Below the pieces are notes generated by a model. The model saw nothing but the letters and a program-made list of their open reading frames with translations, had not been told where the DNA came from and made no database searches. DNA of 62,045 nt, taken from a virus. Taxonomy: Duplodnaviria; Caudoviricetes. This document shows, in pieces, positions 1 through 62,045 of the stretch. The stretch covers positions 1-62,045 of the IMG/VR virus record IMGVR_UViG_3300021432_000009, one strand, 5' to 3'. Made by a program: the position numbers and the translations under genes. How positions within the stretch are numbered: position 1 is the stretch's first letter; the number at the start of each line of letters is the position of its first letter.

Positions 1-126
1 TCTCCGCTGCGCACAGCAGCATTCTCGAAGCTGTCTTCACCAACGCCGAGGCGTTCGAAGCCAACCTCGACTACTACCTGGCTTCGCCCAGCGAAGTGGC
101 GCTGGACTGCATCGAGCGCATTATGA
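1..126. repeat. Terminal direct repeat (assembly circularity), copy 1
   Basis: Identical to 61911-62036. Confidence 0.97.
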
Positions 127-566
127 AGGAGCGCCCATTGGCGCTCCTTGACGCGCCTCGGAAGATGTACTACGACAAGCGGAAGAAGGTCATAACACGC
201 GAAGAGTTCGAGCCGACAGCGGCGCAGCGCGAGAAGCTCGACAGTGCGATTGCCTTCTGCACGCAAATTGGCTTCCCAATCGCGAGCTACGCCCTTCACT
301 TCGCCGAACTTGGCCAGCGCATCGTGGCACTCGCCGAGGCCGGCGCGATTTGGCTATCCCCTCGCGCGCTCGCCGGCGACGAGGACGAGCTCGCCACCAC
401 GCTCATCGAAGAGTTCATCCATCTGCGCAACCGAGTAGACGACGCGACTCGCCGGATGCAAAATGTCCTCTTCGACGAGATCGTACGCCTTGGGCGACAA
501 GTTGTCGCCCAACACGATGCTCCAGCCGAGTGGTCAGGTACTCGCTTCGATCCGCCCAACCTTTAA
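1..566 (+). CDS. C-terminal part of GHKL-like ATPase / metallopeptidase-like protein spanning the circular junction (starts at 61241)
   Basis: In frame with the ORF starting at 61241 across the junction; contains TLIEEFIH (HExxH-like). Confidence 0.8.
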   Translation, partial: SAAHSSILEAVFTNAEAFEANLDYYLASPSEVALDCIERIMKERPLALLDAPRKMYYDKRKKVITREEFEPTAAQREKLDSAIAFCTQIGFPIASYALHFAELGQRIVALAEAGAIWLSPRALAGDEDELATTLIEEFIHLRNRVDDATRRMQNVLFDEIVRLGRQVVAQHDAPAEWSGTRFDPPNL

Positions 567-598
567 CGACAAGATTCCATTCTGAGGGAGTATCTTCG

Positions 599-793
599 AT
601 GGTCAAAACAGCGTGTTGGGCTGCTGCAGTAGCGATCAGTATAACTGCTATTGCGTGGTCATCCGCTCAGTTCAGTATAGAGGACGTGAAGCAACGCGCT
701 TTCATGATGAAAGTTTGTACTGACGCCGGTGGAAGCTGGGTAAGTAACTGGCGCAATGAATGGAGTTGCGAGCAGCCAAACCGTAAGGACTGA
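599..793 (+). CDS. Small membrane-anchored hypothetical protein
   Basis: GAGGGAG RBS, ATG 599, hydrophobic N-terminus, CxxxGGxW...C motif. Confidence 0.65.
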   Translation: MVKTACWAAAVAISITAIAWSSAQFSIEDVKQRAFMMKVCTDAGGSWVSNWRNEWSCEQPNRKD

Positions 794-796
794 TCC

Positions 797-1144
797 ATGC
801 ACTACCACAGTCCTTTGCGCCCCCGCTGGGCCGGCCAGGGCGCCTACGGCAAAGTAGTACGCGAAGATGGCGTCGCCTTGGGTGCTCTACCGTCGCTCTA
901 CCTCGACCCGCTCGAAGACGGCACCTGGGAGGTCATGGTTCAGCTGCAAGTTAGCATCGCGGCCTTCCGGCAGTTCACCACGCGAGTTAGCACGGCGGAA
1001 CTGCACGACTTGCTCTTTGCTTGGCGCAGCGACCCGGAAGAGGTGCTGCGCAACACGTTCGGGTATGACTTCGCAGTGTGGAGCACGCCGCAGGCGGCAC
1101 CTCGCGAGAAGAGCACAACGACACTGGAGGACCTAGGGCTATGA
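797..1144 (+). CDS. Hypothetical protein ending TTLEDLGL
   Basis: AAGGA RBS; tightly packed ORF. Confidence 0.7.
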   Translation: MHYHSPLRPRWAGQGAYGKVVREDGVALGALPSLYLDPLEDGTWEVMVQLQVSIAAFRQFTTRVSTAELHDLLFAWRSDPEEVLRNTFGYDFAVWSTPQAAPREKSTTTLEDLGL

Positions 1145-1344
1145 TTCGCGCCATCGTAGTCTACTTGCCAGAAGATTGCCGTCACGGCCTGTGCGACTGC
1201 GCAAGCGCAGCAGCATGCCACTTCCCGCGTTGCACTAACTGCGACGAGCTAGTCGACGCGAATGGTAAGTGGATAGATGATAACGGATGGCATGGTGAGC
1301 ACTGTTGCCAGTGCCCAGATTGCGGTGCACCGTTGCCGCCGTAG
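1141..1344 (+). CDS. Small Cys-rich (zinc-finger-like) protein
   Basis: ATGA overlap with upstream stop; multiple CxxC motifs. Confidence 0.6.
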   Translation: MIRAIVVYLPEDCRHGLCDCASAAACHFPRCTNCDELVDANGKWIDDNGWHGEHCCQCPDCGAPLPP

Positions 1345-1373
1345 GCCCACATATGTAATTACATACGTGTGGC
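1344..1373. repeat. Dispersed dyad repeat copy A (GGCCCAC-N3-TGTAATTACA-N3-GTGTGGC)
   Basis: Similar copies at 18389, 42655 and 52407. Confidence 0.8.
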
Positions 1374-1378
1374 GCCCC

Positions 1379-1407
1379 TTTACAACCCACGCAACCCGTG
1401 ATACTAT
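1379..1407 (+). promoter_or_regulatory. Sigma70-type promoter
   Basis: TTTACA-17 bp-TACTAT with TG extension, upstream of ATG 1434. Confidence 0.6.
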
Positions 1408-1433
1408 CACGCCAATCGAAAGGACGCACCGCC

Positions 1434-1928
1434 ATGCACCAACCCACTCCCACCCGCACCATCGAGCTTACCATCCACGGCATCACATTCGCTGCTCCGC
1501 AGCCCTTCGCGCAGGGCCACGTCTGCACCGAGGGCGAAGCGAGCGTTCTGAACGCGCAGTTCGCAGAGAACCTTCGCAACAACTTCGCGAAGCGTGTCAA
1601 GGCGTGGCAAGAAAGCAACCCTGGCGAAGATGCGGAGCATGATGGCGGATTGCACGCAGACTTTAAGCGCTACGCTGCATCCTACACCCTTGCGCCGCGC
1701 ACCTCTGCCGACCCAATCGACCGCGCTGCGCATCGTATCGCCACTGACCTCGTTCGCGAGTCCCTCAACGCGAAGGGCATGAAGCAGAGCGACTTGGCCG
1801 ACGGTCAGTTCGACGAGTTCGTCCGCAAGGTCGCGGCGCGCCCAGCAGTGCGCGATGAAGCCACTCGCCGCGTCGCCGCGACGAAGCACATCGTTTCGCA
1901 GACGCTCGATCTAGACGAGCTTGCATAG
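1434..1928 (+). CDS. Hypothetical protein
   Basis: AAGGA RBS, ATG 1434. Confidence 0.75.
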   Translation: MHQPTPTRTIELTIHGITFAAPQPFAQGHVCTEGEASVLNAQFAENLRNNFAKRVKAWQESNPGEDAEHDGGLHADFKRYAASYTLAPRTSADPIDRAAHRIATDLVRESLNAKGMKQSDLADGQFDEFVRKVAARPAVRDEATRRVAATKHIVSQTLDLDELA

Positions 1929-2170
1929 TGCACCCACTCGCGTTCCAGACAAAGTCTGGCGGCAACTCCGGCGCGTGGAACGAAGTCCACTCTGGCGACC
2001 ATGTAATATGCCTGATATCTGGCCGCACAGGGGTGCTAGATGAGTGCTTGCACGACGGCGAGGCGTTAGTGACTTGGGATGACGGACAATTCGGCGTAGT
2101 GAAGTGGCATAACTTGGCGCCATCTTCAAAAGTTAAGGTTACCGGTAATAACTGGGAAGCAATCCGATAA
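1928..2170 (+). CDS. Small SH3-like hypothetical protein
   Basis: GDHV...GRTG...VTWDDG pattern; abuts neighbours. Confidence 0.55.
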   Translation: MHPLAFQTKSGGNSGAWNEVHSGDHVICLISGRTGVLDECLHDGEALVTWDDGQFGVVKWHNLAPSSKVKVTGNNWEAIR

Positions 2171-2460
2171 TGCCAGCTTCGCCGAACCCTGATTGCACCG
2201 AGCTCTTGTACCGCGCCCTTAGCGCGCCAATAGGCATTGCCGTGCAAGTAAGTGACGCAGCGCGCTGCAAAGCAGAGTTGTACAAGACTCGCACGCTGCT
2301 GTGCGACACCGCGCTCGCCGAGCTAAGCATTCGCACTAATCCACTTCTACCTAGCTCTGAACTCTGGCTAATGCGAGCTGGCGCAATTCCAAGCGACGTG
2401 AAGGGCGCGAAGCCACTCGGGAAGGCATCGCCTCAGCTAGAGCGCGAGGAAACGCGATGA
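2170..2460 (+). CDS. Hypothetical protein
   Basis: Coupled ORF (TAATG overlap). Confidence 0.65.
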   Translation: MPASPNPDCTELLYRALSAPIGIAVQVSDAARCKAELYKTRTLLCDTALAELSIRTNPLLPSSELWLMRAGAIPSDVKGAKPLGKASPQLEREETR

Positions 2461-2660
2461 AGCGAAGCGCAGACAACCTCGCCCGCAAGCACATTTGGGT
2501 CGACACTGACGACTGGCAGTGGTACGAGGAAACATTCGCGGGGAGGATGAAGATTAGCGAAGCCATTCGCCTCGTTATGCGCAAATATCGCCAGAGCGTG
2601 GAGGCGAAGGTTGGCGCGAGCGCGGCGCGGCCGCGAGCAGACCTAGCAGTAGGGGAGTAG
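2457..2660 (+). CDS. Putative ribbon-helix-helix DNA-binding protein
   Basis: KHIWV...ISEAIRLVM pattern; ATGA overlap. Confidence 0.5.
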   Translation: MKRSADNLARKHIWVDTDDWQWYEETFAGRMKISEAIRLVMRKYRQSVEAKVGASAARPRADLAVGE

Positions 2661-2665
2661 CAAGT

Positions 2666-2857
2666 ATGTGGGGTATGTCAGTTATGCACTGGGTCGTCGT
2701 CGCTGGTGTCGTCGCAGTGCTATTCGGCCGAAACAGGGTCAGCAGTGTTATGAAGGACCTGGGTGGCGGCATTCGCGAGTTCAAGAAGGGCATGTCCGAG
2801 GCGCTCGATGCCCCACGCATCGAGGACAAGCGAGAGGAGCGCGAAAGCGATGTTTGA
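2666..2857 (+). CDS. tatA: Twin-arginine translocase TatA/TatE family subunit
   Basis: MWGMSVMHWVVVAGVVAVLFG-RNRVSSVMKDLGGGIREFKKGM: short TM helix, FG hinge, amphipathic helix with FKKG; GGGGAG RBS. Confidence 0.9.
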   Translation: MWGMSVMHWVVVAGVVAVLFGRNRVSSVMKDLGGGIREFKKGMSEALDAPRIEDKREERESDV

Positions 2858-3458
2858 CACAACTCGCCGCAAGTTCCTAGTCGGCTCCCTCGCGTCGCTC
2901 TTCGCCGCACCGGCCATCGTGCGCGCTTCGTCGCTCAACCTCGCCGGCCTGCGCGGCGTGCGGTTTGACACGAGCGGCATAACCTACGACCAGAGCGACT
3001 CGCTCGCCTACGAGTACTGGGCCATCGGCCCCATGGGCCTCGCGAAGTACACGGCAAAACAGATAATGGACGCGCCGAAGGGCGTCTACCTGCCCTGGCT
3101 GCCTTCGGAACGCATGATCCACAGTTATGAGGATAAGCTGGTAGGGGGGCCTAATAGCTTCTTTCGCCCAGTGCGCGAGAACAAGTCCGGCCTAATGTTC
3201 GCACAGGATCAGAAGACAGCTGAACTCAAACTGCTAAATATCGCCGACTCCCTCGACCGCGACCCTGTAGTCGCAAAGCTTCGAAGCGAGCAAGACGACT
3301 TGCTTCGCAAGCTTCGCGATATGCCGCGCAACGAGGCGGAGAAGACGTTCGATCCCAACAACCACGAGGATCGAATGCGCGTCGTACGAGCGTCGCGAAG
3401 AATGCGAGAGCTAGCGTGGCGCAAGGAAGATGCGCAGAATGGCGAGCCTAGCGCATGA
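2850..3458 (+). CDS. Protein with twin-arginine signal peptide
   Basis: GAGGAG RBS, ATG 2850 overlapping the tatA stop; MFDTTRRKFLVGSLASLFAAPAIVRA-SSL. Confidence 0.8.
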   Translation: MFDTTRRKFLVGSLASLFAAPAIVRASSLNLAGLRGVRFDTSGITYDQSDSLAYEYWAIGPMGLAKYTAKQIMDAPKGVYLPWLPSERMIHSYEDKLVGGPNSFFRPVRENKSGLMFAQDQKTAELKLLNIADSLDRDPVVAKLRSEQDDLLRKLRDMPRNEAEKTFDPNNHEDRMRVVRASRRMRELAWRKEDAQNGEPSA

Positions 3459-3687
3459 GCGATCGGGAAGAGCGCCGCAGGCGAGCGCAGATTGCGCGCA
3501 ACTCGTTGCGAACGGAGAACGGCCTTGCCACTAATCGAATGCGAGACGTTGCTGCGCAAGTATCGCCATCTGCGAGTAGTGAACGGACTTCCTCGCACGC
3601 TCTGCCGACGGGTGTACTTGGAAGCGACCGCGCAGACTCGAAGTCGTCCACTATGCCCTGAGTGTAAGATCGCAGCGAGAGTCTACG

Positions 3688-3897
3688 TTGGTAACAATCA
3701 GAACGACTACGCTCCAACTCGCGAAGGGCAAGCTTCGGAAGGGGCGGAGCCTACTTGAGTTCACAACGTACATTAGCATTGGCGAAGCTGATGCGCTTCG
3801 CGAAAGGGCAAGCCTAGATGACCGAACCGTCTCCGCCCAAATCCGCCGCGATATCCGACAAGCCAACAGCGCCTTCGACACAAGACGCAACAAGTAG
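3688..3897 (+). CDS. Possible ribbon-helix-helix protein
   Basis: FTTYIS...ALRERA..DDRTVSAQIRR; start uncertain. Confidence 0.4.
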   Translation: MVTIRTTTLQLAKGKLRKGRSLLEFTTYISIGEADALRERASLDDRTVSAQIRRDIRQANSAFDTRRNK

Positions 3898-4141
3898 TGG
3901 CGCAGCGGCCTTGGCCACCGCAGACGCGCAGTCGCTCGAAGTGCTCTTCTCCCGCGACCCATTCGAGATGATCGTGGAGGACGAGAAGGGCGCACGGAAC
4001 TTCGAAACTATCGTCGCCGCGCTGCGCCGCCAGCGAGCGGCCTGGAAGGCAGCAGAAGCCGCCGGCGCGACATCGGCGCGACGCAAGGCGGCGAAGGCCA
4101 AGGTCACTACGAGCCTAGCAGAGTTGGGCCTCGATGATTAG
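3818..4141 (+). CDS. Hypothetical protein ending TTSLAELGLDD
   Basis: ORF with a C-terminal motif shared with other genes in this genome. Confidence 0.6.
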   Translation: MTEPSPPKSAAISDKPTAPSTQDATSSGAAALATADAQSLEVLFSRDPFEMIVEDEKGARNFETIVAALRRQRAAWKAAEAAGATSARRKAAKAKVTTSLAELGLDD

Positions 4142-4252
4142 AAGATTTCTCTGCTGAATTGGATGGCATAGTTGGCACGCAGGTATTCCTGTGTACCATT
4201 CATGGAAGTACAACTGCAAGTACTGTGGCAAGTCAAAACTGGTACTCGACTG

Positions 4253-5200
4253 ATGCAGACCTTCGAGACTAACAGCAGCTTCTCACGAGAAGTCCCAAAC
4301 CTGCAACTTGCATGGGACTCAACCTCGTTGGGCTTACTAAAGGAGTGCCCGCGCAAATATCAGCTCGCCATTATTGAGGGCTACGAGCAGCGCGTTCGCA
4401 ACGTACATCTCGCCTTCGGCATCTGGCTTCACGAAGCAAAGGAGCAGTACGACTCCGCGCGCGCTGACGATCTCAGCTACGAGGAAGCCGTCTTGCGTTC
4501 TGTCCGCCACATAATGTGCGCGACATGGAACAGCGAGCTTAAGCGGCCCTGGGCTTCCGACGACTCACACAAGAACCGCTTCACGCTCGTCCGCACAGTC
4601 GTCTGGTATCTCACAGAATACAAAGACGATCCAATTGAGACACTGCGGCTTGCAAATGGCAAGGCTGCGGTGGAGCTAAGCTTCTCCTTCGAGTCACCAT
4701 TCATCGCCAATAGCGGTGAGAAGTTCCTAATCTGCGGTCACATGGACCGCTTCGGTAAGATCGGCACTCCCGCCTGGGTCTGCGATGTGAAGAGCACAAA
4801 GTATTCGCTCGACGAGCGCTACTTTGCGCAGTTTACCCCGCACAACCAGTTCACAATCTACACACTCGCCGCGCGAGTGGTGTATAGTATACCTGTGCAG
4901 GGGCTAATCGTCGACGCAGCGCAAGTCGCCGTGACTTTCTCGCGCTTTGAGCGTCGACAGGTCTATCGCGACGAGGCGCAGCTCGACGAGTGGCTACAGG
5001 GCTTCGGCGTGTACGTGAAACAGGCCGAGTACTACGCTCGAATGAACTATTGGCCGCTTAACGAAACTAGCTGCAATAAGTTTAGTGGCTGTCAGTTTCG
5101 TCAAGTCTGCTCGCACTCACCGGCTATTCGCCAAAAATGGCTTGATGCAGACTTCGTGAAACGCACCTGGGACCCACTGCGCACGCGAGGGGATATCTAG
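4253..5200 (+). CDS. PD-(D/E)XK exonuclease, Cas4/RecB-like
   Basis: CPR...FG...H, GHMD...DVKS, C-terminal Cys cluster (Fe-S-like). Confidence 0.85.
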   Translation: MQTFETNSSFSREVPNLQLAWDSTSLGLLKECPRKYQLAIIEGYEQRVRNVHLAFGIWLHEAKEQYDSARADDLSYEEAVLRSVRHIMCATWNSELKRPWASDDSHKNRFTLVRTVVWYLTEYKDDPIETLRLANGKAAVELSFSFESPFIANSGEKFLICGHMDRFGKIGTPAWVCDVKSTKYSLDERYFAQFTPHNQFTIYTLAARVVYSIPVQGLIVDAAQVAVTFSRFERRQVYRDEAQLDEWLQGFGVYVKQAEYYARMNYWPLNETSCNKFSGCQFRQVCSHSPAIRQKWLDADFVKRTWDPLRTRGDI

Positions 5201-5202
5201 CT

Positions 5203-5340
5203 ATGCCTATGATTGCGTTTTCTATCGGTTTAATTGGCTTTGGCCTCTCGGTTGTGTCGGGAGATCGGTGGGTAATTGCGCTAACTGGTGCTATGTTAGT
5301 TGTGAACGGCGCCATAACATGGGTGAATATGAGTATATGA
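5203..5340 (+). CDS. 45-aa two-TM membrane protein
   Basis: Translated by hand: MPMIAFSIGLIGFGLSVVSGDRWVIALTGAMLVVNGAITWVNMSI; fills the gap between neighbours. Confidence 0.5.
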   Translation: MPMIAFSIGLIGFGLSVVSGDRWVIALTGAMLVVNGAITWVNMSI

Positions 5341-5534
5341 CTCGCCCGTTTCGTCCGACCACTACCCACGCTTCGCCGAAGCTACCTAGTACTGCCTTCG
5401 GCTTCGCCGACGCGCGCATTGGGCCAAACAAGGCGATGAGCGAAAAGGCTGCGCAGACTAGGCGCCAGCGCGGCTTGAAGGTCACACTGCCGCGCATTCG
5501 TTGCTTAGAAAAGCCAATAGAGAGCGAGGACTGA
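5337..5534 (+). CDS. Hypothetical protein
   Basis: ATGA coupling. Confidence 0.5.
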   Translation: MTRPFRPTTTHASPKLPSTAFGFADARIGPNKAMSEKAAQTRRQRGLKVTLPRIRCLEKPIESED

Positions 5535-6452
5535 GTGGCGAATATTACTGCGCACCAGAGCGCGACAACCACGAAGCTCCTGCTGATCGGCCACTCCGGC
5601 AGCGGTAAAACCGGCGCTCTCGCCTCGCTCGCCGCAGCAGGCTACAAGCTGCGCATCTTGGACTTCGATAACGGCCTCGATATCCTTCGGAACTACGTTA
5701 CGGACCCGAGTTCGCCATACGTGAAGGCAAACCCAAAGGTTGCAGAGAATATCGACTATGTGACTTGCACAGACAAGATGCGCAACGTCGCCGGCAACAT
5801 AATGTGCGCGAAGGCCGAGGCGTGGCAGCGCGCAACGCAGATGTTAGTGCATTGGACTTACGAAGAGAAGCAAGCCGACGGCAGCGTGAAGAAAGTTGAC
5901 CTGGGGAAGATCACCGAGTGGGGTGCAGACACCATCCTAGCGGTAGATAGCCTCAGCATGGCCGCCACGGCGGCACTTAACTTCCACTTGCAGATGAATG
6001 GGAAGCTTGGGCAAGCGAGGACGCAGAACGAAGCCCGGCGCGACATCGGCGCGACGCAAGGTCACCTCCGCAAAATGCTCGAGCTTCTCTACGACGACTC
6101 CATAAAGTGCAACACGATAGTGAACTCCCACATCACAATGGTGACAGAGAGTGGCCTGGGACCGCAGAGCGAGGAATTTAAGGAGCAAGGAAACGGTGAG
6201 GCACCTAAAGGCTTCCCCAGCGCCATTGGGCGTGCGCTCAGCCCCATTATCCCTCGTTTCTTCAACTCTGTGTTGTTCATTGACACCGCTGGGAGTGGAG
6301 CTTCGGCGAAGCATCGCATTTACACCCGTTCGCAGGGCGCGATACTCGTCAAAACGACCGCCCCGTTACGAGTAAGGCCGGACTACGACATCGCACAGGG
6401 GCTAGCAGAGTACTTCGCCGCTGTGCGCGAGTCGCCAAAGGTTCCGTCCTAA
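5535..6452 (+). CDS. AAA_24 / Sak4-like P-loop ATPase (recombinase)
   Basis: Walker A GHSGSGKT, LAVDS Walker B, NSH; lies between exonuclease and SSB-like gene. Confidence 0.8.
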   Translation: MANITAHQSATTTKLLLIGHSGSGKTGALASLAAAGYKLRILDFDNGLDILRNYVTDPSSPYVKANPKVAENIDYVTCTDKMRNVAGNIMCAKAEAWQRATQMLVHWTYEEKQADGSVKKVDLGKITEWGADTILAVDSLSMAATAALNFHLQMNGKLGQARTQNEARRDIGATQGHLRKMLELLYDDSIKCNTIVNSHITMVTESGLGPQSEEFKEQGNGEAPKGFPSAIGRALSPIIPRFFNSVLFIDTAGSGASAKHRIYTRSQGAILVKTTAPLRVRPDYDIAQGLAEYFAAVRESPKVPS

Positions 6453-6479
6453 GACGGAGCATACGCAACTACCAACCAA

Positions 6480-6959
6480 ATGGAGTCCCAACCAATGACA
6501 GTTGACTTCAAACAACTTCTCGCAAAACCCGTAGATGACGTAAAGCGCCCTCCCGCGCCACCTGCGGGGACCTACTACGGCACCATCGCGGCCTTCAAGT
6601 TCCAAGAGAGCGCTTGGACGAACAATGAAACTGGCGATAAGGACGCCCAGGTGCGCTACACGATCCGTAATATCGAGCCGGGCGAGGACATCCTCGCGAA
6701 TGCGGAGTTGCTCGAAGGCATAGACCTCTCGAAACGTCAGTTCAACGCCGACTTGCCCCTGTCCGGCGGCAACGAGTGGGTTACGAAGACGTTCCTCGAA
6801 GCCCTCGGCATCGCGACGAGTGGCCGCGGTTGGGGGGAGTTGTGCCCCGAAGCCATTAACCACTCCGTTATGTTCGACGTCACCCACCGGCTGAACAAAA
6901 CCGACCCAGCTGCGCCGCCGTTCACCGACGTGAGGAATCTTCGCAAGCGACCCGAGTAG
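6480..6959 (+). CDS. Putative single-stranded DNA-binding protein (DUF669-like)
   Basis: PAGTY motif; position after Sak4-like gene. Confidence 0.6.
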   Translation: MESQPMTVDFKQLLAKPVDDVKRPPAPPAGTYYGTIAAFKFQESAWTNNETGDKDAQVRYTIRNIEPGEDILANAELLEGIDLSKRQFNADLPLSGGNEWVTKTFLEALGIATSGRGWGELCPEAINHSVMFDVTHRLNKTDPAAPPFTDVRNLRKRPE

Positions 6960-7153
6960 TCGGGGCGTTCGCCCCGACGCGAGTGTGGTGCGGTTCAATT
7001 CCGCCTCGCTGGCCGAGATCTGGTGATTAATTAGGGTTCGAAGCCCTGCCTTGCAGAGGTCGCTGTACGCTGCTCGGATCATTGCCCGCATGGTGGCGGG
7101 GGCCAAGACGGCGGGAGGATTGTGGGGAAAACGCAACGCCTCCCGCCGTTCTT
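6959..7153 (+). ncRNA. Candidate structured RNA with two T-loop-like hairpins
   Basis: Five hairpins in an intergenic stretch, including GCGG-TTCAATT-CCGC and AGGG-TTCGAAG-CCCT. Confidence 0.35.
7108..7153 (+). terminator. Possible intrinsic terminator/attenuator
   Basis: 11-bp stem ACGGCGGGAGG/CCTCCCGCCGT followed by TCTT. Confidence 0.35.
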
Positions 7154-7181
7154 CGGCACTCGAAGCTTGAGGACTACGTGA

Positions 7182-8603
7182 ATGCCTATTAGCGATGACT
7201 TCCTCCGCATTGACCTCGCCAGCGTGGTCGTACTTCGCGACGACCGCCAGCGCAGGAAGATATATGACGCTGAGGGCTACTTTGTTAACCACGATGGACT
7301 ACTTGAGTCTGTCCGCCGGCATGGCGTCATACAGCCAATTATTATTAATCGCGAACTCGTGCTCGTCGCTGGTGAGCGACGGCTCGAAGCCTCGCGCTGC
7401 ATCGGCCTCACGACCATCCCCGCGAGATTTGTCGAAGACCTGAGTGAGACCGAAGCGAAAGTACTAGAGCTAGAAGAAAACCTCCGCCGAGCGGACTTGC
7501 CGTGGCGCGACGAGGTACTCGCCATCGCCCAGCTTCACGAATTGTACAAGTCGGCTAAGCCAGACCAGACGCTAGCTGACACCGAGCGAGCCACTGGCTA
7601 CACGCAGCTGATGTGCGCGCTTCGCGTAGCGCGGGACATCGACTCACCGCGCATTGCAAGTTGCACGCACCTGCGGCAGGCGTATAATGTGCTCGCTCGG
7701 GTGGATGAGCGGGCGACGGCGGACGCGGTTAACGACATTATTGACGCGGGCGCGGCGGTTTTCGCGGGCATCGGCGCCGGGGCACAGGACGCCGGTGGTT
7801 CGTCAAACGGCGCGGGCGGCGCCACGGGGGCGGGGTCGGCCGGAACGCACCACGGGGCCGCGCACGGCCACGCACAAACGCACATTCCCGCCGCTCAGCC
7901 CAGTGAGTCCATCGTGCTTGCGAAGTTCGCCGATTGGGCAGCGCAGTATACCGGGCCAAGCTTCAACCTCATACATTGCGACTTCCCCTACGGGATAGAC
8001 GTATTCGCGGGGGCGATGTCTGGCCGCAACTCGCATACTACGTATAGCGACACGCAGGGCGAGTACATCGGATTGATCGAAGCACTCTGCGCAAACCTGC
8101 CTAAGCTCATGTCGCATAGCGCCCACCTAGTCTTCTGGTGCACAGCAGACATTGAAGTGCAGTGGCGCACTATTGAGCTATTTCGCAAACTCGCCCCATC
8201 GCTGATATTCCACCAGAAGCCACTAATCTGGCACAAAACGGACAATATTGGGATGCTGAGCGATCCGAAGCGCATCCCACGGCATGTGTACGAAACCGCG
8301 CTAGTTGCGAGCCAAGAAGACCGACTAATACTGCGTGCTGTGAGCGACACATACGGCGCCCCGACAGACAAGTCGCACCATCCAAGTACGAAGCCAGAAC
8401 CTGTTCTGCGGCACTTCTTCCAAATGTATTGCGACGAGCACACACGGCTGCTCGACCCAACATGCGGCAGCGGTAGTGCGCTGCGGGCCGCCGAGAGCCT
8501 CGGAGCGAAATTCGTACTGGGCATTGAGAGTAACGAAGAGCACTACAAGGCCGCGCAAAGCGCGCTGCGGAACTTCCGAACACTCAGAAAGGTGACGAAA
8601 TGA
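7182..8603 (+). CDS. ParB-like N-terminal domain fused to N4/N6 DNA methyltransferase
   Basis: GVIQPI, AGERRL, EENLRR (ParB); CDFPY, HPSTKP, LDPTCGSGS (beta-class MTase). Confidence 0.85.
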   Translation: MPISDDFLRIDLASVVVLRDDRQRRKIYDAEGYFVNHDGLLESVRRHGVIQPIIINRELVLVAGERRLEASRCIGLTTIPARFVEDLSETEAKVLELEENLRRADLPWRDEVLAIAQLHELYKSAKPDQTLADTERATGYTQLMCALRVARDIDSPRIASCTHLRQAYNVLARVDERATADAVNDIIDAGAAVFAGIGAGAQDAGGSSNGAGGATGAGSAGTHHGAAHGHAQTHIPAAQPSESIVLAKFADWAAQYTGPSFNLIHCDFPYGIDVFAGAMSGRNSHTTYSDTQGEYIGLIEALCANLPKLMSHSAHLVFWCTADIEVQWRTIELFRKLAPSLIFHQKPLIWHKTDNIGMLSDPKRIPRHVYETALVASQEDRLILRAVSDTYGAPTDKSHHPSTKPEPVLRHFFQMYCDEHTRLLDPTCGSGSALRAAESLGAKFVLGIESNEEHYKAAQSALRNFRTLRKVTK

Positions 8604-8947
8604 GAATTAACGTTTATACTGAGGAACTTCTGGCCAACTTTGGTCCGAATACGCCTAGTTGCGCAGAGATCGTGAAGACCGAGTACGTCTCCAGCCGAAC
8701 TGGCGAGAAGATGGCAAACTATGGCCTGCGCATCTACTTCAAATCTCACCCAGACCTCCACTACGTTCCTCCACGGGACGACGACCGCTCCGCTGTCACC
8801 ATTTGGTGCGGCTCGAGGGAGAAGAACGTCGTTAAGTTTTGGGACGATATAGCTACTGCACTACAACTTTCAACTCTTAAAAATTGGCGCGAGAAGACAG
8901 AAGCGCAGCAGGCCAGTACGGAGGCCGCAATTGCCAAAGGCGATTAA
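8600..8947 (+). CDS. Hypothetical protein
   Basis: ATGA coupling; MRINVYTEE...DDDRSAVT. Confidence 0.7.
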   Translation: MRINVYTEELLANFGPNTPSCAEIVKTEYVSSRTGEKMANYGLRIYFKSHPDLHYVPPRDDDRSAVTIWCGSREKNVVKFWDDIATALQLSTLKNWREKTEAQQASTEAAIAKGD

Positions 8948-9239
8948 CTTCATCTGCTTCTCCCTCCGTCTCGACCCAGACACCTATCTGGAGGTTCTTT
9001 CCTATGCAAAGCGACAGCGGCTTAACAAAACCGATGCCCTCCGCGAGCTCATCGACTTCGGAATTATTAGCGCAGCGGGGGACGACGCACGGCGACTTCA
9101 CGGTCAACGCGCGCATCTCGCAGCGCCTCAAGGCCGTCATTCAGGAGGAACCAAACTGGCCCAAACTAGCTGCATATCAGCAAGAAGCAATCCACATGAT
9201 CCTTCACAAGATCAGCCGAGCCGTTGCCGGCAACGCTGA
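8931..9239 (+). CDS. Ribbon-helix-helix protein overlapping the next gene
   Basis: GGAGG RBS before TTG; FSLRLDPD...AKRQRLNKTDALRELI. Confidence 0.45.
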   Translation: MPKAINFICFSLRLDPDTYLEVLSYAKRQRLNKTDALRELIDFGIISAAGDDARRLHGQRAHLAAPQGRHSGGTKLAQTSCISARSNPHDPSQDQPSRCRQR

Positions 9240-9306
9240 CTTTAAGGATCATTGGGACGACATAGCAGGCTACGCGAAGCTGGTATCCGACCGATGCACG
9301 TCGTAG
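9004..9306 (+). CDS. DUF6378-like protein
   Basis: RGTTHGDF...MILHKISR..G...DHWDDIAGYA; start uncertain. Confidence 0.75.
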   Translation: MQSDSGLTKPMPSASSSTSELLAQRGTTHGDFTVNARISQRLKAVIQEEPNWPKLAAYQQEAIHMILHKISRAVAGNADFKDHWDDIAGYAKLVSDRCTS

Positions 9307-10391
9307 CGCCTCCATTCGCCCATTCGTCCGGCCCACGTACTGCGAAGCTCGCCTTCGTCGCAGAGTGTTGGGGCGAGCAAGAAGACATGGCTGGGCGCCC
9401 GCTTGTCGGCAACGCGGGCCAGGAGTTCACGCGGTTGCTGTGCGAAGCGGGGATAGACCGCAGAGAGTGCTTTCTAACTAACACCATCGCCGCAAGGCCG
9501 CCAGATAACAAGTTCGAAGCACACTTCTGTTGCAAGAAGGGCGAGCTTCCGCCCAACTACGCCCTCCCGCCACTGTCGCAGGGCAACTATCTGAAGCCGG
9601 AGTACTGCGGGGAGCTAGATCGCCTATGCGAAGAACTATGCACGGTTCGGCCAAACCTCGTCGTAGCCCTCGGCGCAAAGGCCCTATGGGCGCTAAGCGG
9701 CAGCAGTGCCACAGGAGCTATGCGGGGAACAGTAGCTACTTCACGATTCGTATTGCACCAGGGCAATGGCTCGCACAGTCTAGCTACACAGAAGATACTA
9801 GCGACGTATCATCCTAGCTATCTATTCAAAGTATGGTCACATAGGCCAATCGTCCTAGCCGACTTGATGAAAGCGAAACGCGAAGCCGCCTTCCCCGAGG
9901 TCCGCCGCCCCGAACGCACCGTGCTAGTCCGCCCGACGATCGGCGAGATCGAAGAGTTCTACGAGTTTAACCTACGAGATGCCGCCTGCATCGCCGTGGA
10001 TATTGAGACGAAGGCGGGGCAGATCAGCGATATTGGCTTCGCTCCCTCGCGCCGTAAGGCAATGGTAGTGACCTTTCTCGATCCGAAGAAGGCTGACGCG
10101 AGCTATTGGGAGTCGCCAGTACTTGAAGTCGCCGCGTGGAAGTGGGTGCAGAGGATACTCGCCTTGCCTTGCAAGAAGCTATTCCAGAACGGCGTCTTCG
10201 ATATCTCGTACTTGATGAAACAGGGACTGAGAGTAGTGAACTGCGCAGACGACACGATGCTACTTCACCACAGCTACTATCCTGAGCTGCAGAAAAGCCT
10301 TGCGTTCCTCGGGTCCATCTATACGAGCGAGCCGGCGTGGAAGCTTATGGTTAGGCACAAGAAAGAAGAGTTGTTGAAGAAAGATGAGTAG
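9294..10391 (+). CDS. Uracil-DNA glycosylase family 4-like domain plus 3'-5' exonuclease (N-terminal half of split DNA polymerase)
   Basis: AECWG.QE...PLVG.AG, TN, RPP.N, LG..A, TYHPS (UDG); DIET, QNGVFD, DDTM (Exo I/II). Confidence 0.85.
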   Translation: MHVVAPPFAHSSGPRTAKLAFVAECWGEQEDMAGRPLVGNAGQEFTRLLCEAGIDRRECFLTNTIAARPPDNKFEAHFCCKKGELPPNYALPPLSQGNYLKPEYCGELDRLCEELCTVRPNLVVALGAKALWALSGSSATGAMRGTVATSRFVLHQGNGSHSLATQKILATYHPSYLFKVWSHRPIVLADLMKAKREAAFPEVRRPERTVLVRPTIGEIEEFYEFNLRDAACIAVDIETKAGQISDIGFAPSRRKAMVVTFLDPKKADASYWESPVLEVAAWKWVQRILALPCKKLFQNGVFDISYLMKQGLRVVNCADDTMLLHHSYYPELQKSLAFLGSIYTSEPAWKLMVRHKKEELLKKDE

Positions 10392-10400
10392 GGATACGCA

Positions 10401-10607
10401 ATGGTCGATGCATACGAACGTGAACAGCAAGCGCTACACAATCAGCAAAAGCGCGAGAGATTAGAACTCGCTGAAGCTAAGGCCAAGATAGCACGTCTGC
10501 GCGCGGCGCTCAAGCCATTCGCAGAGGTCTTTCGCGGTGAGCGGCTGAATGCAGGCCCAGTTGATTGGCAACAAGCAAGTGAAGTTTACACGAATACAGT
10601 ACAATGA
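10401..10607 (+). CDS. Hypothetical coiled-coil protein
   Basis: LRAALKPFA motif; lies between the polymerase halves. Confidence 0.6.
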   Translation: MVDAYEREQQALHNQQKRERLELAEAKAKIARLRAALKPFAEVFRGERLNAGPVDWQQASEVYTNTVQ

Positions 10608-10993
10608 GCACTGAAGGCTGCCCCGCCGAATACGTATACCTCGCGTCGCCGTACTCGCACCACGACGCCGCGGTGCGTGCGCTTCGTTTCCTCGAAGCTG
10701 AGCGCTGTTCGCACTGGCTTCTTCTCCGTAGGAACTGGAATTACTCTCCGATTGTCTACTGCCACTTGATGGCCCAGAAGTTCGGCCTTCCGACTGACTT
10801 CGCCTATTGGCAGGACTTAAATCGCGCCATGCTAGTCTACAGTCGCGCGATGTACATACTGACGATTGATGGCTGGCGCAACAGCACGGGGATCGCCGGA
10901 GAGCGCGAGTTCGCGGAGGGCGAGGGGATACTAGTAAGGTATATCGAACCGTATCTCGACGCATATCAGATACTGGCGAAGCCGCCATGCTAG
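10604..10993 (+). CDS. DUF1937 / nucleoside 2-deoxyribosyltransferase-like protein
   Basis: YLASPYS, SPI..H, GW..S.G...E...A. Confidence 0.75.
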   Translation: MSTEGCPAEYVYLASPYSHHDAAVRALRFLEAERCSHWLLLRRNWNYSPIVYCHLMAQKFGLPTDFAYWQDLNRAMLVYSRAMYILTIDGWRNSTGIAGEREFAEGEGILVRYIEPYLDAYQILAKPPC

Positions 10994-12501
10994 TTCGCAC
11001 GCAAGACCTCAAGCAAGGCGAGGTGACAGAAGATAATTTGCAAATATATAACGGACTTGATTGCTGTATCACAATGGAGGTCTTCGAGGAGCTATCGACG
11101 CTCAGTAACGCCCCACCGCCTGTCTACGCCTTCTCTCGTGCCTTGCAAGCCCCGATACTCGAAATGTCCCTGCGCGGGTTTCGAATAGACGAGTATGAGA
11201 GACAAAGTAGTCTCGCCTCGCTGCGCGAGAAGCGCACAAAACTTAACTCCGCGTTACAGTTGCTCGCATACGCGGTATGGGATAAGCCACTTAACCCCAA
11301 CGTCGGCGCGCACAAGCAGCAACAGGAGTTCTTCTACCGCCACATGCGGGTACCAGAAATTTGGTCCTCTCAAAAGGGCGAACGCAAGCTTCGCATGAAC
11401 CGAGAAACGCTAGAGAAGATTGAGGTATATCTGTATGCCAGACCAATCGTTGCGTGTATCTTGGCAATTCGTGATCTCAACAAATCAATTGAATTCTTCG
11501 AAACTGAACTGGATTCTGATGGACGGTTCCGAACGAGTTACAATATCGGGGGAACTGAATCATGGCGGCTTTCATCCAGCAAATCCGCCACGGGAACTGG
11601 AGGCAATGCTCAAAATCTTAAACGAGATGATGATATTGCCAAAGGAGAGCTTAGTGTTAGGAAACCCTTCGTCGCCGACCAAGGAATGAAGCTATGCGTC
11701 TTAGATCTCGAACAGGCTGAGTCGAGGGAGGTTGGGCTGATCTTCGGAACACTTTTCAACGACTGGAGATTCCTCGACGCTTGTGAGCAAGGCGATTTAC
11801 ACACCACTACCGCGAGGCTAATATGGCCAGAGCTTGTCCACGACCGCAAATCTGCCGAGGCTCACTTCTATCGTCACTTTACATATCGCGACATGTCCAA
11901 GCGTGGCGGCCATCTCACAAGCTACATGGGCACTGCGTGGACTGCGGCGCGCAGTTTGAAGGTTCCATTGAAGCTAATGGAGATATTTCAATCAGCTTTT
12001 GCGACAGGACCAAAAGCTGCGTTTCCGAGTTTCCCAAGGTGGTGGCGATGGGTAGCACAGGAGTTGCAGACCAAGCATCAGATCACAAATTCGTTTGGCG
12101 TTACCCGGACGTTTTTTGGTCGTCCTAACGACGACACAACGCTTCGCGAAGCAATTGCGCACTCGCCTCAGAGCAGCACGGCAATGCGTACGAACCTCGC
12201 GCTGTGGCGCATTTGGCGATATCTCCCACACGTCCAATTGCTCGCACAGACACATGACAGCGTGACGTTTCAGTTTCGCGACCGCGATGACAATTACACA
12301 AAGGAAGTGCTGCGAGACGCTAGGGCGCTCATGAGCACGCCCTTGCACCTGCCAAATGGCCGCATCTTCGACGTTCCAAGCGACTGCAAAATCGGCTGGA
12401 ACTGGGGAGCCTACGATGCGAAGTACAACCCGAATGGATTGCGCAAGTGGAAGGGCAGCGACGAGCGGAAGAGGCTAGATGGAGTGGATCGCATACTATG
12501 A
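10987..12501 (+). CDS. DNA polymerase family A (polymerase half)
   Basis: YNGLD (Exo III), TESWRLSS, DLEQAESR (motif A), RDMSKRGGHLTSY (motif B), THDS (motif C). Confidence 0.92.
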   Translation: MLVRTQDLKQGEVTEDNLQIYNGLDCCITMEVFEELSTLSNAPPPVYAFSRALQAPILEMSLRGFRIDEYERQSSLASLREKRTKLNSALQLLAYAVWDKPLNPNVGAHKQQQEFFYRHMRVPEIWSSQKGERKLRMNRETLEKIEVYLYARPIVACILAIRDLNKSIEFFETELDSDGRFRTSYNIGGTESWRLSSSKSATGTGGNAQNLKRDDDIAKGELSVRKPFVADQGMKLCVLDLEQAESREVGLIFGTLFNDWRFLDACEQGDLHTTTARLIWPELVHDRKSAEAHFYRHFTYRDMSKRGGHLTSYMGTAWTAARSLKVPLKLMEIFQSAFATGPKAAFPSFPRWWRWVAQELQTKHQITNSFGVTRTFFGRPNDDTTLREAIAHSPQSSTAMRTNLALWRIWRYLPHVQLLAQTHDSVTFQFRDRDDNYTKEVLRDARALMSTPLHLPNGRIFDVPSDCKIGWNWGAYDAKYNPNGLRKWKGSDERKRLDGVDRIL

Positions 12502-12695
12502 AGAAGTGGACATATGAATTTGTTGAGCATGGTGGCTATGACTGCATGACCAGCGCATGGATTATTCGCGACGAGCTAGGCAATATAGTCTGCACGCTTG
12601 ATTTAGCTGACTATGGGCAAGTTAACTGTGACTATGAGTTTCGCAGCGAAGAAGCAGAAGCGAACGCAAAGGAAATTGCAGGGCTACATCCATGA
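12498..12695 (+). CDS. Hypothetical protein
   Basis: ATGA coupling. Confidence 0.55.
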   Translation: MKKWTYEFVEHGGYDCMTSAWIIRDELGNIVCTLDLADYGQVNCDYEFRSEEAEANAKEIAGLHP

Positions 12696-13036
12696 GAGTC
12701 CTCGTCTATGGCGGCCGCACCTTCGGCGACAAGGCTGCGCTCTACGCAAAGCTCGACGCCCTCCATGCCGCCCGGCGTATCACCTGTGTGATATCTGGTA
12801 TGGCCGCGAGAGCAGACTCGCTCGCAGTCGGCTGGGCGTACGCGAATGGCGTGGACTTCGAATCGTACCATGCAGACTGGCGACTATACGGCAAGTCCGC
12901 CGGCGTAGTGCGTAATAAGAAGATGCTCTTCGAGGGCAAGCCAGACGTGGCAGTAGCCTTCCCTGGCGGGCGCGGCACAGCGGATATGACAATGCGAGTG
13001 CGCAAGGCAAACGTTGAGCTAATCGAGGTATCATGA
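12692..13036 (+). CDS. DUF2493 / SLOG (YspA-like) protein
   Basis: RVLVYGGR, SGMA..AD, AG..RN..ML, AFPGGRGT. Confidence 0.85.
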   Translation: MRVLVYGGRTFGDKAALYAKLDALHAARRITCVISGMAARADSLAVGWAYANGVDFESYHADWRLYGKSAGVVRNKKMLFEGKPDVAVAFPGGRGTADMTMRVRKANVELIEVS

Positions 13037-13254
13037 CAAAACTTTTATTAAAGTTGCCCGGCAAACTTGGCTTCATTTACCGTGAACTTGTGCATCTTGC
13101 GACTGAGGACGCAAAAGAACTTACTAAAGTTTCAATCGTCGGAACTCCAGCGTATTGGTTTGTAGACGAAAATAACAACTTTGCAATCTGGCCATTACCT
13201 AAGAATAACAAAGCTGAGATCGTAGTTGAGATCTCATATCCATCTCGGACTTGA
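13033..13254 (+). CDS. Hypothetical protein
   Basis: Coupled ORF, AT-richer than its neighbours. Confidence 0.5.
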   Translation: MTKLLLKLPGKLGFIYRELVHLATEDAKELTKVSIVGTPAYWFVDENNNFAIWPLPKNNKAEIVVEISYPSRT

Positions 13255-13264
13255 CTGAAATGTT

Positions 13265-14449
13265 ATGGCGCAGGACTTTATTGACTCATTTCTATCCTAC
13301 ACGGAGCAAATCTCGTCTCCGTACATCTTCCGCCTCTGGGCCGGCATCGCTGGCGTCGCAGGGGCACTCGAGCGCCGTTGCTGGGTTAAGGCCCTTCCGC
13401 AACCAACCTACGCAAATCTGTTCGTACTACTAGTAGCTGCGCCGGGGATAGGCAAAGGAGTAATTGATGAGATCACTAGGATTTGGCGCCAAGTTAAGCG
13501 CCTTCATCTTGCTCCAGATAGCGTTACTAGCGCCAGTCTACTTGATAGTCTTCTTGAAGCCGACCGAAAGGTTGTGCATAATGGGAGTCTTGCCTTCGAG
13601 TATCACTCCCTCATCGTTCCAAGTGAAGAGTTTGGAGTTCTCGTCCCCTCTCACGATCTTGAGTTTCTCTCGCGACTCAACCGAATATTCACTAATCCTG
13701 ACGTGCTCCGGGTCCGTCGAAAGTACCTTAAGGAGGAAGTAAGTATTGTGAACCCACAGATGACCATCCTCGCCGGCACGCAGCCAGGTTACCTCGGCTC
13801 GCTTCTTCCGGAGGAAGCATGGAGTATGGGCTTCACGCAGAGATTGCTGCTCATACACTCATCTCTCGGCGCCGACGTGGAGCTATTCGGCGACTATTCG
13901 TCGCGAGAAGGCGCTGAGCGGACCCTTGTCCGCTCAATGGAACAAATGTCCGTCGCAATGGGCCAGTTTCAGTGGGAGCCTTCCGCCGCGAAGGCGCTCT
14001 CGAAGTGGCACAGCGCCGGCGGCCCGCCGAAGCCAGAGCATCGGCGGCTCACGCACTATGTCAACAGACGCACGCAATTCATGTTAAAGCTGATGTTGAT
14101 TTCGTCTGCCAGCCGTGGGGAGCTACCAATTATAACTGATTTCGATTACGAGCGAGCCCTTACGTGGCTTCTCGCCGCCGAGGCCTCGATGCCCGACGTG
14201 TTCCGCGAGATGGTGCAGAAGAGTGACGTTCATGTTATCAACGAACTAGTTCGCTTTGCGTGGCAATTGTACCTGCGTAGCAAGCATAAGCCAATTCATG
14301 AGGCGAGGTTACATGCGTTTCTTGCTGAGCGAGTGCCGAGCGAGAAGGTGCCACATATACTTGCGCTGGCGATACGAAGTGGTCATCTTGAACAAGACAA
14401 GAACGATGTGAAGTGCTACAAACCCAGGCCGAAGGACGAACTGCAATAA
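13265..14449 (+). CDS. DUF3987-family P-loop ATPase (putative replicative helicase-like)
   Basis: NLFVLLVAAPGIGKG, EEFG, LAGTQP, GFTQR. Confidence 0.75.
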   Translation: MAQDFIDSFLSYTEQISSPYIFRLWAGIAGVAGALERRCWVKALPQPTYANLFVLLVAAPGIGKGVIDEITRIWRQVKRLHLAPDSVTSASLLDSLLEADRKVVHNGSLAFEYHSLIVPSEEFGVLVPSHDLEFLSRLNRIFTNPDVLRVRRKYLKEEVSIVNPQMTILAGTQPGYLGSLLPEEAWSMGFTQRLLLIHSSLGADVELFGDYSSREGAERTLVRSMEQMSVAMGQFQWEPSAAKALSKWHSAGGPPKPEHRRLTHYVNRRTQFMLKLMLISSASRGELPIITDFDYERALTWLLAAEASMPDVFREMVQKSDVHVINELVRFAWQLYLRSKHKPIHEARLHAFLAERVPSEKVPHILALAIRSGHLEQDKNDVKCYKPRPKDELQ

Positions 14450-14461
14450 CGGAGGAACGAA

Positions 14462-14596
14462 ATGTTTGCAATACAAGTAGTAGATACGAGAAAAGTATTC
14501 GGCCCATTTACCTCAGCAGACGAGGCTGCAGTATGGGCTCAAGGCAAGATAATAAATGTATGGGTTATAATCTGGATACAAAAGCCAACGAAATGA
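14462..14596 (+). CDS. 44-aa hypothetical protein
   Basis: GGAGG RBS; FGPFTSADEA..WA; translated by hand. Confidence 0.5.
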   Translation: MFAIQVVDTRKVFGPFTSADEAAVWAQGKIINVWVIIWIQKPTK

Positions 14597-14811
14597 CCTT
14601 CGTAATGCGCTACGTAGTGCGCGAGGCCGGCTTTCGCAAGAAGCTAGTCGAAGCTCGCAAGCTTGCCGACGGCAGCGTGAACGAACTATTCGAGCCCATC
14701 GGCTACTTCGTCGTACTTGACCCAGGCGGCCTTGCGTTCCGCCTGGGCGACGAGGATGTGCACTTCACGAAGGGGGAAGCGGTAGAGTTGGTCCTGCGGC
14801 GGGCGCGCTAG
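14593..14811 (+). CDS. Hypothetical protein
   Basis: ATGA coupling; overlaps the convergent lysin gene end. Confidence 0.55.
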   Translation: MTFVMRYVVREAGFRKKLVEARKLADGSVNELFEPIGYFVVLDPGGLAFRLGDEDVHFTKGEAVELVLRRAR

Positions 14812-15427
14812 TGACGAAGGGCACAAAGTCGCCCCACTCGCCATTCGCATCATCGGGGTCGGTATCCAGATTCGCAATAACCTGCGGAACGTGTTGGCGC
14901 AGCGCCCACTGGTTGCTCGCAAGGTACGTCCGCGACCCGGCCCAACCAAGGGAGCAGCTCAGCCAAGTTAAGTCGACGAGCGAACTCGCCTTCACACTCG
15001 CGCACACATATCCGCTACCGTACACACCGACGCGAAGCTTACTTCCGTCGAATGCCGAGCGAATGGCAGAGAAGTAAGGAAGGACTAGCTTGCGCACTTG
15101 CGCAGGCCCCGCGTCAGTATCGACTGCGAAGTACACACACGCGCCATCGGGCGCGCCGACTACTCTCGCGTACTTCGCGCAGAACTCCCCGTCGCGCTCA
15201 CCTGCGCCAGCGGAGATGCCCCCATGGGCGAAGTCGCCCCAACCTTCGCACACAAGGCCAAGGCGAAGCCCCGCCTCGGCGAGTGCGCGTGCTTCTGGAG
15301 CTTTGATAGTCTTCTCCCCTTGCGGATTAATTGGCGAGATATAGCGAATGACACTCTCTATCCCATCTGCCTTGATATGAACGATCTGGTGCGTCGCATC
15401 ATGGTTCGTATCGATTATCTTTGTCAT
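14765..15427 (-). CDS. Endolysin, DUF1906 / Rv2525c-like glycoside hydrolase
   Basis: VIRY, VYFAVD.D, VGVYGSG..C, W...S.GW; GAGGAG RBS. Confidence 0.8.
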   Translation of the reverse strand: MTKIIDTNHDATHQIVHIKADGIESVIRYISPINPQGEKTIKAPEARALAEAGLRLGLVCEGWGDFAHGGISAGAGERDGEFCAKYARVVGAPDGACVYFAVDTDAGPAQVRKLVLPYFSAIRSAFDGSKLRVGVYGSGYVCASVKASSLVDLTWLSCSLGWAGSRTYLASNQWALRQHVPQVIANLDTDPDDANGEWGDFVPFVTSAPAAGPTLPLPPS

Positions 15428-15437
15428 CTCAGTCTCC

Positions 15438-16940
15438 TCATTGGTTCTCGTAGACGCCGGAGCCGCGCAGCTCCGCATTGTTGGCAAACGCCGCAGCAGC
15501 ATTGTGCAAGCAATTTGTAGTAGTCGCCGCTGCGGCAAAGTGGCACATTCCGACAACTCCTGTGTTAACATCGAGAAAACCGATAGCCCCCGGCGAGTTC
15601 GTCGTATTCGGTAGAGTAAACGTGACTGGCGACGTGCACGTTCCGATGGCAGTTATCGTCAAGTCGAACTCAATATACGTAGTCTTACCGAGCGTCTTGG
15701 AGCGAGCGGAGTTTACCGTGAACGTTGCTGTGCCGCACGACGGCGATGGCGTAAACGCGCTCCATGCCGTCGCCACGTTCACCCCTGCAATTGATAGCGA
15801 GTTCCCCGACCCGGCGGTGTCATACGTCTTATTCGTTAGCGTATCGGTTGTTGCCCTCGCAACCAGCGTATCCGTGGCCGTAGGTAGCGTTAGAACTGAA
15901 GCGCCTAGCGCGCCCGCCGCCGGCTGTATCGTAAGTGTGCCAGACGTAGCGTTTGCAAACTTCACTAGCCCGGCGAGAGACCCGATGTTGCCCAGGCTAA
16001 GCTGCCCAGAGCCAGACAGCGAGGCATTCGGGAAGCTCAGAATACTGCCCGTCACGGTAACAGTAGACATGTTAAAGATATTAGCTACTGTCATCGTCTG
16101 GTTATTGAAGAATAAGTCGCCACTCGTGTCAATTGGTGGCTGCGTGAGAGTTGGCGAGCCAAGCGTGATTAGATGCTTGTATTGCCCGCCAGATGTCAGA
16201 TTGTCCACCGCAATAGCGGTGTCGTAGGTCGACGCCTGCCCGGTGCTATCGTTCGTTATCTGCAAGCCAATGCGATTGGTCGCCGTCGCGCCGCTCGGAA
16301 TAGCCGTTTCAATCTGCACACCTGTCAAGTTCGGCTCAGTCGCCCCACTCGCCAGCTGTGCTATCGCGTCGATACTCTCGAGAAATCCACTGGAGCTCGT
16401 CTGGTTTGAGAACGCATTCGCAGTTAGCGCGATCTGGTCGTGCCCCGTCGCATTCTGGTTATTCAGTATCTGCACTAGCGCGCCCATCGCATTCGTGCCA
16501 GTCGTAGCGCCATCGGACAACGACACCGACAGGCCGCGCGTCGAGGCATTCAGAAGGCCATTCGTAGTACCCGCAGTAGTCGGCCCGACGTTATTCGCCA
16601 CGTTAATCGCGTTATACGCGAGCGGCCCAGTCGGCGTCCCACTCGCAGGGCTCGACTGCGTAACAACAACGCCCTGGTTAGTCGTATTCGCAGCAGGGTT
16701 AATGACAATGCCTGTCACGGTGACAATGCCAACCACCGAGTTATACGACGCAATAATATCTAGTAGCGTCTGCCGAGCGTTAAACGGGGTGATCGCGCCT
16801 GTGTTCTGATCTGGCCACAAAGAGTTAACCTCTGCCGCGAGAACAGATGGCGACTTCGCACTTCCCGTCTGCGCACGCACACTCGCAATAGTCGCGAGTA
16901 GTGCGGCGAGACAAATAGCAATTCTGCTTGTCTTGCTCAT
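15438..16940 (-). CDS. Tail fibre/spike-like protein with N-terminal signal peptide
   Basis: Thr/Ser/Gly/Asn-rich, TLTNKT motif, gp53-like C-terminus (FTLP); MSKTSRIAICLAALLATIASVRA-Q. Confidence 0.7.
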   Translation of the reverse strand: MSKTSRIAICLAALLATIASVRAQTGSAKSPSVLAAEVNSLWPDQNTGAITPFNARQTLLDIIASYNSVVGIVTVTGIVINPAANTTNQGVVVTQSSPASGTPTGPLAYNAINVANNVGPTTAGTTNGLLNASTRGLSVSLSDGATTGTNAMGALVQILNNQNATGHDQIALTANAFSNQTSSSGFLESIDAIAQLASGATEPNLTGVQIETAIPSGATATNRIGLQITNDSTGQASTYDTAIAVDNLTSGGQYKHLITLGSPTLTQPPIDTSGDLFFNNQTMTVANIFNMSTVTVTGSILSFPNASLSGSGQLSLGNIGSLAGLVKFANATSGTLTIQPAAGALGASVLTLPTATDTLVARATTDTLTNKTYDTAGSGNSLSIAGVNVATAWSAFTPSPSCGTATFTVNSARSKTLGKTTYIEFDLTITAIGTCTSPVTFTLPNTTNSPGAIGFLDVNTGVVGMCHFAAAATTTNCLHNAAAAFANNAELRGSGVYENQ

Positions 16941-16942
16941 GG

Positions 16943-18421
16943 CTAGTTCGCATTCACCTTGTCTGTCCAGCCAGCGGCAAGTAGCGCCCCGCCAGCTCCA
17001 TTCGATGTCCAGTAGATGTTCGTACTCTCAAGCATCATCTCAAGGGAGAACACCGAGTTCGTAACAGTAACTCCGCTATTCCCGTTACTGTCGAAAAACG
17101 GTACGTTCCCGCTTGCATTCTGCAAGCCCGCGTAGTTGTTGTTCGGCGCGAGTTGAATTGCGCTCGACGCGCCACCTTTCCACGCCCCAGTAACGACCAA
17201 GTTAATCCTCGTCGCAGTTGGCGGGACGAAGCTGCCCACAGCAACAGCGGCATAGCTCGGCACAGTTGCCGAGTACGTCCCTGCGGTGCCACTCGCCATC
17301 GCTGGTAGCGCCGGCACGTTAGTGCCCGTCGTTACAGTGTACTGTGTGTGGTTACCGAGCTGCGTAGTGCGCAGCAGATTACTACTGCCGTCTGTCCTCA
17401 CCGCACCGAGGCGGCACTTATATGAATAGCCGTTTGGCATCGTAGGTGCAGTCGCGCTGAGCGACCCCAATACCGCCCCCGCGGAGCCGTTGTCGATAAC
17501 CCATATATGATACCAGGTACTTGCGGCGATAGTGCCTGTGTCGAGCCCGTTGGCGCCATTCACCGTGAAGTTAACAGATGGCGTCCCAGGTATCCGCGAG
17601 ATCGTCTGCCCGCCAGTGGTGATTGATGTAACTTGGTCCCCTCGAACATCCATTATGATGTTCGGACTCGTGGAGTCGTTTGTTATCTTCAAGCCAATTG
17701 CGCCGCAGAGCGTCTGCGGAGTCGTCGCAGCTTGCGAGTTCGGCAAGTTCAAGATGTGGAAGTTGCCCTGCGTCGCGCTATAGACTACGCTCACGACATT
17801 GCTGGGCGAACCCGCTACGATCTCGCCGCCGGTGAGCGCAACCGCGCCAGTGGAGGTATCCTTCACAACTGCAATTGCGCCGAAGGCACTCGGATTAAGC
17901 GTAGTCGCCCCGGTATTGCTCGACAGCGGAACGAATTGTATGACGCTGCCGTCAGTGCCGTTAAACCCCGCATCGACGACTGTGATCGCGTTTGGCGTGC
18001 CGACAGCTTGCCCGGCCCAGAAGACAGAGTTGCTAGCTGACGTATCCGTCGTCAGCTGGTCGTAGAGAAGCGTGCCAGTTGAGCTATCGCACTGCGTCGG
18101 TGGAGTCGTGCACTTGTAGACTTGCTGCCTATACGTCCCTACGCCATATATGATTGCTTCGCCATTTGCATCGAGAATGATCGGACAGGCATTGAGCGTA
18201 GCCTGCGCCGCGTCCTGCCAAGTGTTCTTGCAAACGCTCGTGTTGGGTGTGAACATGTAGACGCTGCCGCCCGCCGCCGGCACGCCATTGCCGTCGATAA
18301 ATTGTTGCTTGCCGTTCGGCAGCAGAGTCGCCGCGTACGCGGCGACAGAAGTACACAGTAGCAGCGCAATCGTGGCCGATAGGCCGCAGGCCCACCTATG
18401 TAATTCCATACGTGGCCTCAT
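16943..18421 (-). CDS. Tail fibre protein (head-binding-like N-domain) with signal peptide
   Basis: QF.D.NG.P..GG.VY...TWQD...PI.LD.NG.A domain preceded by hydrophobic AYA signal; NGLDTG, WYH motifs. Confidence 0.75.
   Translation of the reverse strand: MRPRMELHRWACGLSATIALLLCTSVAAYAATLLPNGKQQFIDGNGVPAAGGSVYMFTPNTSVCKNTWQDAAQATLNACPIILDANGEAIIYGVGTYRQQVYKCTTPPTQCDSSTGTLLYDQLTTDTSASNSVFWAGQAVGTPNAITVVDAGFNGTDGSVIQFVPLSSNTGATTLNPSAFGAIAVVKDTSTGAVALTGGEIVAGSPSNVVSVVYSATQGNFHILNLPNSQAATTPQTLCGAIGLKITNDSTSPNIIMDVRGDQVTSITTGGQTISRIPGTPSVNFTVNGANGLDTGTIAASTWYHIWVIDNGSAGAVLGSLSATAPTMPNGYSYKCRLGAVRTDGSSNLLRTTQLGNHTQYTVTTGTNVPALPAMASGTAGTYSATVPSYAAVAVGSFVPPTATRINLVVTGAWKGGASSAIQLAPNNNYAGLQNASGNVPFFDSNGNSGVTVTNSVFSLEMMLESTNIYWTSNGAGGALLAAGWTDKVNAN
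18389..18417. repeat. Dispersed dyad repeat copy B
   Basis: GGCCCAC-CTA-TGTAATTCCA-TAC-GTGGCC over the 5' end of the tail fibre gene. Confidence 0.8.
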
Positions 18422-20280
18422 CGCGTATTCGCCTCCCCACGCTTGTTCTCCAAATTCGCCCCGAGCACGGTTAGCGGGTTAACTCCACCAAGCCACGGGC
18501 GAGCCTTGCCCTGCGCAATGTCTAGCAAGTGTTGAGTGTAGAGTGGACTGCCAGTAACCTTCCCCGCAATCTTCCCTGTGCCAAGCGCAGTCGCACCGAG
18601 ACTCGCCGCAGCGAGCGTAGATAACCCAGGATTACTCAGCGCAGTACTTCCCAACTCATGTGCCATCGGAACGTGTTCTAGCAGATGTTCGCCTACGAGC
18701 GTTCCTGCCGTGCCGACTGCGCCGCCGAGCGTCCCTGTCGTATACGGATGCGCGCCGGCAGTCGCAAGAATGCTATTCGACTTCGCCGGGCTCGCTTCTG
18801 GCTTGTAGATAAACTGCCCAGCCGTGCCGAGGTCTCCAAGCGCTCCAGCGTTCGCCGTGCTACCATATCGCTTGCGAATGGCCGCTTCAAGCTTCTGTGG
18901 ATTGTAGTTAGCTGAGTCGCTCGCCCCTGGCTCAATCATCTTCGCAATCTTATAGCCTTGCTTCGCGTTACCGAAGTCAGCATAGTCTTGCGGATTGTCT
19001 CCCTTCGCAATAGTATCATGCCAAGCGTTATCTAGTATCTCGCGCATCCCGACGAGTGGCAAGTTTGGATCATCTGCACTGCCGCTTACGTAGGGGCGCA
19101 GCCCAGGGTTCTTCGCAGCAGTCTCCAGCAAACCACCCTTCCCGGTCCACCTCTGGTAAATGCTCCCCGCTAGCGGCCCATTTGCGAGATTTTGCTGCAC
19201 GGGATCGTAAAGGGCAGAGTGGAACTTCGCATAGTCCTCATTCGACAGACCCAGCTTCGCTTGCTGATCTAGCGCAGCTAGCCCTGCGTTAAGCTTGCCT
19301 CCAATGGCGGGATCGCTAGCATCGACTGAGTACTTTGCCGCAATCCTTCCCATTGTGCTGCCGTTGAGCGACTTCGCCCTTTCCACCCAACTAGAGTTAA
19401 TCTTATCCTCTGGCAAGTTCGCCCACGAGGAGAGCGCTCGGTCGAAGCCGCGCTGCACTGTCGGGTTATTGTTCATGTTGGTTAGTTGGTCGAGCGTAAC
19501 AACTGGTTTTGCCGCGCCTGGCACCATACCTGCGCGAATAGGCACGCCCTGTCGAATAGCACTGCTAACTGCTCGCGCAACGTCTGGGTCAATGTGCGAG
19601 CCCAAGCCAAGTAGACTACTAGCTGGTCCTATGAGCCCCCCGGCGAGCGCACCTTCACCAGCTTGCGAAATAATGCTGCCCTGCCCCTGGTCGCTTTGCA
19701 GTGCTCCAGCTACGCCGCCTTCGACCGCACCGCGAGTCGCCTGCGATGCTACACGTAACCCAGCATTACTAAGTCCTCTTACTCCAACCCCACCAAAGCC
19801 ACCTGCGCTACCACCCAGGAAGTTCAACGCTGGTACGATACGCGGCGCTGCCATAGCTAATCGCTCCGCTATCGGAGCGATGGCATAGTCCTGCCCTAGC
19901 GCCATCGCACCTGTCGCGCCAACCACGCCACCACCAATTTCTGACAAAAGCGCCCCAGTCGGACTACTCGCCTCGTATTGCTTCTGCAGAGCATTAAGTC
20001 TTGCGAGCCGCGTCGAGTAGTCGCTCATCACCCCCGTCCTTGCCTCTTCCGGCGTAGGGGAGAATGCAAGTCCGCGCTTACCAAGCCCAAATGTTAGCGC
20101 ATCAGCAAAATTGCTACCAAAACCCCACTGACTTGGCGTAGTGCCTCGTGGAGCGTAGGTAACTTGTGGAGTAGAGGAAAACGCACTATTGACTAGCTCT
20201 TCGTCGCTCATAGGCGGCGGCAGTGGAGCAGCTGTTGACTGCGTGCCAAAGGCTGCATCAATTAAGTCTTTATCGTTCAC
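18418..20280 (-). CDS. DNA ejection/internal virion protein (P22 gp16-like position)
   Basis: Ala/Gly-rich, DALTFGL, GALAGG; third gene of the ejection trio. Confidence 0.65.
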   Translation of the reverse strand: MNDKDLIDAAFGTQSTAAPLPPPMSDEELVNSAFSSTPQVTYAPRGTTPSQWGFGSNFADALTFGLGKRGLAFSPTPEEARTGVMSDYSTRLARLNALQKQYEASSPTGALLSEIGGGVVGATGAMALGQDYAIAPIAERLAMAAPRIVPALNFLGGSAGGFGGVGVRGLSNAGLRVASQATRGAVEGGVAGALQSDQGQGSIISQAGEGALAGGLIGPASSLLGLGSHIDPDVARAVSSAIRQGVPIRAGMVPGAAKPVVTLDQLTNMNNNPTVQRGFDRALSSWANLPEDKINSSWVERAKSLNGSTMGRIAAKYSVDASDPAIGGKLNAGLAALDQQAKLGLSNEDYAKFHSALYDPVQQNLANGPLAGSIYQRWTGKGGLLETAAKNPGLRPYVSGSADDPNLPLVGMREILDNAWHDTIAKGDNPQDYADFGNAKQGYKIAKMIEPGASDSANYNPQKLEAAIRKRYGSTANAGALGDLGTAGQFIYKPEASPAKSNSILATAGAHPYTTGTLGGAVGTAGTLVGEHLLEHVPMAHELGSTALSNPGLSTLAAASLGATALGTGKIAGKVTGSPLYTQHLLDIAQGKARPWLGGVNPLTVLGANLENKRGEANTR

Positions 20281-21833
20281 GGAGCGCCTCCAGCAGGCGG
20301 CTCTGCCGAGCCAGTACTTAGCACCTTCGCGGTCTCTTTACTAACGAGTGGCCTCTTCGCAATCTCCTTGTTAAACCACGGTTCGAAGTCGACAAGTCGT
20401 TTCAAGCCTGGGAGTAGTTCTTTACCTTGATACTCCGGATCGCTTGCTCGTCGCGCAGCCTCAGTAACTAGCTGGCTGCGCGCAAGATTAATTGAGTTCT
20501 GATTTCGCATGAACGTGAACATCTTGTCGATGCCGCGCGGATCAGTATCCCAATTAGCGTTATTCTTGTTAAACGTCTGATACTCGATAAGTGGAATGCG
20601 TCCAACACCGGGCTTGTTCACCGACGCCATTAGTATGCTTGCAGCAAGTTGTGGTTGCAGTTTCGCATACACCGAAGCATCGCCAAGGTTACCCTGTGCA
20701 ACCTTGTCTACAATAGGAGTGCTAAAGCCTAATCCCTGAGCGAGCTTTGCTGCCGCAATAAATGTATCCATGCCACCGCCAGTCTTGAAGCCTGACCGAG
20801 CCTTGTCTAGCTCATCCATAATGCGATTCAAGTTAGTCGAATCCGTTGCCGACTGATTCGCACTTGCGATGTACTTCGGCATCGCAGCAAGCTGTCCTGT
20901 AGTAACTGGACCGAGCGAGGTTGTAGCTTGCGGGCCAGCAGGCCCACCAGTATACGGAGCGCGGCTTGTTGCAGCCCCACTACCTAGTATTGATTCTCTT
21001 GGCGCTCCTACCATGCCACCCACAGGCGGAAGCGGTTGGCCAACTAGAGATTGTGTGGTTTTGCCAGACTGATCAATTGTAGTCGTGCCCGGCCCAGATG
21101 TCTGCGGCACAATTCCACCCGGCTGCAAGCCCGGCCCGCTCATAGGCGTACGCGTTCCAGTTAGCGCATTCTCCACGCCCACCTGCGCACCACCGCCGAA
21201 GTTCTGATTATACGTCTTAGTCGTGCGATCTAGCGTCTGCGCAGCGGTTTCCTGAGCAATTTGGAACTTGCTTAGTTGCTGGTGCGCCAGCTTCGGATCA
21301 TACGGTGCGTCCAACTGCGGCGTGCCGTCCTTCGCCGTTGGCTTGCCAATCGTCGTCGCCCAACTAATCGCCGCTCCTGGCTCGCCTCCGGCATCTAGGT
21401 GCAATGCGTGCACGAGCGCAGCTACGCCCATCACCTCGTTCTGCGGAATCGCCCCGTCAGGATGCTTCGCCACAGCTGCGCCTGCGTAGCGGCCCAGCGC
21501 ATCCGCGCGGCTCTGCGCATTCGCAAGGGACTTCCCAACTGTCTCCTGCTGTGTCAACTGCCTTTGAACCATCCCATTGATGATATCTGGCGCCATGAAC
21601 GCTGTGTCTGGATGCGCGCTCAGCAAGACTGCAAACTTATTGTAGTCCATCTGCCCATCCGGCCCGATGCTTTGCTGTGCGAGTGGCCCCATCGCCTGGC
21701 GGGCACGAAATGTTTGCTGGAAGAGCGCGTTTGTGTTGAGCGCATTCTGCGTCGTCGCGAATTGCGACGCCATGCCGAGCAGATTACTCGGCTGCGGCTG
21801 CGTCGGGTAGAACGACGTGTCGATCTGAGCCAT
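20277..21833 (-). CDS. DNA ejection/internal virion protein (gp20-like position)
   Basis: MAQIDTSFY N-terminus, Gln/Ala-rich; synteny. Confidence 0.6.
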   Translation of the reverse strand: MAQIDTSFYPTQPQPSNLLGMASQFATTQNALNTNALFQQTFRARQAMGPLAQQSIGPDGQMDYNKFAVLLSAHPDTAFMAPDIINGMVQRQLTQQETVGKSLANAQSRADALGRYAGAAVAKHPDGAIPQNEVMGVAALVHALHLDAGGEPGAAISWATTIGKPTAKDGTPQLDAPYDPKLAHQQLSKFQIAQETAAQTLDRTTKTYNQNFGGGAQVGVENALTGTRTPMSGPGLQPGGIVPQTSGPGTTTIDQSGKTTQSLVGQPLPPVGGMVGAPRESILGSGAATSRAPYTGGPAGPQATTSLGPVTTGQLAAMPKYIASANQSATDSTNLNRIMDELDKARSGFKTGGGMDTFIAAAKLAQGLGFSTPIVDKVAQGNLGDASVYAKLQPQLAASILMASVNKPGVGRIPLIEYQTFNKNNANWDTDPRGIDKMFTFMRNQNSINLARSQLVTEAARRASDPEYQGKELLPGLKRLVDFEPWFNKEIAKRPLVSKETAKVLSTGSAEPPAGGAP

Positions 21834-21842
21834 CTTACGCGC

Positions 21843-22556
21843 CTACGGTATCGCCTGCGCATCTAGCACATTGTAGCCGCCAGAACCAACGCCTGGGCCG
21901 CCAAAGTCTGCAGTATTCGCTCCTGCGAACGGATTCGCATTCCCGCCAATGCCGAGCTTTTGCAGCATACTCCACTGCATGTACTGGTTGAGCGCATTAC
22001 TTGTACTGCCAGCTGCTCCGAGTACTCCCGCCGCCCCGGCGTTGCCAGCGCCGATGATATTGCTACCAATCTGCCCGCCCGTCGCTACGCCACCGCCCAG
22101 CAGCGACGACGCTGCACCACTTCCCACGTTAAGCTTCGCGAGTAGCGGAGTGAGCCAATTCTGGAACTGTTGTTGGAAAGTCGTGCTGGCGAGGCCCTCA
22201 GCATAGTTGGCTAGCCCCTTGCCCTCCACGCCGCTGTTCGCGAGTCCCATCGCGCTATTCGCATTCGTAGTCGCCTTCAGCCCCTGGTCCAGCGTGAATT
22301 GGTAGCCGGGCGTATTTGCAAGGTCTGTTCCAGTGAAGCCCTTCGCAAGCTGCGCACCAGCCTCAGTGCCCATTTGCGAGAACGGCATCACCGCGTTCGC
22401 ACCCTGATTGAACATCGAGAGTTGCGCATTTGTGGCGTTTTGCGCAGCTTTGCTCTGCTGACTCGCGCCGAAGAGCGAAGCGCCAGCGCCCAACGCTCCA
22501 GCACCAAATACCGCAGATGCTACTGGAGCTGCTGCTATTGCTGATGCTACCCACAT
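21843..22556 (-). CDS. DNA ejection protein (gp7-like)
   Basis: TPGYQF.LDQG, SG..K.L..Y..GLAS motifs. Confidence 0.75.
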   Translation of the reverse strand: MWVASAIAAAPVASAVFGAGALGAGASLFGASQQSKAAQNATNAQLSMFNQGANAVMPFSQMGTEAGAQLAKGFTGTDLANTPGYQFTLDQGLKATTNANSAMGLANSGVEGKGLANYAEGLASTTFQQQFQNWLTPLLAKLNVGSGAASSLLGGGVATGGQIGSNIIGAGNAGAAGVLGAAGSTSNALNQYMQWSMLQKLGIGGNANPFAGANTADFGGPGVGSGGYNVLDAQAIP

Positions 22557-23071
22557 TTCGGTGGCTCCAGTGGAAGAACTAGTTGTCTTGCCTTTGCAAC
22601 ATGTCGGAGGAACTCGTCCTCCGTCTGAGCAATGAATAGCCGCTCGATCGCCTCAACGTCTGTCTCATTTGTCCCGTGGCAGCCGGCCCAAATGGTGTCC
22701 TCGTGAGCGAAGCCGATCTTCTTGCTCCCTGCTGGCGAAACGCAGATAAACGGCGCAACGATTCGTCGCACTTCGTTGCCAAGCAGCACGGAGATATCGC
22801 CCTTCAGCATAATATTCAAGATTGGCTGCTTATGTATCTTGCCAGTCAGAAGGCAGCCCTTCGGAATGTGCAATACCCTCGTGTAGATGCCCGGCGAAAT
22901 GAAGTGCTCAGTCAACAACTCTAGCTGCTCATGCTTCCTCATCTCGTGCTCAAATGCGAGCAACTTATCAATAGTTGTAATCTGCGACATGAGAGCTAGT
23001 GCGTCGGACATCGTGCTACTCTCGTACTGAGCAATTATGGAGTCTAGTCTTGCATTGCATGGGCACATCAC
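22547..23071 (-). CDS. Cupin-like virion-associated protein
   Basis: HF.SPGIY.R...IPKG..LTGKIHK, G.K..G.AHEDT; start uncertain. Confidence 0.65.
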   Translation of the reverse strand: MMCPCNARLDSIIAQYESSTMSDALALMSQITTIDKLLAFEHEMRKHEQLELLTEHFISPGIYTRVLHIPKGCLLTGKIHKQPILNIMLKGDISVLLGNEVRRIVAPFICVSPAGSKKIGFAHEDTIWAGCHGTNETDVEAIERLFIAQTEDEFLRHVAKARQLVLPLEPPKCG

Positions 23072-23113
23072 AACATCGGCCCCGTGGGTTGTTTGGTGGT
23101 GTTCGTCGCCAAA

Positions 23114-23569
23114 CTACGCGAACGTCATCGTTCGCAGCTGACTCGCCGTTTGCCAGAAGAATATTTGGCACTTCCCACTCGGCAGGGGGAAGGCTACATT
23201 CGCGCCGAGTGCGTTAATCTGCGCTCCTGCGGGCGGATAGACATTCGTATTGCTTCCCCCCACGTTGAACACCACCGTGAATTGCCCCGCCTGTTGCGCA
23301 GCACAGACTACGCCGCCGCCAGAGCCGTTCACGAAGGCCACGCCCGGCAGCAACTGCGTCGCATTCGCCTGCGCGTTGCCGGTATCATTCGTCACCTGCG
23401 GTACTAGTGAGGGCGCCCCTGTCCCACCGCCCGTTCGGGCGAATAGCGTGCGGAAGAGCAAGTACCACGGCGTAGTCATCTGCGTAGCCTCGCCCGCACC
23501 ATTATCCTGCACGAGCGGGCTTTGCAGCGGTGGGAACGCAACGGTGTTGCCTACTACGGGGTTTGTCAT
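23114..23569 (-). CDS. Virion structural protein
   Basis: P...PLV....MT.PW..F motif typical of the gene after gp10. Confidence 0.55.
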   Translation of the reverse strand: MTNPVVGNTVAFPPLQSPLVQDNGAGEATQMTTPWYLLFRTLFARTGGGTGAPSLVPQVTNDTGNAQANATQLLPGVAFVNGSGGGVVCAAQQAGQFTVVFNVGGSNTNVYPPAGAQINALGANVAFPLPSGKCQIFFWQTASQLRTMTFA

Positions 23570-23573
23570 TGCG

Positions 23574-25058
23574 CTAGGTCCCCGCCGGTTCTGGCATAAT
23601 CCACGCGCCCATCAGCGCGGTGTCAACCGGCGTGGCCCAGAAGAGCTCGAAGACTCGATCCCTCGCCATTCCGGTCTTAAGCCATTGCATTTGCCTAATG
23701 TAATTGCCAGTGTTGCCGAGCGACTGAGGCACGGGGTTGCCAAACGAGTGCCCCCGATCATCGCTCCACCGCAAGTACGCATTATCAAAGCTGAACAGCG
23801 CAGGCGGCCCAAAGCCAGGCGAGAAGCCCAGACTCCACGCTCCCGCCGGGATGTCAAACTCATTCCCACAGTCCATATCTGCGCGAAATACAGGATAGGA
23901 GACGCGATTGCCGTCGTTCAGCAAGTGAGGGAAGCTTCTTCTGCGCACTATCGGGTTACCGTAATCGCTAAACGTCTGTGTGTCCATTGCGTACAGCTGG
24001 CCATTCGCGAAGTCGCCGCAGATGACTTGCCCATACGCCTGTGCGATGCAATTCGCCCGATGGCGGTGTTCTACTCCGTTCGCGTCGAGGAAGCTTCGCG
24101 TGTGCCACAGCTGTTCATTAATGTCAAATACAATCGTAAGATCGCCAGTTGGGAACGTTAGCTTATAGAACGAGTGATCTTGCTGCTTATACGTCATGCC
24201 AATGGCATCGTCAACGCGAGGCAGCTTCGCAAGTAAGCTCGCGATAGCCGGTGTGCTAACCTTCCTCGCTGCGTAGTTCGCACCCATGAATACGCTCGCT
24301 TTGCCATCTTTGTCCCTTCCGAGCCAGAAGATCATCAAGTCGTGCTTTGCGACGCTGTAGGGCGCTACGCAGCCCTGTTCGATGAACACGCCCGGAGTAA
24401 TTGCGAACGGAAACGCCGCAGCACCAGCGTTGTACCAAATTTCGCTCGTCCGCTGCGCCCCGAGTAGCCAAATCTCGCGGTGCATCACGACGAGCGCAGC
24501 GAGATTATCCGGATAGCCGCTTTTCGCCGCAAAGTACGTCGGGTCAAAGTTCACAACACCGCTTAGTGACGAGAAGAACTGCCGAGTGTTTGGAAGGGAG
24601 TAAAGGAGGAAGGTGTCAAGCACGCCTGAGCTAAGCCCCCCTTGAAAGTTCGGGTCACCAATTTGAGAGAAGGCATTCGTCGCCAACGTGATCTGGTAGC
24701 CCTGCGGCGAGCCGTCAACTAGCGTCGCAAAGGTACCATTGTCTGCGAAGCTGACTGGCGTGAGCGCGTTGCTGACTAGCGGCCCGCCAATTTGTGTGAA
24801 GTTAAAGTTCGGATCGATGTAGTAGACATTCGAGTTCAAAACACCATACAAGCTACCATTCGTAGCCTCGTACAGTCCGCGCCACGTACCGCCCGCAGGC
24901 GTCTGCCCGAGCACGCGAAGCCCTGGCGTCTGATACATCGCGTAGGGTTGCGGCGAGTCCTCGGGGTTCTTCTCGGGGTAGAGGTTAGTGCAACGCTGTG
25001 CATTCGCAATGAGATTGCGAGCAGCGTAGAAGCCACCTTTCAATGGAAGTGGAGGCAT
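23574..25058 (-). CDS. Packaged-DNA stabilization / tail hub protein (P22 gp10-like)
   Basis: C.NLYPE, TPGL, SEIWYNAG..FPF, GC.A..S, LRWSDD.G..F. Confidence 0.9.
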   Translation of the reverse strand: MPPLPLKGGFYAARNLIANAQRCTNLYPEKNPEDSPQPYAMYQTPGLRVLGQTPAGGTWRGLYEATNGSLYGVLNSNVYYIDPNFNFTQIGGPLVSNALTPVSFADNGTFATLVDGSPQGYQITLATNAFSQIGDPNFQGGLSSGVLDTFLLYSLPNTRQFFSSLSGVVNFDPTYFAAKSGYPDNLAALVVMHREIWLLGAQRTSEIWYNAGAAAFPFAITPGVFIEQGCVAPYSVAKHDLMIFWLGRDKDGKASVFMGANYAARKVSTPAIASLLAKLPRVDDAIGMTYKQQDHSFYKLTFPTGDLTIVFDINEQLWHTRSFLDANGVEHRHRANCIAQAYGQVICGDFANGQLYAMDTQTFSDYGNPIVRRRSFPHLLNDGNRVSYPVFRADMDCGNEFDIPAGAWSLGFSPGFGPPALFSFDNAYLRWSDDRGHSFGNPVPQSLGNTGNYIRQMQWLKTGMARDRVFELFWATPVDTALMGAWIMPEPAGT

Positions 25059-25109
25059 TAGCTATACCAGCCGCTTTGCTGACCACCTTGTTGATCCACA
25101 TGGGCAGAC

Positions 25110-26750
25110 TTAGGTTGGTGCTGCTGCACCCTTTTCCATATCCCAATTGCGAGCAAGTGTAGGGTTTACTACTGTAGTATCAAAGGGATACTCAAATTTG
25201 AAACCAGAACGAACGCCAGACATATTGACGTAATTGTCGGTAGCTACCGGATTATTGTTATGCGCCGTACCGCCTTGGGCATTGGTCCAATTGATCCACG
25301 TCTCCATCGCGGTCGGCCCAGATGAATGGTTCAGCGACCCCAATCCGATTCCGCAATTATAACTCCAATTGCACCCGCTGAATGATGAATTATTGCCAAA
25401 TCCGCTTGCATTATGCGCCGCTACGACACCACCAGGGAGCCCCGTGCCGACATCAGCAGCGGCCTGAAAGAAGAAATTGAATTTTGCGGAAGCGTCAGTT
25501 ACCGCAAACGCGCCGGCATAGTAAATATGATCACCGTGCGGCGTCGGTGATCCGCCATACATATTTGAGTCCAATAGGCAGAATCGAACATTGTGCCCAT
25601 TGCACTCCAACGGGTGCTGATCGCAATTCTTGAGCCACATATATTGTAGTGTCATCACGCCGGCGGTCGCGTCGTCGACGCATGTTGGGGGGCTCATGTT
25701 ACTACCAGAGCCTTGTCCACCGTCTACGGTGCCATATTTTAAAGTGCAACCAGTTCCACTGCCGCTCGCCTTGATTGGTGGGGAAGCAGGAGAAACTCCC
25801 GAATAACTCGAATAGCTCAAGAGAAAGTTGGTTAGAGTAAAGTTCGATCCAGTAACTAAAATATGATAACCCGGAGCGGTCGTAAAATCATAGCCGTCCA
25901 AGCTGACATTATTGCCACTCACTGTAACAGTCGAGCCGACCACCGAGACCCCAGATACGGAGATCGTCGCAGGGTCTTTGAGCGTCACGCCAGGATTCGG
26001 CCCAACCGCATAATCTATCCCCGCCACTTTCCATGGAGGGCGAATATAGGAGCTTACCGTACCGCCCGATGTGTAGGCAGCATTAAACGGGACGTTGATC
26101 AAGTCAATATGAGTCGCGTCGATGACTGTTATCTGACACCCGATATTTGCGTTTGTCGTTCCGCCGACACCAGAAACATAGACGACTTGATTACTGACCA
26201 TCGCCGCGGTGCTTGTGACCGACAACCGTACGATACCAGAGCCATTATTTGCTGCACCCGTAACTGACGTAATGGTTTGATTCTGACTATTTGGGGGCCC
26301 TACGATTGCGCCATTGAGCATCGCAGAATATTGCGCGGTACCGCTTGGTGCATTGACAAAGCCGTCTCCCCAAGCATTAACGGTAACTTGATGAGACCCG
26401 CTGCCGTTCGCATTGGTCGCTTGCACGATAAGCGTCTGCGCTACCAAATCACCAACAAGATTTGTCACTCCAGTCGCGGTCGTGGTAATAATACCGGAAT
26501 TGCTGATCTGATAGTTGCCGGATGGATCACCGCCAGTAATCGACCATGATGTGGGTGAGTTGGTCGCGGAGACAGTGACAACAGCGCCGCCATTTGTCAC
26601 TGGAGTTGATATGTTAACCGTGGCCCCGGTTACGACCGGCGCCCCAACACCCGTTGCCGCGAATTGGACAAAACCTATGGCGAGAGATGATGTAGAAGAA
26701 AGCAACAGAACCCCAAAAAGCCATAAAAACCCGCGTCTACTCCCCGCCAT
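25110..26750 (-). CDS. Tail-associated beta-rich protein (cadherin-like plus beta-helix) with twin-arginine signal
   Basis: MAGSRRGFLWL...; Ig-like ATNSPTSW repeat; RPPWKVAGIDY; HGDH. Confidence 0.6.
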   Translation of the reverse strand: MAGSRRGFLWLFGVLLLSSTSSLAIGFVQFAATGVGAPVVTGATVNISTPVTNGGAVVTVSATNSPTSWSITGGDPSGNYQISNSGIITTTATGVTNLVGDLVAQTLIVQATNANGSGSHQVTVNAWGDGFVNAPSGTAQYSAMLNGAIVGPPNSQNQTITSVTGAANNGSGIVRLSVTSTAAMVSNQVVYVSGVGGTTNANIGCQITVIDATHIDLINVPFNAAYTSGGTVSSYIRPPWKVAGIDYAVGPNPGVTLKDPATISVSGVSVVGSTVTVSGNNVSLDGYDFTTAPGYHILVTGSNFTLTNFLLSYSSYSGVSPASPPIKASGSGTGCTLKYGTVDGGQGSGSNMSPPTCVDDATAGVMTLQYMWLKNCDQHPLECNGHNVRFCLLDSNMYGGSPTPHGDHIYYAGAFAVTDASAKFNFFFQAAADVGTGLPGGVVAAHNASGFGNNSSFSGCNWSYNCGIGLGSLNHSSGPTAMETWINWTNAQGGTAHNNNPVATDNYVNMSGVRSGFKFEYPFDTTVVNPTLARNWDMEKGAAAPT

Positions 26751-27579
26751 AGTTTATCCCCATCAATAATATGTTTTTCGGGACTGCGGCCGCAGACCCA
26801 CCTGTGCAATTAGTTCCTCCGGCCTGACAAATTGCGTCAAAGAATGCTAACCATGTAGCGGTATTCGTAGAAGCAATAAACGAAATGGCCGATTGAGTTG
26901 CTGCGACATTTAAATGCTGCATACTTGAATTTGAAAAGTTGGTTCCAGCCGGCTCATTGATACTAAAGTCCACCGCCGTAGCATTGACGGCATTAAAGGT
27001 ACCCACACCTACCTGACTGACACCCGTGGGATTAAATACAAATCCTAGTAGCATGTCGTTGGTATTTGAGGTTGTCCCCGCAGTAACGGTCGGCGGACTA
27101 TTGACAATGCCGGTATTGGTGTCCGGCATTGAAGCGTTGTTATCGAACGGATTGGTCGTGTTCGCGCCGCTAATGCCACACGATCCAGCAGTTGCATTAT
27201 CAACTGTAGTTGAAAATGTGATGACAATGGCATCTGCCGTCAAGGCGCCAGAAGAAAACGCCCACCATTCCTCTGCGTTATTGAACGCTGCACCACCGCT
27301 TCCTGAACCAGCATTTAGCTGAAGTCGTTTACGTAAATGCCAAGTTAAAGCAGCGGTATCTGATATGGTGGAAACTGTAGCGAATGATCCTTGCGCAGCG
27401 GTGCGCTCGTTGTGCGTGCCGACTATGATAATATCATTAGTCGAAGTCGTGGTCTGTGTGAGGGTGATAACCGTGCCGGCTGAATCAATGCCAGTGGCGC
27501 AAGTTCCATCAATCGCTGGAACCGCCTGCGCCGCAACCACAAACAAACATATAAAGACTGCAGCCAATAATGCGCGCAT
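26737..27579 (-). CDS. Signal-peptide-bearing beta-rich protein
   Basis: MRALLAAVFICLFVVAAQA; two TT.TND..I repeats. Confidence 0.65.
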   Translation of the reverse strand: MRALLAAVFICLFVVAAQAVPAIDGTCATGIDSAGTVITLTQTTTSTNDIIIVGTHNERTAAQGSFATVSTISDTAALTWHLRKRLQLNAGSGSGGAAFNNAEEWWAFSSGALTADAIVITFSTTVDNATAGSCGISGANTTNPFDNNASMPDTNTGIVNSPPTVTAGTTSNTNDMLLGFVFNPTGVSQVGVGTFNAVNATAVDFSINEPAGTNFSNSSMQHLNVAATQSAISFIASTNTATWLAFFDAICQAGGTNCTGGSAAAVPKNILLMGINYGGE

Positions 27580-28533
27580 TTACTTGAACCCAATATTCAA
27601 GTTGAGCCCTGTCGTCGCATTAGTATTATCGTTATTGGCGTTCGCACCTGTGATGCAAATCACTATGCCGTTTGCAAACGCTTGGCCGAACGGGCCGAGA
27701 TTGGCAACACCACCTGGGCTCGTAGCGTTTGATTGCGCAACATCATTCATAACTACGTTCGTTGCTGAATTACATGGAGCGCCACCGGCTGGCGCCGTTG
27801 CCGTGTCATAAGCGCGAATGTCCATTAAGGTTGTTGTCGAGTTCTCCCACCGAACCCAGCAGAGTGTATGTGCAGCAGCAGAGCCTATGACCGTCGCGTT
27901 GTTGGACGCAGCACTCAGGATCGTTTGCGCGGTACACCCACCAGTTCCCGCTGCCTGCGGGTTGGTTGGAATCGCAGACTGATTACTCGCAATGGCGATC
28001 GGCGCACTGTTCGCCATCGTATTCTGACCGTTGGCGTTAGCGTTCGTTATAAACGCATTGACGCCTGGAACCAAAACAGATCCCGGAGATGTCCCATAGT
28101 TTGCCATGCCGCCAAGCGTACCGCCGGCCCACGTCGACACATTAGCTACCCAGGGTGAAGTACCCTGATTCACGGTCGGCGTATTTGTAATAAAGCTATT
28201 GACCCCCGGCACCAGCACCGCCCCCGGCGACGTGCCGTAATTCGCCATCGCCCCCAGCGTGCCGCCGGCCCATGTAGGCAGCGAAACCGGCTGCGTGACT
28301 GCGCTGCCGTCCACCTTGACGGCGCCAGCTGCGCTCACTGCTGCGCATTGGTTCGCCGTTGTTGCATCGCACAGCAGTTGCGATGCAAAGTGTACCCCAC
28401 TAATCACGACTGAGCCGAAGTTCGTTCCGCTGCCCACCGTCGCAGCGTAGTTCGCAATTGCGCCTATCGGCAACATCACGAGGGCGCCATATAGCGCGCG
28501 GAGGAGCCACTTCTGCACTGCACTTCGCATCAC
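27580..28533 (-). CDS. Signal-peptide-bearing virion-type protein with internal repeat
   Basis: KVDGSAVTQPVS motif; 2x TWAGGTLG.MANYGTSPG.VLVPGVN.FITN. Confidence 0.7.
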   Translation of the reverse strand: MMRSAVQKWLLRALYGALVMLPIGAIANYAATVGSGTNFGSVVISGVHFASQLLCDATTANQCAAVSAAGAVKVDGSAVTQPVSLPTWAGGTLGAMANYGTSPGAVLVPGVNSFITNTPTVNQGTSPWVANVSTWAGGTLGGMANYGTSPGSVLVPGVNAFITNANANGQNTMANSAPIAIASNQSAIPTNPQAAGTGGCTAQTILSAASNNATVIGSAAAHTLCWVRWENSTTTLMDIRAYDTATAPAGGAPCNSATNVVMNDVAQSNATSPGGVANLGPFGQAFANGIVICITGANANNDNTNATTGLNLNIGFK

Positions 28534-28706
28534 ATAACTCCTAGCATTGGCAAGACGCAGCCAGTGGATAGATCGATCGCTCCTGCGCAGCCACCACCGC
28601 CACCACTACCTGCGCCACCGAAGAACAACAGTAGCATGTTCGCCGCGTCAGCTGAGCCGACTGCGAGGGCGAGCCACGCGACGACGATGGTTGCGCGCAG
28701 CATCAT
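28530..28706 (-). CDS. 58-aa signal-peptide microprotein
   Basis: Translated by hand: MMLRATIVVAWLALAVGSADA-ANMLLLFFGGAGSGGGGGCAGAIDLSTGCVLPMLGVM; stop/start overlaps on both sides. Confidence 0.7.
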   Translation of the reverse strand: MMLRATIVVAWLALAVGSADAANMLLLFFGGAGSGGGGGCAGAIDLSTGCVLPMLGVM

Positions 28707-29143
28707 GGGATGCTCTTGTAGTGTACGTTGACGATGTAAGTCGTCGCCGCCGGTGTGCCCGTATCGCTGTCAGCTATGCCAGTCGTGACGCACATCACTA
28801 CGCCATTCACATACGCATCGCCATTGATATTCGGCAGCGCGAAGCCACCCCCACTGCTGCTTGCGCCGAACGGAATCATATAGCGCGCGAAGGGCGCCGG
28901 CGCAGCCTGCCCACACGTCGCAGACGCGGCGTTGTAGAGTTTGATGTACGCGAGAGTAGTGGAGTTGTTGAAGGCCTCAACAAGATAGACGGTAGTTTTC
29001 TTCGTGGCGATAACAATTGCCGTCGTATTGTTCGCGACAATTGTGCTACTGACCGAGATATCGCTGCCGAGTGGTGGCTGCTGCGCCGCGAGTGGCGCAA
29101 TTAGGGCGAATAGCCACGTTAGCGCACATGCAAGCCTAATCAT
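28703..29143 (-). CDS. Signal-peptide protein paralogous to the C-domain of 27580-28533
   Basis: MIRLACALTWLFALIAPLAA; N.STT...KLYN...NG.V.C.T. Confidence 0.7.
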   Translation of the reverse strand: MIRLACALTWLFALIAPLAAQQPPLGSDISVSSTIVANNTTAIVIATKKTTVYLVEAFNNSTTLAYIKLYNAASATCGQAAPAPFARYMIPFGASSSGGGFALPNINGDAYVNGVVMCVTTGIADSDTGTPAATTYIVNVHYKSIP

Positions 29144-29441
29144 TGCTTCGTCCCTTCTTCGCTGGCTGCTGCGCTATCGCAGCCACGCCACTCTTAATCT
29201 CAGCAATACTCTGCATAATCGTGCTTTGCCCCGCCCACAGCGCATCTACTTTGTCCTTGAGCGTCTGCACTTGCGTATAGAACTGGAAGATATACCATAG
29301 CGCACCGCCAATAGCTCCCGCAGTCGTCAAGCTACGCTTACTCCACGTCCACAGCGCATCAGTGACAACGACTTGGCTACCGCGCGGTACCTGGTAGATC
29401 GGCTTCGCTTCTCGACGCATTCGCGTAGTTCGTCTTGCCAT
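29136..29441 (-). CDS. Single-TM coiled-coil protein (possible lysis accessory)
   Basis: TM segment followed by coiled coil. Confidence 0.5.
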   Translation of the reverse strand: MARRTTRMRREAKPIYQVPRGSQVVVTDALWTWSKRSLTTAGAIGGALWYIFQFYTQVQTLKDKVDALWAGQSTIMQSIAEIKSGVAAIAQQPAKKGRSND

Positions 29442-29557
29442 TAGCCTGCTGCCGGATTGCCAAACCAATAGGCGATCAGCAGCGCAGCAATCAGCAACAC
29501 GAGCGCAAGCGCTGCGCCTTTCTGATCTGCGCGAAGGCGATGCTTCCGCACTGTCAT
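29441..29557 (-). CDS. 38-aa membrane peptide
   Basis: Translated by hand: MTVRKHRLRADQKGAALALVLLIAALLIAYWFGNPAAG; coupled on both sides. Confidence 0.45.
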   Translation of the reverse strand: MTVRKHRLRADQKGAALALVLLIAALLIAYWFGNPAAG

Positions 29558-29766
29558 GGCGAATTCCACCAGTTTACGTTGTTAAACCGGCCGCTCAAGA
29601 TTGCAATCGCCATCATGAGGCCGATTATGACGAATACGACAACGAGTATCTGGTGCGGGATGACTACGCCAAGCAGTCCGAGTATCCAGATCACGACGTA
29701 GTACGCAAGGACAACGAAGGCAATGCCAAGCAAGATCGCAAGTATTCGAACAAAGACATTACCCAT
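29554..29766 (-). CDS. Two-TM membrane protein (holin-like candidate)
   Basis: Two hydrophobic helices, 70 aa. Confidence 0.6.
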   Translation of the reverse strand: MGNVFVRILAILLGIAFVVLAYYVVIWILGLLGVVIPHQILVVVFVIIGLMMAIAILSGRFNNVNWWNSP

Positions 29767-29969
29767 TACCTTGCTCCTATGTGCAGCCGGGATATTTCCA
29801 CGCTGTAGTACTTCCCAGGCAAAAAGACAGTCGTCTTCGCATTGAGCAGCAGTATTTCGCTCGGCCCCTCTACGAGATCATCTCGCGTTAAGTGCACTCG
29901 TACAACGCCATTGTTCGGCTCAACGGAACGGCACAGAAACTGCGCAGCGTAGCGATCATGCGAGGCCAT
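29766..29969 (-). CDS. Hypothetical protein
   Basis: F.PGK.Y.V motif; coupled. Confidence 0.6.
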   Translation of the reverse strand: MASHDRYAAQFLCRSVEPNNGVVRVHLTRDDLVEGPSEILLLNAKTTVFLPGKYYSVEISRLHIGAR

Positions 29970-29970
29970 C

Positions 29971-30435
29971 CTAGTGCGCTCGCCATACCAAGTCCACTAC
30001 TACTGCGACTGCTCCTATAGCGCCCACTAAGTAGCCCCATCCATCTCCTATGCCCTTGCTGTGCCCTTCGCCTTTGTCCATTCGAGACTTCAAGTCGTCA
30101 ATCTTGTCTATCGTCGCCTGGTTCGCAGTTTGAAAGATCGTCTGTAGTTGTTTAATAGATTCAGCAGTAGATATTTCGCTCTTCGAAATCGCAAGTGCGC
30201 TCGACTTATTCTGCTCCGTCACTGCGTCCTGCGCGGCCTTAAAAGCGGCGGTGAGCGCGGTGTCTCGCATCGAGAACTGCGTAGCAACACCTGTTAATTT
30301 CTCCTCTATGAGATCTTGGAGGGCCTTGATTTGGCCCTCCAAGTACATCTTAATATTCGCGATCTCCCGAAGCGACTGTTCGATCGTTCGCTCAGTCGGA
30401 TCGGGATCAGGGCGAACTATTCGCTGCTCAACCAT
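29971..30435 (-). CDS. Coiled-coil protein with C-terminal TM
   Basis: PDPT..T, AA..A..AV..Q, AI.KSE, IDDLK. Confidence 0.65.
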   Translation of the reverse strand: MVEQRIVRPDPDPTERTIEQSLREIANIKMYLEGQIKALQDLIEEKLTGVATQFSMRDTALTAAFKAAQDAVTEQNKSSALAISKSEISTAESIKQLQTIFQTANQATIDKIDDLKSRMDKGEGHSKGIGDGWGYLVGAIGAVAVVVDLVWRAH

Positions 30436-30463
30436 TCACGCGAAGCGCACACCGGCGCCCTTC

Positions 30464-31192
30464 TTACCACTTTAGAGCCAGCCCAGCGAGGTACGTAGTG
30501 CCCTCTGCCCCGCACGGCTGGCCTGCTGGCAGCCCGACACCGATGCAGACGCCCTTCTGCGGGAACTTCGTCATGGCGAACACGTCCACGACACTTCCAG
30601 AGGTCAGCTGCCCGAGCATCCCGATGCCGACACCAGGGGCAAGCCGCCAGTCCTTATTGCTTCCCATGCCGGCAATGTCGATTGTCACGTCGTCCTCGGT
30701 CAACGATCCGAACAAGTACGGCTTAATGTTGCTCGCAACCTGGCCACCCGGTAGCGGCGGGAACGGCGGAACGGACAGGTTCAGCGTGGGGAAGAGCGCA
30801 GCGACTTCGTTGAGCGGCGCGCCGATCATCACTCGCTGCGTGAAGGTAGCCGGCCCGGTGAGGGCGAAGCCCTGCGAAGCACCGTTGAAGTTCTGCCAGC
30901 CGAACCAGCCCTCAACAGCAGCAAAGTACTGCGAGTTTGGCGCGTTCCAGACGTAGCCAAGGATGCCGGCTACGCCAATCTGGTTGGAAATGAGCGAATT
31001 GCTGTTGACGCCGGGCACAGTCGCATTGACCGTTCCGCCGCCTCCCATCGTGCCCAGGCCGAAGTACATCCCGCTCGTGAGCGGATATGCGCGCGACAGC
31101 ACAGGGGCCTTCGTCGGCAGGCCCTGGTCAGCTGCGCTCGCAGCGCTGCACAGCAGCGTCGCAGCGAGTAGGCTAAGTGCGATCTTCTTCAT
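30464..31192 (-). CDS. Outer-membrane beta-barrel protein (Omp31/RopB-like porin family)
   Basis: MKKIALSLLAATLLCSAASA-ADQGLPTKAP...SGMYFG, GY.W, PY, terminal LAGLALKW; GGAG RBS. Confidence 0.75.
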   Translation of the reverse strand: MKKIALSLLAATLLCSAASAADQGLPTKAPVLSRAYPLTSGMYFGLGTMGGGGTVNATVPGVNSNSLISNQIGVAGILGYVWNAPNSQYFAAVEGWFGWQNFNGASQGFALTGPATFTQRVMIGAPLNEVAALFPTLNLSVPPFPPLPGGQVASNIKPYLFGSLTEDDVTIDIAGMGSNKDWRLAPGVGIGMLGQLTSGSVVDVFAMTKFPQKGVCIGVGLPAGQPCGAEGTTYLAGLALKW

Positions 31193-31268
31193 AGCGGTTC
31201 TCCAGTTGGCATTATTGCCAACCGCAGTGTAGCGCGAAGCTCTGTGTCGTGCGCGCAACACATGGGAA

Positions 31269-31652
31269 TTATTGCGCCCCCGGCATGGGCGGTTGTGGGG
31301 CCGGCGTTGTTGGTCCCCCACCCACGGCACTTGCGAGTGCCTTCTTCGCCGCTTCCGCCGCCGCCCATTGCTGCGCAGCAGCGGTCTTCTTCATCTCCGC
31401 ATCTGCGATCATCTGCACTAGCCGCGCCTGTGCCTGCGGTTGCCCAGTCTTCTCCCACCAACTCCACGCCGGGCCGATAGACGCGATTATGACACCTGCG
31501 AACGTGTCGATAAATTGCGTCTGCGAGACGCAGCCCTGGCAACCTAGTATCCCATAGCTCGCAAGCGCAGTACCAGCTATGCCGAGATAGTGCCGAACCT
31601 GGCCGCTTGCGATATCTTTGAGCATCGCGACGAACTGAGGGTCGAGTGCCAT
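31269..31652 (-). CDS. Putative holin
   Basis: VRH.L...G..L...G, second TM, WSWW.K. Confidence 0.55.
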   Translation of the reverse strand: MALDPQFVAMLKDIASGQVRHYLGIAGTALASYGILGCQGCVSQTQFIDTFAGVIIASIGPAWSWWEKTGQPQAQARLVQMIADAEMKKTAAAQQWAAAEAAKKALASAVGGGPTTPAPQPPMPGAQ

Positions 31653-31668
31653 TGGCGGTGTACTCCTG

Positions 31669-32112
31669 CTACGTGCTCTTCGTCGTCGCTACGCTGACCC
31701 AGGTGCGCAGCCCACCCACATCGCTAATCACCATGAAGATGCCGCGCTTCCCAGTGCCCATATTCACAGCCGCGCCGGCGGCACCGCCGTCGATCACATC
31801 GTTCGCACCAGCTGGGAATATTTGAATGGTCTGCCCAGAGTCGTTTGCAATGAGCATCACATTCGGACTCGGCACGCCATTCACATTCGCGCCGCTGCCG
31901 GGCAGTTTCACCGCATCACTTGCATTTGCAGTTGCAATTTGCGAGATCGCCTGCGTCAGCTGCTTCGCACCAGCGCGCGTCTGCACGGTGCTAGCAACTA
32001 TGCCGCTATCCGTTGCATATAGCTGCTGCGTTAGCAGGGCGTTAAGCTGCGATCCGTCAATGAGACGGAAGCCAGGCTGGAAGGGCTGCGGAGTATTCGT
32101 GACTTCGGCCAT
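31669..32112 (-). CDS. Virion structural protein
   Basis: PGFRLIDG..LN motif; AAGGAG RBS; C-terminal part resembles 23114-23569. Confidence 0.6.
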   Translation of the reverse strand: MAEVTNTPQPFQPGFRLIDGSQLNALLTQQLYATDSGIVASTVQTRAGAKQLTQAISQIATANASDAVKLPGSGANVNGVPSPNVMLIANDSGQTIQIFPAGANDVIDGGAAGAAVNMGTGKRGIFMVISDVGGLRTWVSVATTKST

Positions 32113-32163
32113 CAGGGTAGCTCCTTAGTTGGCAGCACCATTGCCGCTGTTCCGACCGCTAGC

Positions 32164-32889
32164 TTAGCGTATCTGATCGCTGTACGGGTTATATATACCT
32201 GGGCGGCTCAAGCCCTCTGGCATATTAAGTTGCCCAATCTGCGTATTCGCCTTGCGCATCGAGTTGAGCGCCGCTTTCGCCTTCTTCGTAATCCACGGTA
32301 CTTCCGGTAGCGTGTACGCCGCGCGAATGCGATCTACCATATTCCAGTGCAGCGCATTGAAGTACACCTTCGGCAGGGTTATCGCAGTAGCAAGGTTTGC
32401 AACTTCGCTTAGCACAGCCTTCGTATTAATGTGCACTTCGTAGATATTCGCTTGCGGAACTGGCCACGGGTAGATCACGCCGAGCGGATACGCGGAGTCG
32501 TAGAAGATATCCTGCGGGAAGCTCACTAGCTGTTTCAGCGCAATTGCGTTATAGTCTCCTCGCGACATTAGTAGTCGCAGTGGGTAGTCGATCTGATTCG
32601 GTTGGCTCTGCACGAGTTGGCGAAAGAATGCTGCTTCGAGCCTATCGGGGCGCTCAGCGAGATTGTAGTCCCCTCCTGGCCCAACGGTGTAGCTCTGCGC
32701 ACCAGTGGACACCTTGCTCGTATCAACATTGTGGTACACCAACCACCGCTCGTTGCTCCACTCATCGAGCATGAAGTTGAGGCGAGTGAGGAAGAGCGCG
32801 CTATCTTGCGCGCTCGCAGTCTGCCCCGTGCCGACCACGCCGGCGTCGAATAGGCATAGGTTCGCCAAGTCGAGGCCAGTCGGCGTCAC
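32164..32889 (-). CDS. Head-to-tail adaptor (P22 gp4-like)
   Basis: GV.G.GQ...A.D....L..LN.M..W; YTVGPGGD; YPWPVP. Confidence 0.75.
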   Translation of the reverse strand: MTPTGLDLANLCLFDAGVVGTGQTASAQDSALFLTRLNFMLDEWSNERWLVYHNVDTSKVSTGAQSYTVGPGGDYNLAERPDRLEAAFFRQLVQSQPNQIDYPLRLLMSRGDYNAIALKQLVSFPQDIFYDSAYPLGVIYPWPVPQANIYEVHINTKAVLSEVANLATAITLPKVYFNALHWNMVDRIRAAYTLPEVPWITKKAKAALNSMRKANTQIGQLNMPEGLSRPGIYNPYSDQIR

Positions 32890-32892
32890 TGA

Positions 32893-33552
32893 CTACGCTC
32901 CAACAGGCAGCGCATTCGCCGGAGTTGGCGTAGGTGCGGGCGTCGCAGCCGGCTTCGCTGGCGGCACAATCGTGTCCTTCGCACTTGCAGGCGCCTCTGG
33001 CACCTTGCCGCTGAGCGCATCCTCTTCCACCTTGCTCTTCACGACTACTCCATCGTGACCCGCGCCGATCCACTTCGGATACTCCGTCGCCGGCAGCGCT
33101 GCGAGCGCAACAGGCGTCGCCTTCACATACGCGATAACGACCTCGACTCGCCCCTTCGTCGGCTCGCCATCTCGGCGCAGCCAGAGCTCTGTGTCGCTCC
33201 CGATCGCCGGCACGATCTTCGCGACCTCGCCATCTACCTTCACGATGCTATTAGGGTTCGCATCGTCCTGCGTAGTCGCAAGCACAACTGCACCGCCTTC
33301 GAATGGCGGGTCGAATGCGACGACGCACTGCAGCACGAATGTACCCTTCGGCAAGACGAAGAGCTTCGTCGCGCGCTTCTTGCTCGCCGCGAACGTATCG
33401 ACTCGCTTCGCGAAGGCATCCGCGCTTTCATCTGCTGGCACACCCACCCCTACGCCCCGCTGCGGAGTAGGCAACTCGCTCCACAGCGGTGAGTCGAACG
33501 CCAGCGACGCTCGCATCGCGAGCACAGTACCGTATTCGTCATACTCAGCCAT
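32893..33552 (-). CDS. Head-associated protein (EYPK motif)
   Basis: EYPKW...VV.S..EE motif. Confidence 0.55.
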   Translation of the reverse strand: MAEYDEYGTVLAMRASLAFDSPLWSELPTPQRGVGVGVPADESADAFAKRVDTFAASKKRATKLFVLPKGTFVLQCVVAFDPPFEGGAVVLATTQDDANPNSIVKVDGEVAKIVPAIGSDTELWLRRDGEPTKGRVEVVIAYVKATPVALAALPATEYPKWIGAGHDGVVVKSKVEEDALSGKVPEAPASAKDTIVPPAKPAATPAPTPTPANALPVGA

Positions 33553-33563
33553 CTTTCAGACTC

Positions 33564-33983
33564 CTATGCTAATGGCATTGGCTCTTTGCGAGCCGCTTCC
33601 GCCATTGGATGATCAGCAGTAAGTTTCGTAGGAGCCTTTGGTGACAAGACCGAAGGCTTCACAGTTTGCAATGGCACAGCTTCCGCCGTAGGCTGCGAGC
33701 CGCTGAGCGCGAGCAGCTTCGCTCGAAGCTCATCGTTCTCACGCGCGAGTCTATTCCGCTCTGCGAGCACGGGGTCATCTTCGAGCTTCACTCCTGGCAC
33801 GGACTCCGCGCGAAAGGCGAGTTCCTCCCTCTGCGAGTGCACGATCTTGTACGTTGGCTTGCCAAAGTCGTCCACACCAGTGGTGACTTGCTTCGGATAC
33901 TCCTGGTACGGGCGAGGATGCCCATCGGGGTCGAACTGGCCGATCTTGCCTTCAGCTTCGAGTCTCTTATAGATTGCTAGCAT
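33564..33983 (-). CDS. Head-associated protein (EYPK motif)
   Basis: YQEYPK...IVHSQREE. Confidence 0.6.
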   Translation of the reverse strand: MLAIYKRLEAEGKIGQFDPDGHPRPYQEYPKQVTTGVDDFGKPTYKIVHSQREELAFRAESVPGVKLEDDPVLAERNRLARENDELRAKLLALSGSQPTAEAVPLQTVKPSVLSPKAPTKLTADHPMAEAARKEPMPLA

Positions 33984-34159
33984 TTTGGCGGCTCCTCAGT
34001 TTGCATTATGACCAGAAATTGTTCAACTTTGCCTCTTGGCTCTGTTGTAGTCAGGATAAAGCTCGGCACAACTGAGTGTAACGTCCAACCAGGGCTCAGA
34101 GGAATAGCATTAGCCAGGTATTCCTCGACGTTACTCACCCGAACTGCGCGGTACTTCAT
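33977..34159 (-). CDS. Small hypothetical protein
   Basis: MKY...GW.L.SV pattern. Confidence 0.5.
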   Translation of the reverse strand: MKYRAVRVSNVEEYLANAIPLSPGWTLHSVVPSFILTTTEPRGKVEQFLVIMQTEEPPKC

Positions 34160-34448
34160 CGTGCTGACTTGCGCTTCTCTGCCATCGCAACGGCGACAGC
34201 CTGTTTGTTCGCTCGCTCCTTGCCAAACTTGCGCGCAGTATGCGCGTAGCTCGGACCCTTGTGGAACTCACTAATGTTCTTCGAAACGGTCTTCTTCGAG
34301 GTTCCCTTGCGAAGCGGCACGGCGGCGACTCCATTGGCAGTAAGTTCCGAAGGAAGGCTGGCAGCGAAGCGAGGCCAGGGGGTAACCGAACCCCGCTTCG
34401 CGCCACGCCCAGTCCCCCACCGCCTAGTAGGGACCAGGTGGAGGGCGA

Positions 34449-35681
34449 CTAGAGGAAGTCAGGCACAACGCAGGCCCATTCGGGCCGAACGTATAGGATT
34501 CCCCAAAGCACGTCAAGTCGAGTGATGAATTGGTCGCTGCGAATGTCGTATGCGCTAATCATTCGCATCGAGATGCCATCATACGACTCCCTCGCCGCTT
34601 CGTGCACGCCACGCGGCAGCTCCAGGTCCGCCGTTGCCATCGTGATGGCCTCGGGCACGAACGCGAAGTTCTTCCGATACACGGAACTCGCCAGCGTTGC
34701 AGGGATGACATTCGCCGCATTCGCCGGCGAGTTGTCCACCGTCTGGTACTGCACCGGAGTCGGCCCAGCAGCCGCAGGGATCAGCGCAGGGTAGATGTTC
34801 ATCGTCGTGCCGCCATTCGCAACGGCAGTCGTCAAGACGAACTGCATCGGAGTCTGCGTGGAGACCTTCGTGATACGGTTCACGGAGTTGACGCCGCTGA
34901 TCGTCACGATATCGCCGAGAGCGTAGGTGCCCGCCAGCGCATTAATGGTGATCTGCAACCCCGTTTGGCCAGCGCCATTCACAGTGGCAGACGTGGCCTG
35001 CGCGCTCGTATACGCACCCGTCGTATGCTTGATAACCGTTTGGTCCGAGTACCAGTCGAACCCGAGCGTATCCTCGGCGATCTGACCCTTCTTGTACTGG
35101 TCGCCGATCTTGTTCTGCGGGTTCAGTAGGCCGGCGAGGCTCGCGACGCTTCGCGCCATCGTAATGGGGTCAAGGATCAGTTTCCGGCGACCCCTTGGCG
35201 CAGAGTTAAGGTCGAGCAGCGCGCCGGCGGTGAGCCAAGTCTGCGCAATGGGCGTGAGCACGTTGCCTGCGCCATCGAAGTTGCCGGCAAGTCGGGCTAC
35301 GCCGCCCTCGACGCCGGCCATGATATTCGCGGCTACGTCGCCGCACAGGTTATTGACCATCGGGGCGAGGATACGGCGGGAGAAGTCGTCGAGCAACATG
35401 GTACGGTCGACACTGCTGTACGACACGTCCACGCCATATTGGTTGGTGAGCGTCAGCGTGGTGCTCTGCTCGCTCGTGTCCTGAATGCTCGCCGCCGGTC
35501 CGTGCCGAGTCGTGAAGTCGTTCGGCAAGCGCACCCTTACCGTCGTGCCGATCTTCGCGCCCGTCTTCGCGAACTGATCGTCGTATTGCTGGTCGATGTG
35601 CTGAATGAACTCGTTGGAGTTCTTCCAAAGCCGCACGGCCTCGCGGGTAATCATGTTGATTGTCAGGATGGTATTCGGCAT
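34449..35681 (-). CDS. Major capsid protein (P22 coat family)
   Basis: N..LTI.MITREA, YDD.F...GAKIG...R.RLP, TRLDVL.G...RPEW. Confidence 0.95.
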   Translation of the reverse strand: MPNTILTINMITREAVRLWKNSNEFIQHIDQQYDDQFAKTGAKIGTTVRVRLPNDFTTRHGPAASIQDTSEQSTTLTLTNQYGVDVSYSSVDRTMLLDDFSRRILAPMVNNLCGDVAANIMAGVEGGVARLAGNFDGAGNVLTPIAQTWLTAGALLDLNSAPRGRRKLILDPITMARSVASLAGLLNPQNKIGDQYKKGQIAEDTLGFDWYSDQTVIKHTTGAYTSAQATSATVNGAGQTGLQITINALAGTYALGDIVTISGVNSVNRITKVSTQTPMQFVLTTAVANGGTTMNIYPALIPAAAGPTPVQYQTVDNSPANAANVIPATLASSVYRKNFAFVPEAITMATADLELPRGVHEAARESYDGISMRMISAYDIRSDQFITRLDVLWGILYVRPEWACVVPDFL

Positions 35682-35833
35682 TTTGGCCCGCGCTACGCGC
35701 GCTCCCTATTAGGTTGACACAATGGGCGCAAGACGCGCCGCGTTCGTGCCAGGGCCTGAGTCTGGGCGTTTTGATGCAGGCAAGGCGAGTTCAATGCAGG
35801 AACTCGAAGTCTGCGTCGGCGCGAAGAGCGCCC

Positions 35834-36733
35834 TTAGTGCCTCGTAGCGCGCTGGGCGCGCTCCTGTTCGTTCCGCTTCGCGATAAACTCTGTCATCGGC
35901 ATAGTCTCAAGATCTGGCTCTGCTCGAGTCGCGCCACCCACTCGGGGCGCGATCGGCTTCGGCGCGCGCGTTACCCTCGGCTCAGCCTCGCCCAGCGCAT
36001 TCTGCTGCGCACCCAGCTCGCTCGCAAGCTTCGTTAGCGCAACAGCCTGCGCGACAGCGGGCATCGAGAGTATTCGATCGGCCTCACTCGGGTTCTTGCC
36101 CAGGTGATAGATGAGCGCGCCGGCGGAGCCAGTCTCCAGCGCCGCGGCGAGAAACTCGCCCGGCACAACTGGGCCGGTTACAGTCTTCAGGCCTGCGATG
36201 GCCTCGTCGAAGTCGGGGTGTTCCTTGCGACCCGCGAAGACTACTTCGTCCATTCTCGTATTGAACTGCGCATTCGCAGCGAGCCGGCGGGCCTCGGCCT
36301 CCACCTCCGCTTGCGTGAATGTTCGTACAGCCGGCTTTGGTGGCTCAGGCTTCGCTTCGCCCTCTGCTGGCTTCGCTACGCCCAGCTTCTGTAACTCCGC
36401 AATGGTGTCCTCTGCGAGCTTCGCTCGCGCTTCCGCCGCTTCGCGCGCTCGCTTCTCTTCCCACTTCTCGCGAGTGAGCACGTTGATGCGCTCAGCGGCG
36501 CCATCCTTCTTCGGCTCGGGCTTTGGCTCGCCCGCGGGCGGCTCGCCATCCTTCGGCGCGAGCAGCGCCGCAACAGGCTTGAGTGGTTCCGCTGGCTGCT
36601 CTGGCTGCGGTGTTGGTGTCGGGCCGGGCTCGGGTGTCGGCGTAGCAACGCCGCCGGGGCCAAGAGAAGCCTCGTCGCCCTCAGCAGAGCACAGGAAGGT
36701 GTGGTCGAGAAAGTGGCGATGGCGGAAGAGCAT
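35834..36733 (-). CDS. Capsid scaffolding protein
   Basis: Pro/Glu-rich N-terminus, RI..LT, G...PDF, YHLGKNP.EA.RI, APKPI.P; upstream of coat. Confidence 0.8.
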   Translation of the reverse strand: MLFRHRHFLDHTFLCSAEGDEASLGPGGVATPTPEPGPTPTPQPEQPAEPLKPVAALLAPKDGEPPAGEPKPEPKKDGAAERINVLTREKWEEKRAREAAEARAKLAEDTIAELQKLGVAKPAEGEAKPEPPKPAVRTFTQAEVEAEARRLAANAQFNTRMDEVVFAGRKEHPDFDEAIAGLKTVTGPVVPGEFLAAALETGSAGALIYHLGKNPSEADRILSMPAVAQAVALTKLASELGAQQNALGEAEPRVTRAPKPIAPRVGGATRAEPDLETMPMTEFIAKRNEQERAQRATRH

Positions 36734-37104
36734 TACTGTAACCTCAGTTGGCGGCGTTCGGCTCGTCTGGCATGGCGATTGCGGCCTACCACGAGGCCGT
36801 TGTCGTCAATGAGCGCAGCATAAATGGTTTGCTTCAATTCCTCCGAATGGTTGCCGCCCAACATTTGCGCTAACGTGGCCCGCGCCTTCGGAATGAGCTT
36901 CGGCCACATTAGTTCCAGGAACATCGCTTCGCACATAGTCGGCGTCAGCTCGGGGCACACTCGCTTCCACTCAGCATATATGCGATTATCTCGCATCACG
37001 TCGGAGTAGAGCGACGCGGCCATCTCAATTGCCGTAGCACGTATCAGCTTGTGAACATGCACGGTGCGGTGTGGCGGGAGCGCCGCCTTCGGCAGATCGT
37101 TCAT
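36733..37104 (-). CDS. Hypothetical protein
   Basis: ARATLA.ML...K..IY.AL motif. Confidence 0.65.
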   Translation of the reverse strand: MNDLPKAALPPHRTVHVHKLIRATAIEMAASLYSDVMRDNRIYAEWKRVCPELTPTMCEAMFLELMWPKLIPKARATLAQMLGGNHSEELKQTIYAALIDDNGLVVGRNRHARRAERRQLRLQ

Positions 37105-38717
37105 TGCGAGACCTCGTCAGGAAACGGGTTGTGCTCTACGTCTTGCACTGGGCGAAGCGAGCCATCGTGGCTCGCGGCATACGCCGCCGTTGCGCCAGCG
37201 AGCGGAATGCCAGCCTTGATATTCGCACTTGTGAACTTCGAAGGGTCGAAATCTGCCCACGGTAACCTCGCGCCGTAGACGTGGCCTGGCGAGGTGGGCG
37301 ACTCGCGAAACAGTATATAGGAGTCGTGGCCTTTGTCCTCAACCCTATTCTTGTAAACTATGCTGTCATAGCCCTTAGACTGCATATAGTTTCGCAAGTT
37401 ATTTGCTTGAGTCTTCAAACTGCTAATTCCATAAATATCCTTCATACTGGCTGTGGCCATACCAGCGTATCTTGCCTCGTCGATCTCGTCTCTCGGCAAT
37501 CCTGCCATCTCTAGTCCCTTTGCTACATTCTCTGGATACCATGTTCCCAAGTCAGGCATCCGAATTGGGTTTTGCGCAACAATTGCAGCGGGGTAGACCC
37601 GCGGAGCAGTAGACCAGTCGAGCGTACTACCTTGTATCTCCTGTGCTGCGCGAGGCGAGCCAAAATGAACGCCAATCTCACCGTCGCCCGGCAACGCAAA
37701 CTGGTCGAATATTGTCGGTGTCCTCGTCCCGTGGTGCACTGCGACGTTGTAGCCTTGCTCCTTTGCCGCCTGTGGCATTTGCCACGTCGCCCCACGCGGC
37801 AGCGCCTCGGTGTCAATCGGAATGTGCGCAGGAGGAGCAGACGGGTTCTTCACTCCTGCAAGATCGAATAGCGACATACCGGGGTTCGCGGCAAGGGCCT
37901 TGTCGATGTCCTCGTCAGCGAGACTTGGCTTCGCAGCGCCTTTGTTATAAAAACTTCCACCTTTCGCATAATTCTCTGCTGCTATCTGAGATTTATTAAC
38001 AAGAGTCGGGTCGAGATGACCCTTAACTTCATTAGCTACAATGTCAGGCAATACCATTGCATCGTTATTTAGATACTTTGCACTTCCACCATATCCCAAT
38101 ACATTTCCAATAGACGTAGTTGGCCAGTCGCTAATATGCTTAGCAAGCTGCGCAGTTGTGTAATTTTTCGACCACGGATTAACTGCAGCGAACTCTGGTG
38201 CAAGATGCTGCATTGTTACCTTAAGACCAATGGAAGCTGCTTGGTCTTCGAGTGAAGGCACCTTCTCCCACGCACTCCCCGCCTTCGGCATCTGTGCCGC
38301 TGCATCCCAGTCGCCGCCCAGCGCGTCCTTAATCGCATTCACAATAGTATCGCTGTGTTCCGCAGGAAGGCTCTTCGGCAGTGCTGAGCGAAACTCATTT
38401 GCAGCAAGCTCGGCTAGCTTCGGCGCTGCCTTCTTCGCCCCGCCGAGGGCAGCCATTGCAATACCTGCGCCCTTCCCTACGCCGACAGGGCCAACTAGTC
38501 CCAGTGCACTTTGCAGCGCAGGGCCAAGCGTGCTAGTTTGATCTATTGTACCAAGCGAAGCAAGACCCGTGCCAATATCCACTGCCGGCTGCACTGCCGC
38601 TCGCATAAGCGCATTCGCAGCTGGACCTTGCTGATAGCGCAGCAGCGCATCTGCTATCGCAGGGGTAATAGTTGTGGGTAGTGGTGAGGATAAGGGGTCC
38701 AGTTCCATGCTAGCCAA
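37101..38717 (-). CDS. Putative ejected protein with ADP-ribosyltransferase-like (ART-PolyVal-type) domain
   Basis: HHGT...F..F, GVHFG, VYP, NP, GYDSI.Y; C-terminal VEHNPF. Confidence 0.6.
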   Translation of the reverse strand: MASMELDPLSSPLPTTITPAIADALLRYQQGPAANALMRAAVQPAVDIGTGLASLGTIDQTSTLGPALQSALGLVGPVGVGKGAGIAMAALGGAKKAAPKLAELAANEFRSALPKSLPAEHSDTIVNAIKDALGGDWDAAAQMPKAGSAWEKVPSLEDQAASIGLKVTMQHLAPEFAAVNPWSKNYTTAQLAKHISDWPTTSIGNVLGYGGSAKYLNNDAMVLPDIVANEVKGHLDPTLVNKSQIAAENYAKGGSFYNKGAAKPSLADEDIDKALAANPGMSLFDLAGVKNPSAPPAHIPIDTEALPRGATWQMPQAAKEQGYNVAVHHGTRTPTIFDQFALPGDGEIGVHFGSPRAAQEIQGSTLDWSTAPRVYPAAIVAQNPIRMPDLGTWYPENVAKGLEMAGLPRDEIDEARYAGMATASMKDIYGISSLKTQANNLRNYMQSKGYDSIVYKNRVEDKGHDSYILFRESPTSPGHVYGARLPWADFDPSKFTSANIKAGIPLAGATAAYAASHDGSLRPVQDVEHNPFPDEVSQ

Positions 38718-41019
38718 CTAACGAGTACGCGCCTGGGGTCTTCGCATAGTTCTTCACATACCAGTGCCCATCTGCGCCCTTCCTCGCGCCCGGGACAGGC
38801 GGATTTTCAACTACTCCCTTCGGCAGCGCAATTGGGCCGCCCTGCCCATTCGCCTTCGGCGCAGCTACGCCAGTGGACTCGGCTTCGTCACTCGCTGCCT
38901 CATCGCCAAGGTGGGCCTCCAAGGACTCTTGCATCGTCTGGCTTACTAGCGCCTTAATCTCATCAGGCTGAATCGCCTCTGCTGCCCTCGCCTTGTCATC
39001 CAGGAACACCTTCAGCCGCTGCGTGAAGGCGTTGTAGGAGTCAATTACGTGCTTGCCGCTTCGATCGTGCCCCTTCAGCTTCTCCCTCGACAACTCCTCC
39101 ATTGTCTTCTGCAGCAGCTGGGTAATCTGCGTAACTTGACCCTGCAAAGCCTGTTCCTGCGGACTTGGACCTTGCCCGAGCGCTTGCGGCGGCACCATGC
39201 GGCGCAGCCTCGCCGCGGCCTCATCGCTTAGGTCGAAGTCGCTGCTCTTCAGCAGCAAGTCGCCAATTAGCGAGGTTAACTGCGGCGCTTGCGTCAGTAT
39301 GAGCGTTAGTGCATTGAATGCCTCCTCACGCTTCGTGCCCCAACTCGGCCCAATGTCTGCCTCGACCTCGTAGGTTCCAGTCATCGGGTTCAAGATATGA
39401 GCAGCAACGCTACCATCATGAGCTAGTCGCTTCGCATAGACTTGCGCGGCCTGCGGGTCGATCTCGAGCTCGAAGTCTGTGCCGTCCTCTGCCATAATGC
39501 GCATTATTCGCTTGGTGTCGTAAAGCTTCGGAATGAGATCGAGCAAAATCTTGCCTATATGTCGGATTGCAATAGCAAGATTATCAATAAAATGATAAGT
39601 AGCAGTGTCGCCTTGCCGCTGACGCTCGTTAATAGCCTTGGCAGATCGTTCATTGCTCCTCTCGCCCATAGAGTCTTGATACTGCCCAGAGGCCATCATA
39701 AAGTCGCCCTGAGCGAGTTGCATTCCAGTCAGTGCAACTGGCGCAGCCACGGGCGGCTCGACACGCTGCGGCGCTGGGATAGCCTCGCCGGCGTCATTCA
39801 GCCCATTATACGGTAGAACAGAGTGGTTTATCTTGTTCGCTGTTTCCCAATACGTCTCGTAGCCCTCAATGGCTTCGGCGGGAGCCATCCAGGGTGACTT
39901 CGTCTGTAAAGCACCATATTCTACGGCAGTACTGGCCCAATAGTTGTACATTCGCTGAGGGTCAATTAGCGCCCGAGTATGCCCCTTCCTGTCCATTATG
40001 CCATCGATGACTGTCTCTTCCCCAATAACTGGCACAATCGGAATGTACTTGCCCGGCCAAGTTTCCTCTTCCACAATAGTATTGCCGACGATGAAGTACC
40101 ACTCAATTGTAGTAGTAGTCGTTTCGCGCGACTTCGTCCGCGGGTCAGCCTCGATCATTCGCAATAGCTCAGGGGCGTCCTCCAGCACACTCTTTCGAAT
40201 ATACGCAGTTTGCTTGCTTTGCTTGTCCGTGTAGGCAAAGAGCGTATCTTTCTTCTGCACCCTTCGGAAGTACTCGCAGGTGCGAATGCTGTCCTGCGTT
40301 ACCCACCCCGCATCATCACTAACTACATTCTGCGCCGCGGCAATATCTTTGTACTCGGGGTACTTCCCCTCGAAGTCCTCCTTGGGCACATCCTCGAAGA
40401 TAAAGCAGCGATTCGCATCGCTTTTGTCTACCTCCTTTGCGCCGCTGTCCATCACAATGTTGAGAGGATCGGGGACGGGCATAATGTAGGGCTCTTGGTC
40501 GAAGGAGTCCTCACTAATATGCCGCGTGCCAATTCGCAAGTAGCCTACGCCGCCATTAACTTGGAATGTGCTCGCCACATCGTAGGCGACAGTGGCATTG
40601 CTGCGGTACTCGATATGCCGCATAATAGCGTTGTGCATCGAGGCGGCCTCGGCCGTCGCGCCATTCCCCGTCGCACGAATTTTGATTGCCGGCTTGTTCT
40701 TCTTCGCATCATTCACGATTTGCAAGTTGTGCTGGCGCGTTTTGTTAATCGTCAGACAGGGGCGCTCATCAACATCCCTGTTGCGCCTAATATCGTTCGG
40801 CCACTGGTAGCCGTTATACGCATCAGCGTTCGCAAACTTAATATCTTCTAAGAAGTTCTTCCGGGCGTGCGACTCCCACTTCGAGTCAATCTTGAAGTCG
40901 TCCTTCGCTTGCTTAAGAATGCGCTCGTGGCGAGTCCTCGCATCGCCAGCGTTGTCGTCGCTCTGCTCAACGTAGCTCTGCGCCCTTACGTCGGGAACTG
41001 TTGCGGAGTGCTCAGCCAT
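38710..41019 (-). CDS. Portal protein (P22-like)
   Basis: QW......R....RPCLTIN, IPIVPV.G, DPQRMYNYW.S, HFIDNL. Confidence 0.93.
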   Translation of the reverse strand: MAEHSATVPDVRAQSYVEQSDDNAGDARTRHERILKQAKDDFKIDSKWESHARKNFLEDIKFANADAYNGYQWPNDIRRNRDVDERPCLTINKTRQHNLQIVNDAKKNKPAIKIRATGNGATAEAASMHNAIMRHIEYRSNATVAYDVASTFQVNGGVGYLRIGTRHISEDSFDQEPYIMPVPDPLNIVMDSGAKEVDKSDANRCFIFEDVPKEDFEGKYPEYKDIAAAQNVVSDDAGWVTQDSIRTCEYFRRVQKKDTLFAYTDKQSKQTAYIRKSVLEDAPELLRMIEADPRTKSRETTTTTIEWYFIVGNTIVEEETWPGKYIPIVPVIGEETVIDGIMDRKGHTRALIDPQRMYNYWASTAVEYGALQTKSPWMAPAEAIEGYETYWETANKINHSVLPYNGLNDAGEAIPAPQRVEPPVAAPVALTGMQLAQGDFMMASGQYQDSMGERSNERSAKAINERQRQGDTATYHFIDNLAIAIRHIGKILLDLIPKLYDTKRIMRIMAEDGTDFELEIDPQAAQVYAKRLAHDGSVAAHILNPMTGTYEVEADIGPSWGTKREEAFNALTLILTQAPQLTSLIGDLLLKSSDFDLSDEAAARLRRMVPPQALGQGPSPQEQALQGQVTQITQLLQKTMEELSREKLKGHDRSGKHVIDSYNAFTQRLKVFLDDKARAAEAIQPDEIKALVSQTMQESLEAHLGDEAASDEAESTGVAAPKANGQGGPIALPKGVVENPPVPGARKGADGHWYVKNYAKTPGAYSLVG

Positions 41020-41296
41020 CTTTCAGAGCCTCTCGCTTCCATACACCATAGTCCGACACTACGTCTCGCACAGCTTGCTCACTTCCGACATATACTGGTG
41101 GAGAAGTTTTACCGAACAGCACAGTCAAGAAGACTCGCCGCGACTTTACAATCTCAGCTACTTCCTCGTCCGAGAGCTCCCAGCACGAAACTGTGCAGAC
41201 GCCATTATTGAATACTGGAATAGCGGCGATATTTTCGCTGTTCAGCGGTGGCATTAGATTAACATTATAGCCGCTGAATTTGACTGGCGTGCCCAC
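41012..41296 (-). CDS. Hypothetical protein
   Basis: SCWEL..EE...I...RV.L...G...PP. Confidence 0.7.
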   Translation of the reverse strand: MGTPVKFSGYNVNLMPPLNSENIAAIPVFNNGVCTVSCWELSDEEVAEIVKSRRVFLTVLFGKTSPPVYVGSEQAVRDVVSDYGVWKREALKDG

Positions 41297-42699
41297 TACC
41301 CGGCCCTCCCACCGCTCAGCCAGCCGGCGCTTGCACCGGGCGAGCCGTAGTAGCGCGACTCGGCATATTCGCCCTCACAGTCGGCGAAGCCCAGCGCCGC
41401 AGCTACGTGGCCGCGCAGCGTCAGTTGTGTCCGTCCCGTGCGCATTTTGCTTGCAATCGCAAAATATTCAAACGCCTTACTTGCATCACTATGCTCGTCG
41501 TGCTTCGGGTGTTGCGAGAACTGTTTCGTCTGCTGATCTACCTCGAAGCGATAGTGGCGCAGATGGTTGATACCCTCAGCACACCTATCTTGATCAAAGT
41601 AGCAGTTCGGGAACACTGTGCGCGCAGCATTTATCATGTCCTTCTCGCTTTGCGATCTCTTCAGCACGACGACAGACTTGAGCTTCTCCCTCGCCTGCTC
41701 CTCAATTGTCATCTTCGCCCCAAGCAGCTTCGCCTTGCCATCATGCGGCAGGAAGTGGGTGCCGTACAGGTACTCGCGAGCTTGCAGGACTTTCAAGTAA
41801 TGGTCGATATGCTTCAAGTTATTTTCGTAAAAATCAAGGAATCGGTACTCGTAGCCGACTTGCTGAACAAACCAAATACTCGTATGGTCGCTGCGGCCAA
41901 GGTCCCAATAAGTGTTAACTGGCTTTGCTCGATCGTATAGGACTTTGCAAATTCGACCTTGCGTCGTGCACTCCCGGAGCTCATCCGCGTAGACACTTCC
42001 TTCGAGGTTCTGCTTGCACTTCCCTTCCCAGACATGCAAATACGAGTCGTAGTTGCGCGCCTTCAAGGCATCGCGCTCTGCCGGCAGTTCCGTCTCTGCA
42101 AACCACGGGTTGTCTCGCCAATTAATGTTAACTAGCGCACAGTTCGGCGGTGTGTGCAGTACAAACCGTTGATAAGTTGCGTCTGTCTCGAGATCTGGGT
42201 TGAAAGTGACGATAATCTCGCTTCCAGGCTTTCGTATTGTGGGTACGAGGACTTCCCAAGACGCTTCACTAACGCTCTGAGCTTCCTCGACCCAGCAGTA
42301 GTCAACGCCTTCGTAGCTTTTGATCTTCCCGACATTGTGGCGAATTCCCTCGAAGCTAAACTCTGTTCCGTTCAGACCCTTAATACTTGCCTGCTGAATG
42401 TCGTAGAAGTGCGAGAGGCCGAGGGACTCGATCTGCTGACTTAGCAGTTTGTGAACTGAGTCTTTAATGGAGTTCTGAAGTTCGCGAGCGCACAGCACGC
42501 TCAGCGGGCGCTTTGCGCCCTCAATGAGTAGCCACCGAGCGACGCCCCATGACTTCGCGCCACCTCGGCCACCATACAGTACTTTGTAGCGTTTGGGCTG
42601 AAATAGAGCCTGGAGCTTATCGGGAAATCTTGCGTCGGCGGTTTGCATTTTGTTGGGCCACTTGTGTAATTCCATTAGTGGGCCGTAGCGGCACCACAT
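41296..42699 (-). CDS. terL: Terminase large subunit (PBSX family)
   Basis: YGGRGGAKS, WVEEA, PTIRK, FNP, WDLG..D; start could instead be 42675 or 42648. Confidence 0.95.
   Translation of the reverse strand: MWCRYGPLMELHKWPNKMQTADARFPDKLQALFQPKRYKVLYGGRGGAKSWGVARWLLIEGAKRPLSVLCARELQNSIKDSVHKLLSQQIESLGLSHFYDIQQASIKGLNGTEFSFEGIRHNVGKIKSYEGVDYCWVEEAQSVSEASWEVLVPTIRKPGSEIIVTFNPDLETDATYQRFVLHTPPNCALVNINWRDNPWFAETELPAERDALKARNYDSYLHVWEGKCKQNLEGSVYADELRECTTQGRICKVLYDRAKPVNTYWDLGRSDHTSIWFVQQVGYEYRFLDFYENNLKHIDHYLKVLQAREYLYGTHFLPHDGKAKLLGAKMTIEEQAREKLKSVVVLKRSQSEKDMINAARTVFPNCYFDQDRCAEGINHLRHYRFEVDQQTKQFSQHPKHDEHSDASKAFEYFAIASKMRTGRTQLTLRGHVAAALGFADCEGEYAESRYYGSPGASAGWLSGGRAG
42655..42684. repeat. 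Dispersed dyad repeat copy C
   Basis: GGGCCAC-TTG-TGTAATTCCA-TTA-GTGGGCC at the terL 5' end. Confidence 0.8.
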
Positions 42700-42803
42700 T
42701 GCCTTCGCTCGGTGGCCTTTCCTTCCTGCGCGCCTTGCGGCGCCTCACTGCGTCCACAACTAAGCACTGAAACTTGTAGAGCGTCCAGCGCTTCTTCATC
42801 TCG

Positions 42804-43145
42804 CTAGGTAATTCCTAGCGCCTGCTGCAGCGTCGCATCGCCGCCAAAGACCGGCGTAGGCCCGCCCGGCGCAGCGACTACGACTAGCGTGCCATCTCGC
42901 GCAATCGAGGCGACTGCCTGCACGCCTGCAGTTGCGTTAATGATGTCGACTAAGTTCTGCGCGCTATGGATCGCCGCCTCGAACGGAATAGTTATCCCGT
43001 TAATCGTTATCCTCGCGCCTTGCAGCGGTGTGTTAAGCGTCTCCGGTGCTTCACCAGACGTGCTAGGATCGACAAATGTCGCTGCCTGGCCCGGCCCCGT
43101 CATAGCGCCGTTTGGCAACCACGAGATGTTCGTCTCGCCCTTCAT
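42804..43145 (-). CDS. Small beta-domain protein, paralog 3 (flagellin-IN-like)
   Basis: ITING..I...V..IN...V.AS...DG.L...GGDATL..ALG. Confidence 0.65.
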   Translation of the reverse strand: MKGETNISWLPNGAMTGPGQAATFVDPSTSGEAPETLNTPLQGARITINGITIPFEAAIHSAQNLVDIINATAGVQAVASIARDGTLVVVAAPGGPTPVFGGDATLQQALGIT

Positions 43146-43154
43146 TGCGCTCTC

Positions 43155-43550
43155 CTACCCCACATAGTTCCCCGCGACCAAGCCGAGTGCCGCGAGTAGC
43201 GTCGCCCCGCCGGCGATGTTAATCGCCACGCCAGTCGCAGTCTGCAAGACGATCTTCCCATCACGGTTAACACTCGCCACTACGTTCGTCGCCCCGTTTA
43301 TGAAGCTCACAATGTCCTTGTTGCCCCAAGTCGTGAGGTCGATTAGCCCCGCCCCAGCGCTCCCGCCGCTCCCGCCAATATTCACCCCGTTAATCGTCAG
43401 CGCGCCGAGGCAGCCAGCGGCGGCGAGCGGAGTAGGTGTGCCCACGGCGAGCGACGGCGGCGAGCCGGTTATCGCGTCACCCTCGATCGTCTGAGGGTTC
43501 GCAATAGTTGGGAAGTGATTCGAGCCAGTAGAGGCGATTACAGTGGTCAT
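43155..43550 (-). CDS. Small beta-domain protein, paralog 2
   Basis: LTING.NI...IVSFIN...VVASV.RDG....GGATLLAALGL. Confidence 0.65.
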   Translation of the reverse strand: MTTVIASTGSNHFPTIANPQTIEGDAITGSPPSLAVGTPTPLAAAGCLGALTINGVNIGGSGGSAGAGLIDLTTWGNKDIVSFINGATNVVASVNRDGKIVLQTATGVAINIAGGATLLAALGLVAGNYVG

Positions 43551-43563
43551 CTTTTCAGACCTC

Positions 43564-43887
43564 TCATCCAGCGACTAGGCCTAGTGCAGCGAGAAGCGTT
43601 GCGTCGCCACCAAGCACGATGTTCGCGCCACTAAGCTGCAAGGCACCATTCCGATCCACACTCGCGACTACGCCGAGCCCAGCAGAGTTGATAAACGAGA
43701 TAATGTTATCAACTCCGTGCGTTGACAAGTCGATTGAGATTGACTTCCCGTTCACAGTTAGGCTAGCCGACTTGCTCGGCGTAGCCAGTGTCTTTGGGGG
43801 CGTGCCCAGCACGCCCGGCACGGTATGCTGCGGCGTTGCGCCAACTGGCACGTGGCCTATCGTGGAGCTTCCGAGCTTTGTTGGCAT
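43564..43887 (-). CDS. Small beta-domain protein, paralog 1
   Basis: LTVNG.SI...IISFIN...VVASVDRNG....GGDATLLAALGL. Confidence 0.65.
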   Translation of the reverse strand: MPTKLGSSTIGHVPVGATPQHTVPGVLGTPPKTLATPSKSASLTVNGKSISIDLSTHGVDNIISFINSAGLGVVASVDRNGALQLSGANIVLGGDATLLAALGLVAG

Positions 43888-43903
43888 CAACGATGCGTCC
43901 TCG

Positions 43904-45142
43904 CTAGAAGTCCGCCGAGACTTCCCACACGCCCGTGCCGCCTGCGGCACCAGTCAGCTGCTCGACCTGCCCCGCAGTGTTCGTATTCGCCGCAGTGATA
44001 GCGCAGGCGTTGAGGCCACAGAGCGCCGCCGTCGGTGTAGCGATAGTCGTGAGCGTATTCGCGATATTCACCTTGAACGTGCCAGCCGTTGTGATGGTGA
44101 TCGTCGGCGTAGCCCGCATAGTCTGTGCAAGTGCAAGCGTGCAGCCGTTCGTGTTGGCTGTCAAGGCTTCGCAATAGCCATTCAGCGGATACGCAGCAGC
44201 AAGTTCAGCGAAGCGCTGGTAGTACGTCTGTGCAATTGCAAGTTCAAGCTGATACGGCTGGAACTCGAACGCACTCGCCGAGGCAGCGACTTCGAGCTGC
44301 GCGCCGGTGAAGGCGAAGCCGTCGGTGGTGCCCGCGCCCGTCGCAGTGGGGGTGAAGCACAGCTCAACGCCGAGCTCTGTCACCGTCGTCGCCAGCGTAA
44401 CTGTGATTTGATAGCGCGCAAAGGCAGTGGTTAGCTGCACGGGCTGTTGGTTGACTGCAAATGCTATCCCCGTCCACGCAGGCGTGATCGCCGGGCTCGC
44501 TGTGAGCGTGCCCAGCCCCTGGTCCGTACCCGTACCGGTGATGATACTCGCTGTCATCAAGTTGCCATTGTCGGCATTCAGACCCGCAAGCGCCGCAGCA
44601 GTGAAGCTCAGCGTCACGGTCTTCCCCGCAAGGTACGTGGAGCGTACCGTGGGAATTTCCTGAATCGCGCAGACGGGCTGCGTGAGCGCGCCACTTGTTC
44701 GGTAGACCTTCAAGACCGCAGGGAAGCCCTGCGGCGGAGTAGGTGTCGACGTAGCGAGCTGCGTCCTGCCTGCGCCGACTGCGACGTTCACATCGCATGA
44801 CCAGCGGTCAGCGCCGTACGCAGTCATAGTCGGCGCAGTGTTCGTCCCGCATGTCGCAATGCCAGTGCCGCGCTGCTGCACGGCCATTGCGCCGTTATCT
44901 AGGTAGTTCCTCGGCGTGCCGGAGAAGTTACCGAGCACACTCAGCGGAATAGTGATCGTCTGCGGCACTTCGCCATTCGGCAGCCCGGTGTCCGCCGCGA
45001 CAATCTCGTTGCCCGTCAGCGGGTTCGTCAGCGGACTCGCCGAGTTTGAAGGGTAGCCGGGGTAGATGCCAGCCGCGTGCGCGGCAATTGCCGCGCAAAT
45101 GAGCGCAACAGAGGCGCCCAACAGAGTTCGCTTCGTATTCAT
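43904..45142 (-). CDS. Signal-peptide-bearing fibre/carbohydrate-binding-like protein
   Basis: MNTKRTLLGASVALICAAIAAHA; RN...NG.M.V.QRG..DRW, QLE....S.FE...EL...Q.YY motifs of phage fibre domains. Confidence 0.7.
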   Translation of the reverse strand: MNTKRTLLGASVALICAAIAAHAAGIYPGYPSNSASPLTNPLTGNEIVAADTGLPNGEVPQTITIPLSVLGNFSGTPRNYLDNGAMAVQQRGTGIATCGTNTAPTMTAYGADRWSCDVNVAVGAGRTQLATSTPTPPQGFPAVLKVYRTSGALTQPVCAIQEIPTVRSTYLAGKTVTLSFTAAALAGLNADNGNLMTASIITGTGTDQGLGTLTASPAITPAWTGIAFAVNQQPVQLTTAFARYQITVTLATTVTELGVELCFTPTATGAGTTDGFAFTGAQLEVAASASAFEFQPYQLELAIAQTYYQRFAELAAAYPLNGYCEALTANTNGCTLALAQTMRATPTITITTAGTFKVNIANTLTTIATPTAALCGLNACAITAANTNTAGQVEQLTGAAGGTGVWEVSADF

Positions 45143-45190
45143 GCTCGTTACCTCATCTGTTGGCCTGCGGCGCGACGCGCCCTCGGCGCG

Positions 45191-45451
45191 TTACTTTCGT
45201 CTCAGTTCCTGCATAGCCCCGCGCATCGTCTCGCGGCCAGGATTCGTCTCGCGTCTCGTCGCCGCGTCGATGTCGGGCTTCGTTTTGCTGAACTTCTCGC
45301 TATGCGAGTACTCGTTACCTTTGCAGCGGGACTCGGACACGATGTAGCCGTTGTCGATCTTCCGCACGCTCACGCTGCACGAGTCGTTGTCACTCGCTGC
45401 GACGTCGCACGGCGCGCTCGCAAGCACACTCACACTATTTCGCTTTGCCAC
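45191..45451 (-). CDS. Hypothetical protein
   Basis: VRKIDNGY.V motif. Confidence 0.6.
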   Translation of the reverse strand: MAKRNSVSVLASAPCDVAASDNDSCSVSVRKIDNGYIVSESRCKGNEYSHSEKFSKTKPDIDAATRRETNPGRETMRGAMQELRRK

Positions 45452-45572
45452 GCTTCACTCCACTACTGAGACTCGGCGACTTCGGGTTAACTCCGCGCAT
45501 CGTAGCACCGGGCGACTTCGCAAGACCGAAGCGAGGCACCTTCGCTGGCTTCGCCTTTGGCAACTTCGCCAC
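45435..45572 (-). CDS. 45-aa Lys/Pro-rich basic peptide
   Basis: GTG start after upstream stop; MAKLPKAKPAKVPRF. Confidence 0.45.
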   Translation of the reverse strand: MAKLPKAKPAKVPRFGLAKSPGATMRGVNPKSPSLSSGVKRGKAK

Positions 45573-45574
45573 GC

Positions 45575-45793
45575 TCAGACGCCCCGATGATTCGGCTTGT
45601 GGTCGAACAGGCGATGCCGCCTGTGGCCGATATCCGGCGTGGGCGAGTGGTGGTTCAGACCCGCTGGCGACGACTCGGGACTTTTCATGTGCTTCCCATG
45701 GCCTGCGTGGCCGCCGATCTTCTCGTGCTTCGGATGTGGCAGGTCGGCGGGCGGCGAGGCGAGGTGCTTGCCGTGGTGCATTCCGTGTTTCAC
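45575..45793 (-). CDS. His-rich small protein
   Basis: GGAG RBS; many His residues. Confidence 0.5.
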   Translation of the reverse strand: MKHGMHHGKHLASPPADLPHPKHEKIGGHAGHGKHMKSPESSPAGLNHHSPTPDIGHRRHRLFDHKPNHRGV

Positions 45794-45841
45794 GGGAGGT
45801 CTCCGTTGTGCCCTGAGATGATGTGCGACGTACTGCCGGCC

Positions 45842-45870
45842 ATTGCACGCGCGTAAGGGCTAGTGAGCAA
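45842..45870 (-). promoter_or_regulatory. Possible promoter of the morphogenesis operon
   Basis: TTGCTC-17 bp-TGCAAT in an intergenic gap. Confidence 0.35.
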
Positions 45871-45927
45871 TCCGGGCGCGGGGCGCCCGGAACCAAACGG
45901 CGTTATTGTGGGCGCTAACGCGCGCAC

Positions 45928-46425
45928 TTACGCCCCGCCCGGCGCCACGTAGCAGTATACTTCGCGCACGCTACTACCAATGATTGCTGTGCCAAGGAAG
46001 ATAACTCCGTGGCCAGTTGGATTGCCCGCGTCGTACTTCATCTTCGAGTTTGGCACAACCACTCTCGTGCCAGTTGGCAGAACGCCCCGCCCATCAGTTA
46101 TGATCGCCACGTAATGGTCGCCCTCAACCTCGAATGTATCTGCCTCGAAGGCGTCCGCCTCGCCACAACACGACAACCTCGGGTGGTCAGGTTGCATAAG
46201 ATTCGCAAACCACTCGGCGACAGCAGGGGAGGAACTGTTCCACTGCGCACTAGGCCGTGCAATCGCATACAGGGCGCTCAGAATGAGCAAAGCGAAGCCA
46301 ATTGCGACAGCGGGCGCCAGCAGCGGATGGTTTCGCACGACGTAGTACGGCGCAAGTACGATAAGCTCGACAATTTCGCACAGCTTGCAGTCGTCGCTGT
46401 AGTGACCGCCGCGCCGATAGGCCAT
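45928..46425 (-). CDS. Membrane-anchored/secreted Cys-containing protein
   Basis: TM then WF..L.QPD...SCCGEAD...NPTG.....YC; AGGAG RBS. Confidence 0.7.
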   Translation of the reverse strand: MAYRRGGHYSDDCKLCEIVELIVLAPYYVVRNHPLLAPAVAIGFALLILSALYAIARPSAQWNSSSPAVAEWFANLMQPDHPRLSCCGEADAFEADTFEVEGDHYVAIITDGRGVLPTGTRVVVPNSKMKYDAGNPTGHGVIFLGTAIIGSSVREVYCYVAPGGA

Positions 46426-46435
46426 TTGCGCACTC

Positions 46436-46930
46436 CTAAACTGGCCCCTTACCGAGAAAATGCCACGTCGGGCTCGCGCCATTTAGGCACTTCGCCAGCG
46501 TAGCGCGAAAGCTATCGCAAACGAGCCGCGGGTCGCTCGCAGGAGTGAGGTTTTTAACAACTACGAAGCCGACAGCGCGCTTCTGCGTCGCCATAGCGAC
46601 AATCGGCAGGTAGAACTCGCGTAACTTTCGCCACGCCTCAGCAGTGTCCGTGAGTTTCGCCTCCCCAACGACGTATTGGTCTAGCGACTGCACGTACAGG
46701 AGGTAGTCAACTTGCGCGTAGCCGCGACCATTTGCGTCGTGAAACTCGAACCAGCTGCCGTACTTCACGGGAATTTTGCCGTACTCGGCTTGCAGCGCAG
46801 CAGCTACACTGCGCTCATACGCAATCCCTCGCGCCTTCACGCCCCGAGGGCGCCCAATTGGGATGCAAGATGGCCGCTCGCAGGGCGTTGCGAAGCGCAG
46901 GCCGACGACTCGGCGTTCTTCCTTGCTCAC
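46436..46930 (-). CDS. PD-(D/E)XK nuclease-like protein
   Basis: G..YE, QVD, EAKLT, L...Y.P. Confidence 0.55.
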   Translation of the reverse strand: MSKEERRVVGLRFATPCERPSCIPIGRPRGVKARGIAYERSVAAALQAEYGKIPVKYGSWFEFHDANGRGYAQVDYLLYVQSLDQYVVGEAKLTDTAEAWRKLREFYLPIVAMATQKRAVGFVVVKNLTPASDPRLVCDSFRATLAKCLNGASPTWHFLGKGPV

Positions 46931-47184
46931 TTCATATTATCCCGCCGATAGTGTTCGATCCAGTCCTGCTTTACAATCTCAATCTTCCCAATAAAGTCGG
47001 AGAACTCCGTTACTCCGCTGCGTGAGTCGCTCCAGTGCCCGCTCGGTCCCTTCTTAATCATAAAGAGACCGATAATTTCGCCAGCTTCGGCCTCGGCAAG
47101 CGTGCGTCGCAACGTGGCGATAATGTCCTCGCGAATCTCGTCACGAATAGTAGGCTTCGGAACTAGCTGCGCAACGTCACTCAC
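46927..47184 (-). CDS. Hypothetical protein
   Basis: I..L...L.EA..GEI.G; start approximate. Confidence 0.5.
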   Translation of the reverse strand: MSDVAQLVPKPTIRDEIREDIIATLRRTLAEAEAGEIIGLFMIKKGPSGHWSDSRSGVTEFSDFIGKIEIVKQDWIEHYRRDNMK

Positions 47185-47830
47185 CCTTGGCCTCCCACTT
47201 GTCACACACGTCATCTGGCGAAATCGCCCCAGCCACCCAGGTACACGCCCGCAGCCGCGGCAGGAACATTGCGCAGTGCTCGCACGCGCGAGTCTTCCCA
47301 CTCGCCTCTCGGTAGTCCACTTCGTCCTTCTCGAACTTGCTCTTCGCGGCGACCTTCTCCAAGTGTGCGAGCAACTTCGCATCGCCCTCGTAGGGATATA
47401 GGTCGAGATCTGGCGGCACTCGACGGATATCCTCATGCTCAATTGGCATGAAGTCTGGCTCTAGGCCCTTCTCGTACTTCTCCCAGTCGTAGCCGTCGCC
47501 AAGCACTGCGAATTGCTCCGCAGCAGTAGCTAGATGATGGGCAGGCTCATAGCTCTGCTCTGCTTCATGCACTAGCGCCGCCTCGACGCTCTCGTGCACT
47601 TCGATATACTTCGCCAGCGGGACGCCTTCGCTCTTCTCCGGCAGATGGCGGTCGAGGTACACATACGCGCCGTCGCGGGAGATTCCACCCAAGTATGGCA
47701 CGTCGAATGTGTTGCAAAGCTTGCGCCACTTGCGCAGCCGCCGGCCGACGGCCGGATAGCGAATTAGTAGGGCACGTAAGCGCGCGAGCGAGCCCGGTGC
47801 GTCGTCGAATTTACTATCACCTGCGCTCAC
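47177..47830 (-). CDS. HE-motif protein with C-terminal HiPIP-like 4-Cys domain
   Basis: PYLGG.S.DG..Y.DR, HE.VE, AH..A; Y....C..C..F....C..V.G.ISP...C..W. Confidence 0.65.
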   Translation of the reverse strand: MSAGDSKFDDAPGSLARLRALLIRYPAVGRRLRKWRKLCNTFDVPYLGGISRDGAYVYLDRHLPEKSEGVPLAKYIEVHESVEAALVHEAEQSYEPAHHLATAAEQFAVLGDGYDWEKYEKGLEPDFMPIEHEDIRRVPPDLDLYPYEGDAKLLAHLEKVAAKSKFEKDEVDYREASGKTRACEHCAMFLPRLRACTWVAGAISPDDVCDKWEAKGE

Positions 47831-48189
47831 GCGATTATCCTGCCAGGCTCAAGTCCTGCGTATTCTGGCCACGATACTACTGCGTCTATACAAGCCTGCA
47901 CACCAGGGACTGGTCGAATACTGTCAATAGTTTCTCTCGAAATAAACTTGTGAACCTGTTTAGCTGTAAGTGTAATAATACCAGATCGAGAGTCGTATTG
48001 ATGCAATGGAAACTGAGCACGGTCTACTCGAATTAACATTTGGTCAGTATTGATTTGGTATACAGCCAGATACCGCGTGTAGTATGGGTCAAAGTTGCGA
48101 ACTGGCATTAAACTACTCGTACGCACAATGGCTGGCGCAGCCAGGCTGCTAGCAAGACCAACTAGAAGACTTCTGCGAGCAATAAGCAT
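47827..48189 (-). CDS. Twin-arginine signal protein with weak similarity to coat C-terminal strands
   Basis: MLIARRSLLVGLASSLAAPAIVRTSSLMPV; RYLAVYQINTDQMLIRVD. Confidence 0.7.
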   Translation of the reverse strand: MLIARRSLLVGLASSLAAPAIVRTSSLMPVRNFDPYYTRYLAVYQINTDQMLIRVDRAQFPLHQYDSRSGIITLTAKQVHKFISRETIDSIRPVPGVQACIDAVVSWPEYAGLEPGRIIA

Positions 48190-48225
48190 CGTGTAACCTG
48201 ACTGTCCGCTTCGCGGACGACTATG

Positions 48226-48396
48226 CTACGCAGCTTGCTCGCGTTCAATTGCCTTCTTTGCATCGAGCAGAGCCTTCTGGCGAATTGCTACGGCGAGTGC
48301 CTCGATACCCGCTCCGCGAATGCCTCGGTTACGCTGTGCGATATGGAATGCGCGAAGCTCGGCGCATTCGTCAATCATTCGATTAAGCTCTGCCAT
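48226..48396 (-). CDS. 56-aa hypothetical protein
   Basis: Translated by hand; fills the gap between neighbours. Confidence 0.4.
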   Translation of the reverse strand: MAELNRMIDECAELRAFHIAQRNRGIRGAGIEALAVAIRQKALLDAKKAIEREQAA

Positions 48397-48410
48397 CTAG
48401 TATCTCGCGG

Positions 48411-48644
48411 CTAGGCCGTCATATTCGGCAGTGCGATCTTCGGAGCATTTGCTCGCACGCTGTCGCGTTTCGCTCGCTCGGCGCACATGCGGTCGATCCA
48501 GGCGAGGATAGTCTCAGCATTCGTAAGTAGCAAGTCGACACCACCGTTACCGAGTGGAATACCGTGTGTACTGCATAGCTGCGGAAGTCTGCTGGCGCAC
48601 TCTAGTGCTAGCGAAACCGTGGCGCGGTCGGAGACGGCGGTCAT
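48411..48644 (-). CDS. Hypothetical protein
   Basis: Coupled ORF. Confidence 0.55.
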   Translation of the reverse strand: MTAVSDRATVSLALECASRLPQLCSTHGIPLGNGGVDLLLTNAETILAWIDRMCAERAKRDSVRANAPKIALPNMTA

Positions 48645-48880
48645 TCGGCAGCCTCGCGAGCAGTGTTCTTCTCGTGCTCATACACGATCTTCTCATTCTC
48701 AATTCGTTTTAAGTACTCAGCATCGCTTTCAGTGTTCAAGATCATCTTCTTAACTTCGCTGCGAAATACAGCAAGTCGGTTAAGCGCCTTAATTTCCTCG
48801 TCGTATCGAGCCTGAGTCAGCTCAATCATCGTGTCACTTTGCAGATCGTAGGCCATAATAACTTTGCGCTTCGTTGTCAC
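48641..48880 (-). CDS. Hypothetical protein
   Basis: Coupled ORF. Confidence 0.55.
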   Translation of the reverse strand: MTTKRKVIMAYDLQSDTMIELTQARYDEEIKALNRLAVFRSEVKKMILNTESDAEYLKRIENEKIVYEHEKNTAREAAE

Positions 48881-49518
48881 TTTGGCGGCTCCAGTTGTGG
48901 GGTGGCAGTTACGTCGATCAGCGGGGCTTCGTCAGCTTGCGGCGACACGAAGCTCACGTTTACCGTAACGCCGCCGCCAGAGGTGCCCTGCTGCCCTCGT
49001 GCCGCGCCCTTGCTAGGTGCCACCGACCTGTCGAAGGCCATGGCGGCGACCTCAAGCAGTTCGCGATTCTTGAAGTCCTCGGGGGAGTCTTCTAGCCGCT
49101 CCTGTAGCACCTCGACTGCCGTGGCGCCGACTACTGCGAGGCGTCCTGTGGCGTCGAGGAACTGCGCTTGCGCCTCAGCAGCATAGTGCGCGACTAGTTC
49201 GCGGAACGCTGGGTCTTGCGTTTGCAAGCGATATATCGTCGTAATCGCGTGGCCAGTTATGCTTGCGATCTCGGCTGGCTTCTTCCCACTTGCGACGAGG
49301 CGGGCGAGCAGGTGGTGGGAGTAACGGAGACGCTGGACGGACGACTTCGCCGCGCCCACGGGGACGTTGCGCAGAATGTCGATGTCCTCCGCCGTGAGGT
49401 CGCGGACGTAGGAGAAGACGAGCGGCTCGGCGCGCTCCCGGCGGCCCTCGGAGAGGGCTAGAAGGGCGATATCGTCGAGCAATTCGACTGAGGCGGTCAT
49501 GCTGCTGCACTCGGCCAC
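48877..49518 (-). CDS. HTH protein, candidate terminase small subunit
   Basis: H..LARL.A.G....EIA..TG.....I..L..DPAF; C-terminal VNVSF. Confidence 0.55.
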   Translation of the reverse strand: MAECSSMTASVELLDDIALLALSEGRRERAEPLVFSYVRDLTAEDIDILRNVPVGAAKSSVQRLRYSHHLLARLVASGKKPAEIASITGHAITTIYRLQTQDPAFRELVAHYAAEAQAQFLDATGRLAVVGATAVEVLQERLEDSPEDFKNRELLEVAAMAFDRSVAPSKGAARGQQGTSGGGVTVNVSFVSPQADEAPLIDVTATPQLEPPK

Positions 49519-49877
49519 TGTTGGCCTTCGTAGTAGGCCAAGTCGAATGCTGCGTCTTGTCGTGCCATGATAGACTTCGCAACAGACTCAGCAAACTTGT
49601 CCTGCATAGGCTTAATGATACGAGCAGAGTACTCATCGAGTACTAACTCAGGTGGCAGTTCTAATGCTGTCCACTCAGGACGAACTTGCATCGAGCCAAA
49701 CAGGACGTGTAAGCGAGTAATTGACTCGTCGGCTCCAACGTCGTACACAGCAATCTTGCGAAGTGAGATGCCATCGGAGATGGCCTTGACTGGCATAAGC
49801 GACGAGGCGCGAACGATAGCCGGGGCAGCGATGAAGAGCGCTCCTAGACCAGTTATAAAGCTGCGCCGGCTAGTCAT
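49497..49877 (-). CDS. Twin-arginine signal fused to permuted major-capsid fragments
   Basis: MTSRRSFITGLGALFIAAPAIVRA; matches coat residues 368-402 (21/35 identical) then 95-122 (12/28), aligned by hand. Confidence 0.85.
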   Translation of the reverse strand: MTSRRSFITGLGALFIAAPAIVRASSLMPVKAISDGISLRKIAVYDVGADESITRLHVLFGSMQVRPEWTALELPPELVLDEYSARIIKPMQDKFAESVAKSIMARQDAAFDLAYYEGQQWPSAAA

Positions 49878-50260
49878 GCGAAGCTCGCTGTCTGCCGAAT
49901 TGTGAAGTCGCCAGGAAGTCGGATTCGAATAGTACTGCCAATTTTTACACCGGCTTTATTAAACTCGTCGTCGTATTGCGAAATAAACTTGTGTGAGTTC
50001 ACAAATAGCTTAACTGCCTCGCGAGTGATCTCGTTAACTGACAGCAGGCTACCGGTAATTTGGTACGTTGCTGCTTCTTCAAACCATTCAGCCTCCGCGC
50101 CAAGCAGAGGATACATGAAAACTGGTTCTTCTTGGACTGTACTGAGCGCCTTAACTGGCATTAAGCTACTCGCACGCACGATAGCCGGGGCGGCGAACGC
50201 GAATGCGCCGAGGCCAGCGAGAAAGCCGCGGCGAGAGGGGATGAGTAGTTGGTCTGCCAT
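49874..50260 (-). CDS. Twin-arginine signal fused to major-capsid N-terminal fragment
   Basis: SRRGFLAGLGAFAFAAPAIVRA; matches coat residues 4-59 (32/52 identical), aligned by hand. Confidence 0.88.
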   Translation of the reverse strand: MADQLLIPSRRGFLAGLGAFAFAAPAIVRASSLMPVKALSTVQEEPVFMYPLLGAEAEWFEEAATYQITGSLLSVNEITREAVKLFVNSHKFISQYDDEFNKAGVKIGSTIRIRLPGDFTIRQTASFA

Positions 50261-50317
50261 GTGGCGTGTTCCGTGTAACCCGACCGCCCCCCTTGGGGGC
50301 GACTAGCAATGCGTACC

Positions 50318-50779
50318 CTAGAACTTCTTGAGGACTTGCATCTGCAAGATCGCCTGCTTGCCGAACGGACCCTCGCCGGTCGAGACTTGCACGATGAAGC
50401 CCTGCGAGACGGCCTCGTCGAGTATAGCGAGGATTGGCACATAAGCTTCGGCGATGCGAGACTTCAAGTCGGCGGCGATAGCAACGTCAGTTCGGACGGT
50501 GCGCAGGGGGCCATTCTCGCTGCGCGGAAAGTCTGCTACACCGTCAACTATTGCTCTATCCATTCCCCACAACACGCTGCTACGCATGTCCCTGCTGTAT
50601 GACGAGGTTGTTGCACTGCTCAGCGATTGGCTGCGGCGTCGATGCGTCGCAGAGCGCGGCGTCTTCGAGCGTCTGGCAGATCGTGCTTGCGAGGCGAAGC
50701 CGGCCGCAGGCGAGGCAACGGCGACGAGGACGTTCGGCGAAAGGTCGCGAAGAAGTGGGAGGGGTTCAGCGGTGCTCAT
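50318..50779 (-). CDS. Hypothetical protein (start uncertain, possibly 50563)
   Basis: C-terminal ~80 aa look protein-like. Confidence 0.45.
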   Translation of the reverse strand: MSTAEPLPLLRDLSPNVLVAVASPAAGFASQARSARRSKTPRSATHRRRSQSLSSATTSSYSRDMRSSVLWGMDRAIVDGVADFPRSENGPLRTVRTDVAIAADLKSRIAEAYVPILAILDEAVSQGFIVQVSTGEGPFGKQAILQMQVLKKF

Positions 50780-51153
50780 GCTCCGCTCATGCCTTTGCCC
50801 TGCAAGCCGGCGCGGCGGACAGCAGCGCCAAGCTCAGCTGCTGTTGGCCCCTCGCCCTCTTCGTGCGGTTGGTTCCAAGGCGGGTTTGTTCGACTACTAC
50901 CAGCAGATAAACCAGCACTGCCAGCTTCGGGTGGCTTATTGAGCCGGTCTAGCTCGCGTTGGAGTTGCCAGATAACGTCTGGCCCACACACTGCGCTGCT
51001 GTGCGAGACCTGTGCGCGCAGCATTGCGCCGAGCAGGTCCATTGTCTCGACCTTGGCGCTGAGCAATTCGTTTCGGCGACGAAGATGTTCGATTTCGAAC
51101 TTGGCGCTCAAGAGCGCGTCTTTAAGTGGGGTCATCTGAGATGGCTCGGACAT
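50776..51153 (-). CDS. Hypothetical protein
   Basis: GGAG RBS; EI..LRR.NE.L.AK. Confidence 0.6.
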   Translation of the reverse strand: MSEPSQMTPLKDALLSAKFEIEHLRRRNELLSAKVETMDLLGAMLRAQVSHSSAVCGPDVIWQLQRELDRLNKPPEAGSAGLSAGSSRTNPPWNQPHEEGEGPTAAELGAAVRRAGLQGKGMSGA

Positions 51154-51319
51154 GGGCGGTGCTCCGATTGGTGAAGTGCGCAGGGTAGCGTGCGAGGTGG
51201 CGGCCGTCAAGACAGCGCGGCGCGCGTGGCGCGCGATGTGGGGTGTAGCGAAGGTGGGCTGAGCGGCGCGGCCCCGGCGAGAAGCTCACTCGGAACTACC
51301 GTGCTGGGGCCAGCTCACA

Positions 51320-51598
51320 TTAGGCTAAGTCTGTCGCCACAGCTGACGAGTAGCGCGCGACCTCACGAATAACCGCCGCTACGCGCTCATGGAAGCCGTT
51401 CTTCCAGTCTGAGACCCGCAAGGGCGATTCGCTCCACCCGCCCTGCGTAGCAAGCCATTTCTGCCACGCTGCTAGGGCGTCCTCTGGCGTCGTCGCGGTG
51501 CCAGTCAACACGCACTGCTCTGCATAGCACTCTGCTAGCCGTCCGTCGCAGCGATCGCGCTGTAGGCGAGCGGAGATATGTGATGCGAGCGAAATCAT
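51320..51598 (-). CDS. Hypothetical protein
   Basis: ATGA coupling. Confidence 0.5.
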   Translation of the reverse strand: MISLASHISARLQRDRCDGRLAECYAEQCVLTGTATTPEDALAAWQKWLATQGGWSESPLRVSDWKNGFHERVAAVIREVARYSSAVATDLA

Positions 51599-51795
51599 GC
51601 GGCTTCCCTATGGGCGTCCTCTGCGCCCTGCCCGGCTTCGCCGCCGAGCGCGTCGTAGCGCACGACGATGCGCTCCAGCGTGCCGCGAGGCGAGTAGGCG
51701 AATACCTCGTGGCCGCGAACGAATGCAACCGTCCGAGTCGTGCCGTGCGAGGTCACGACTCGTTGCCCAGGGGATACGTGGTAGATGTCTTCCAT
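51595..51795 (-). CDS. Small hypothetical protein
   Basis: GGAG RBS downstream of a promoter. Confidence 0.55.
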   Translation of the reverse strand: MEDIYHVSPGQRVVTSHGTTRTVAFVRGHEVFAYSPRGTLERIVVRYDALGGEAGQGAEDAHREAA

Positions 51796-51817
51796 GTGAG
51801 TGCTCCGGTTTGGCGGT

Positions 51818-51846
51818 GTTATATCACGATCGAAGGCGAATGTCAA
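51818..51846 (-). promoter_or_regulatory. Sigma70 promoter
   Basis: TTGACA-17-TATAAC, TG extended. Confidence 0.8.
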
Positions 51847-52092
51847 CCCCGCGACTATGACATAACTGCGACCGCCGGGCCGGGTTGCGTTAGGCGGCAG
51901 ACATTATGCCGCACTCTGGTGTGGTTTAGATGTCAGTAGTGTGAATTGTGGGCTCAATGATTTTTATCAGATATGAATGCCACTGCTGCCCCGCACAGCG
52001 ACCATCCTTCCTTCTGGCCAGTACCCCCGGTCGGGCCGCCGGCCCGACTTCCCAGCGAGGGAAGGGCGCAGCCTGCGCCCTTCGCGCGCTCG

Positions 52093-52233
52093 CTACTCGC
52101 CCCAATAACCTGGCAGCCATACCATGATATACGAGGTAGTAAGCGGCATGTCTCTGCTATCCCAAATACGCTGGTAGTACATCACGAAGCCAGTGTAGGT
52201 GTCGCCTATGCAGCCTTGGAACCATTGCGCCAT
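52093..52233 (-). CDS. 46-aa aromatic-rich peptide
   Basis: GAGGGAG RBS, own promoter, followed by two GC hairpins (52030-52084). Confidence 0.5.
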   Translation of the reverse strand: MAQWFQGCIGDTYTGFVMYYQRIWDSRDMPLTTSYIMVWLPGYWGE

Positions 52234-52267
52234 CGCCTTGCTCCCTCTGTTCCAACCCAACAAGACT

Positions 52268-52296
52268 ACTATAGCACGCAGCGGGACGGTTGTCAA
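52268..52296 (-). promoter_or_regulatory. Sigma70 promoter
   Basis: TTGACA-17-TATAGT, TG extended. Confidence 0.8.
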
Positions 52297-52311
52297 GGGT
52301 TATTCGTCTGC

Positions 52312-52667
52312 GTTGTCGCGACTTGTTGCGTTATGTCGGACGGCGTAGTCGGTCTCCTATGTTGTTTGAACCTACCGTGTGTCGCATGGGTGGGTCGGCT
52401 GGCCGTAGGCCACCAATGTAATTACACACGTGGGCCGTAGGGCGCATCCTGCCTCGCACTGCTTATGGGCCACGAGGTGGGACCCCTTGCCTCAGATTGT
52501 GGCTTTTCTGTGTCTTTCTGATGATATTTTTTTTATAGACAGACTCAGACACACGAGCACGCCACGTGGCCTACACGAACACGGGCCACGCGACAGAGGC
52601 ACGGTAGGTCGAAACAACAACGGTGTCCGACTACGCGGGCAGACGTAACGCAACAATCAGGCACAAC
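52312..52667. repeat. Long imperfect inverted repeat around a T-tract (candidate origin or packaging region)
   Basis: ~100-bp arms 52312-52413 and 52566-52667, plus an inner hairpin 52499-52565. Confidence 0.75.
52407..52436. repeat. Dispersed dyad repeat copy D
   Basis: AGGCCAC-CAA-TGTAATTACA-CAC-GTGGGCC. Confidence 0.8.
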
Positions 52668-52714
52668 CGTGCCCGACTATCGCATTCGCTTCCACAATCG
52701 CACGCTACGCGAAA

Positions 52715-52960
52715 CTATTTCACGCTAACGACCTTGCCGTCCTTCACAACCGCTTTCGCGTACCAGCTATGTGCTGCCGGACAGTGCGGGCCTTCGAGGT
52801 ATATTGTGCCGTCCTTCGGCTCATTGCCACCAAACGGGCCAGGCTGATGGTACGTCACCGCGCGACCTGCGCGCTCGCCATCTATTCCCTTCAATGTGTT
52901 GTAGGCTTCGACGGCAGCCTTGAGTTCCTTCTTTGTCTTAAAGTTGCGGTCTGTATACAT
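52715..52960 (-). CDS. Hypothetical protein
   Basis: GGGGAG RBS; NFKTKKELK...EGPH.P..H.WYA. Confidence 0.75.
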   Translation of the reverse strand: MYTDRNFKTKKELKAAVEAYNTLKGIDGERAGRAVTYHQPGPFGGNEPKDGTIYLEGPHCPAAHSWYAKAVVKDGKVVSVK

Positions 52961-52987
52961 CGCTATCTCCCCTTGTTTCGATGGCAC

Positions 52988-53016
52988 AACATAGCACAAC
53001 TAACTCGTTGTGTCAA
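52988..53016 (-). promoter_or_regulatory. Sigma70 promoter
   Basis: TTGACA-17-TATGTT, TG extended; CACAAC/GTTGTG dyad overlapping the spacer. Confidence 0.7.
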
Positions 53017-53019
53017 CCC

Positions 53020-53245
53020 CTATTCGTCGCCTTCGACTCCATCGGGTTGAAAGCCCGCGTACCGATCGCTCAGCCTCGCCCACGGATGGCATGCCGCAAC
53101 AGCGCACACAGACCCGAAGTGCACTACCTCGCCACTATCCACGTGCTCGAGCACAACCGTATGTGACAACTCTGTGTTGCCACAACAATCGCAACAGAGC
53201 ACCTCGTCGCTCGTGCCGAGCCGAATGAATAATGGTTGCATCATG
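53020..53245 (-). CDS. Zn-binding hypothetical protein
   Basis: AGGAG RBS; CDCCG...L..TV......FG..CA. Confidence 0.6.
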
Positions 53246-53362
53246 CGCTCCTGATCGTTGCCGTTGGCTCGTCGAGCCACTAAATTGCCACGCTGTCCCG
53301 CACGTCGTCGTGCGACATTGGTAGAGATATTCTTGCATCGTTATCTCCCATTTGTTATCGCG

Positions 53363-53391
53363 AGTATAGCGCACAAACGCGTGTTTGTCAA
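53363..53391 (-). promoter_or_regulatory. Sigma70 promoter (leftward of a divergent pair)
   Basis: TTGACA-17-TATACT. Confidence 0.8.
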
Positions 53392-53437
53392 CCCATAATC
53401 TGCACAAAATTTGTGCAACCGCGCGCACAATCGCCCA

Positions 53438-53466
53438 TTGACAACGCCGCACACATGTGCTATGCT
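53438..53466 (+). promoter_or_regulatory. Sigma70 promoter (rightward of a divergent pair)
   Basis: TTGACA-17-TATGCT, TG extended. Confidence 0.8.
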
Positions 53467-53654
53467 GGTCGTTCAACCAATGGAGTTGCCATGCACGTAT
53501 ACCCTGGCGACGTTATCGAACATAACGGCCGGCGCGCACGAGTCATGTGTGTTGTTGGCACGCGCGTCACCGTCGAGTGGTGTAACGGCCGTATTCAATC
53601 CGGCCCAATGCGCGCCCTTTGGATGGTCACGCTGGTCGCGTGCGGCGTGCACCT

Positions 53655-53876
53655 ATGACGCGCGTGGTCATTACGGACGATGCCATGCGCGCGATCCGCG
53701 CCGCCGCAACGCACGGGTTCGCACAAACGGGCGTGCGTTGCGCGGGCGGGTGGCGCGTGCCGTTCCACCCCGACACATTAGAACGCATCCACGACCACGC
53801 CATGCCCGGCGAAACCGTATCGGACGTAATCGTCCGAGTCTGTTCCATCGCGGCATCGGCCGGGCGGCGCCAGTAA
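53655..53876 (+). CDS. Small putative DNA-binding protein
   Basis: PGETVSDVI.R motif; ATGA coupling. Confidence 0.5.
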   Translation: MTRVVITDDAMRAIRAAATHGFAQTGVRCAGGWRVPFHPDTLERIHDHAMPGETVSDVIVRVCSIAASAGRRQ

Positions 53877-53908
53877 CATTTCGTGATAATTGTTTCACCC
53901 TTTCGAGC

Positions 53909-53937
53909 TTGCCTTTCCTCCGAACTTGAGTTATAAC
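53909..53937 (+). promoter_or_regulatory. Sigma70 promoter
   Basis: TTGCCT-17-TATAAC. Confidence 0.6.
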
Positions 53938-53995
53938 AATGCCATTGGTTAGGGGACGCGCACCGCGAAACCGCCAAAACCAAACGGAGCGAATT

Positions 53996-54490
53996 ATGTC
54001 TGAGGATAGCAATCTCACTTACGCCACTTGGACGGTCAATGCGAACGATCTGCCCGCGGCAGCGGTCAAGTACCTCCTGCAGAACGGCTTTTCGCAATCC
54101 ATGACTGACGCGGCGGCCTTCACCAAGGCGCAGAAGGAAGGGAAGAGCGAAGCCGAAGTCGCCGCCATGGCGACCGAGGCGCGGCAGAAGCGTTTCGACG
54201 CAATACTCGCCGGCTCCGTCGGAACTCGCGTCGGCGGCCCGAGGCTCAGCCCCGTGGATCGCGCCAAGAACGACATCGTCGACGAGCGCCTCGCCGCGAT
54301 TTGCAAAGCCCGCAACGTCGCCATGCCCAAGGGCGACGTGTTGAAGTCCGCCAAGGCCAAGATCATGGCGAAATTCGCGAGCGAGATTACTCGCGAAGCC
54401 GAAGCCCGCGTTGCCAAGACCGCTGCCGAAGTCGCGGCCATGGGCGATATCTTCGGCGAGGACGAGCCTGCGGCGCAAGCGGCCGAGTAG
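53996..54490 (+). CDS. Hypothetical helical protein
   Basis: GGAG RBS; YLL..GF.Q...DA.A; 9-bp hairpin downstream at 54527-54552. Confidence 0.75.
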   Translation: MSEDSNLTYATWTVNANDLPAAAVKYLLQNGFSQSMTDAAAFTKAQKEGKSEAEVAAMATEARQKRFDAILAGSVGTRVGGPRLSPVDRAKNDIVDERLAAICKARNVAMPKGDVLKSAKAKIMAKFASEITREAEARVAKTAAEVAAMGDIFGEDEPAAQAAE

Positions 54491-54638
54491 CGCAAGGTAT
54501 AGAAGGGCGCGTGTTAGATCGCCTGGCCGGCAGGAAGGTTCAGTCCTGCCGGTCACTCACTGAGCCTCCCTACTGCGTGGCGCGCAAATGCGCCACGGCT
54601 CTTTCGCGCCTTCGGCGCGAGCAACGCGAGGCAAAGCA

Positions 54639-54896
54639 ATGAAATTGCACGCCAAGCCAAACCCTCTGCCGTGCCGCTTCTGCGGCTCGTTGCCGCATTT
54701 GCGCTCGCGCGACGTTCACTTCCGTCCCTCGGACGATTACCTATTCACCGAAATTGAGATTGAGTGCTCAAACCCAGATTGCTCCAAGGAACATCGTCAC
54801 TTTTCTGCTCGAGCGACTCGTCGCGAGGCTCTCCTCGCCTGGAATAAACGAAACAGAGGAGCGCAAAGCGCATGCCCATTAAGCAATCCCGCATGA
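54639..54896 (+). CDS. Lar-family (restriction alleviation-like) zinc finger
   Basis: LPC.FCG...C...C...A...WN.R. Confidence 0.65.
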   Translation: MKLHAKPNPLPCRFCGSLPHLRSRDVHFRPSDDYLFTEIEIECSNPDCSKEHRHFSARATRREALLAWNKRNRGAQSACPLSNPA

Positions 54897-55267
54897 TCGC
54901 CCTAGTCCGCGCAGCGGACAGCGCACTCGCAAAGCTGCAGTCCCTCCGCGAGCAATGTCTCGGCGCGCTCGCCTCGCCCGACCGCGACGAGTCGCTCGCC
55001 CGCATCGCAGAGCTCCTAATGTCCACTGCGTATGCACCCGAGCCCAGCGCAATCGAAACTATCGTCGCCGAGCGCGTTCACTTCCGCCTTCGCGAGCACT
55101 CTAACAATCGCAACGCTGCGCGTTTGCGGCGCATAAGGGGCGCCGCAAAGCCCGACGACGCAGCTGTGTTTGAACAAGACACGCGGCTACAGGCCACGCT
55201 CAGCGATATTGACGAGGCACTTGATGGCGATATAGAAGTGCCGGAGGCATGCGGTCCGCCGTTATGA
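54872..55267 (+). CDS. Hypothetical protein
   Basis: GAGGAG RBS. Confidence 0.6.
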   Translation: MPIKQSRMIALVRAADSALAKLQSLREQCLGALASPDRDESLARIAELLMSTAYAPEPSAIETIVAERVHFRLREHSNNRNAARLRRIRGAAKPDDAAVFEQDTRLQATLSDIDEALDGDIEVPEACGPPL

Positions 55268-55309
55268 CGCATAACGAAAATTATGGGCCACGCGACCGCA
55301 CAAAAGGCA

Positions 55310-55338
55310 TTGACATCCGACCCACGTTATGCTATAAC
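55310..55338 (+). promoter_or_regulatory. Sigma70 promoter
   Basis: TTGACA-17-TATAAC, TG extended. Confidence 0.82.
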
Positions 55339-55344
55339 CCACCA

Positions 55345-55620
55345 CATGAACGACGCACAACGCACTAACGCCAGCCTATCTACGGACCCACGCTCCATGT
55401 CCCCATCGTCTCAACACAGTCCCGCGCACGCGCGGCGCACCAGGGCGAACAGAGGCGACATTGGAACGCACGGGCCAACGGCGGGACGCAATCCGGCCGC
55501 GATAGGTTGGCGTTAGTGCGCACTTTGCGAGTGGCGCGCGTATCGAATAGCGCCCCTCGCCGACCCCGGCCGGATTAACGCCCCTTGGTCCGGCCGGGGC
55601 TTCGCCTTCGCAAGGGGTCA
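55345..55620 (+). ncRNA. Candidate structured leader / ncRNA
   Basis: 20-bp stem 55361-55380/55501-55520 with one G-U pair; 11-bp stem 55564-55599. Confidence 0.5.
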
Positions 55621-55637
55621 CAAGGGGAACTACTGCC

Positions 55638-56369
55638 ATGACGCCGCAGGAACGCGAAGCACTCGTCGCTCGTATTCGCAAGCTTTCTCGCTTCACAACC
55701 GCCTCCGGTTGCACCGAGCACGAAGCAAACGCGGCGCTCGCAAAGGTTCGCGAGTTAATCGCCGCGCACAACGTAACGCAGAGCGAACTCGAAGTTCGCT
55801 TCGAAGCCGCGCGGTGCGTCACAGACGACTTCACCGAGTTGAATAGCACAATAGGCGATTGGGCGCAATGCGCGGTGGAGATCGCTGCGCTGTACGGCAC
55901 CCGCGCATGGTGCAGTCGCGGCAACGAGGACGCTCTCGGCCTCGGCTTCACCTGCGCGGTAACCAAGGTCAAGTTCTTCGGCTTAATGGCCGACGTAGCC
56001 GCGAGTGTCGCCACTGCGGGCATCGTCTGCAGCGCCGTGAGCCACGAGGCGGCGCGCTACAGCGGCGGCGGACGAAACGGCCGTGCGTCATTCCGCGCCG
56101 GCATGATCGCGCGCCTTCGCCAGCGCCTTCGCGACATGAAGGGCGAAGAGCGCAAGGTCGCCGCCAGCGGAACAGCGCTAATTGTTTTAAAGGACCAGCT
56201 CGTGACGGAAGAGTACGCGAAGCTCAACCTGCGCCTTCGCACGCGCTACGCAGGGCGCCCAACGGCGCACAACAGCGCCGCGTACGCCGCAGGCGGCGCC
56301 GCCGGTTCGCGAGTCGACCTCGGCGGCGGCAAGATCACAGCGCAGCGCTCAATCGCATCGGGGAGGTAA
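55638..56369 (+). CDS. DUF2786-family protein
   Basis: RIRKL......TEHEA..A..K..EL...HN; SF..G...RL..RL; AY.AG..AG. Confidence 0.8.
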   Translation: MTPQEREALVARIRKLSRFTTASGCTEHEANAALAKVRELIAAHNVTQSELEVRFEAARCVTDDFTELNSTIGDWAQCAVEIAALYGTRAWCSRGNEDALGLGFTCAVTKVKFFGLMADVAASVATAGIVCSAVSHEAARYSGGGRNGRASFRAGMIARLRQRLRDMKGEERKVAASGTALIVLKDQLVTEEYAKLNLRLRTRYAGRPTAHNSAAYAAGGAAGSRVDLGGGKITAQRSIASGR

Positions 56370-56373
56370 GCAG

Positions 56374-56550
56374 ATGACAAAGCCAAGTGACTATTGTACT
56401 CGCTGCAAGAAACAACCCGTCGAAGTTATTGACGATTGGGTCTCGCAATATTGTGATGCCTGTAATGACAGGCTCGCCGAGAAATATCGTGAGCAGCAAG
56501 AATATCTGTACTATCATACAGATATTTTCAAGGGACAGAAAGATGGCTGA
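56374..56550 (+). CDS. 58-aa zinc-finger protein
   Basis: GGAGG RBS; CTRC...CDAC; translated by hand. Confidence 0.55.
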   Translation: MTKPSDYCTRCKKQPVEVIDDWVSQYCDACNDRLAEKYREQQEYLYYHTDIFKGQKDG

Positions 56551-56959
56551 GACCTTCCCCATTCCCCGTTACGCCGCATCCATCTGGCTTGCCGGCGAGA
56601 ACCTAATGCTCGGCCTACCGCCCTCGGACGGCTTCGAACGAGGCCACACGGTAGTCATCCCGCTCGCAAAGTGCGCCACTTCTCGGCCTATCGGCGAATG
56701 GGAGCACGACCACAACACAGTCGACCTATCACGCTACGCCGCGACGGTGGGGTTCACCACGCTGCTGAGCGTACTCGCCGAGCGCGAGCGAGCAGGGCGC
56801 ATTTCGCCCCGCTTAGGCGAGCGCAGCGAACCAACGCAGTATAACATCGACGCGATACTTCGCCGCATTACGAAGTACGCGCCAAACGGGCGCGTAGCAG
56901 CGACAAGCCTAGCGGATCTCGGCCTAGACGACGAGCCGGTAAACCACGAATTTCCATAG
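56543..56959 (+). CDS. Hypothetical protein with SLADLGL motif
   Basis: ATG 56543; PTQY motif. Confidence 0.6.
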   Translation: MAETFPIPRYAASIWLAGENLMLGLPPSDGFERGHTVVIPLAKCATSRPIGEWEHDHNTVDLSRYAATVGFTTLLSVLAERERAGRISPRLGERSEPTQYNIDAILRRITKYAPNGRVAATSLADLGLDDEPVNHEFP

Positions 56960-56973
56960 GAGCGACCACTGCC

Positions 56974-57342
56974 ATGAGCAAGACCTACGACGTTTGGCTT
57001 CGCGTACCTACGCTAAAGCTCGCCACGATCATCGAAGTCATCGACGGTGAGGGCGAGCTTCTAAGCGTCGCAGCGACGCCCGACGAGGCGCCAATAAAGC
57101 CGAAACGCGCCATTGTGCGCAAACGCGCCGCGAATGGCCTGCGCGCAGTCGACCTCGTGCTCGAAGTCGCGAAGGGCGGCAAGGACGTCAGCTACGACGA
57201 GCTGAAGAGCGAATTTATCTCGCGTGGCTTCGCTGCGAACTCGGCTTCGCCGGCCCTCAGCATTTTGAAGAAGTCCGGCGCAATCGTGCAGGTTCGCCCC
57301 AGCGTCTACAAGATCGCGCCAAAGCCGCGCGCAGCGCAATGA
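56974..57342 (+). CDS. Putative winged-helix protein
   Basis: AGGAG RBS; S.S.ALS.L...G.I......Y. Confidence 0.6.
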   Translation: MSKTYDVWLRVPTLKLATIIEVIDGEGELLSVAATPDEAPIKPKRAIVRKRAANGLRAVDLVLEVAKGGKDVSYDELKSEFISRGFAANSASPALSILKKSGAIVQVRPSVYKIAPKPRAAQ

Positions 57343-57614
57343 GCAGCCCCTCGCCGAAGGCCGCCGCCGCCATGCTCGATCGTAGCAAGCGCATCTTCGC
57401 CACATTCGACGACGAGCAGCTAACATGCGAGGAAATCGGCTTCACGCTGCTATTCACTCTCGCCTTTCATAGCGTCCTATCACGCAACAAGTCGCAAACG
57501 CTACTTGAGCACTTCGACGGAATGCGAAACATCTACGAGCGCATGTTCAAGCTAGTGCAGAGCACCGGCGTCGAACGGGACTTCGACAGTTACAAAGCAA
57601 AGGAGCGCACATGA
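57339..57614 (+). CDS. Hypothetical protein
   Basis: Coupled ORF. Confidence 0.6.
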   Translation: MSSPSPKAAAAMLDRSKRIFATFDDEQLTCEEIGFTLLFTLAFHSVLSRNKSQTLLEHFDGMRNIYERMFKLVQSTGVERDFDSYKAKERT

Positions 57615-57886
57615 CTTCGCCAGACCTCACAGGGCTCGCAAATCGCGCCCTCGTCGTACTCAGCGCCCTTGCGAGCGCACTCGAAGACGACATCCAAGAC
57701 CTGGAGACGGAGCAGGAAGACTCGCAGGAAGCCGCGGATGAGTGGGATGAGGAGAGCGGCGAGCCCGAGCCAGACGTGGTAGACCACTCCGCGCAAATCG
57801 ACGTGCTAGAGACTGCGCTCGCCGAGACCAAGGCTGCGCAAGATGCAATCGAGGGGCTCAGCTTCACAGCGGAGAAGAGTGAATGA
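57611..57886 (+). CDS. Highly acidic small protein
   Basis: AAGGAG RBS; D/E-rich. Confidence 0.65.
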   Translation: MTSPDLTGLANRALVVLSALASALEDDIQDLETEQEDSQEAADEWDEESGEPEPDVVDHSAQIDVLETALAETKAAQDAIEGLSFTAEKSE

Positions 57887-58254
57887 GCAAAGTCACACTC
57901 GCCGCTAGCCTCGCCCTTTGTGTTGCTGCCTGCTCCAACGATGCACAAGTCGCATCATATAACCTATCGCAGGCCGCAGACAACTTCAAGATAAATCGCC
58001 GAATAGTCTTCTACAACGGCATAACTGGCGACTACATGCTAGTTATCGAGGGCCTTTGCTCGCAAGAGCCCAAGGAGCGTAAACTTGAAGTCACCTGCAA
58101 GGTAGGAGAGGGCGAGTACAAGAAACACTTCCTCGGCCTGAGCGACAACGTGACGTACTTCTCCGAGCAAATGGACGCAGCAAAGGTCGGCGTGTACTTC
58201 TATCGCGTTACGTTCAAGCCAACTACTATTGTACCAAACGTGGAGCTTCGATAA
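57883..58254 (+). CDS. Lipoprotein
   Basis: Lipobox VAAC; AS.NLS.AADNF.I.RRIVF.NGIT. Confidence 0.8.
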   Translation: MSKVTLAASLALCVAACSNDAQVASYNLSQAADNFKINRRIVFYNGITGDYMLVIEGLCSQEPKERKLEVTCKVGEGEYKKHFLGLSDNVTYFSEQMDAAKVGVYFYRVTFKPTTIVPNVELR

Positions 58255-58661
58255 TGAGCAAAGTCACCGCACCCCTAGTGGGTATGCACTTCCGTCCGCC
58301 AGCGAAGGCTATTCTCTCTGTGTTGCCCAGCAACTGCCCACTTTATGTAGTGCCTGAGCCTGACAATCCATACGACGCAAATGCGCTGCAAGTGTTCGTC
58401 CGCAGCGCGGACATACCCGAGTCGCAGCATTCGGAGCTCAGCGAACTCGGCAACGCCAGCGCGCTATTCGGCACATCGCTCGCCGAGATACTCGCGCAAG
58501 AGCGCTGGCACCTCGGCTACGTGAAGGCGACGGAAGCGGTGCATATCGCGCCACGCATCGCGCAAGCATTCGAGCTACAAACCTATATCGAATTTATGCC
58601 AGCCACCCTCGCCTTCGACTCTGCCGGCAAGCCACTAGTCGCAATGGAGTTGCCAGCTTAG
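58254..58661 (+). CDS. HIRAN domain protein
   Basis: VG..FR, EPDNPYD.NA, LGYV. Confidence 0.75.
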   Translation: MSKVTAPLVGMHFRPPAKAILSVLPSNCPLYVVPEPDNPYDANALQVFVRSADIPESQHSELSELGNASALFGTSLAEILAQERWHLGYVKATEAVHIAPRIAQAFELQTYIEFMPATLAFDSAGKPLVAMELPA

Positions 58662-58687
58662 GCCGGCAAAACGAAAGGAAGGCAACC

Positions 58688-59092
58688 ATGAATGCAAGTA
58701 ACGGCGCTGCCAGCGGCGCATCCCTCGCCACCATCACAACTCGCGCAGTTGACCAGATTGGCGACAGCGCGGCGAGTGAGCTAGAGCGCCTCGCCGACGG
58801 CATAGAGGCAGAAGCGCAGGAGAAAGCCGCTAACCTCCTTCGCTTCGCAAAGGAAAACGCCGACGTGCTGCGGCGCTTCGCCGCGAGCTGGCGCACGCAG
58901 ACCCGCGCAGCAGCGGAGGACATGACGCGCTTCTGCGCAAAGAGTACGGATATTTTCACTAGCATTGAAGCGCTCGAAGCACGCGTTGCGCAGAGCCACA
59001 CTGCGAACGTCGAAGTTGCGAAGAGCCTCGCAACGCCACTCGACACCAGCACGGCGGTAATCTGTGGGAGCCACGATAATGAGCATCGTTAA
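58688..59092 (+). CDS. Coiled-coil hypothetical protein
   Basis: AAGG RBS. Confidence 0.6.
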   Translation: MNASNGAASGASLATITTRAVDQIGDSAASELERLADGIEAEAQEKAANLLRFAKENADVLRRFAASWRTQTRAAAEDMTRFCAKSTDIFTSIEALEARVAQSHTANVEVAKSLATPLDTSTAVICGSHDNEHR

Positions 59093-59191
59093 CGGCATCC
59101 TACTCGCCATGGCCTTATGGGCGCTCCTATGCGCTGTCGTACTCGTGTGGTTTGGCAAGGCCAGGCTGGACTAAGGGCGCGAGCATCCACC

Positions 59192-59593
59192 ATGGGTATG
59201 TATACTGAGATATTCGTTTCAACTAGAGTCATGACTGGCTCGCCAGCTGTGCCTGTCCTCTCCTATATGTGCGAGAAAGGCGACTTGCCAAACGAGTTAC
59301 CAAACCATGCGTTCTTTTACTCAGCCAGATGGAAGTGGTTATTGCGAAGTAGTAGCTATTACTTTGTCCCTCGATCTATTCAACTGTTCGAATACGACAA
59401 AATAGGCAATTATTGGGTGCTCATTGCCTTGAGCAGCCTTAAGAACTACAACGGTGAGGTCGAAAAGTTCTTCGACTGGCTCGATCCGCTTCTCGATCTC
59501 GTTAACGGCGAAATGATCGGCTATTCTCGATACGAAGAAGATAATTCGCCAATAATCTGGTACAAAGGCGCGAGTAGTATCACGAAGTTGTGA
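59192..59593 (+). CDS. Hypothetical protein
   Basis: MGMYT...LKNY..E.E.F.DW..P....GY..YEE motif. Confidence 0.75.
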   Translation: MGMYTEIFVSTRVMTGSPAVPVLSYMCEKGDLPNELPNHAFFYSARWKWLLRSSSYYFVPRSIQLFEYDKIGNYWVLIALSSLKNYNGEVEKFFDWLDPLLDLVNGEMIGYSRYEEDNSPIIWYKGASSITKL

Positions 59594-59615
59594 ATGGCGC
59601 ACATACGCGCGCATA

Positions 59616-59644
59616 TTGACAATGTGTGCCGCACGTCGTATAAT
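59616..59644 (+). promoter_or_regulatory. Consensus sigma70 promoter
   Basis: TTGACA-17-TATAAT. Confidence 0.85.
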
Positions 59645-59671
59645 GCGCGCAACGAAAGGGGCGCAGCAGCT

Positions 59672-61204
59672 ATGCAATTCACTCCCACCGCCGAGCAGCA
59701 GGCCATTATCTCCGCCGCGAAGGACTCGCAGGCTTCACTCATGGTCAATGCGTTCGCCGGTTGCGCTAAGACGAGCACCCTTGAGCTAGTCGCCCGGGCG
59801 CTTCCTGCGGAGTTACCAATCCTCTACATCGTCTTCAACGTTAAGAACAAGAAAGAAGCCGAGTCGCGCTTCCCACCCAACGTGGTCGTTAAGACCATAA
59901 ATGGCCTCGGCCATGGCGCCTGGGGCAGGGCGATCGGGAAGCGCCTAGTGCTAGACGATCGCAAACTCGGGAAGCTCGTCACGGCCTGCGCGAAGGAGCG
60001 CGGCTTCGCCGCAAGTACGGAACAGTGGGCGAACATTCGCGAGCTAACGACTAAGGCCATGCAAGTCGGCCTAGTACCGAGTGGCTTCAGCGCGAAGGGG
60101 CTAGTCGAGGACTCAGCAGAAGTCTGGAGCGATCTTGCCAGCGAAGTCGGCGCGTATGACAACGTCGAGGTGCTCGTGAGCCTCGCCCGGGAAGTGCTAG
60201 GCGAGTCCATCAAGCAAAGCTTCGCCGGGGTCATCTCCTTCGATGACCAGATCTACATGAGCGTTCTCTTCCACGGCGTCTTTCCGCGCTTCTCGCTCGT
60301 TCTCGTTGATGAGGCGCAAGACCAATCCGAACTAAACATCAGAATGATCTCGCGCTGCGCAGCAGACAGACTCATTGTGGTGGGAGATACTAAGCAGGCG
60401 TGCTACTTGTGGCGTGGCGCCGCAGGCGACGCAATGGAGCGCCTTCGCAAGCTGCGCGCGGAGTGGATCGACTTGCCACTCGCCACGACATTCCGCTGTC
60501 CCAAGGTCGTAGTTGAGCGCAACAGGGCGCACGCGCCGGGCTTCGCAGCATTCGAAGCCAACAGACAGGGCGAACACATTCGCTTTCCAAAACCGCCGAA
60601 TGAGTATCCTCACGATGAGCAACCGTGCTGGACATGGCCCGATGTGCCGCAGAACGGCACCGTCGCTGTCGTCTGCCGCAACAACGCCCCGGCGCTCAGC
60701 CTCGCCTTCAAGCTCCTCGCACAGGGCGTCGCAGTAGTGATGCTCGGCCGCGACATCGGGAAGGGCCTCGTGGGGCTCAGCAAGAAGCTATTGCCGCTCG
60801 ACGACATCCCACGCGAGCATTGCGTCACGCTAATCGAAGATTGGCGGAACAAGGAAGCCGCACTCGCGGCTGTGAATGGCCAGGACAAGAAGCTAGAGGG
60901 CATAAACGACCGGGCAGACTGCCTACTCGCAGTACTTGGCAACGCGAAGAATAGCGGCGAGCTAAGGGCGAAGCTCGAGGCCCTATTCGCACGCGAGAAC
61001 GGCAAGGTGACGCTCTCTAGCATCCATCGAGCGAAAGGCCTCGAGTGGGACACCGTTGTGCTGCTCGACCCGTGGCGCATACCTAGTAAGTACGCAAAGC
61101 GCGACCCGCTGCAGTTGCAGCAAGAGTTTAACCTGCGGTATATCGCTGAGACCCGTAGCAAGCACACATTGATCGAAGCAAACCTTGAAGATTTCTCGTC
61201 CTAA
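59672..61204 (+). CDS. UvrD/Rep-like SF1 helicase
   Basis: EQ, AFAGCAKT, DEAQD, VGD.KQ, TFRCP, SIHRAKGLEW, YIA.TR. Confidence 0.92.
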   Translation: MQFTPTAEQQAIISAAKDSQASLMVNAFAGCAKTSTLELVARALPAELPILYIVFNVKNKKEAESRFPPNVVVKTINGLGHGAWGRAIGKRLVLDDRKLGKLVTACAKERGFAASTEQWANIRELTTKAMQVGLVPSGFSAKGLVEDSAEVWSDLASEVGAYDNVEVLVSLAREVLGESIKQSFAGVISFDDQIYMSVLFHGVFPRFSLVLVDEAQDQSELNIRMISRCAADRLIVVGDTKQACYLWRGAAGDAMERLRKLRAEWIDLPLATTFRCPKVVVERNRAHAPGFAAFEANRQGEHIRFPKPPNEYPHDEQPCWTWPDVPQNGTVAVVCRNNAPALSLAFKLLAQGVAVVMLGRDIGKGLVGLSKKLLPLDDIPREHCVTLIEDWRNKEAALAAVNGQDKKLEGINDRADCLLAVLGNAKNSGELRAKLEALFARENGKVTLSSIHRAKGLEWDTVVLLDPWRIPSKYAKRDPLQLQQEFNLRYIAETRSKHTLIEANLEDFSS

Positions 61205-61240
61205 TCAACCCAGGTTCCACTGAGGAACAGGAGAACGCAC

Positions 61241-62036
61241 ATGCAACAAGTATACTTTACCAACCCAGGTGAGATCGACCCTCGCACCATAACGACTATG
61301 GGCGTCAACGTAAAGCCAGGTGACTCGCCTATCGGCTACTTCGGCACTGGGCTGAAGTACGCCATCGCCGTCCTGCTGCGCAACGAGCAGGAAGTCGAAG
61401 TCTACAGTGGCACCACGAAGTACTCCTTCTCCGCCGCTCCGCAGGAAATCCGTGGCAAATGGTTCAACATCGTCGCAATGTCACGCGACGGAGCGGAGCC
61501 GCGATCTCTTGGTTTCACAATGGACCTCGGTAGGAACTGGACGGTTGAGAACGCATATAGGGAGCTTCATAGCAACTCGCTAGACGAATGCGGCGAACCG
61601 GGGCGCGAGGGTGCGGCAGAGCCGCGTGCAGGGCACACTACCATCGTCGTCCGCGGTGGCGCGTTCGCCAAGGCGCACCGCGACCGCTGGCAGTTCCTGC
61701 TGGACCCCGCAAGGGCGAAGCTGGCGAGCAATGGCGCGGTGGAGGTGTACGCTGGCAGCGCAAAGCACGTCTTTTACAAAGGTATCGCGGCCTACGCACT
61801 TGATAAGCCATCTGCGTACCTCTACAACATCACCGCGACAATGAGGCTAACGGAAGATCGCACGCTGGACGACGCCTGGACCGTCCGGCACCTTATCAGC
61901 CACGCACTCGTCTCCGCTGCGCACAGCAGCATTCTCGAAGCTGTCTTCACCAACGCCGAGGCGTTCGAAGCCAACCTCGACTACTACCTGGCTTCGCCCA
62001 GCGAAGTGGCGCTGGACTGCATCGAGCGCATTATGA
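61241..62036 (+). CDS. GHKL-like ATPase (continues across the junction to 566)
   Basis: AGGAG RBS; translated by hand: MQQVYFTNPGEID...IGYFGTGLKY...W....AYRELHSNSLDE. Confidence 0.75.
61911..62036. repeat. Terminal direct repeat, copy 2
   Basis: Identical to 1-126. Confidence 0.97.
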
Positions 62037-62045
62037 GATCGGAAG
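62036..62045. other. Illumina adapter remnant
   Basis: AGATCGGAAG. Confidence 0.9.

What the first reader, a model, noticed from the sequence alone, without database searches (positions are those of the whole stretch)
2666..2857. Phage-encoded TatA translocase subunit
Seen: 63-aa protein with H-W at the start of the TM helix, an LFG hinge and an amphipathic helix ending IREFKKGM. Known: these are TatA/E hallmarks, and TatA needs host TatBC, which are absent here. Inference: it may boost or redirect host Tat export for the phage's five RR-signal proteins, or poison host Tat and thereby block export of host cofactor proteins and receptors.
Basis: partly seen in the sequence, partly recalled or inferred. 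Interest (0 to 1): 0.8.

Follow-up and report, generated by a model that had tools for sequence, protein, structure and literature searches.

The report
Phage TatA gene coupled to cargo
A soil phage carries its own copy of TatA, the small membrane subunit of the bacterial machine that exports folded proteins, joined to a gene for a protein with that machine's address tag, so the phage probably tops up the host's exporter for its own proteins.

Summary
ORF 2666-2857 (+) encodes a 63-aa protein that passes the curated cut-offs of Pfam TatA_B_E and NCBIfam tatAE. It aligns without gaps to E. coli TatA and keeps the polar residue 8, the F-G hinge, G33 and the F-K motif. The window is a complete 62-kb phage with a P22-type coat and has no TatC or second TatA/B. 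The tatA stop overlaps by 8 nt the start of a 202-aa protein of unknown fold that carries a twin-arginine-type leader. The same tatA-cargo pair, again overlapping, occurs in 3 of 3 related contigs where the neighbourhood is visible, one of them a collinear complete phage whose TatA is only 44% identical. dN/dS is 0.13. The phage has five RR-leader ORFs (0.13 expected by chance); four share one conserved leader, and three of those carry pieces of the phage's own coat protein.

My best reading is a stand-alone, TatE-like TatA that supplements host TatBC for phage cargo (about 0.58). Export itself is not shown. The curated Tat-signal HMMs stay below their cut-offs, and 0 of 50 other phages with this leader have a TatA. 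Poisoning of host Tat is disfavoured.

Earlier notes of this scan describe phage TatA-plus-cargo pairs in at least four other genomes. Five literature searches found no paper on it.

The parts
2666..2857 (+). tatA: 63-aa stand-alone TatA/TatE-family protein
   Evidence: PF02416 36.7 bits (cut-off 21). TIGR01411 65.2 bits (cut-off 53.9). Gapless alignment to E. coli TatA 2lzs/2mn7. dN/dS 0.13 against the L002 copy.
2651..2657 (+). Shine-Dalgarno-like AGGGGAG, 8 nt before the tatA ATG
   Evidence: Read directly from the sequence. It lies at the end of the upstream ORF, whose stop is at 2658-2660.
2850..3458 (+). Coupled cargo gene: 202-aa protein with a twin-arginine-type leader (RRKF, then AAPAIVRA-SS) and a mature part of unknown fold. 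Its ATG overlaps the tatA stop (ATGTTTGA).
   Evidence: The same overlap occurs in L002 and an overlap in L162/G262. The family has 15 homologues of 159-226 aa, all with the leader. AF2 model pLDDT 74.4. No match at E<=0.001 in PDB or BFVD.
2457..2660 (+). Conserved 67-aa upstream gene of the same operon, function unknown
   Evidence: Syntenic homologues in L002 and L162. No Pfam or PHROG match.
2170..2460 (+). Conserved 96-aa upstream gene of the same operon, function unknown
   Evidence: Syntenic homologues in L002 and G262 (52% identity). No Pfam or PHROG match.
49874..50260 (-). RR-leader protein (128 aa) carrying a copy of coat-protein residues 4-60
   Evidence: BLASTP against the coat protein: 56% identity, E 1e-20.
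49497..49877 (-). RR-leader protein (126 aa) carrying copies of coat-protein residues 368-405 and 95-122
   Evidence: E 4e-12 and 4e-5. It gives the only, sub-threshold, TIGR01409 match: 14.7 bits (cut-off 16.7).
47827..48189 (-). RR-leader protein (120 aa) with a faint likeness to coat-protein residues 365-390
   Evidence: E 0.003.
25110..26750 (-). Fifth RR-motif ORF (546 aa) in the virion module. Its N-terminus is different and more hydrophobic, so it may be a membrane anchor rather than a Tat signal.
   Evidence: No PHROG or Pfam family.
34449..35681 (-). Major head (coat) protein of P22 type, the source of the fragments in the leader proteins
   Evidence: phrog_283 E 2e-61. PF11651 109.2 bits.

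Best explanation
The ORF is a working, selectively maintained TatA/TatE-type subunit of the twin-arginine (Tat) translocase. It is encoded by a complete P22-coat-type phage whose host is probably an alphaproteobacterium (Hyphomicrobiales-like). The phage brings only TatA, so the protein must act with the host's TatBC receptor.

Proposed mechanism. tatA sits in the + strand operon that holds the recombination and replication genes. It is transcribed there together with the next gene, and the two are translationally coupled through an 8-nt overlap. The 63-aa protein inserts into the inner membrane and joins the pool of host TatA. TatBC complexes that have bound a twin-arginine leader then recruit it. 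TatA is the subunit needed in large excess and does the membrane-weakening step. An extra, phage-controlled supply would therefore keep or raise export capacity while host gene expression fails. The first beneficiary would be the coupled 202-aa leader protein, followed by the three leader proteins that carry coat-protein fragments.

Shown: family membership, retention of the key positions, purifying selection, absence of tatB/tatC, overlap with a leader-bearing gene, and conservation of that pair in diverged relatives.

Inferred: membrane insertion, co-operation with host TatBC, that the leader is a real Tat signal, and that the effect is a gain in export.
For: Family membership. PF02416 and TIGR01411 score above their cut-offs. 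Residues 1-45 align without gaps to E. coli TatA, with H8 at the polar position 8 and F20-G21, G33, F39-K40-K41 kept. S5, H8, V12, L19, F20, G21, M29, G35, F39 and K40 are invariant across 4 phage-clade and 8 alphaproteobacterial TatAs. The F-K motif is described as conserved in all TatA paralogues in passages of the review PMC13673990.

Selection. dN/dS is 0.13, with dS about 1.25, against the 81%-identical copy in L002. There are six clade members at 65-86% identity.

Coupling. ATGTTTGA joins the tatA stop to the cargo start in the window and in L002. G262 is a collinear complete 60.9-kb relative (coat 85%, terminase 71%, portal 63%). It has a TatA that is only 44% identical (PF02416 22.1 bits, cut-off 21) at the same place, overlapping a 41%-identical cargo homologue. 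That makes 3 of 3 contigs in which the neighbourhood of this cargo family could be read.

Stand-alone status. There is no TatC and no second TatA/B in the phage.

Cargo. Five RR-leader ORFs against 0.13 expected. The four copies of the conserved leader differ at synonymous sites, so selection acts on the peptide.

Background from passages of PMC13673990. TatA is present in excess over TatB and TatC (21:4:1 in plastids). TatE-type paralogues encoded away from tatBC can replace TatA and may prefer particular substrates. Tat transport can be saturated.

Host clue. Of 16 leader-bearing loci in reference genomes, 11 are titled as Alphaproteobacteria. The H8-W9 pair is found in 8 of 8 (H) and 7 of 8 (W) alphaproteobacterial TatAs that I extracted.
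Against: Nothing here shows export. The curated Tat-signal HMMs do not reach their cut-offs on the phage's leaders. TIGR01409 gives 14.7 bits (cut-off 16.7) on one of the five. PF10518 gives 12.6 bits (cut-off 22.7) on that same leader, and its only other match (11.8 bits) lies outside the five RR ORFs. The rest give no match at E<=10.

0 of 50 other viral records with the same leader carry a TatA above cut-off, 24 of them at least 90% complete. Phages with this leader therefore normally manage with host TatA alone, and cargo number does not explain the gene: G262 has TatA with 2 leader proteins, while G003 and G036 have 2 leader proteins and no TatA.

The leader is far more conserved than ordinary signal peptides, and the conservation extends past the presumed V-R-A cleavage site. 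It may therefore do something besides, or instead of, Tat targeting.

Two other viral TatA loci (L156, L157) have no RR-leader ORF within 4 kb.

The phage TatA is only 34-55% identical to any sampled alphaproteobacterial TatA, so compatibility with the host TatBC is assumed, not shown.
Confidence: 0.58

Rival explanations
1. General host-maintenance gene (an auxiliary metabolic gene). The phage TatA keeps the host's own Tat substrates, such as respiratory enzymes and cell-wall amidases, flowing during infection. This would preserve energy supply and envelope integrity until lysis. The neighbouring leader protein would not be its particular client.
For: Two other viral TatA loci have no RR-leader ORF within 4 kb. 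L156 lies between a peptide-deformylase-like gene and queD/queE-like genes, a typical host-maintenance neighbourhood. L157 lies among structural-like genes. Also, 0 of 50 leader-bearing phages need a TatA of their own.
Against: In this lineage tatA overlaps the leader-bearing gene in 3 of 3 contigs, although the two proteins have diverged to 44% and 41% identity. That pattern is expected for a functional pair and not for a free-standing host-maintenance gene.
Confidence: 0.14
2. Membrane-weakening effector that does not depend on TatBC. TatA is used for its intrinsic ability to thin and permeabilise the membrane. It could act as a holin-like or lysis-timing factor, or to lower the proton-motive force.
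For: Passages of PMC13673990 describe TatA as the membrane-permeabilising component, whose damage is limited by PspA. Its topology of one short helix plus an amphipathic helix resembles small lysis proteins (my own comparison, not tested).
Against: The gene lies in the replication/recombination operon. No + strand terminator-like site was found between 1400 and 5278. It is far from the candidate lysis genes: a multi-TM 70-aa ORF at 29554-29766 and an Rv2525c-like glycoside hydrolase at 14765-15571. It keeps the polar position 8, the hinge and the F-K motif of translocase-active TatAs. It is coupled to a leader-bearing gene.
Confidence: 0.1
3. Dominant-negative TatA. It mixes into host TatA assemblies, or occupies TatBC, and blocks host Tat export. 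The highly conserved leader on short and probably poorly folded passengers might help to jam the receptor.
For: The protein is only 34-55% identical to sampled alphaproteobacterial TatAs. It carries clade-specific invariant residues at the N-terminus (W2, M4, M7). The leader is unusually conserved while the passengers vary.
Against: No position aligned to a functionally important TatA residue is changed. Purifying selection is strong over the whole core (dN/dS 0.13 for residues 1-45). A block would also stop the phage's own five RR-leader proteins.
Confidence: 0.08
4. Passenger gene without a role: a host tatA picked up by chance and not yet lost.
For: TatA is rare in phages. Only 2 records of 50,697 GenBank phage records match at E<=1e-3, and both are 219-kb contigs that look bacterial. 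Pattern scans found only 3 further IMG/VR loci.
Against: The gene is kept at the same place in relatives whose TatA has diverged to 44% identity. dN/dS is 0.13. No sampled cellular TatA is more than 55% identical, so the capture is old.
Confidence: 0.03

Closest known systems
Stand-alone TatA paralogues: E. coli TatE, B. subtilis TatAc
   Same: It is a small TatA-family protein encoded away from tatB/tatC, with the same TM helix, F-G hinge and amphipathic helix with the F-K motif. According to passages of PMC13673990, TatE can replace TatA, forms mixed complexes with it and may be tuned to particular substrates.
   Different: It is encoded by a virus, not a cell. It overlaps a leader-bearing cargo gene. 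It forms its own clade, with an invariant N-terminus MWGMS[VI]MHW and 34-55% identity to sampled alphaproteobacterial TatAs.
Substrate-dedicated Tat operons such as B. subtilis phoD-tatAd-tatCd (recalled; also named in the scan's earlier notes)
   Same: A Tat component is encoded next to, and co-expressed with, one particular twin-arginine substrate.
   Different: There is no TatC partner here. The cargo is a phage protein of unknown fold. The receptor must come from the host.
Alphaproteobacterial housekeeping TatA
   Same: It shares the S5, H8-W9, LFGR, M-x-D and G-I-K/R-x-F-K-x-G-M signature. The best NCBIfam models are TatA/E.
   Different: It is shorter (63 aa against 60-84 aa). It has W2 instead of G2, and G33-G34-G35 where the cellular proteins have A-x-G. 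The best identity among the 175 matching genomes of 201 searched is 55%.
Other phage TatA-plus-cargo pairs noted earlier in this scan (e1-3447248, e1-6029681, e1-6010848, e1-3754655; AI notes, not checked by me)
   Same: A phage-borne TatA without TatC lies next to a protein with a twin-arginine signal.
   Different: They are in other phage lineages. DNA words of this locus match no other window. Here the cargo leader belongs to a large conserved family that otherwise occurs without TatA.

Membership tests
TatA/TatE family (Pfam PF02416, NCBIfam TIGR01411) | Profile score above the curated cut-off | tested here: met
   PF02416 36.7 bits against 21. TIGR01411 65.2 bits against 53.9. The species-level equivalog models all stay below their cut-offs, as expected for a diverged member.
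TatA/TatE family (Pfam PF02416, NCBIfam TIGR01411) | N-terminal short hydrophobic helix with a polar residue near its start, then an F-G hinge | tested here: met
   H8 aligns with Q8 of E. coli TatA. The hydrophobic stretch is W9-F20 (12 residues), followed by F20-G21. H8, F20 and G21 are invariant in 12 of 12 aligned sequences.
TatA/TatE family (Pfam PF02416, NCBIfam TIGR01411) | Amphipathic helix with a conserved Gly and the F-K motif | tested here: met
   G33, F39 and K40 align to the same E. coli residues. F39 and K40 are invariant. The motif is described in passages of PMC13673990.
TatA/TatE family (Pfam PF02416, NCBIfam TIGR01411) | TatA rather than TatB | tested here: met
   All 14 NCBIfam matches at E<=0.1 are TatA/TatE models and none is TatB. 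The length of 63 aa is TatA-like.
TatA/TatE family (Pfam PF02416, NCBIfam TIGR01411) | Supports TatBC-dependent transport of twin-arginine proteins | not testable with these tools
   This needs complementation of a tatA mutant.
Stand-alone TatA paralogue (TatE/TatAc type) | Not encoded together with tatB/tatC | tested here: met
   No PF00902 match at E<=1 in the complete record. There is a single PF02416 match.
Substrate-dedicated Tat operon (phoD-tatAdCd type) | Cargo gene adjacent and co-expressed | tested here: met
   The overlap is 8 nt in the window and in L002. The genes also overlap in L162.
Substrate-dedicated Tat operon (phoD-tatAdCd type) | Own TatC encoded in the operon | tested here: not met
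   No TatC in the phage.
Twin-arginine signal peptide (TIGR01409 / PF10518), asked of the coupled cargo and its paralogues | Profile score above the curated cut-off | tested here: not met
   TIGR01409 gives 14.7 bits against 16.7, on the 126-aa protein only. PF10518 gives 12.6 bits against 22.7. The other four RR ORFs are not matched at E<=10.
Twin-arginine signal peptide (TIGR01409 / PF10518), asked of the coupled cargo and its paralogues | Short n-region, then [ST]-R-R-x-F-[LI], an uncharged h-region of about 15 residues, a basic residue in the c-region, and small residues at -3/-1 | tested here: met
   Read from the sequences: RR-x-F/L-[LIV], an h-region ending in AAPAIV, then R-A before SS. 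The definition of these features is recalled knowledge. No SignalP or TatP run was available.
Holin / lysis protein | Location in a lysis cassette and holin family match | tested here: not met
   The only PHROG match is phrog_29532, 'unknown function'. The gene lies among replication genes.

The most novel reading that the evidence does not exclude
tatA and the 202-aa leader protein form a virus-borne export module. With it, this phage lineage uses the host Tat receptor for a purpose outside normal secretion. One possibility is moving, or holding at the membrane, folded proteins that mimic pieces of its own head. In 7 of the 11 phage genomes examined that have such a leader protein, the small leader proteins carry pieces of their own coat, portal or adaptor protein. 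Because Tat can carry bound partners across ('hitch-hiking'), the leader proteins could drag or tether head proteins, their own or a competitor's. The phage TatA would then be the dosage or specificity factor that makes this possible.
Probability: 0.15. Interest if true: 0.85.

Novelty: new variant of a known kind. Interest (0 to 1): 0.62.

Why it matters
If the reading is right, viruses can carry a piece of the Tat translocase itself, not just proteins with Tat signals, and wire it to a client of their own. This would matter in four ways.

1. It would be a natural experiment on TatA dosage and on the substrate preference of TatA paralogues. The review PMC13673990 (passages) states that this preference has not yet been analysed.
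2. It offers a minimal 63-aa TatA with a distinctive N-terminus for structure-function work.
3. It provides a very strongly conserved leader that could be a high-affinity Tat-targeting tag.
4. It gives an entry point to the unexplained family of leader-tagged head-protein fragments.

It also warns annotators that a tatA in a viral contig is not necessarily host contamination.

Tried and rejected
Close-relative scans. Pattern scans with the single TatA found nothing in IMG/VR or in reference genomes. The single 202-aa protein found nothing in IMG/VR. Alignments were needed to reach relatives.

GenBank phages. tblastn at E<=10 gave 8 records, none of them a convincing phage TatA. They were 219-kb, 113-kb and 57-kb 'Acinetobacter phage MD-2021a' contigs, Salmonella genome contigs, and two unannotated fragments.

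Annotation around the leader genes. Ten ORFs between 42.8 and 51.2 kb have no PHROG match. Nine of ten late-region ORFs have no Pfam match.

The 202-aa cargo. There is no Pfam, NCBIfam or PADLOC-independent clue. Only weak PHROG hits with E>=0.026 were found. No fold match in PDB (best E 1.6) or BFVD (best E 0.39). The protein atlas gave nothing usable. Its hits to giant proteins are spurious: P0103 is a plectin-repeat protein and P0109 is made of fibronectin repeats.

Complex prediction of the coat protein with the 128-aa leader protein (residues 31-128) gave 'no answer' (score 0.00). That is neither support nor evidence against binding.

Expression. One soil metatranscriptome library (X1) holds the locus. 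Its contigs, at 99% identity or more, cover all 30 bins of 1-20000 evenly, and one record is 46 kb long. DNA carry-over therefore cannot be told from transcription, and I make no claim of expression.

Idea of 'more cargo, hence own TatA'. I rejected it as a rule. The window has 4 conserved leaders, but G262 has TatA with only 2, while G003 and G036 have 2 and no TatA.

Literature. Five searches found no paper on a phage-encoded TatA. Three candidate hits were TATA promoter boxes. The Tat review mentions phages only for PhiX174/SlyD, PspA and T4 RI. One figure legend lists a TatC Pfam hit in a marine virus genome (PMC10564846). Supplements were closed and may hold gene lists that name viral tatA.

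Rows not used.
- searched 50 of the 80 leader loci. I left out mostly contigs under about 14 kb, and L071-L082 regardless of size.
- One search aligned 33 proteins that I picked: the 4 window paralogues plus 29 of the 79 proteins listed.
- One search used the 8 cellular TatAs that my regular expression extracted from 20 loci.
- One search left out 5 long proteins of the 21 hits.
- One search used the window plus 11 records picked for completeness. In one of them (G018) my pattern found no leader.
- The tally includes one genome flagged as unpublished (G101).

Full report
What is there. The ORF lies at 2666-2857 on the + strand and encodes 63 residues. An AGGGGAG site precedes the ATG by 8 nt, and the upstream ORF stops 6 nt before the ATG. 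The protein scores 36.7 bits on Pfam PF02416 (cut-off 21). It scores 65.2 bits on NCBIfam TIGR01411, the TatA/TatE subfamily model (cut-off 53.9). All 14 NCBIfam matches are TatA/TatE models. The species-level equivalogs stay below their own cut-offs. PHROGs has a weak match to phrog_29532, annotated 'unknown function' (E 2.4e-5).

Against solved structures, residues 1-45 align without a gap to E. coli TatA (2lzs, 2mn7; E about 7e-7). H8 stands where E. coli has Q8. F20-G21, G33 and F39-K40-K41 are identical. The hydrophobic stretch W9-F20 is 12 residues long. That these positions matter for TatA function is recalled knowledge. The F-K motif is also described in passages of the review PMC13673990.

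The genome. The window is a whole IMG/VR virus record with 100% CheckV completeness. It encodes a large terminase, portal, scaffold, a P22-type coat protein (PF11651, 109 bits) and a head-closure protein. It also encodes a PD-(D/E)XK nuclease, a Sak4-like protein, a ParB-methyltransferase fusion, DNA polymerase, primase and helicase. Both ends of the record match one ORF of a relative, so the ends meet inside a gene. There is no TatC and no second TatA/B match. tatA lies in the + strand block that holds the recombination and replication genes. No + strand terminator-like site was found between 1400 and 5278.

The neighbour. The tatA stop overlaps by 8 nt (ATGTTTGA) the start of a 202-aa ORF at 2850-3458. 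Its N-terminus has a short n-region, T-R-R-K-F-L, an uncharged stretch ending in AAPAIV, then R-A followed by SS. A motif scan finds five such ORF starts in the window, against one in the reversed sequence and a mean of 0.13 in 100 shuffles. Four of them share almost the same leader. Their DNA differs at synonymous sites, so the peptide is what is conserved. The curated Tat-signal profiles do not confirm the leaders. TIGR01409 gives 14.7 bits (cut-off 16.7) on one leader, PF10518 gives 12.6 bits (cut-off 22.7), and the others are not matched. The Tat nature of the leader therefore rests on motif features and on its link to tatA.

Is the pair conserved? Six close TatA relatives exist (65-86% identity), all on short metagenome contigs. 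One of these contigs could be fetched (L002, 1143 bp). It has the same two upstream genes, tatA, the same ATGTTTGA overlap and the same leader. dN/dS between the two tatA copies is 0.13, with dS about 1.25.

Searching IMG/VR with an alignment of the 202-aa family brought in L162. This locus lies in G262, a complete 60.9-kb phage that is collinear with the window (coat 85%, terminase 71%, portal 63%). At the syntenic place G262 has a TatA only 44% identical to the window's (PF02416 22.1 bits, cut-off 21). That TatA overlaps a 41%-identical homologue of the 202-aa protein. The pair is thus present in 3 of 3 contigs where the neighbourhood of this cargo family could be read. It has been kept while both partners diverged far more than the virion genes.

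Is TatA a general companion of the leader? No. The leader occurs on at least 79 small metagenome proteins with unrelated mature parts. It also occurs in at least 89 stretches of IMG/VR and in 16 loci of reference genomes, 11 of which are titled as Alphaproteobacteria. Of 50 leader-bearing viral records searched, 24 of them at least 90% complete, none has a TatA above cut-off. An IMG/VR scan with a TatA alignment found three further TatA loci:
- L158 is flanked by host-type metabolic genes and is probably a host flank.
- L156 lies between peptide-deformylase-like and queD/queE-like genes.
- L157 lies among structural-like genes.
None of the three has an RR-leader ORF in the 4-kb flanks.

Origin. 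Alphaproteobacterial TatAs share the S5, H8-W9, LFGR and F-K-x-G-M signature with the phage protein. The TatAs of nine leader-bearing alphaproteobacterial MAGs are only 34-51% identical. In a sample of 201 genomes of that class, the best of 175 matches is 55% identical (one genome of that sample is flagged unpublished, and nothing rests on it). The gene is therefore an old, diverged acquisition, most likely from an alphaproteobacterium.

The cargo. The 202-aa family has invariant Y-W, P-W, R and G-L positions and a helical C-terminal part. The AF2 model (pLDDT 74.4, pTM 0.54) matches nothing in PDB or BFVD at E<=0.001. Three of the other leader proteins carry copies of coat-protein segments: residues 4-60 (E 1e-20), residues 368-405 plus 95-122 (E 4e-12 and 4e-5), and faintly residues 365-390 (E 0.003).

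I scanned the window and 11 other phage records, and my pattern found leader proteins in 11 of these 12 genomes. In 7 of those 11, a leader protein matches a segment of a larger protein of the same genome. The larger proteins are major head proteins of three different PHROG families, a portal and a head-tail adaptor. G262 adds one more case. Earlier notes of this scan on the same window describe this capsid-fragment pattern; I confirmed it independently. A complex prediction of the coat protein with one fragment protein gave no answer.

Reading. I consider the family assignment near certain. The most economical function is that of a TatE-like extra TatA that works with host TatBC and serves the coupled cargo first. 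The passages of PMC13673990 seen support the logic: TatA is needed in large excess, stand-alone paralogues can replace TatA and may prefer particular substrates, and Tat transport saturates. The rivals are general host maintenance, TatBC-independent membrane weakening, a dominant-negative block, and a useless passenger gene. They are weighed in their own sections. Each is less consistent with the conserved overlap with a leader gene, the intact key positions and the low dN/dS. Expression could not be assessed.

Novelty. Five full-text searches found no description of a phage-encoded TatA (checks). Source annotations already name some relatives 'TatA'. This scan's earlier notes report phage TatA-plus-cargo pairs in at least four other genomes (not checked by me). 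I therefore rate it a new variant of a known kind: a canonical TatA in a new carrier, a virus, with a new wiring, TatA only and overlapping its client.

Noticed in passing
window 47827-50260 (-), and loci L109, L116, L119, L122, L139, L143, L173: I scanned the window and 11 other phage records, and my pattern found proteins with the conserved leader (AAPAIVRASSLMPV type) in 11 of these 12 genomes. In 7 of those 11, such a protein carries a segment homologous to a head protein of the same genome. The sources are coat proteins of three PHROG families, a portal and a head-tail adaptor. G262 adds an eighth case.
   Followed up: partly
window 9252-10391 (+), 10987-12501 (+), 10461-11072 (-): The DNA polymerase is read as two ORFs that match consecutive parts of phrog_17 (profile positions 479-807 and 805-1239). 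A 203-aa ORF lies on the opposite strand in the gap. This may be a split gene or an inserted element.
   Followed up: no
window 14765-15571 (-): The last gene of the leftward late block has an Rv2525c-like glycoside-hydrolase domain (PF08924, 97.7 bits). It probably starts at the internal Met 49 and has no signal. It is a candidate endolysin.
   Followed up: partly
window 3-566 (+) and 61241-62044 (+): The open ORFs at the two ends of the record both match one 418-aa ORF of the relative G262. The record's ends therefore meet inside a gene, which suggests a circularly permuted complete genome.
   Followed up: partly
window 30464-31330 (-): This ORF has a Sec-type signal and a porin-like sequence inside the late region. 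Pfam gave no match at E<=0.01.
   Followed up: no
window 15438-16940, 27580-29143 (-): Several virion-region ORFs begin with signal-peptide-like hydrophobic N-termini, one of them ending in V-R-A followed by Q. This is unusual for proteins that assemble in the cytoplasm.
   Followed up: no
L156 180-356 (+): A 9.7-kb viral contig carries a 58-aa TatA-like gene between a peptide-deformylase-like ORF and queD/queE-like ORFs. This is a second, unrelated setting for a viral tatA.
   Followed up: partly
L157 4001-4138 (+): A 25.6-kb viral contig carries a 45-aa TatA-like ORF that ends right after the amphipathic helix. It lies between structural-like genes and has no RR-leader ORF within 4 kb.
   Followed up: partly
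window 7182-8603 (+): A single 473-aa ORF joins a ParB-like N-terminal domain to a DNA methyltransferase domain.
   Followed up: no

Follow-up and report, generated by a model that had tools for sequence, protein, structure and literature searches.

The window analysed here is the whole stretch of 62,045 nucleotides, a complete 62-kb phage (CheckV 100%) with its own coat, portal and terminase. The portal is encoded at 38710-41019. We identified four matches to a single leader pattern in this record, and the minus-strand gene P0002 is the subject of this study (Table 1). P0002 encodes a small protein in which a Tat-signal-like leader is followed by two segments of the phage's coat protein in reversed order. 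This arrangement had been proposed in the first-pass annotation and is confirmed by the open reading frame and two BLASTP matches. The upstream neighbour, P0003, has the same leader in front of another part of the coat (32/57 identical, E 1e-20, BLASTP). Thus, the two genes match non-overlapping coat parts, as had been claimed. The TGA of P0003 overlaps the ATG of P0002 (ATGA), and the TGA of P0002 overlaps the start codon of the next ORF in the same manner (ATGA).

The neighbours of P0002 had no match in PHROGs or Pfam. PADLOC models matched 0 of the 10 proteins of the gene block at E<=0.01, and no known anti-defence family was found nearby. A protein search for homologues of the P0003 cargo returned P0003 itself alone. 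Scanning of ten ORFs of the replication arms gave matches to DNA polymerase, primase and helicase, and integrase was absent among these ten.

Table 1. Genes and gene segments of the window discussed in the text, in order of position.
Feature	Coordinates	Strand	Description
TatA/E-like gene, 63 aa	2666..2857	plus	PF02416 E 2.5e-9, 36.7 bits vs cut-off 21
P0043, fourth leader protein, 202 aa	2850..3458	plus	Cargo unrelated to coat; 5' end overlaps 3' end of the tatA-like gene
P22-type coat (major head) protein, 410 aa	34449..35681	minus	Parent of the excerpts; PF11651 E 2.9e-31; phrog_283 E 2.1e-61
Probable scaffolding protein	35834..36733	minus	Position and weak PF09306 match (E 0.0011, 18.8 bits, below cut-off 25)
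P0004, third leader protein	47827..48189	minus	Faint hairpin-like match to coat 365-390, E 0.003
Downstream ORF, 207 aa from ATG at 49500	48877..49500	minus	ATGA overlap with P0002; no family found
P0002	49497..49877	minus	126-aa leader protein, permuted coat excerpt; coordinates include stop codon
P0002 residues 78-105	49563..49646	minus	Copy of coat spine helix (coat 95-122)
P0002 residues 35-72	49662..49775	minus	Copy of last beta-hairpin of coat and start of its C-terminal tail (coat 368-405)
P0002 leader, residues 1-31	49785..49877	minus	Twin-arginine-type: SRR.F..GL, hydrophobic stretch, AAPAIVRASSLMPVK
P0003, upstream neighbour	49874..50260	minus	Same leader and copy of coat N-arm through first strand (coat 4-60)

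Aligned to the phage's own coat by BLASTP, the first segment of P0002 has 21 of 38 residues identical (E 4e-12) and the second 12 of 28 (E 4e-5), which is significant local homology to the coat family. The identities counted by hand in the first-pass annotation, 21/35 and 12/28, were right. Searching the entire 62-kb record in all six frames with P0002 led back to these two regions of the coat gene (E 1.9e-10 and 0.012). On the coat HMM, the hairpin segment lies at positions 358-398 and the helix segment at positions 95-128. PF11651 matched P0002 at profile positions 372-421 alone (E 0.048, 12.9 bits vs a cut-off of 24). P0002 is not a full HK97-fold chain, that is, one with N-arm, E-loop, P- and A-domains and a score above the Pfam cut-off.

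The linker TALELPP between the two segments had been equated with coat TADLELPR (residues 350-357), which is probably not correct. In the homologues P0044 and P0053 this stretch reads TAIVPEFP or TAIVPDFP, and it lines up with the coat end ACVVPDFL. Since the linker of the homologues aligns there, segment 1 seems to run to the extreme C-terminus of the coat and to be joined directly to approximately coat residue 95. Taken together, these alignments indicate that P0002 after its leader is a circularly permuted P-domain excerpt of the phage's own P22-type coat, with the hairpin and tail placed before the spine helix.

We found this layout in other leader proteins. Among the representatives of a 1.84-billion-protein library, 13 of the 22 non-self matches are leader proteins of 121-160 aa with the hairpin before the helix, at 36-49% identity to P0002. 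The survey of homologues for segment order, suggested earlier as a check, therefore found the reversed order kept. P0005 (59%), L001 and L189 are further members with the permuted layout, and both coat segments also have a match in the homologue P0049 (E 5e-12 and 1e-7). Comparison of the alignments showed that the conserved positions of the permuted family are those that are at least 90% conserved in full-length coats. Coat R388, D390, L392, G394, R399, P400, E401, R103 and P107 have their counterparts in the family consensus RLDVLYG..VRPEW and in R86/P90. Judged by these comparisons, the hairpin-then-helix layout (leader, coat C-terminal hairpin, spine helix, about 120-160 aa), which P0002 shares, defines a conserved subfamily. 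P0002 is a real small phage gene under selection. A search for longer proteins (E<=0.001) found no fused long form of P0002, which is weak evidence. In INPHARED, tblastn with P0002 against cultured phages returned one record, the coat gene of a Pseudomonas phage, and no leader protein with such a cargo.

Alignment of the coat to P22 gp5 places both segments of P0002 in the P-domain, in agreement with the original assignment. Coat 95-122 corresponds to gp5 ~94-121 and coat 368-398 to gp5 ~385-416, and these equivalences are good to about one position because the identity of the alignment is only 17%. When the coat was searched against the PDB with phmmer, it reached CUS-3 only (8SKG, 6MNT), and not P22 itself. 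The C-terminal helices of the P22 scaffold contact the coat N-arm at D14/E15/E18 and the spine helix at R101 (PMC9965877). The near-invariant R86 of the permuted family aligns with coat R103, within about one position of gp5 R101/R102.

The idea that the permuted segments form an autonomous mini P-domain was not supported by structure prediction. AlphaFold2 gave a mean pLDDT of 60.5 for P0002 (18-row alignment), where helix 82-104 alone was confident, and 58.8 for the longer homologue P0049 (19 rows), where the helix alone reached 70-79. The hairpin was unfolded in both runs, and with alignments this shallow the outcome is weak evidence either way. It had also been suggested that P0002 and P0003 form a two-chain capsid mimic. 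A complex prediction for residues 38-128 of P0003 (A3) and residues 31-126 of P0002 (A2) scored 0.01 vs a mark of 0.32, which has no weight either way. Related phage records have one leader match in 46/50 cases and two in 4/50. Thus, a two-chain coat mimic cannot be the general design of the leader class.

The leader of P0002 reads SRRSFITG near its N-terminus, a twin-arginine motif of the S/T-R-R-x-F-L-K-like type, and R4, R5, G10, P19, V22 and R23 are invariant in the 29 leader proteins compared. Besides the RR motif and the hydrophobic stretch, the leader has small-residue sites (APA or VRA). These features favour export, as does the tatA-like gene, which scores above the Pfam cut-off and is overlapped by another leader gene. 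The 14-residue leader block AAPAIVRASSLMPV is identical at 14/14 residues in P0002 and P0003, with 8/14 codons different. The Tat signal named in the first-pass annotation holds at the level of this motif but not at that of the curated Tat profiles. TIGR01409 gave 12.7 bits on the leader, below its curated threshold of 16.7, and PF10518 matched 7/29 leader proteins, all below its cut-off (best 18.7 bits vs 22.7, E 0.0017). The hydrophobic stretch averages ~2.2 (Kyte-Doolittle, hand count), more than is usual for Tat signals and compatible with a simple membrane anchor as well. Feature neighbours in a protein atlas include Tat-signal clusters (0.82-0.86), which is a lead only.

Searches of 28 other whole records and of the regions flanking 80 related viral loci gave no TatA homologue. 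Within that set the tatA-like gene is confined to this phage and is therefore no general requirement for the leader class. Two other readings of the leader were dropped. One was a RiPP leader (conserved leader, variable core), since the origin of the cargos as head-protein copies can be traced, and the other was a lipoprotein signal, since the leader has no Cys.

The leader is common to a much larger class of phage proteins. Its pattern had 139 matches in viral contigs (102 confirmed), at least 598 in metagenome contigs (at least 387 confirmed) and 70 in genome contigs (14 confirmed). A leader gene (L090) also occurs in the genome of an isolate, Bradyrhizobium erythrophlei GAS478. Across the contigs retrieved there are 151 distinct small leader proteins, and the leader is near-invariant. 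The 29 phage records that are whole or nearly so contain 35 regex ORFs, of which three look spurious. Twelve of these 35 have a match at E<1e-3 among the large ORFs of the same genome, and a reversed-cargo control gave one match, on a spurious ORF. The 12 traced parents comprise 10 major head proteins and two portal-type proteins (phrog_156, phrog_332). Eight of the 12 are PHROG major head proteins (phrog_283, 212, 1357, 9953, 371), and two belong to a ~350-aa family tied to the phrog_9953 group by hhalign (99.7%, E 2.6e-26).

On the coat HMM, the leader-bearing fragments are confined to positions 2-62, 83-128 or 356-398, so that the cargos of the P22-like coat group are N-arm, spine-helix or C-terminal-strand pieces. 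Traceable cargos derive mostly from the major head protein of the phage itself and in fewer cases from its portal. In the pooled census, 25/148 cargos match any large ORF in the DNA retrieved, so most cargos are untraced and may have other origins. We found no description of self-coat mimics behind an export leader in the literature or in the curated libraries (Pfam, NCBIfam, PHROGs, PADLOC).

Three other soil runs, from as many further studies, also contain DNA identical to the locus. In X2, a metatranscriptome run from soil, six contigs at >=99% identity covered 29/30 bins, and one of them, 382 nt long, spans the P0003/P0002 junction. These contigs do not establish transcription, because RNA libraries can contain DNA and there was no silent control stretch. 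The X3 and X4 runs contained small pieces of the locus, and the X1 run may be the sample from which the record itself came.

We propose that the P0002 excerpt, which seemingly does not fold by itself, mimics coat surfaces that only unassembled subunits expose. It would bind a protein that normally reads the surface of unassembled coat. With its leader, the excerpt would reach the Tat machinery and the inner membrane, where it would either be translocated or stay as an uncleaved anchor. We put forward this leader-directed mimicry of the coat assembly surface, together with binding, as the mode of action of P0002 tentatively, with slightly less than an even chance of being right. Within it, a rather unlikely form is that the excerpt acts as an envelope-side bait when a relative superinfects, catching its head-docking (ejection or internal) proteins and leading to exclusion or sensing. 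Action at the membrane on the scaffold or coat of the phage itself is slightly less likely still. Against this reading are the sub-threshold Tat profile scores and the presence of a tatA-like gene in this phage alone among the records searched. We also know of nothing that coat parts meet in the periplasm. For the class as a whole, it is conceivable, if somewhat improbable, that phages of soil Alphaproteobacteria repeatedly built excerpts of head or portal surfaces behind one Tat-type leader. These would present the capsid's inner face on the envelope side, as bait for proteins that superinfecting relatives eject, or drag a cytoplasmic coat reader (host sensor, scaffold) to or through the Tat pore. 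Tat, unlike Sec, transports folded complexes.

The excerpt could instead modulate the phage's own head assembly. On the cytoplasmic side of the inner membrane it would bind scaffold or unassembled coat, with the leader docked and export incomplete, and would tether, time or buffer procapsid assembly. Such a role is consistent with the nature of the cargos: all 12 traced parents are procapsid parts, the conserved positions of the family coincide with those of the coat, and the excerpted N-arm and spine helix are the scaffold-docking elements of P22. The leader gene is on the strand of the parent head gene in 10/11 records and upstream of it in 9/11; in G009 it lies 66 bp upstream of the coat gene. 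However, an N-terminal RR leader should put the cargo outside the cytoplasm, and the phage tatA suggests real translocation. The genes are also accessory, given the INPHARED result, and sigma-70-like sites at 52268-53391 (minus strand), upstream of the leader-gene block, hint at early rather than late expression, as consensus matches only. We regard control of the phage's own assembly as unlikely. An immune decoy is a further reading, in which the excerpt imitates the part of new coat that a host abortive-infection sensor detects, soaks the sensor up and possibly exports it as a Tat 'hitchhiker'. Head and portal proteins, from which the cargos derive, often trigger defences that sense capsid or portal (Lit/Gol, CapRel, Avs), and the capacity of Tat for folded complexes is textbook knowledge. 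Accessory genes at one per genome in 46/50 records, with diverse cargos behind a constant leader, also look like the product of an arms race. But a mimic of the trigger should activate the sensor rather than block it, and the surroundings of P0002 contain no PADLOC match or known anti-defence family. Terminase is a classic Avs trigger, and no terminase fragment is among the 25 traced cargos. A decoy is quite unlikely in our estimate.

The fragments might also act as a capsid poison, co-assembling with the coats of related co-infecting phages and blocking their heads. They retain the subunit-interface motifs of the coat family, and their similarity to the coats of other phages, such as L052 (54%) and L017 (49%), is near that to their own (55%). 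As the own coat is the best match, it would be poisoned too, and an export leader would hardly suit a cytoplasmic poison. Only 2/50 related records are proviruses; together with the lack of an integrase among the ten scanned ORFs, this makes standing protection of a lysogen unlikely. We consider poisoning very unlikely. Even less probable, to the point of being negligible, is that P0002 is non-functional debris left by duplication and recombination of the coat gene and read because a mobile leader cassette happens to precede it. In P0049 the two coat segments share the residues 'DF' at their junction, a microhomology of the kind used by illegitimate recombination, and the cargos are short and highly varied. 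Against debris, the frame and order are kept in 13 diverged representatives at 36-49% identity, and their conserved positions coincide with coat-invariant ones. The same leader residues are encoded by different codons (8/14), the genes are coupled by ATGA, and the locus recurs as identical DNA in the other soil studies.

If leader-directed mimicry is the mode of action of P0002, a virus exports or anchors small mimics of its own shell, which would be a new use of self-mimicry. The cargos of the leader class come from at least six PHROG families of major head proteins and from two families of portal type. Since the class is large and its parents are diverse, the design has arisen or been re-used on many occasions, an argument for strong selection in its favour. 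The permuted subfamily points to selection for a particular pair of coat elements rather than for any leftover. The identity of the target bears on superinfection exclusion, capsid-sensing immunity or the control of head assembly, and the permuted excerpt would be a natural minimal coat epitope for structural work.

Compared with the P-domain of P22-type coats (PF11651; P22 gp5; CUS-3 8SKG), both segments of P0002 are copies that keep coat-invariant residues. Unlike these coats, P0002 holds only ~70 of 410 residues, in swapped order and with an export-type leader added, and has no N-arm, E-loop, A-domain or I-domain. The leader resembles Tat signals (PF10518, TIGR01409) in its RR within S-R-R-x-F, its Gly/Ala/Pro hydrophobic stretch and the basic residue before the small-residue sites, and the phage of P0002 has a tatA-like gene. 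It differs from them in being near-invariant over ~28 residues in hundreds of phages, including past the expected cleavage site (SSLMPVK). It also scores below the profile cut-offs, and export here is a prediction from sequence. Uncleaved Rieske-type signal anchors offer a comparison for such a leader.

The SaPI1 protein CpmB (PMC5644958) and the SaPIbov5 protein Ccm (PMC8569155) are capsid-redirecting proteins of satellites, which are parasites of helper phages. They resemble P0002 in being small proteins or coat homologues, and reportedly compete at coat-scaffold or coat-coat interfaces. Ccm is a whole coat homologue, CpmB is scaffold-like and neither is known to have an export leader, whereas P0002 is encoded not by a satellite but by a complete phage with its own coat. 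P22 SieA is a phage inner-membrane protein that stops relatives via their ejection proteins (PMC10883804). It is not made of capsid pieces and is expressed from a prophage; the phage of P0002 shows no sign of lysogeny among the ORFs scanned. SieA offers an earlier example of a phage protein that sits in the envelope and targets proteins from inside the virion.

The P0002 gene, a 126-aa ORF, carries two copied segments of the phage's own coat protein in reversed order, as the first-pass annotation had claimed. Residues 35-72 match coat 368-405, the last beta-hairpin with the start of the C-terminal tail (BLASTP 21/38, E 4e-12), and residues 78-105 match coat 95-122, the spine helix (12/28, E 4e-5). 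A six-frame search of the entire record again placed both segments at those two sites in the coat gene. The upstream neighbour P0003 copies coat 4-60, so the two proteins cover non-overlapping parts of the coat, also as proposed. The linker TALELPP, previously likened to coat 350-357, more probably belongs to the coat's own C-terminal tail, because homologues read TAIVPEFP at this position and the coat ends in ACVVPDFL. The P0003 stop overlaps the P0002 start as ATGA, and the P0002 stop likewise overlaps the ATG of the next ORF, indicating that the three ORFs are translationally chained.

Features of the window that bear on P0002
Feature	Position	Strand	Remarks
TatA/E-like gene	2666-2857	+	PF02416 above cut-off
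Fourth leader gene	2850-3458	+	Start overlaps end of TatA/E-like gene; 170-aa cargo unrelated to coat
P22-type coat gene	34449-35681	-	PF11651 E 2.9e-31; phrog_283 E 2.1e-61
Probable scaffold gene			Directly upstream of coat; PF09306 match, sub-threshold
Block of P0003, P0002 and a 207-aa ORF outside known families	48877-50260	-	ATGA stop-start overlaps
P0002	49497-49877	-	Coat hairpin, then spine helix
P0003	49874-50260	-	Coat copy, 32/57, E 1e-20

The window spans an entire IMG/VR virus record, whose 62,045 bases were estimated to be 100% complete (CheckV). It encodes a portal and a large terminase, as well as the phage's own DNA polymerase, primase and helicase, and the closest solved relative of its coat is the CUS-3 coat (8SKG). 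Three sigma-70-like promoter matches near consensus (11/12, 10/12, 11/12) cluster at 52268-53391 (-), upstream of the leftward block with the leader genes. Between this cluster and the head genes, the sequence scan detected nothing terminator-like on that strand. We also noted that two ORFs consecutively match the phrog_17 DNA polymerase profile, 9252-10391 (+) at positions 479-807 and 10987-12501 (+) at positions 805-1239. A 203-aa ORF on the opposite strand (10461-11072) spans the gap; either a split polymerase or an inserted element may account for the arrangement.

To find homologues, the mature part of P0002 (96 aa) was searched against 1.84 billion representative proteins (E<=0.001), yielding 23 matches including P0002 itself. 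Thirteen proteins of 121-160 aa have the same leader followed by hairpin and then helix, at 36-49% identity, so this permuted layout is conserved. Further members are P0005 (59% identical), P0006, P0007 and those at loci L001 and L189. When the homologue P0049 was compared with the window's coat, both segments were matched (E 5e-12 and 1e-7). The conserved positions of the subfamily (RLDVLYG..VRPEW, R86, P90) are the invariant or near-invariant ones of full-length coats (R388, D390, L392, G394, R399, P400, E401, R103, P107). The matches also included four full-length coats, each with two matched stretches, and three leaderless short pieces of the coat C-terminus. In P0061 (89 aa) the coat hairpin follows another RR-containing leader without the AAPAIVR block, indicating that the cargo, the part behind the leader, is not bound to a single leader. 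One repeat protein (P0057) looks spurious.

The leader begins four ORFs of the window. In an alignment of 29 proteins, R4, R5, G10, P19, V22 and R23 are invariant, and A17, A18, A20, I21, S26, M28, P29 and V30 nearly so. P0002 and P0003 share all 14 residues of the block AAPAIVRASSLMPV although 8 of the 14 codons differ, so selection acts on the peptide and a recent duplication does not explain the identity. The leader resembles a Tat signal in its RR pair, its hydrophobic segment and its APA or VRA sites, but scores fell under curated cut-offs. Conservation extends beyond the expected cleavage site, which would fit an uncleaved anchor as well. No tatA homologue was found in the flanks of 80 viral loci or in 28 other whole related records.

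The leader defines a wider class. Its pattern matched 139 times in viral contigs (102 confirmed), at least 598 times in metagenome contigs (at least 387 confirmed) and 70 times in genome contigs of 185,579 species (14 confirmed). The 14 genome matches come mostly from alphaproteobacterial MAGs and one isolate, Bradyrhizobium erythrophlei. Whole-record searches of 50 viral records gave one match in 46 and two in four; two of the 50 are classed as proviruses and five have terminal repeats. A common leader protein occurs in three alphaproteobacterial genomes (L088, L089, L090), and its conserved cargo (GPQYAGF..RL...) has no coat similarity by eye. These genomes include the isolate strain GAS478, a possible culturable entry point.

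To trace the cargos, each was compared with the large ORFs of the genome that carries it (28 of these 50 records in full length and the window, E<1e-3). A parent was found for 12 of 35 pattern-matched ORFs, three of the 35 looking spurious; reversed cargos gave one match, from a spurious ORF. Eight parents are PHROG major head proteins (phrog_283, 212, 1357, 9953 and, weakly at E 1.6e-5, 371). Two belong to a family of ~350 aa linked by hhalign to the phrog_9953 group (99.7% probability, E 2.6e-26), and two, from phrog_156 and phrog_332, are of portal type. A pooled census covered 151 distinct leader proteins; 25 of 148 cargos (>=25 aa) matched a large ORF at E<1e-4 and reversed controls none. 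Its additional targets were a phrog_334 head protein, one tail protein (phrog_376) and one further leader protein. The P0016 cargo is the C-terminus of a GP7-type capsid protein (PF20911, sub-threshold).

In 10 of 11 records the leader gene shares the strand of its parent head gene, and in nine of 11 it lies upstream of that gene. At one locus (L017/G009:13756-14238, +) a leader and N-arm gene lies within the head module, with the coat gene 66 bp downstream. When a coat HMM was run against all ORFs of the loci, leader-bearing fragments were confined to positions 2-62, 83-128 or 356-398. Contig-end artefacts excluded, the sole leaderless small fragment was an I-domain piece, a 91-aa ORF at L258:9083-9355 (+) covering positions 246-323; a leader and N-arm gene lies ~600 bp downstream on that contig.

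The coat family was aligned to P22 gp5 (from BK000583) at 17% identity, and this approximate mapping places coat 95-122 at gp5 ~94-121, coat 368-398 at ~385-416 and the RPEW tail at 417-430. Sections of PMC9965877 put the N-arm at 2-30 and the A-domain at 128-221, 346-357 and 417-430. By this alignment and these boundaries both segments come from one coat domain, the P-domain, as its helix and its last strands, in agreement with the first-pass annotation. According to the same sections, the C-terminal helices of the P22 scaffold touch D14/E15/E18 of the N-arm and R101 of the spine helix. The near-invariant R86 of the subfamily aligns with coat R103, about one position from gp5 R101/R102. AlphaFold2 gave mean pLDDT 60.5 for P0002 (18 sequences), with helix 82-104 alone confident, and 58.8 for the longer P0049 (19 sequences), with confidence limited to the helix at 70-79. 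These models lend no support to the suggested self-contained mini P-domain and, built on shallow alignments, do not refute it either.

Our data establish the architecture, family, selection and origin of P0002, and the reading of its function given here is inferred. The cargos appear to represent regions of head proteins that lie buried or engaged in the built shell; in the P22-like coat group these are the N-arm, spine helix and edge strands. Since they keep coat-invariant residues and apparently do not fold on their own, we read them as binding mimics. Such a mimic would bind whichever protein reads those coat surfaces, and the leader would set the site of action at the inner membrane or beyond. 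The leader is Tat-type rather than Sec-type and this phage has a tatA gene, which together suggest that it matters whether the protein folds or forms a complex ahead of transport.

Among the possible roles, we favor an envelope-side bait for head-docking proteins that a superinfecting relative ejects; P22 SieA (PMC10883804) provides a precedent for the target. Next in preference, P0002 could be a membrane-tethered modulator acting on the phage's own scaffold or coat. It seems less probable that it serves as a decoy against capsid-sensing host immunity, possibly clearing the sensor through Tat hitchhiking. Poisoning of competitors' capsids ranks lower still, and we consider debris the least plausible reading.

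DNA identical to window 47800-50800 is present in a probable source run and, in parts, in three more soil runs, each from a different further study, so the phage is recurrent in soil. One of these three runs is a metatranscriptome in which contigs at >=99% identity span 29 of the 30 bins, which is no proof of transcription. We found no relevant description of the leader and coat-excerpt design in full-text literature searches, and no family for it in Pfam, NCBIfam, PHROGs or PADLOC. The closest published systems we found are the satellite proteins CpmB (PMC5644958) and Ccm (PMC8569155), which compete at coat and scaffold interfaces. In contrast to P0002, both are satellite-encoded, lack an export leader and do not consist of excerpts.

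Follow-up and report, generated by a model that had tools for sequence, protein, structure and literature searches.

The gene at 49874–50260 and its surroundings

The window, by which we mean the whole 62,045-nucleotide stretch analysed here, encodes on its minus strand a major capsid (coat) protein of 410 aa (34449–35681) that matched P22_CoatProtein (PF11651, E 2.9e-31) and phrog_283 (E 2.1e-61), as well as PDB entries 8skg_F (coat) and 6mnt_A (I-domain, coat residues 234–325). A putative scaffold is encoded at 35834–36733. The gene of interest, P0003 (49874–50260, minus strand), has an ATG start and encodes 128 aa consisting of a leader, a linker and a coat N-terminal fragment. Its translation starts MADQLLIPSRRGFLAGLGAFAFAAPAIVRASSLMPVKA and ends RIRLPGDFTIRQTASFA, bearing out the leader (SRRGFL...AAPAIVRA-SS) and the C-terminal end as read in the first-pass annotation. 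The coat-like part (49892–50050, minus strand) spans residues 71–123 and corresponds to coat residues 4–60, from the N-arm through the first strand, covering 57 of the 410 coat residues. BLASTP against the coat gave 32/57 identical and 44/57 positive positions with one 4-residue gap (E 1e-20), and an earlier hand count of 32/52 was thus essentially right. No Pfam family matched P0003, even at E ≤ 10. Homologues shared this architecture, among them P0007 with 54% identity across 100% of the length.

Between the leader and the coat-like part, linker residues 47–59 (VFMYPLLGAEAEW; 50084–50122, minus strand) aligned with stretches of two homologues, YPMLGVKPEW in P0007 and YGSFHIRPEW in P0008, the latter being a clear coat C-terminus. 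Given that the score of the P0003 linker itself was not significant, it is possibly, and only tentatively, a degenerate coat C-terminal piece. Two other origins were considered and rejected. Derivation of the leader from coat residues 339–351 was at chance level (BLAST, 6/13 identical, E 2.2), and derivation of P0003 residues 33–70 from the C-terminus of a scaffolding gene was contradicted by a local alignment with hardly any identical positions ahead of the coat start. The scaffold idea had arisen from a tblastn match spanning a gene boundary in Pseudomonas phage PAE2.

The P0003 frame is intact and coupled to the next gene, as previously noted, with the P0003 stop and the P0004 ATG sharing 4 nt (ATGA at 49874–49877). 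P0004 (49497–49877, minus strand; 126 aa) carries the same leader (25/32 residues identical to that of P0003), followed by the coat C-terminus (coat 368–405; 21/38, BLASTP E 4e-12) and the long coat helix (coat 95–122; 12/28, BLASTP E 4e-5). The Pfam P22_CoatProtein profile also aligned to P0004 at profile positions 372–421, with 12.9 bits that lay under the cut-off of 24. In a six-frame scan of 620 small ORFs in the window, P0003 and P0004 were the only ones with strong coat matches. As judged by these alignments, the cargo in this phage lineage is a mini-coat of three coat segments, namely the N-terminal arm region, the long helix and the C-terminal strands. These segments are often permuted elsewhere (C-terminus, helix, N-arm) and are here split over the coupled P0003 and P0004.

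Four copies of the leader occurred in the window, compared to 0.17 expected. The third leader gene, P0005 (47827–48189, minus strand; 120 aa), has a cargo that starts with a weak coat C-terminus-like stretch (residues 31–56 against coat 365–390; 8/26, E 0.003 in a single comparison). The fourth, P0006 (2850–3458, plus strand; read from Met30, 202 aa), lies in the replication module and has a cargo of unknown kind that looks unrelated to structural proteins; its orthologue in relative G002 shares 41% identity over 157 aa. Additionally, a 79-aa ORF lacking the leader (48641–48880, minus strand) starts with a weak coat C-terminus-like stretch (7/14, E 0.01), and the syntenic ORF of relative L008 (10923–11216) matched coat 365–393 more clearly (14/29, E 1e-7), so that the leader is not always needed. 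Neither P0003, P0004, P0005 and P0006 nor seven neighbouring ORFs matched any Pfam, PHROG or NCBIfam family.

A consensus scan placed three sigma-70-like promoter matches (52268–53391) on the minus strand, which is that of the leader genes, 2–3 kb upstream of them, with 11/12, 10/12 and 11/12 consensus positions, indicating consensus likeness rather than function. Both strands of the window together had 8 such sites, compared to 3.3 ± 1.7 in shuffles. These matches are the sole pointer to a possible early expression of the leader genes. The tyrosine integrase profile (PF00589) had no match in the window.

A twin-arginine-like leader on small proteins

The P0003 leader (50147–50260, minus strand; residues 1–38) consists of SRRGFL, a hydrophobic stretch, AAPAIVRA and SSLMPVKA. 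Across copies, the leader follows a rigid N-terminal pattern of about 33 residues, [ST]-R-R-x-[FL]-[LI]-x-G, 12–13 residues, and AAPAIVRA-x-S-[LI]-M-P-V-[KR]-A. By inspection, the features of a Tat signal were present: the twin-arginine consensus S-R-R-G-F-L at residues 9–14, an h-region of about 15 residues with a mean Kyte-Doolittle value of 2.0, and a c-region containing a basic residue, with a proline some six residues ahead of V-R-A and with P-A-I-V-R-A in front of S-S as a putative cleavage site. Among the best 150 family members, every leader had RR (150/150), preceded by S or T in 114/150; position +2 was F or L in 146/150 and position +3 was L or I in 141/150, and acidic residues occurred in 2/150 leaders; the conservation counts are inflated given that these members were picked by the profile.

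The profile models gave scores below their cut-offs. P0004 reached 12.7 bits with TIGR01409 (cut-off 16.7), P0003 matched only TIGR02811 (13.3 bits), one relative reached 13.2 bits with PF10518 (cut-off 22.7), and 39/150 members matched TIGR01409 at E ≤ 1, with a best E of 0.0034. The curated TAT_signal cut-offs were not reached, and the same models also missed the signal of a cellular enzyme. This enzyme, of the xylose-isomerase-like family PF01261, carries RRxFLKSLSSSVIAAPAIVRAS, a nearly identical h- and c-region. Language-model neighbours also included Tat-signal families (0.85–0.86), which we treat as leads only. The Tat signal proposed in the first-pass annotation was upheld by all twin-arginine features readable by eye and by the cellular counterpart, but not by HMM scores, which stayed under the curated cut-offs. 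We interpret the leader as a putative Tat-type signal that may direct export.

Conservation of the leader is at the peptide and not at the DNA level, with third-position identities of 0.24–0.45, and extends eight residues beyond the putative cleavage site. This is far above what a generic Tat signal needs and points to a specific partner. A further reading would be that these are exported small proteins with a periplasmic or envelope role, such as exclusion or signalling, in which capsid segments are reused building material. All visible Tat features and the signal-peptidase-type V-R-A site agree with it, for many cargos no structural-protein source could be detected, and tail-collar cargos could bind surface structures. 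However, the cargos are repeatedly biased to the same three capsid regions over seven family labels, no periplasmic partner is known for the N-arm and P-domain, and long exported enzymes with the leader were not found, although the last point is weak evidence, resting on 47 candidates of 225–2000 aa among which none carried the leader at E ≤ 0.01. We regard this reading as distinctly improbable.

A large family with variable cargo

A leader-only profile retrieved 7163 protein clusters with E ≤ 1e-3, of which 517 reached E ≤ 1e-10. The 150 top-ranking of these 7163 matches were all proteins of 49–175 aa with an N-terminal leader, and 63 IMG/VR loci carried it. P0003 thus belongs to a family of small phage proteins that is very large, lacks annotation and combines a fixed leader with a variable cargo, and the leader-plus-fragment architecture, sought in other phages as the first-pass annotation had proposed, is not unique to this genome. 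Leader genes adjoined terminase, portal and capsid genes in several phages, and no ORF family qualified as a constant companion, none occurring in more than 9 of 61 leader loci (clustering, same strand, within 4 kb). The leader was absent from 50,697 GenBank phage records even at E ≤ 10, P22-like phages included, in BLAST searches in which the low-complexity filter may have masked an alanine-rich leader, and megablast with window positions 30000–52000 gave no related GenBank record. A prophage-like region of Azospirillum sp. A26 (L070) was the sole cultured carrier encountered. In our searches, the leader was met in no described family, publication or GenBank phage record. Literature searches on the motif APAIVRA, on Tat signals in phages and on capsid-fragment decoys or dominant-negatives did not yield a description of the architecture, in a coverage that was poor for subscription journals. 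The leader-plus-capsid-fragment family has apparently not been described so far.

Cargo matches in other phages were almost confined to major capsid proteins, which had seven family labels; the others were portals and a tail-collar fibre (cargos P0024 and L059), and baseplate and large terminase appeared as sources in weak single HMM matches. In the fetched loci, 9/73 leader ORFs matched a major capsid protein, compared to 2/5156 small ORFs without the leader (Fisher p 6.5e-16). In the leader-only sample of the best 150 members, compared with 985 large ORFs, cargos matched capsid in 14/150 cases, portal in 1, another leader ORF in 2 and no other class, and 135/150 had no detectable source in this small local database. 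Regular-expression motif counts assigned cargo types in 37/150, which indicates recurrence of cargo types and not their origin, given that the expressions were written after reading the same sequences. The capsid regions that recurred were the N-terminus, a helix at about 93–152 and the C-terminus. A PEW/PDW C-terminal motif joined to the helix start LTLD.Y..R..PM was common to P0004, P0146, P0153, L008 and G002.

The first-pass annotation had described the P0003 fragment as a diverged copy of the phage's own capsid N-terminus. The coat homology stands (E 1e-20), but it is not specific to the own coat: identity was 32/58 to the own coat and 34/58 to the coats of two close relatives, and two distant coats reached 30/58 and 31/58. 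Judging from these identities, the fragment is an old lineage and not a copy of the own coat. At the DNA level, fragment and own coat shared 63% nucleotide identity and 44% at third codon positions, with dN of 0.34, dS of 2.2 (saturated) and omega of about 0.15, and deeply diverged fragment copies retained the conserved residues of the coat family. With 56% of residues retained despite saturation at synonymous sites, P0003 represents a gene that has been maintained and is no recent debris, in agreement with the first-pass annotation, and omega is not near 1, the value proposed there as contrary evidence. The fragment is under purifying selection.

These results bear on a non-functional origin, in which recombination debris would accumulate behind a mobile leader cassette. 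The pieces are indeed short, shuffled and variable among relatives, and AlphaFold2 (AF2) finds no fold for them. However, the intact frame, the omega of about 0.15 with saturated dS, the retained coat residues in deeply diverged copies, the junctions shared by distant members and the capsid enrichment in the fetched loci all oppose it, and we disfavour it as very improbable.

At the site of the two window genes, relatives with coats 85–95% identical had a single gene, encoding either the helix alone or the helix together with the N-arm. The single-chain version of relative G002 lies at L080: 1456–1869. Since close relatives thus differ in the pieces that they carry at one site, we read the gene as an accessory conflict gene. 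Alternatively, a membrane-targeted mini-coat could serve the phage's own assembly by nucleating, chaperoning or timing the procapsid, holding scaffold or coat at the membrane. The coat-family residues kept in the fragments and the position of leader genes beside terminase, portal and capsid genes would suit such a factor, as would the family agreement between the cargo and the own capsid or portal, observed for 6 of about 11 phages with both visible. In G008 (complete) and G007 (70% complete), however, the leader gene cargo did not match the own capsid; the variation in gene content is unexpected for a core factor, and the leader was absent from the GenBank phages searched, among them the P22-like ones. 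We consider own assembly quite unlikely.

Proposed capsid-interface mimicry and comparison with known systems

AF2 models of P0003 and P0004 had low confidence (pLDDT 56 and 59) and consisted of isolated helices and no compact fold, which suggests that the cargo depends on a partner; the long helix of P0004 (residues 80–118) was modelled with pLDDT 83–89. To name the coat segments, we transferred the domain boundaries of P22 gp5 (PMC9965877) by colinearity of the Pfam match. By this analogy, the three segments would be the N-arm and P-domain, the inner coat surface that contacts scaffolding protein and neighbouring subunits, and the mini-coat would omit the A-domain, I-domain and E-loop. The helix-turn-helix of P22 scaffold binds N-arm residues D14, E15, E18 and N4 together with R101 of the P-domain helix (PMC9965877).

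Our preferred reading, held tentatively at a probability of about 0.35, is that P0003 and its kin encode an accessory capsid-interface mimic with a Tat-type signal, which binds the natural partner of a coat surface and either interferes with the assembly of rivals or controls free coat or scaffold. The cargo would not fold alone but would act as a mimic and bind scaffolding protein or coat subunits, and the twin-arginine-type leader could then deliver the mimic with its bound partner to the membrane or the Tat translocon, or export both from the cytoplasm. The likeliest role would be to block capsid assembly of co-infecting related phages, or to control free coat and scaffold early in infection, and we would not read the protein as a core assembly factor. 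Given that the fragment is equally like own and foreign coats, the sparing of own assembly is unexplained. Against this reading, Tat normally exports folded proteins and the cargo is predicted to be unfolded; most cargos also have no detectable source, and some, such as that of P0006, are apparently non-structural. The Tat HMM scores under the cut-offs, the leader conservation in excess of generic Tat targeting and the leaderless fragment gene of a relative likewise speak against it.

A related possibility is that the fragments serve as counter-defence decoys, made early and occupying immune sensors without activating them, with the leader mislocalising the complex. The capsid, portal and tail fibre/collar sources of the cargos overlap triggers reported for Avs/STAND proteins (PMC13581612), the genes are accessory with fast turnover and lie downstream of sigma-70-like promoter matches, and a window without a tyrosine integrase would fit a lytic phage facing host immunity. 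However, Avs7, Avs8 and Avs10 are reported to bind mainly the A-domain interface that forms hexons and pentons (PMC13581612), which is exactly the domain that the fragments omit. A sensor-binding fragment could equally trigger the sensor, and the export-type leader is left unaccounted for. We hold a decoy role to be unlikely.

Extended across lineages, interface mimicry might form part of a device that mimics and relocates: a Tat-type leader joined to virion interface pieces (capsid N-arm/P-domain, portal, tail fibre) would dock onto the scaffold or coat of a rival phage or onto a host sensor and hitchhike it out of the cytoplasm via Tat, with fragment swaps altering specificity. We offer this generalization as a speculation and consider it improbable; if true, it would introduce a weapon of a new kind, aimed at other phages or at the host, and show the Tat pathway in a role not seen before. 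More broadly, thousands of small hypothetical phage proteins could turn out to be one system with a fixed targeting leader and an exchangeable virion-protein piece, giving a large block of viral dark matter its first function. Such a system would be a case of natural capsid-interface mimicry in phages, could constitute a new phage route into the host Tat pathway, and would provide evolution-tested peptides that bind assembly interfaces of many capsid families. Whatever the mechanism, the occurrence of the same three capsid regions behind one leader over seven family labels needs explanation, as does the lack of the family in GenBank phage isolates.

Several known systems share parts of this arrangement. 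Compared to P22 gp5 (PF11651), the segments resemble coat 4–60, 95–122 and 368–405, which by colinearity would be N-arm/F-loop, P-domain helix and P-domain sheet. In contrast to gp5, each gene covers only some 14% of the coat and lacks the A-domain, the I-domain and the greater part of the E-loop, relatives have permuted segments, no Pfam match lies above cut-off, and AF2 predicts no autonomous fold; P0003 and P0004 thus have homology to coat segments but are not full-length HK97-fold capsid proteins. Phage satellites encode capsid-redirecting proteins (SaPI CpmA, P4 Sid and PICI Ccm), either small accessory proteins or homologues of capsid, which act on the coat-scaffold interface of the helper and change assembly, a parallel to the mimic proposed here. 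The SaPI protein CpmB is likewise reported to act on this interface and alter assembly (PMC5644958). Unlike P0003, however, CpmA/CpmB, Sid and Ccm are encoded by satellites and have no signal-like leader, and P0003–P0006 had no Pfam, PHROG or NCBIfam match that would connect them to such families.

In Fv1-type restriction of eukaryotic viruses, a capsid fragment or copy disturbs the capsids of relatives as these enter or assemble; this is an analogy only, from another domain of life, with no homology and no leader. The T4 capsid-targeting sequence and polymorphic toxin cassettes provide the parallel of one N-terminal targeting peptide on several paralogues per genome with unrelated C-termini. 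Unlike the T4 sequence, the leader studied here resembles an export signal and not a tag cleaved by the prohead protease, and its cargo consists of virion-protein fragments. Finally, the leader shares with Tat signals (TIGR01409/PF10518) the S/T-R-R-x-F-L motif, a mildly hydrophobic Gly/Ala stretch of 13–15 residues, the V-R-A site and a basic c-region, but differs from them in its fixed length, in being nearly invariant over unrelated cargos and in being seen on small proteins only.

A leader gene with a diverged coat fragment

The 128-aa ORF P0003 (49874..50260, minus strand), from a virus record rated 100% complete by CheckV, begins MADQLLIPSRRGFLAGLGAFAFAAPAIVRASSLMPVKA, and its residues 71-123 matched residues 4-60 of the phage's coat (32/57 identical, E 1e-20, BLASTP). 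This coat (34449..35681, minus strand, 410 aa) was assigned to Pfam P22_CoatProtein (E 2.9e-31) and phrog_283 (E 2.1e-61). The stop of P0003 and the start of the next gene, P0004, overlap by four bases (ATGA). These results confirmed the leader and coat N-terminal fragment described by the first-pass annotation, which had overlooked that P0004 (49497..49877, minus strand, 126 aa) also has a leader (25/32 identical to that of P0003), followed by a piece of coat 368-405 (21/38, E 4e-12) and then one of coat 95-122 (12/28, E 4e-5). Also overlooked were two further leader genes found by local tblastn at 47827..48189 (minus) and ~2850..3458 (plus). A degenerate DNA pattern for APAIVRA had four matches in the window versus 0.17 expected, a count reached by 0/100 shuffles, and a six-frame check of 620 small ORFs in the window gave strong coat matches for P0003 and P0004 only. 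The fourth leader gene, 2850-3458 (plus), lies within the replication module, and its ~170-aa cargo (the part behind the leader), without a family match, is kept in one relative, G002, with 41% identity over 157 aa. The stretch from the upstream gene to the P0003 start contains a G+C-rich palindrome (50283-50299; CGCCCCCAAGGGGGGCG, minus strand), with no T-run behind it.

Among the four window leaders, third-position identity was 0.24-0.45 and omega 0.19-0.53, with differences mostly at third codon positions; leader conservation is thus at the peptide level and not that of a DNA element. The P0003 fragment had a saturated dS of 2.2 to the coat versus a dN of 0.34 (omega ~0.15, third-position identity 0.44), and the C-terminal piece of P0004 had an omega of 0.16. 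Of 58 positions compared, the P0003 fragment had the same residue as its own coat at 32, as either of two close relatives' coats at 34, and as two distant coats at 30 and 31; among themselves, these coats are 33-59/62 identical. Given the saturated dS with low dN and the similar identity to own and foreign coats, the fragment is, as judged from these comparisons, an old lineage, maintained separately, with the coat family's conserved positions. It had been proposed as a copy of the phage's own coat, and a recent copy it is not; the accompanying view that it is not fresh duplication debris was borne out, and debris, last of the five readings we ranked, is highly improbable.

The leader family and its possible Tat-type targeting

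Word searches retrieved 29 small proteins with the full-length query and 27 with the leader only. A 35-position profile built from the four window leaders, run against 1.84 billion representatives, matched 7163 proteins at E<=1e-3, of which 517 reached E<=1e-10 and none E<=1e-30. The best 150 of these 7163 were 49-175 aa long and began, or nearly began, with the leader, and in these top-scoring members, whose selection overstates leader conservation, the leader was almost invariant and of fixed length (150/150 for RR, for PAxV and for the M of SLM; 147/150 for an RR-to-AAP spacing of 12 or 13). Leader-bearing loci numbered 63 in IMG/VR. A search of 185,579 species genomes added only seven, of which four encode a cellular enzyme and one is an Azospirillum chromosome. 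Five other phage records (three complete, one 98%, one 70%) had 1-2 copies per genome, and the window four. The Azospirillum sp. A26 locus (L070; 2238382-2258462) encodes a 137-aa leader protein amid phage-like large ORFs, the sole instance found in a cultured organism and a possible experimental handle. The metagenome protein P0049 (122 aa) has the leader twice in tandem within one ORF (RRSFLWGLVAAPAIVHAGNLMPINPRLRHI twice), the second copy being internal. These proteins fall outside all Pfam, PHROG and NCBIfam families, the literature searched contained no description of a leader-plus-capsid-fragment architecture, and the leader had 0 matches in 50,697 GenBank phage records; within the limits of these database and literature searches, both the family and the way it is built are new.

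The identification of the leader as a Tat signal was upheld in part. By eye, every visible Tat feature is present, and the cellular enzyme, a xylose-isomerase-like TIM-barrel protein of 323-382 aa on four MAG contigs (L072, L073, L074, L076; PF01261, E 4.8e-30), has the N-terminus RRxFLKSLSSSVIAAPAIVRAS, with hydrophobic and cleavage regions almost as in the phage leader and without the SLMPVKA extension. Weak Tat-model matches in 39/150 and 27/150 members (best 150 of 7163) also favoured a Tat signal, as did language-model neighbours, taken as leads only, which included Tat-signal families at 0.85-0.86. On the other side, Tat-model scores were below cut-off, and conservation of the leader goes well past what generic Tat targeting requires, extending to SSLMPVKA beyond the putative cleavage site. 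The cargo was predicted to be unfolded, which we also counted against a Tat signal; AF2 pLDDT was 56.3 for P0003 and 59.2 for P0004, the only formed parts being the leader helix, the N-arm helix and a long helix. We regard the leader as a targeting peptide of the Tat type and postulate a further, specific partner. A role in the periplasm that has nothing to do with the cargo's capsid origin, ranked fourth, seems quite improbable beside the capsid matches of the cargos.

Cargo from recurring capsid regions

After leader removal, cargos were compared with all ORFs of at least 150 aa in the fetched loci. A major capsid protein was matched by 9/73 locus leader ORFs (8 when two identical contigs are counted once), versus 2/5156 small non-leader ORFs of the same loci (Fisher p 6.5e-16); one further leader ORF matched its own portal (residues 605-632) and one a tail-collar fibre. 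The two control matches were a capsid gene truncated at the end of a contig and a leaderless coat C-terminal fragment in L008, a locus of the relative G001. In an unbiased leader-only sample of 150 cargos, 14 matched capsid, 1 portal and 2 another leader ORF, with no match to other protein kinds among 985 large ORFs. Every capsid or portal target in this sample was named major head protein or portal by PHROGs. The capsid targets overall had seven family labels (phrog_283, 334, 9953, 212, 371, 3437 and capsid_maj_Podo-like protein). HMM scans of the 150 agreed weakly (MCP_gp7_epsi_15, 5; capsid_maj_Podo, 3; PHROG major head, 3), with further weak matches to baseplate (2), tail fibre (1) and large terminase (1). 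The source of most cargos was unexplained in a local comparison set with only ~ten capsid genes.

Three capsid regions were matched across families: an N-terminal one lying within residues 2-71, a helix around 93-152 and the C-terminus. In the P22-like group, a junction that places LTLD.Y..R..PM, where the helix begins, immediately after the C-terminal (R)P(E/D)W motif was common to P0004, P0146, P0153 and the genes of two relatives, while the order in P0008 was C-terminus, then N-arm. The relative G002 has leader, helix and then N-arm in a single 137-aa gene (E 9e-5 and 1e-16), and in phage G006, with a capsid family unrelated in sequence, the cargo order was likewise helix (the phage's own capsid 122-143), then N-terminus (own capsid 11-41). 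Placed colinearly on P22 gp5, the pieces would correspond to its N-arm/F-loop (residues 2-50), the long helix of the P-domain (within 79-127) and the sheet of the same domain (358-416), making the cargo a putative mini-coat of N-arm and P-domain, without A-domain, I-domain and most of the E-loop. In the family member P0036 (133 aa), the leader precedes an entire coat I-domain (34% identity to coat 234-325 over 92 aa, E 3e-9), the region matching the solved I-domain 6mnt_A. Such capsid pieces could act as a decoy for capsid-sensing immunity; this second-ranked reading is unlikely, weakened because the Avs sensors described in PMC13581612 bind the A-domain.

Gene turnover and proposed function

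The plus strand carries the replication module (helicase, exonuclease, annealing protein, ParB-methyltransferase, DNA polymerase in two ORFs, primase), and the minus strand from ~52 kb carries small genes including three leader genes, then terminase, portal, scaffold position, coat and tail. At 52.3-53.4 kb on the minus strand are three matches, by consensus only, to sigma-70-like promoters, and no tyrosine integrase was found in the window. The nearest cultured relatives by portal were Pseudomonas phage PAE2 (45%) and Acetobacter phage phiAX1 (39%). The DNA polymerase ORFs (9252-10391 and 10987-12501, plus), ~600 bases apart, match consecutive parts of one PHROG profile (479-807, 805-1239) and could represent a split gene or an inserted element. 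A 412-aa tail-fibre-like protein (43904-45142, minus; phrog_4492, E 1.2e-24) has a hydrophobic, signal-peptide-like N-terminus (MNTKRTLLGASVALICAAIAAHAAG).

Synteny around the leader site was found in both close relatives (flanking genes 49-71% identical; coats 85% and 95% identical to the window's). At the place of the window's two genes, G001 has one gene of 96 aa (the leader, then a degenerate C-terminal motif and the helix) and no counterpart of the third leader gene, and G002 has its 137-aa gene; these differences are the behaviour of an accessory gene cassette. A 213-aa protein (48877-49518, minus), overlapping the end of P0004, is a leader-gene neighbour in both relatives too (61% and 49% identical); it matched no family and is in part helix-turn-helix-like by eye. 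Adjoining the leader gene of G001 is the leaderless ORF (L008:10923-11216, plus; coat 365-393, 14/29, E 1e-7), and its syntenic counterpart in the window (48641..48880, minus) has a weak coat C-terminus-like start (7/14, E 0.01); therefore, coat fragments occur without a leader too in this gene cluster. A factor for the phage's own assembly, ranked third, is less probable than a decoy, being weakened by gene turnover between relatives and by the absence of the leader from cultured P22-like phages.

The anatomy points to a capsid-interface mimic, because the cargo comprises interface pieces only, with no autonomous fold and with conserved contact residues, and because of purifying selection, accessory turnover and the recurrence of the same regions, taken each time from different capsid families. 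The mimic would bind an assembly partner (scaffold or coat), which the leader would relocate, as an accessory conflict function; we rank this reading first, with a tentative probability of about 0.35. In P22, according to PMC9965877, the scaffold binds through its C-terminal helix-turn-helix to N-arm residues N4, D14, E15 and E18 and to R101 in the P-domain helix.
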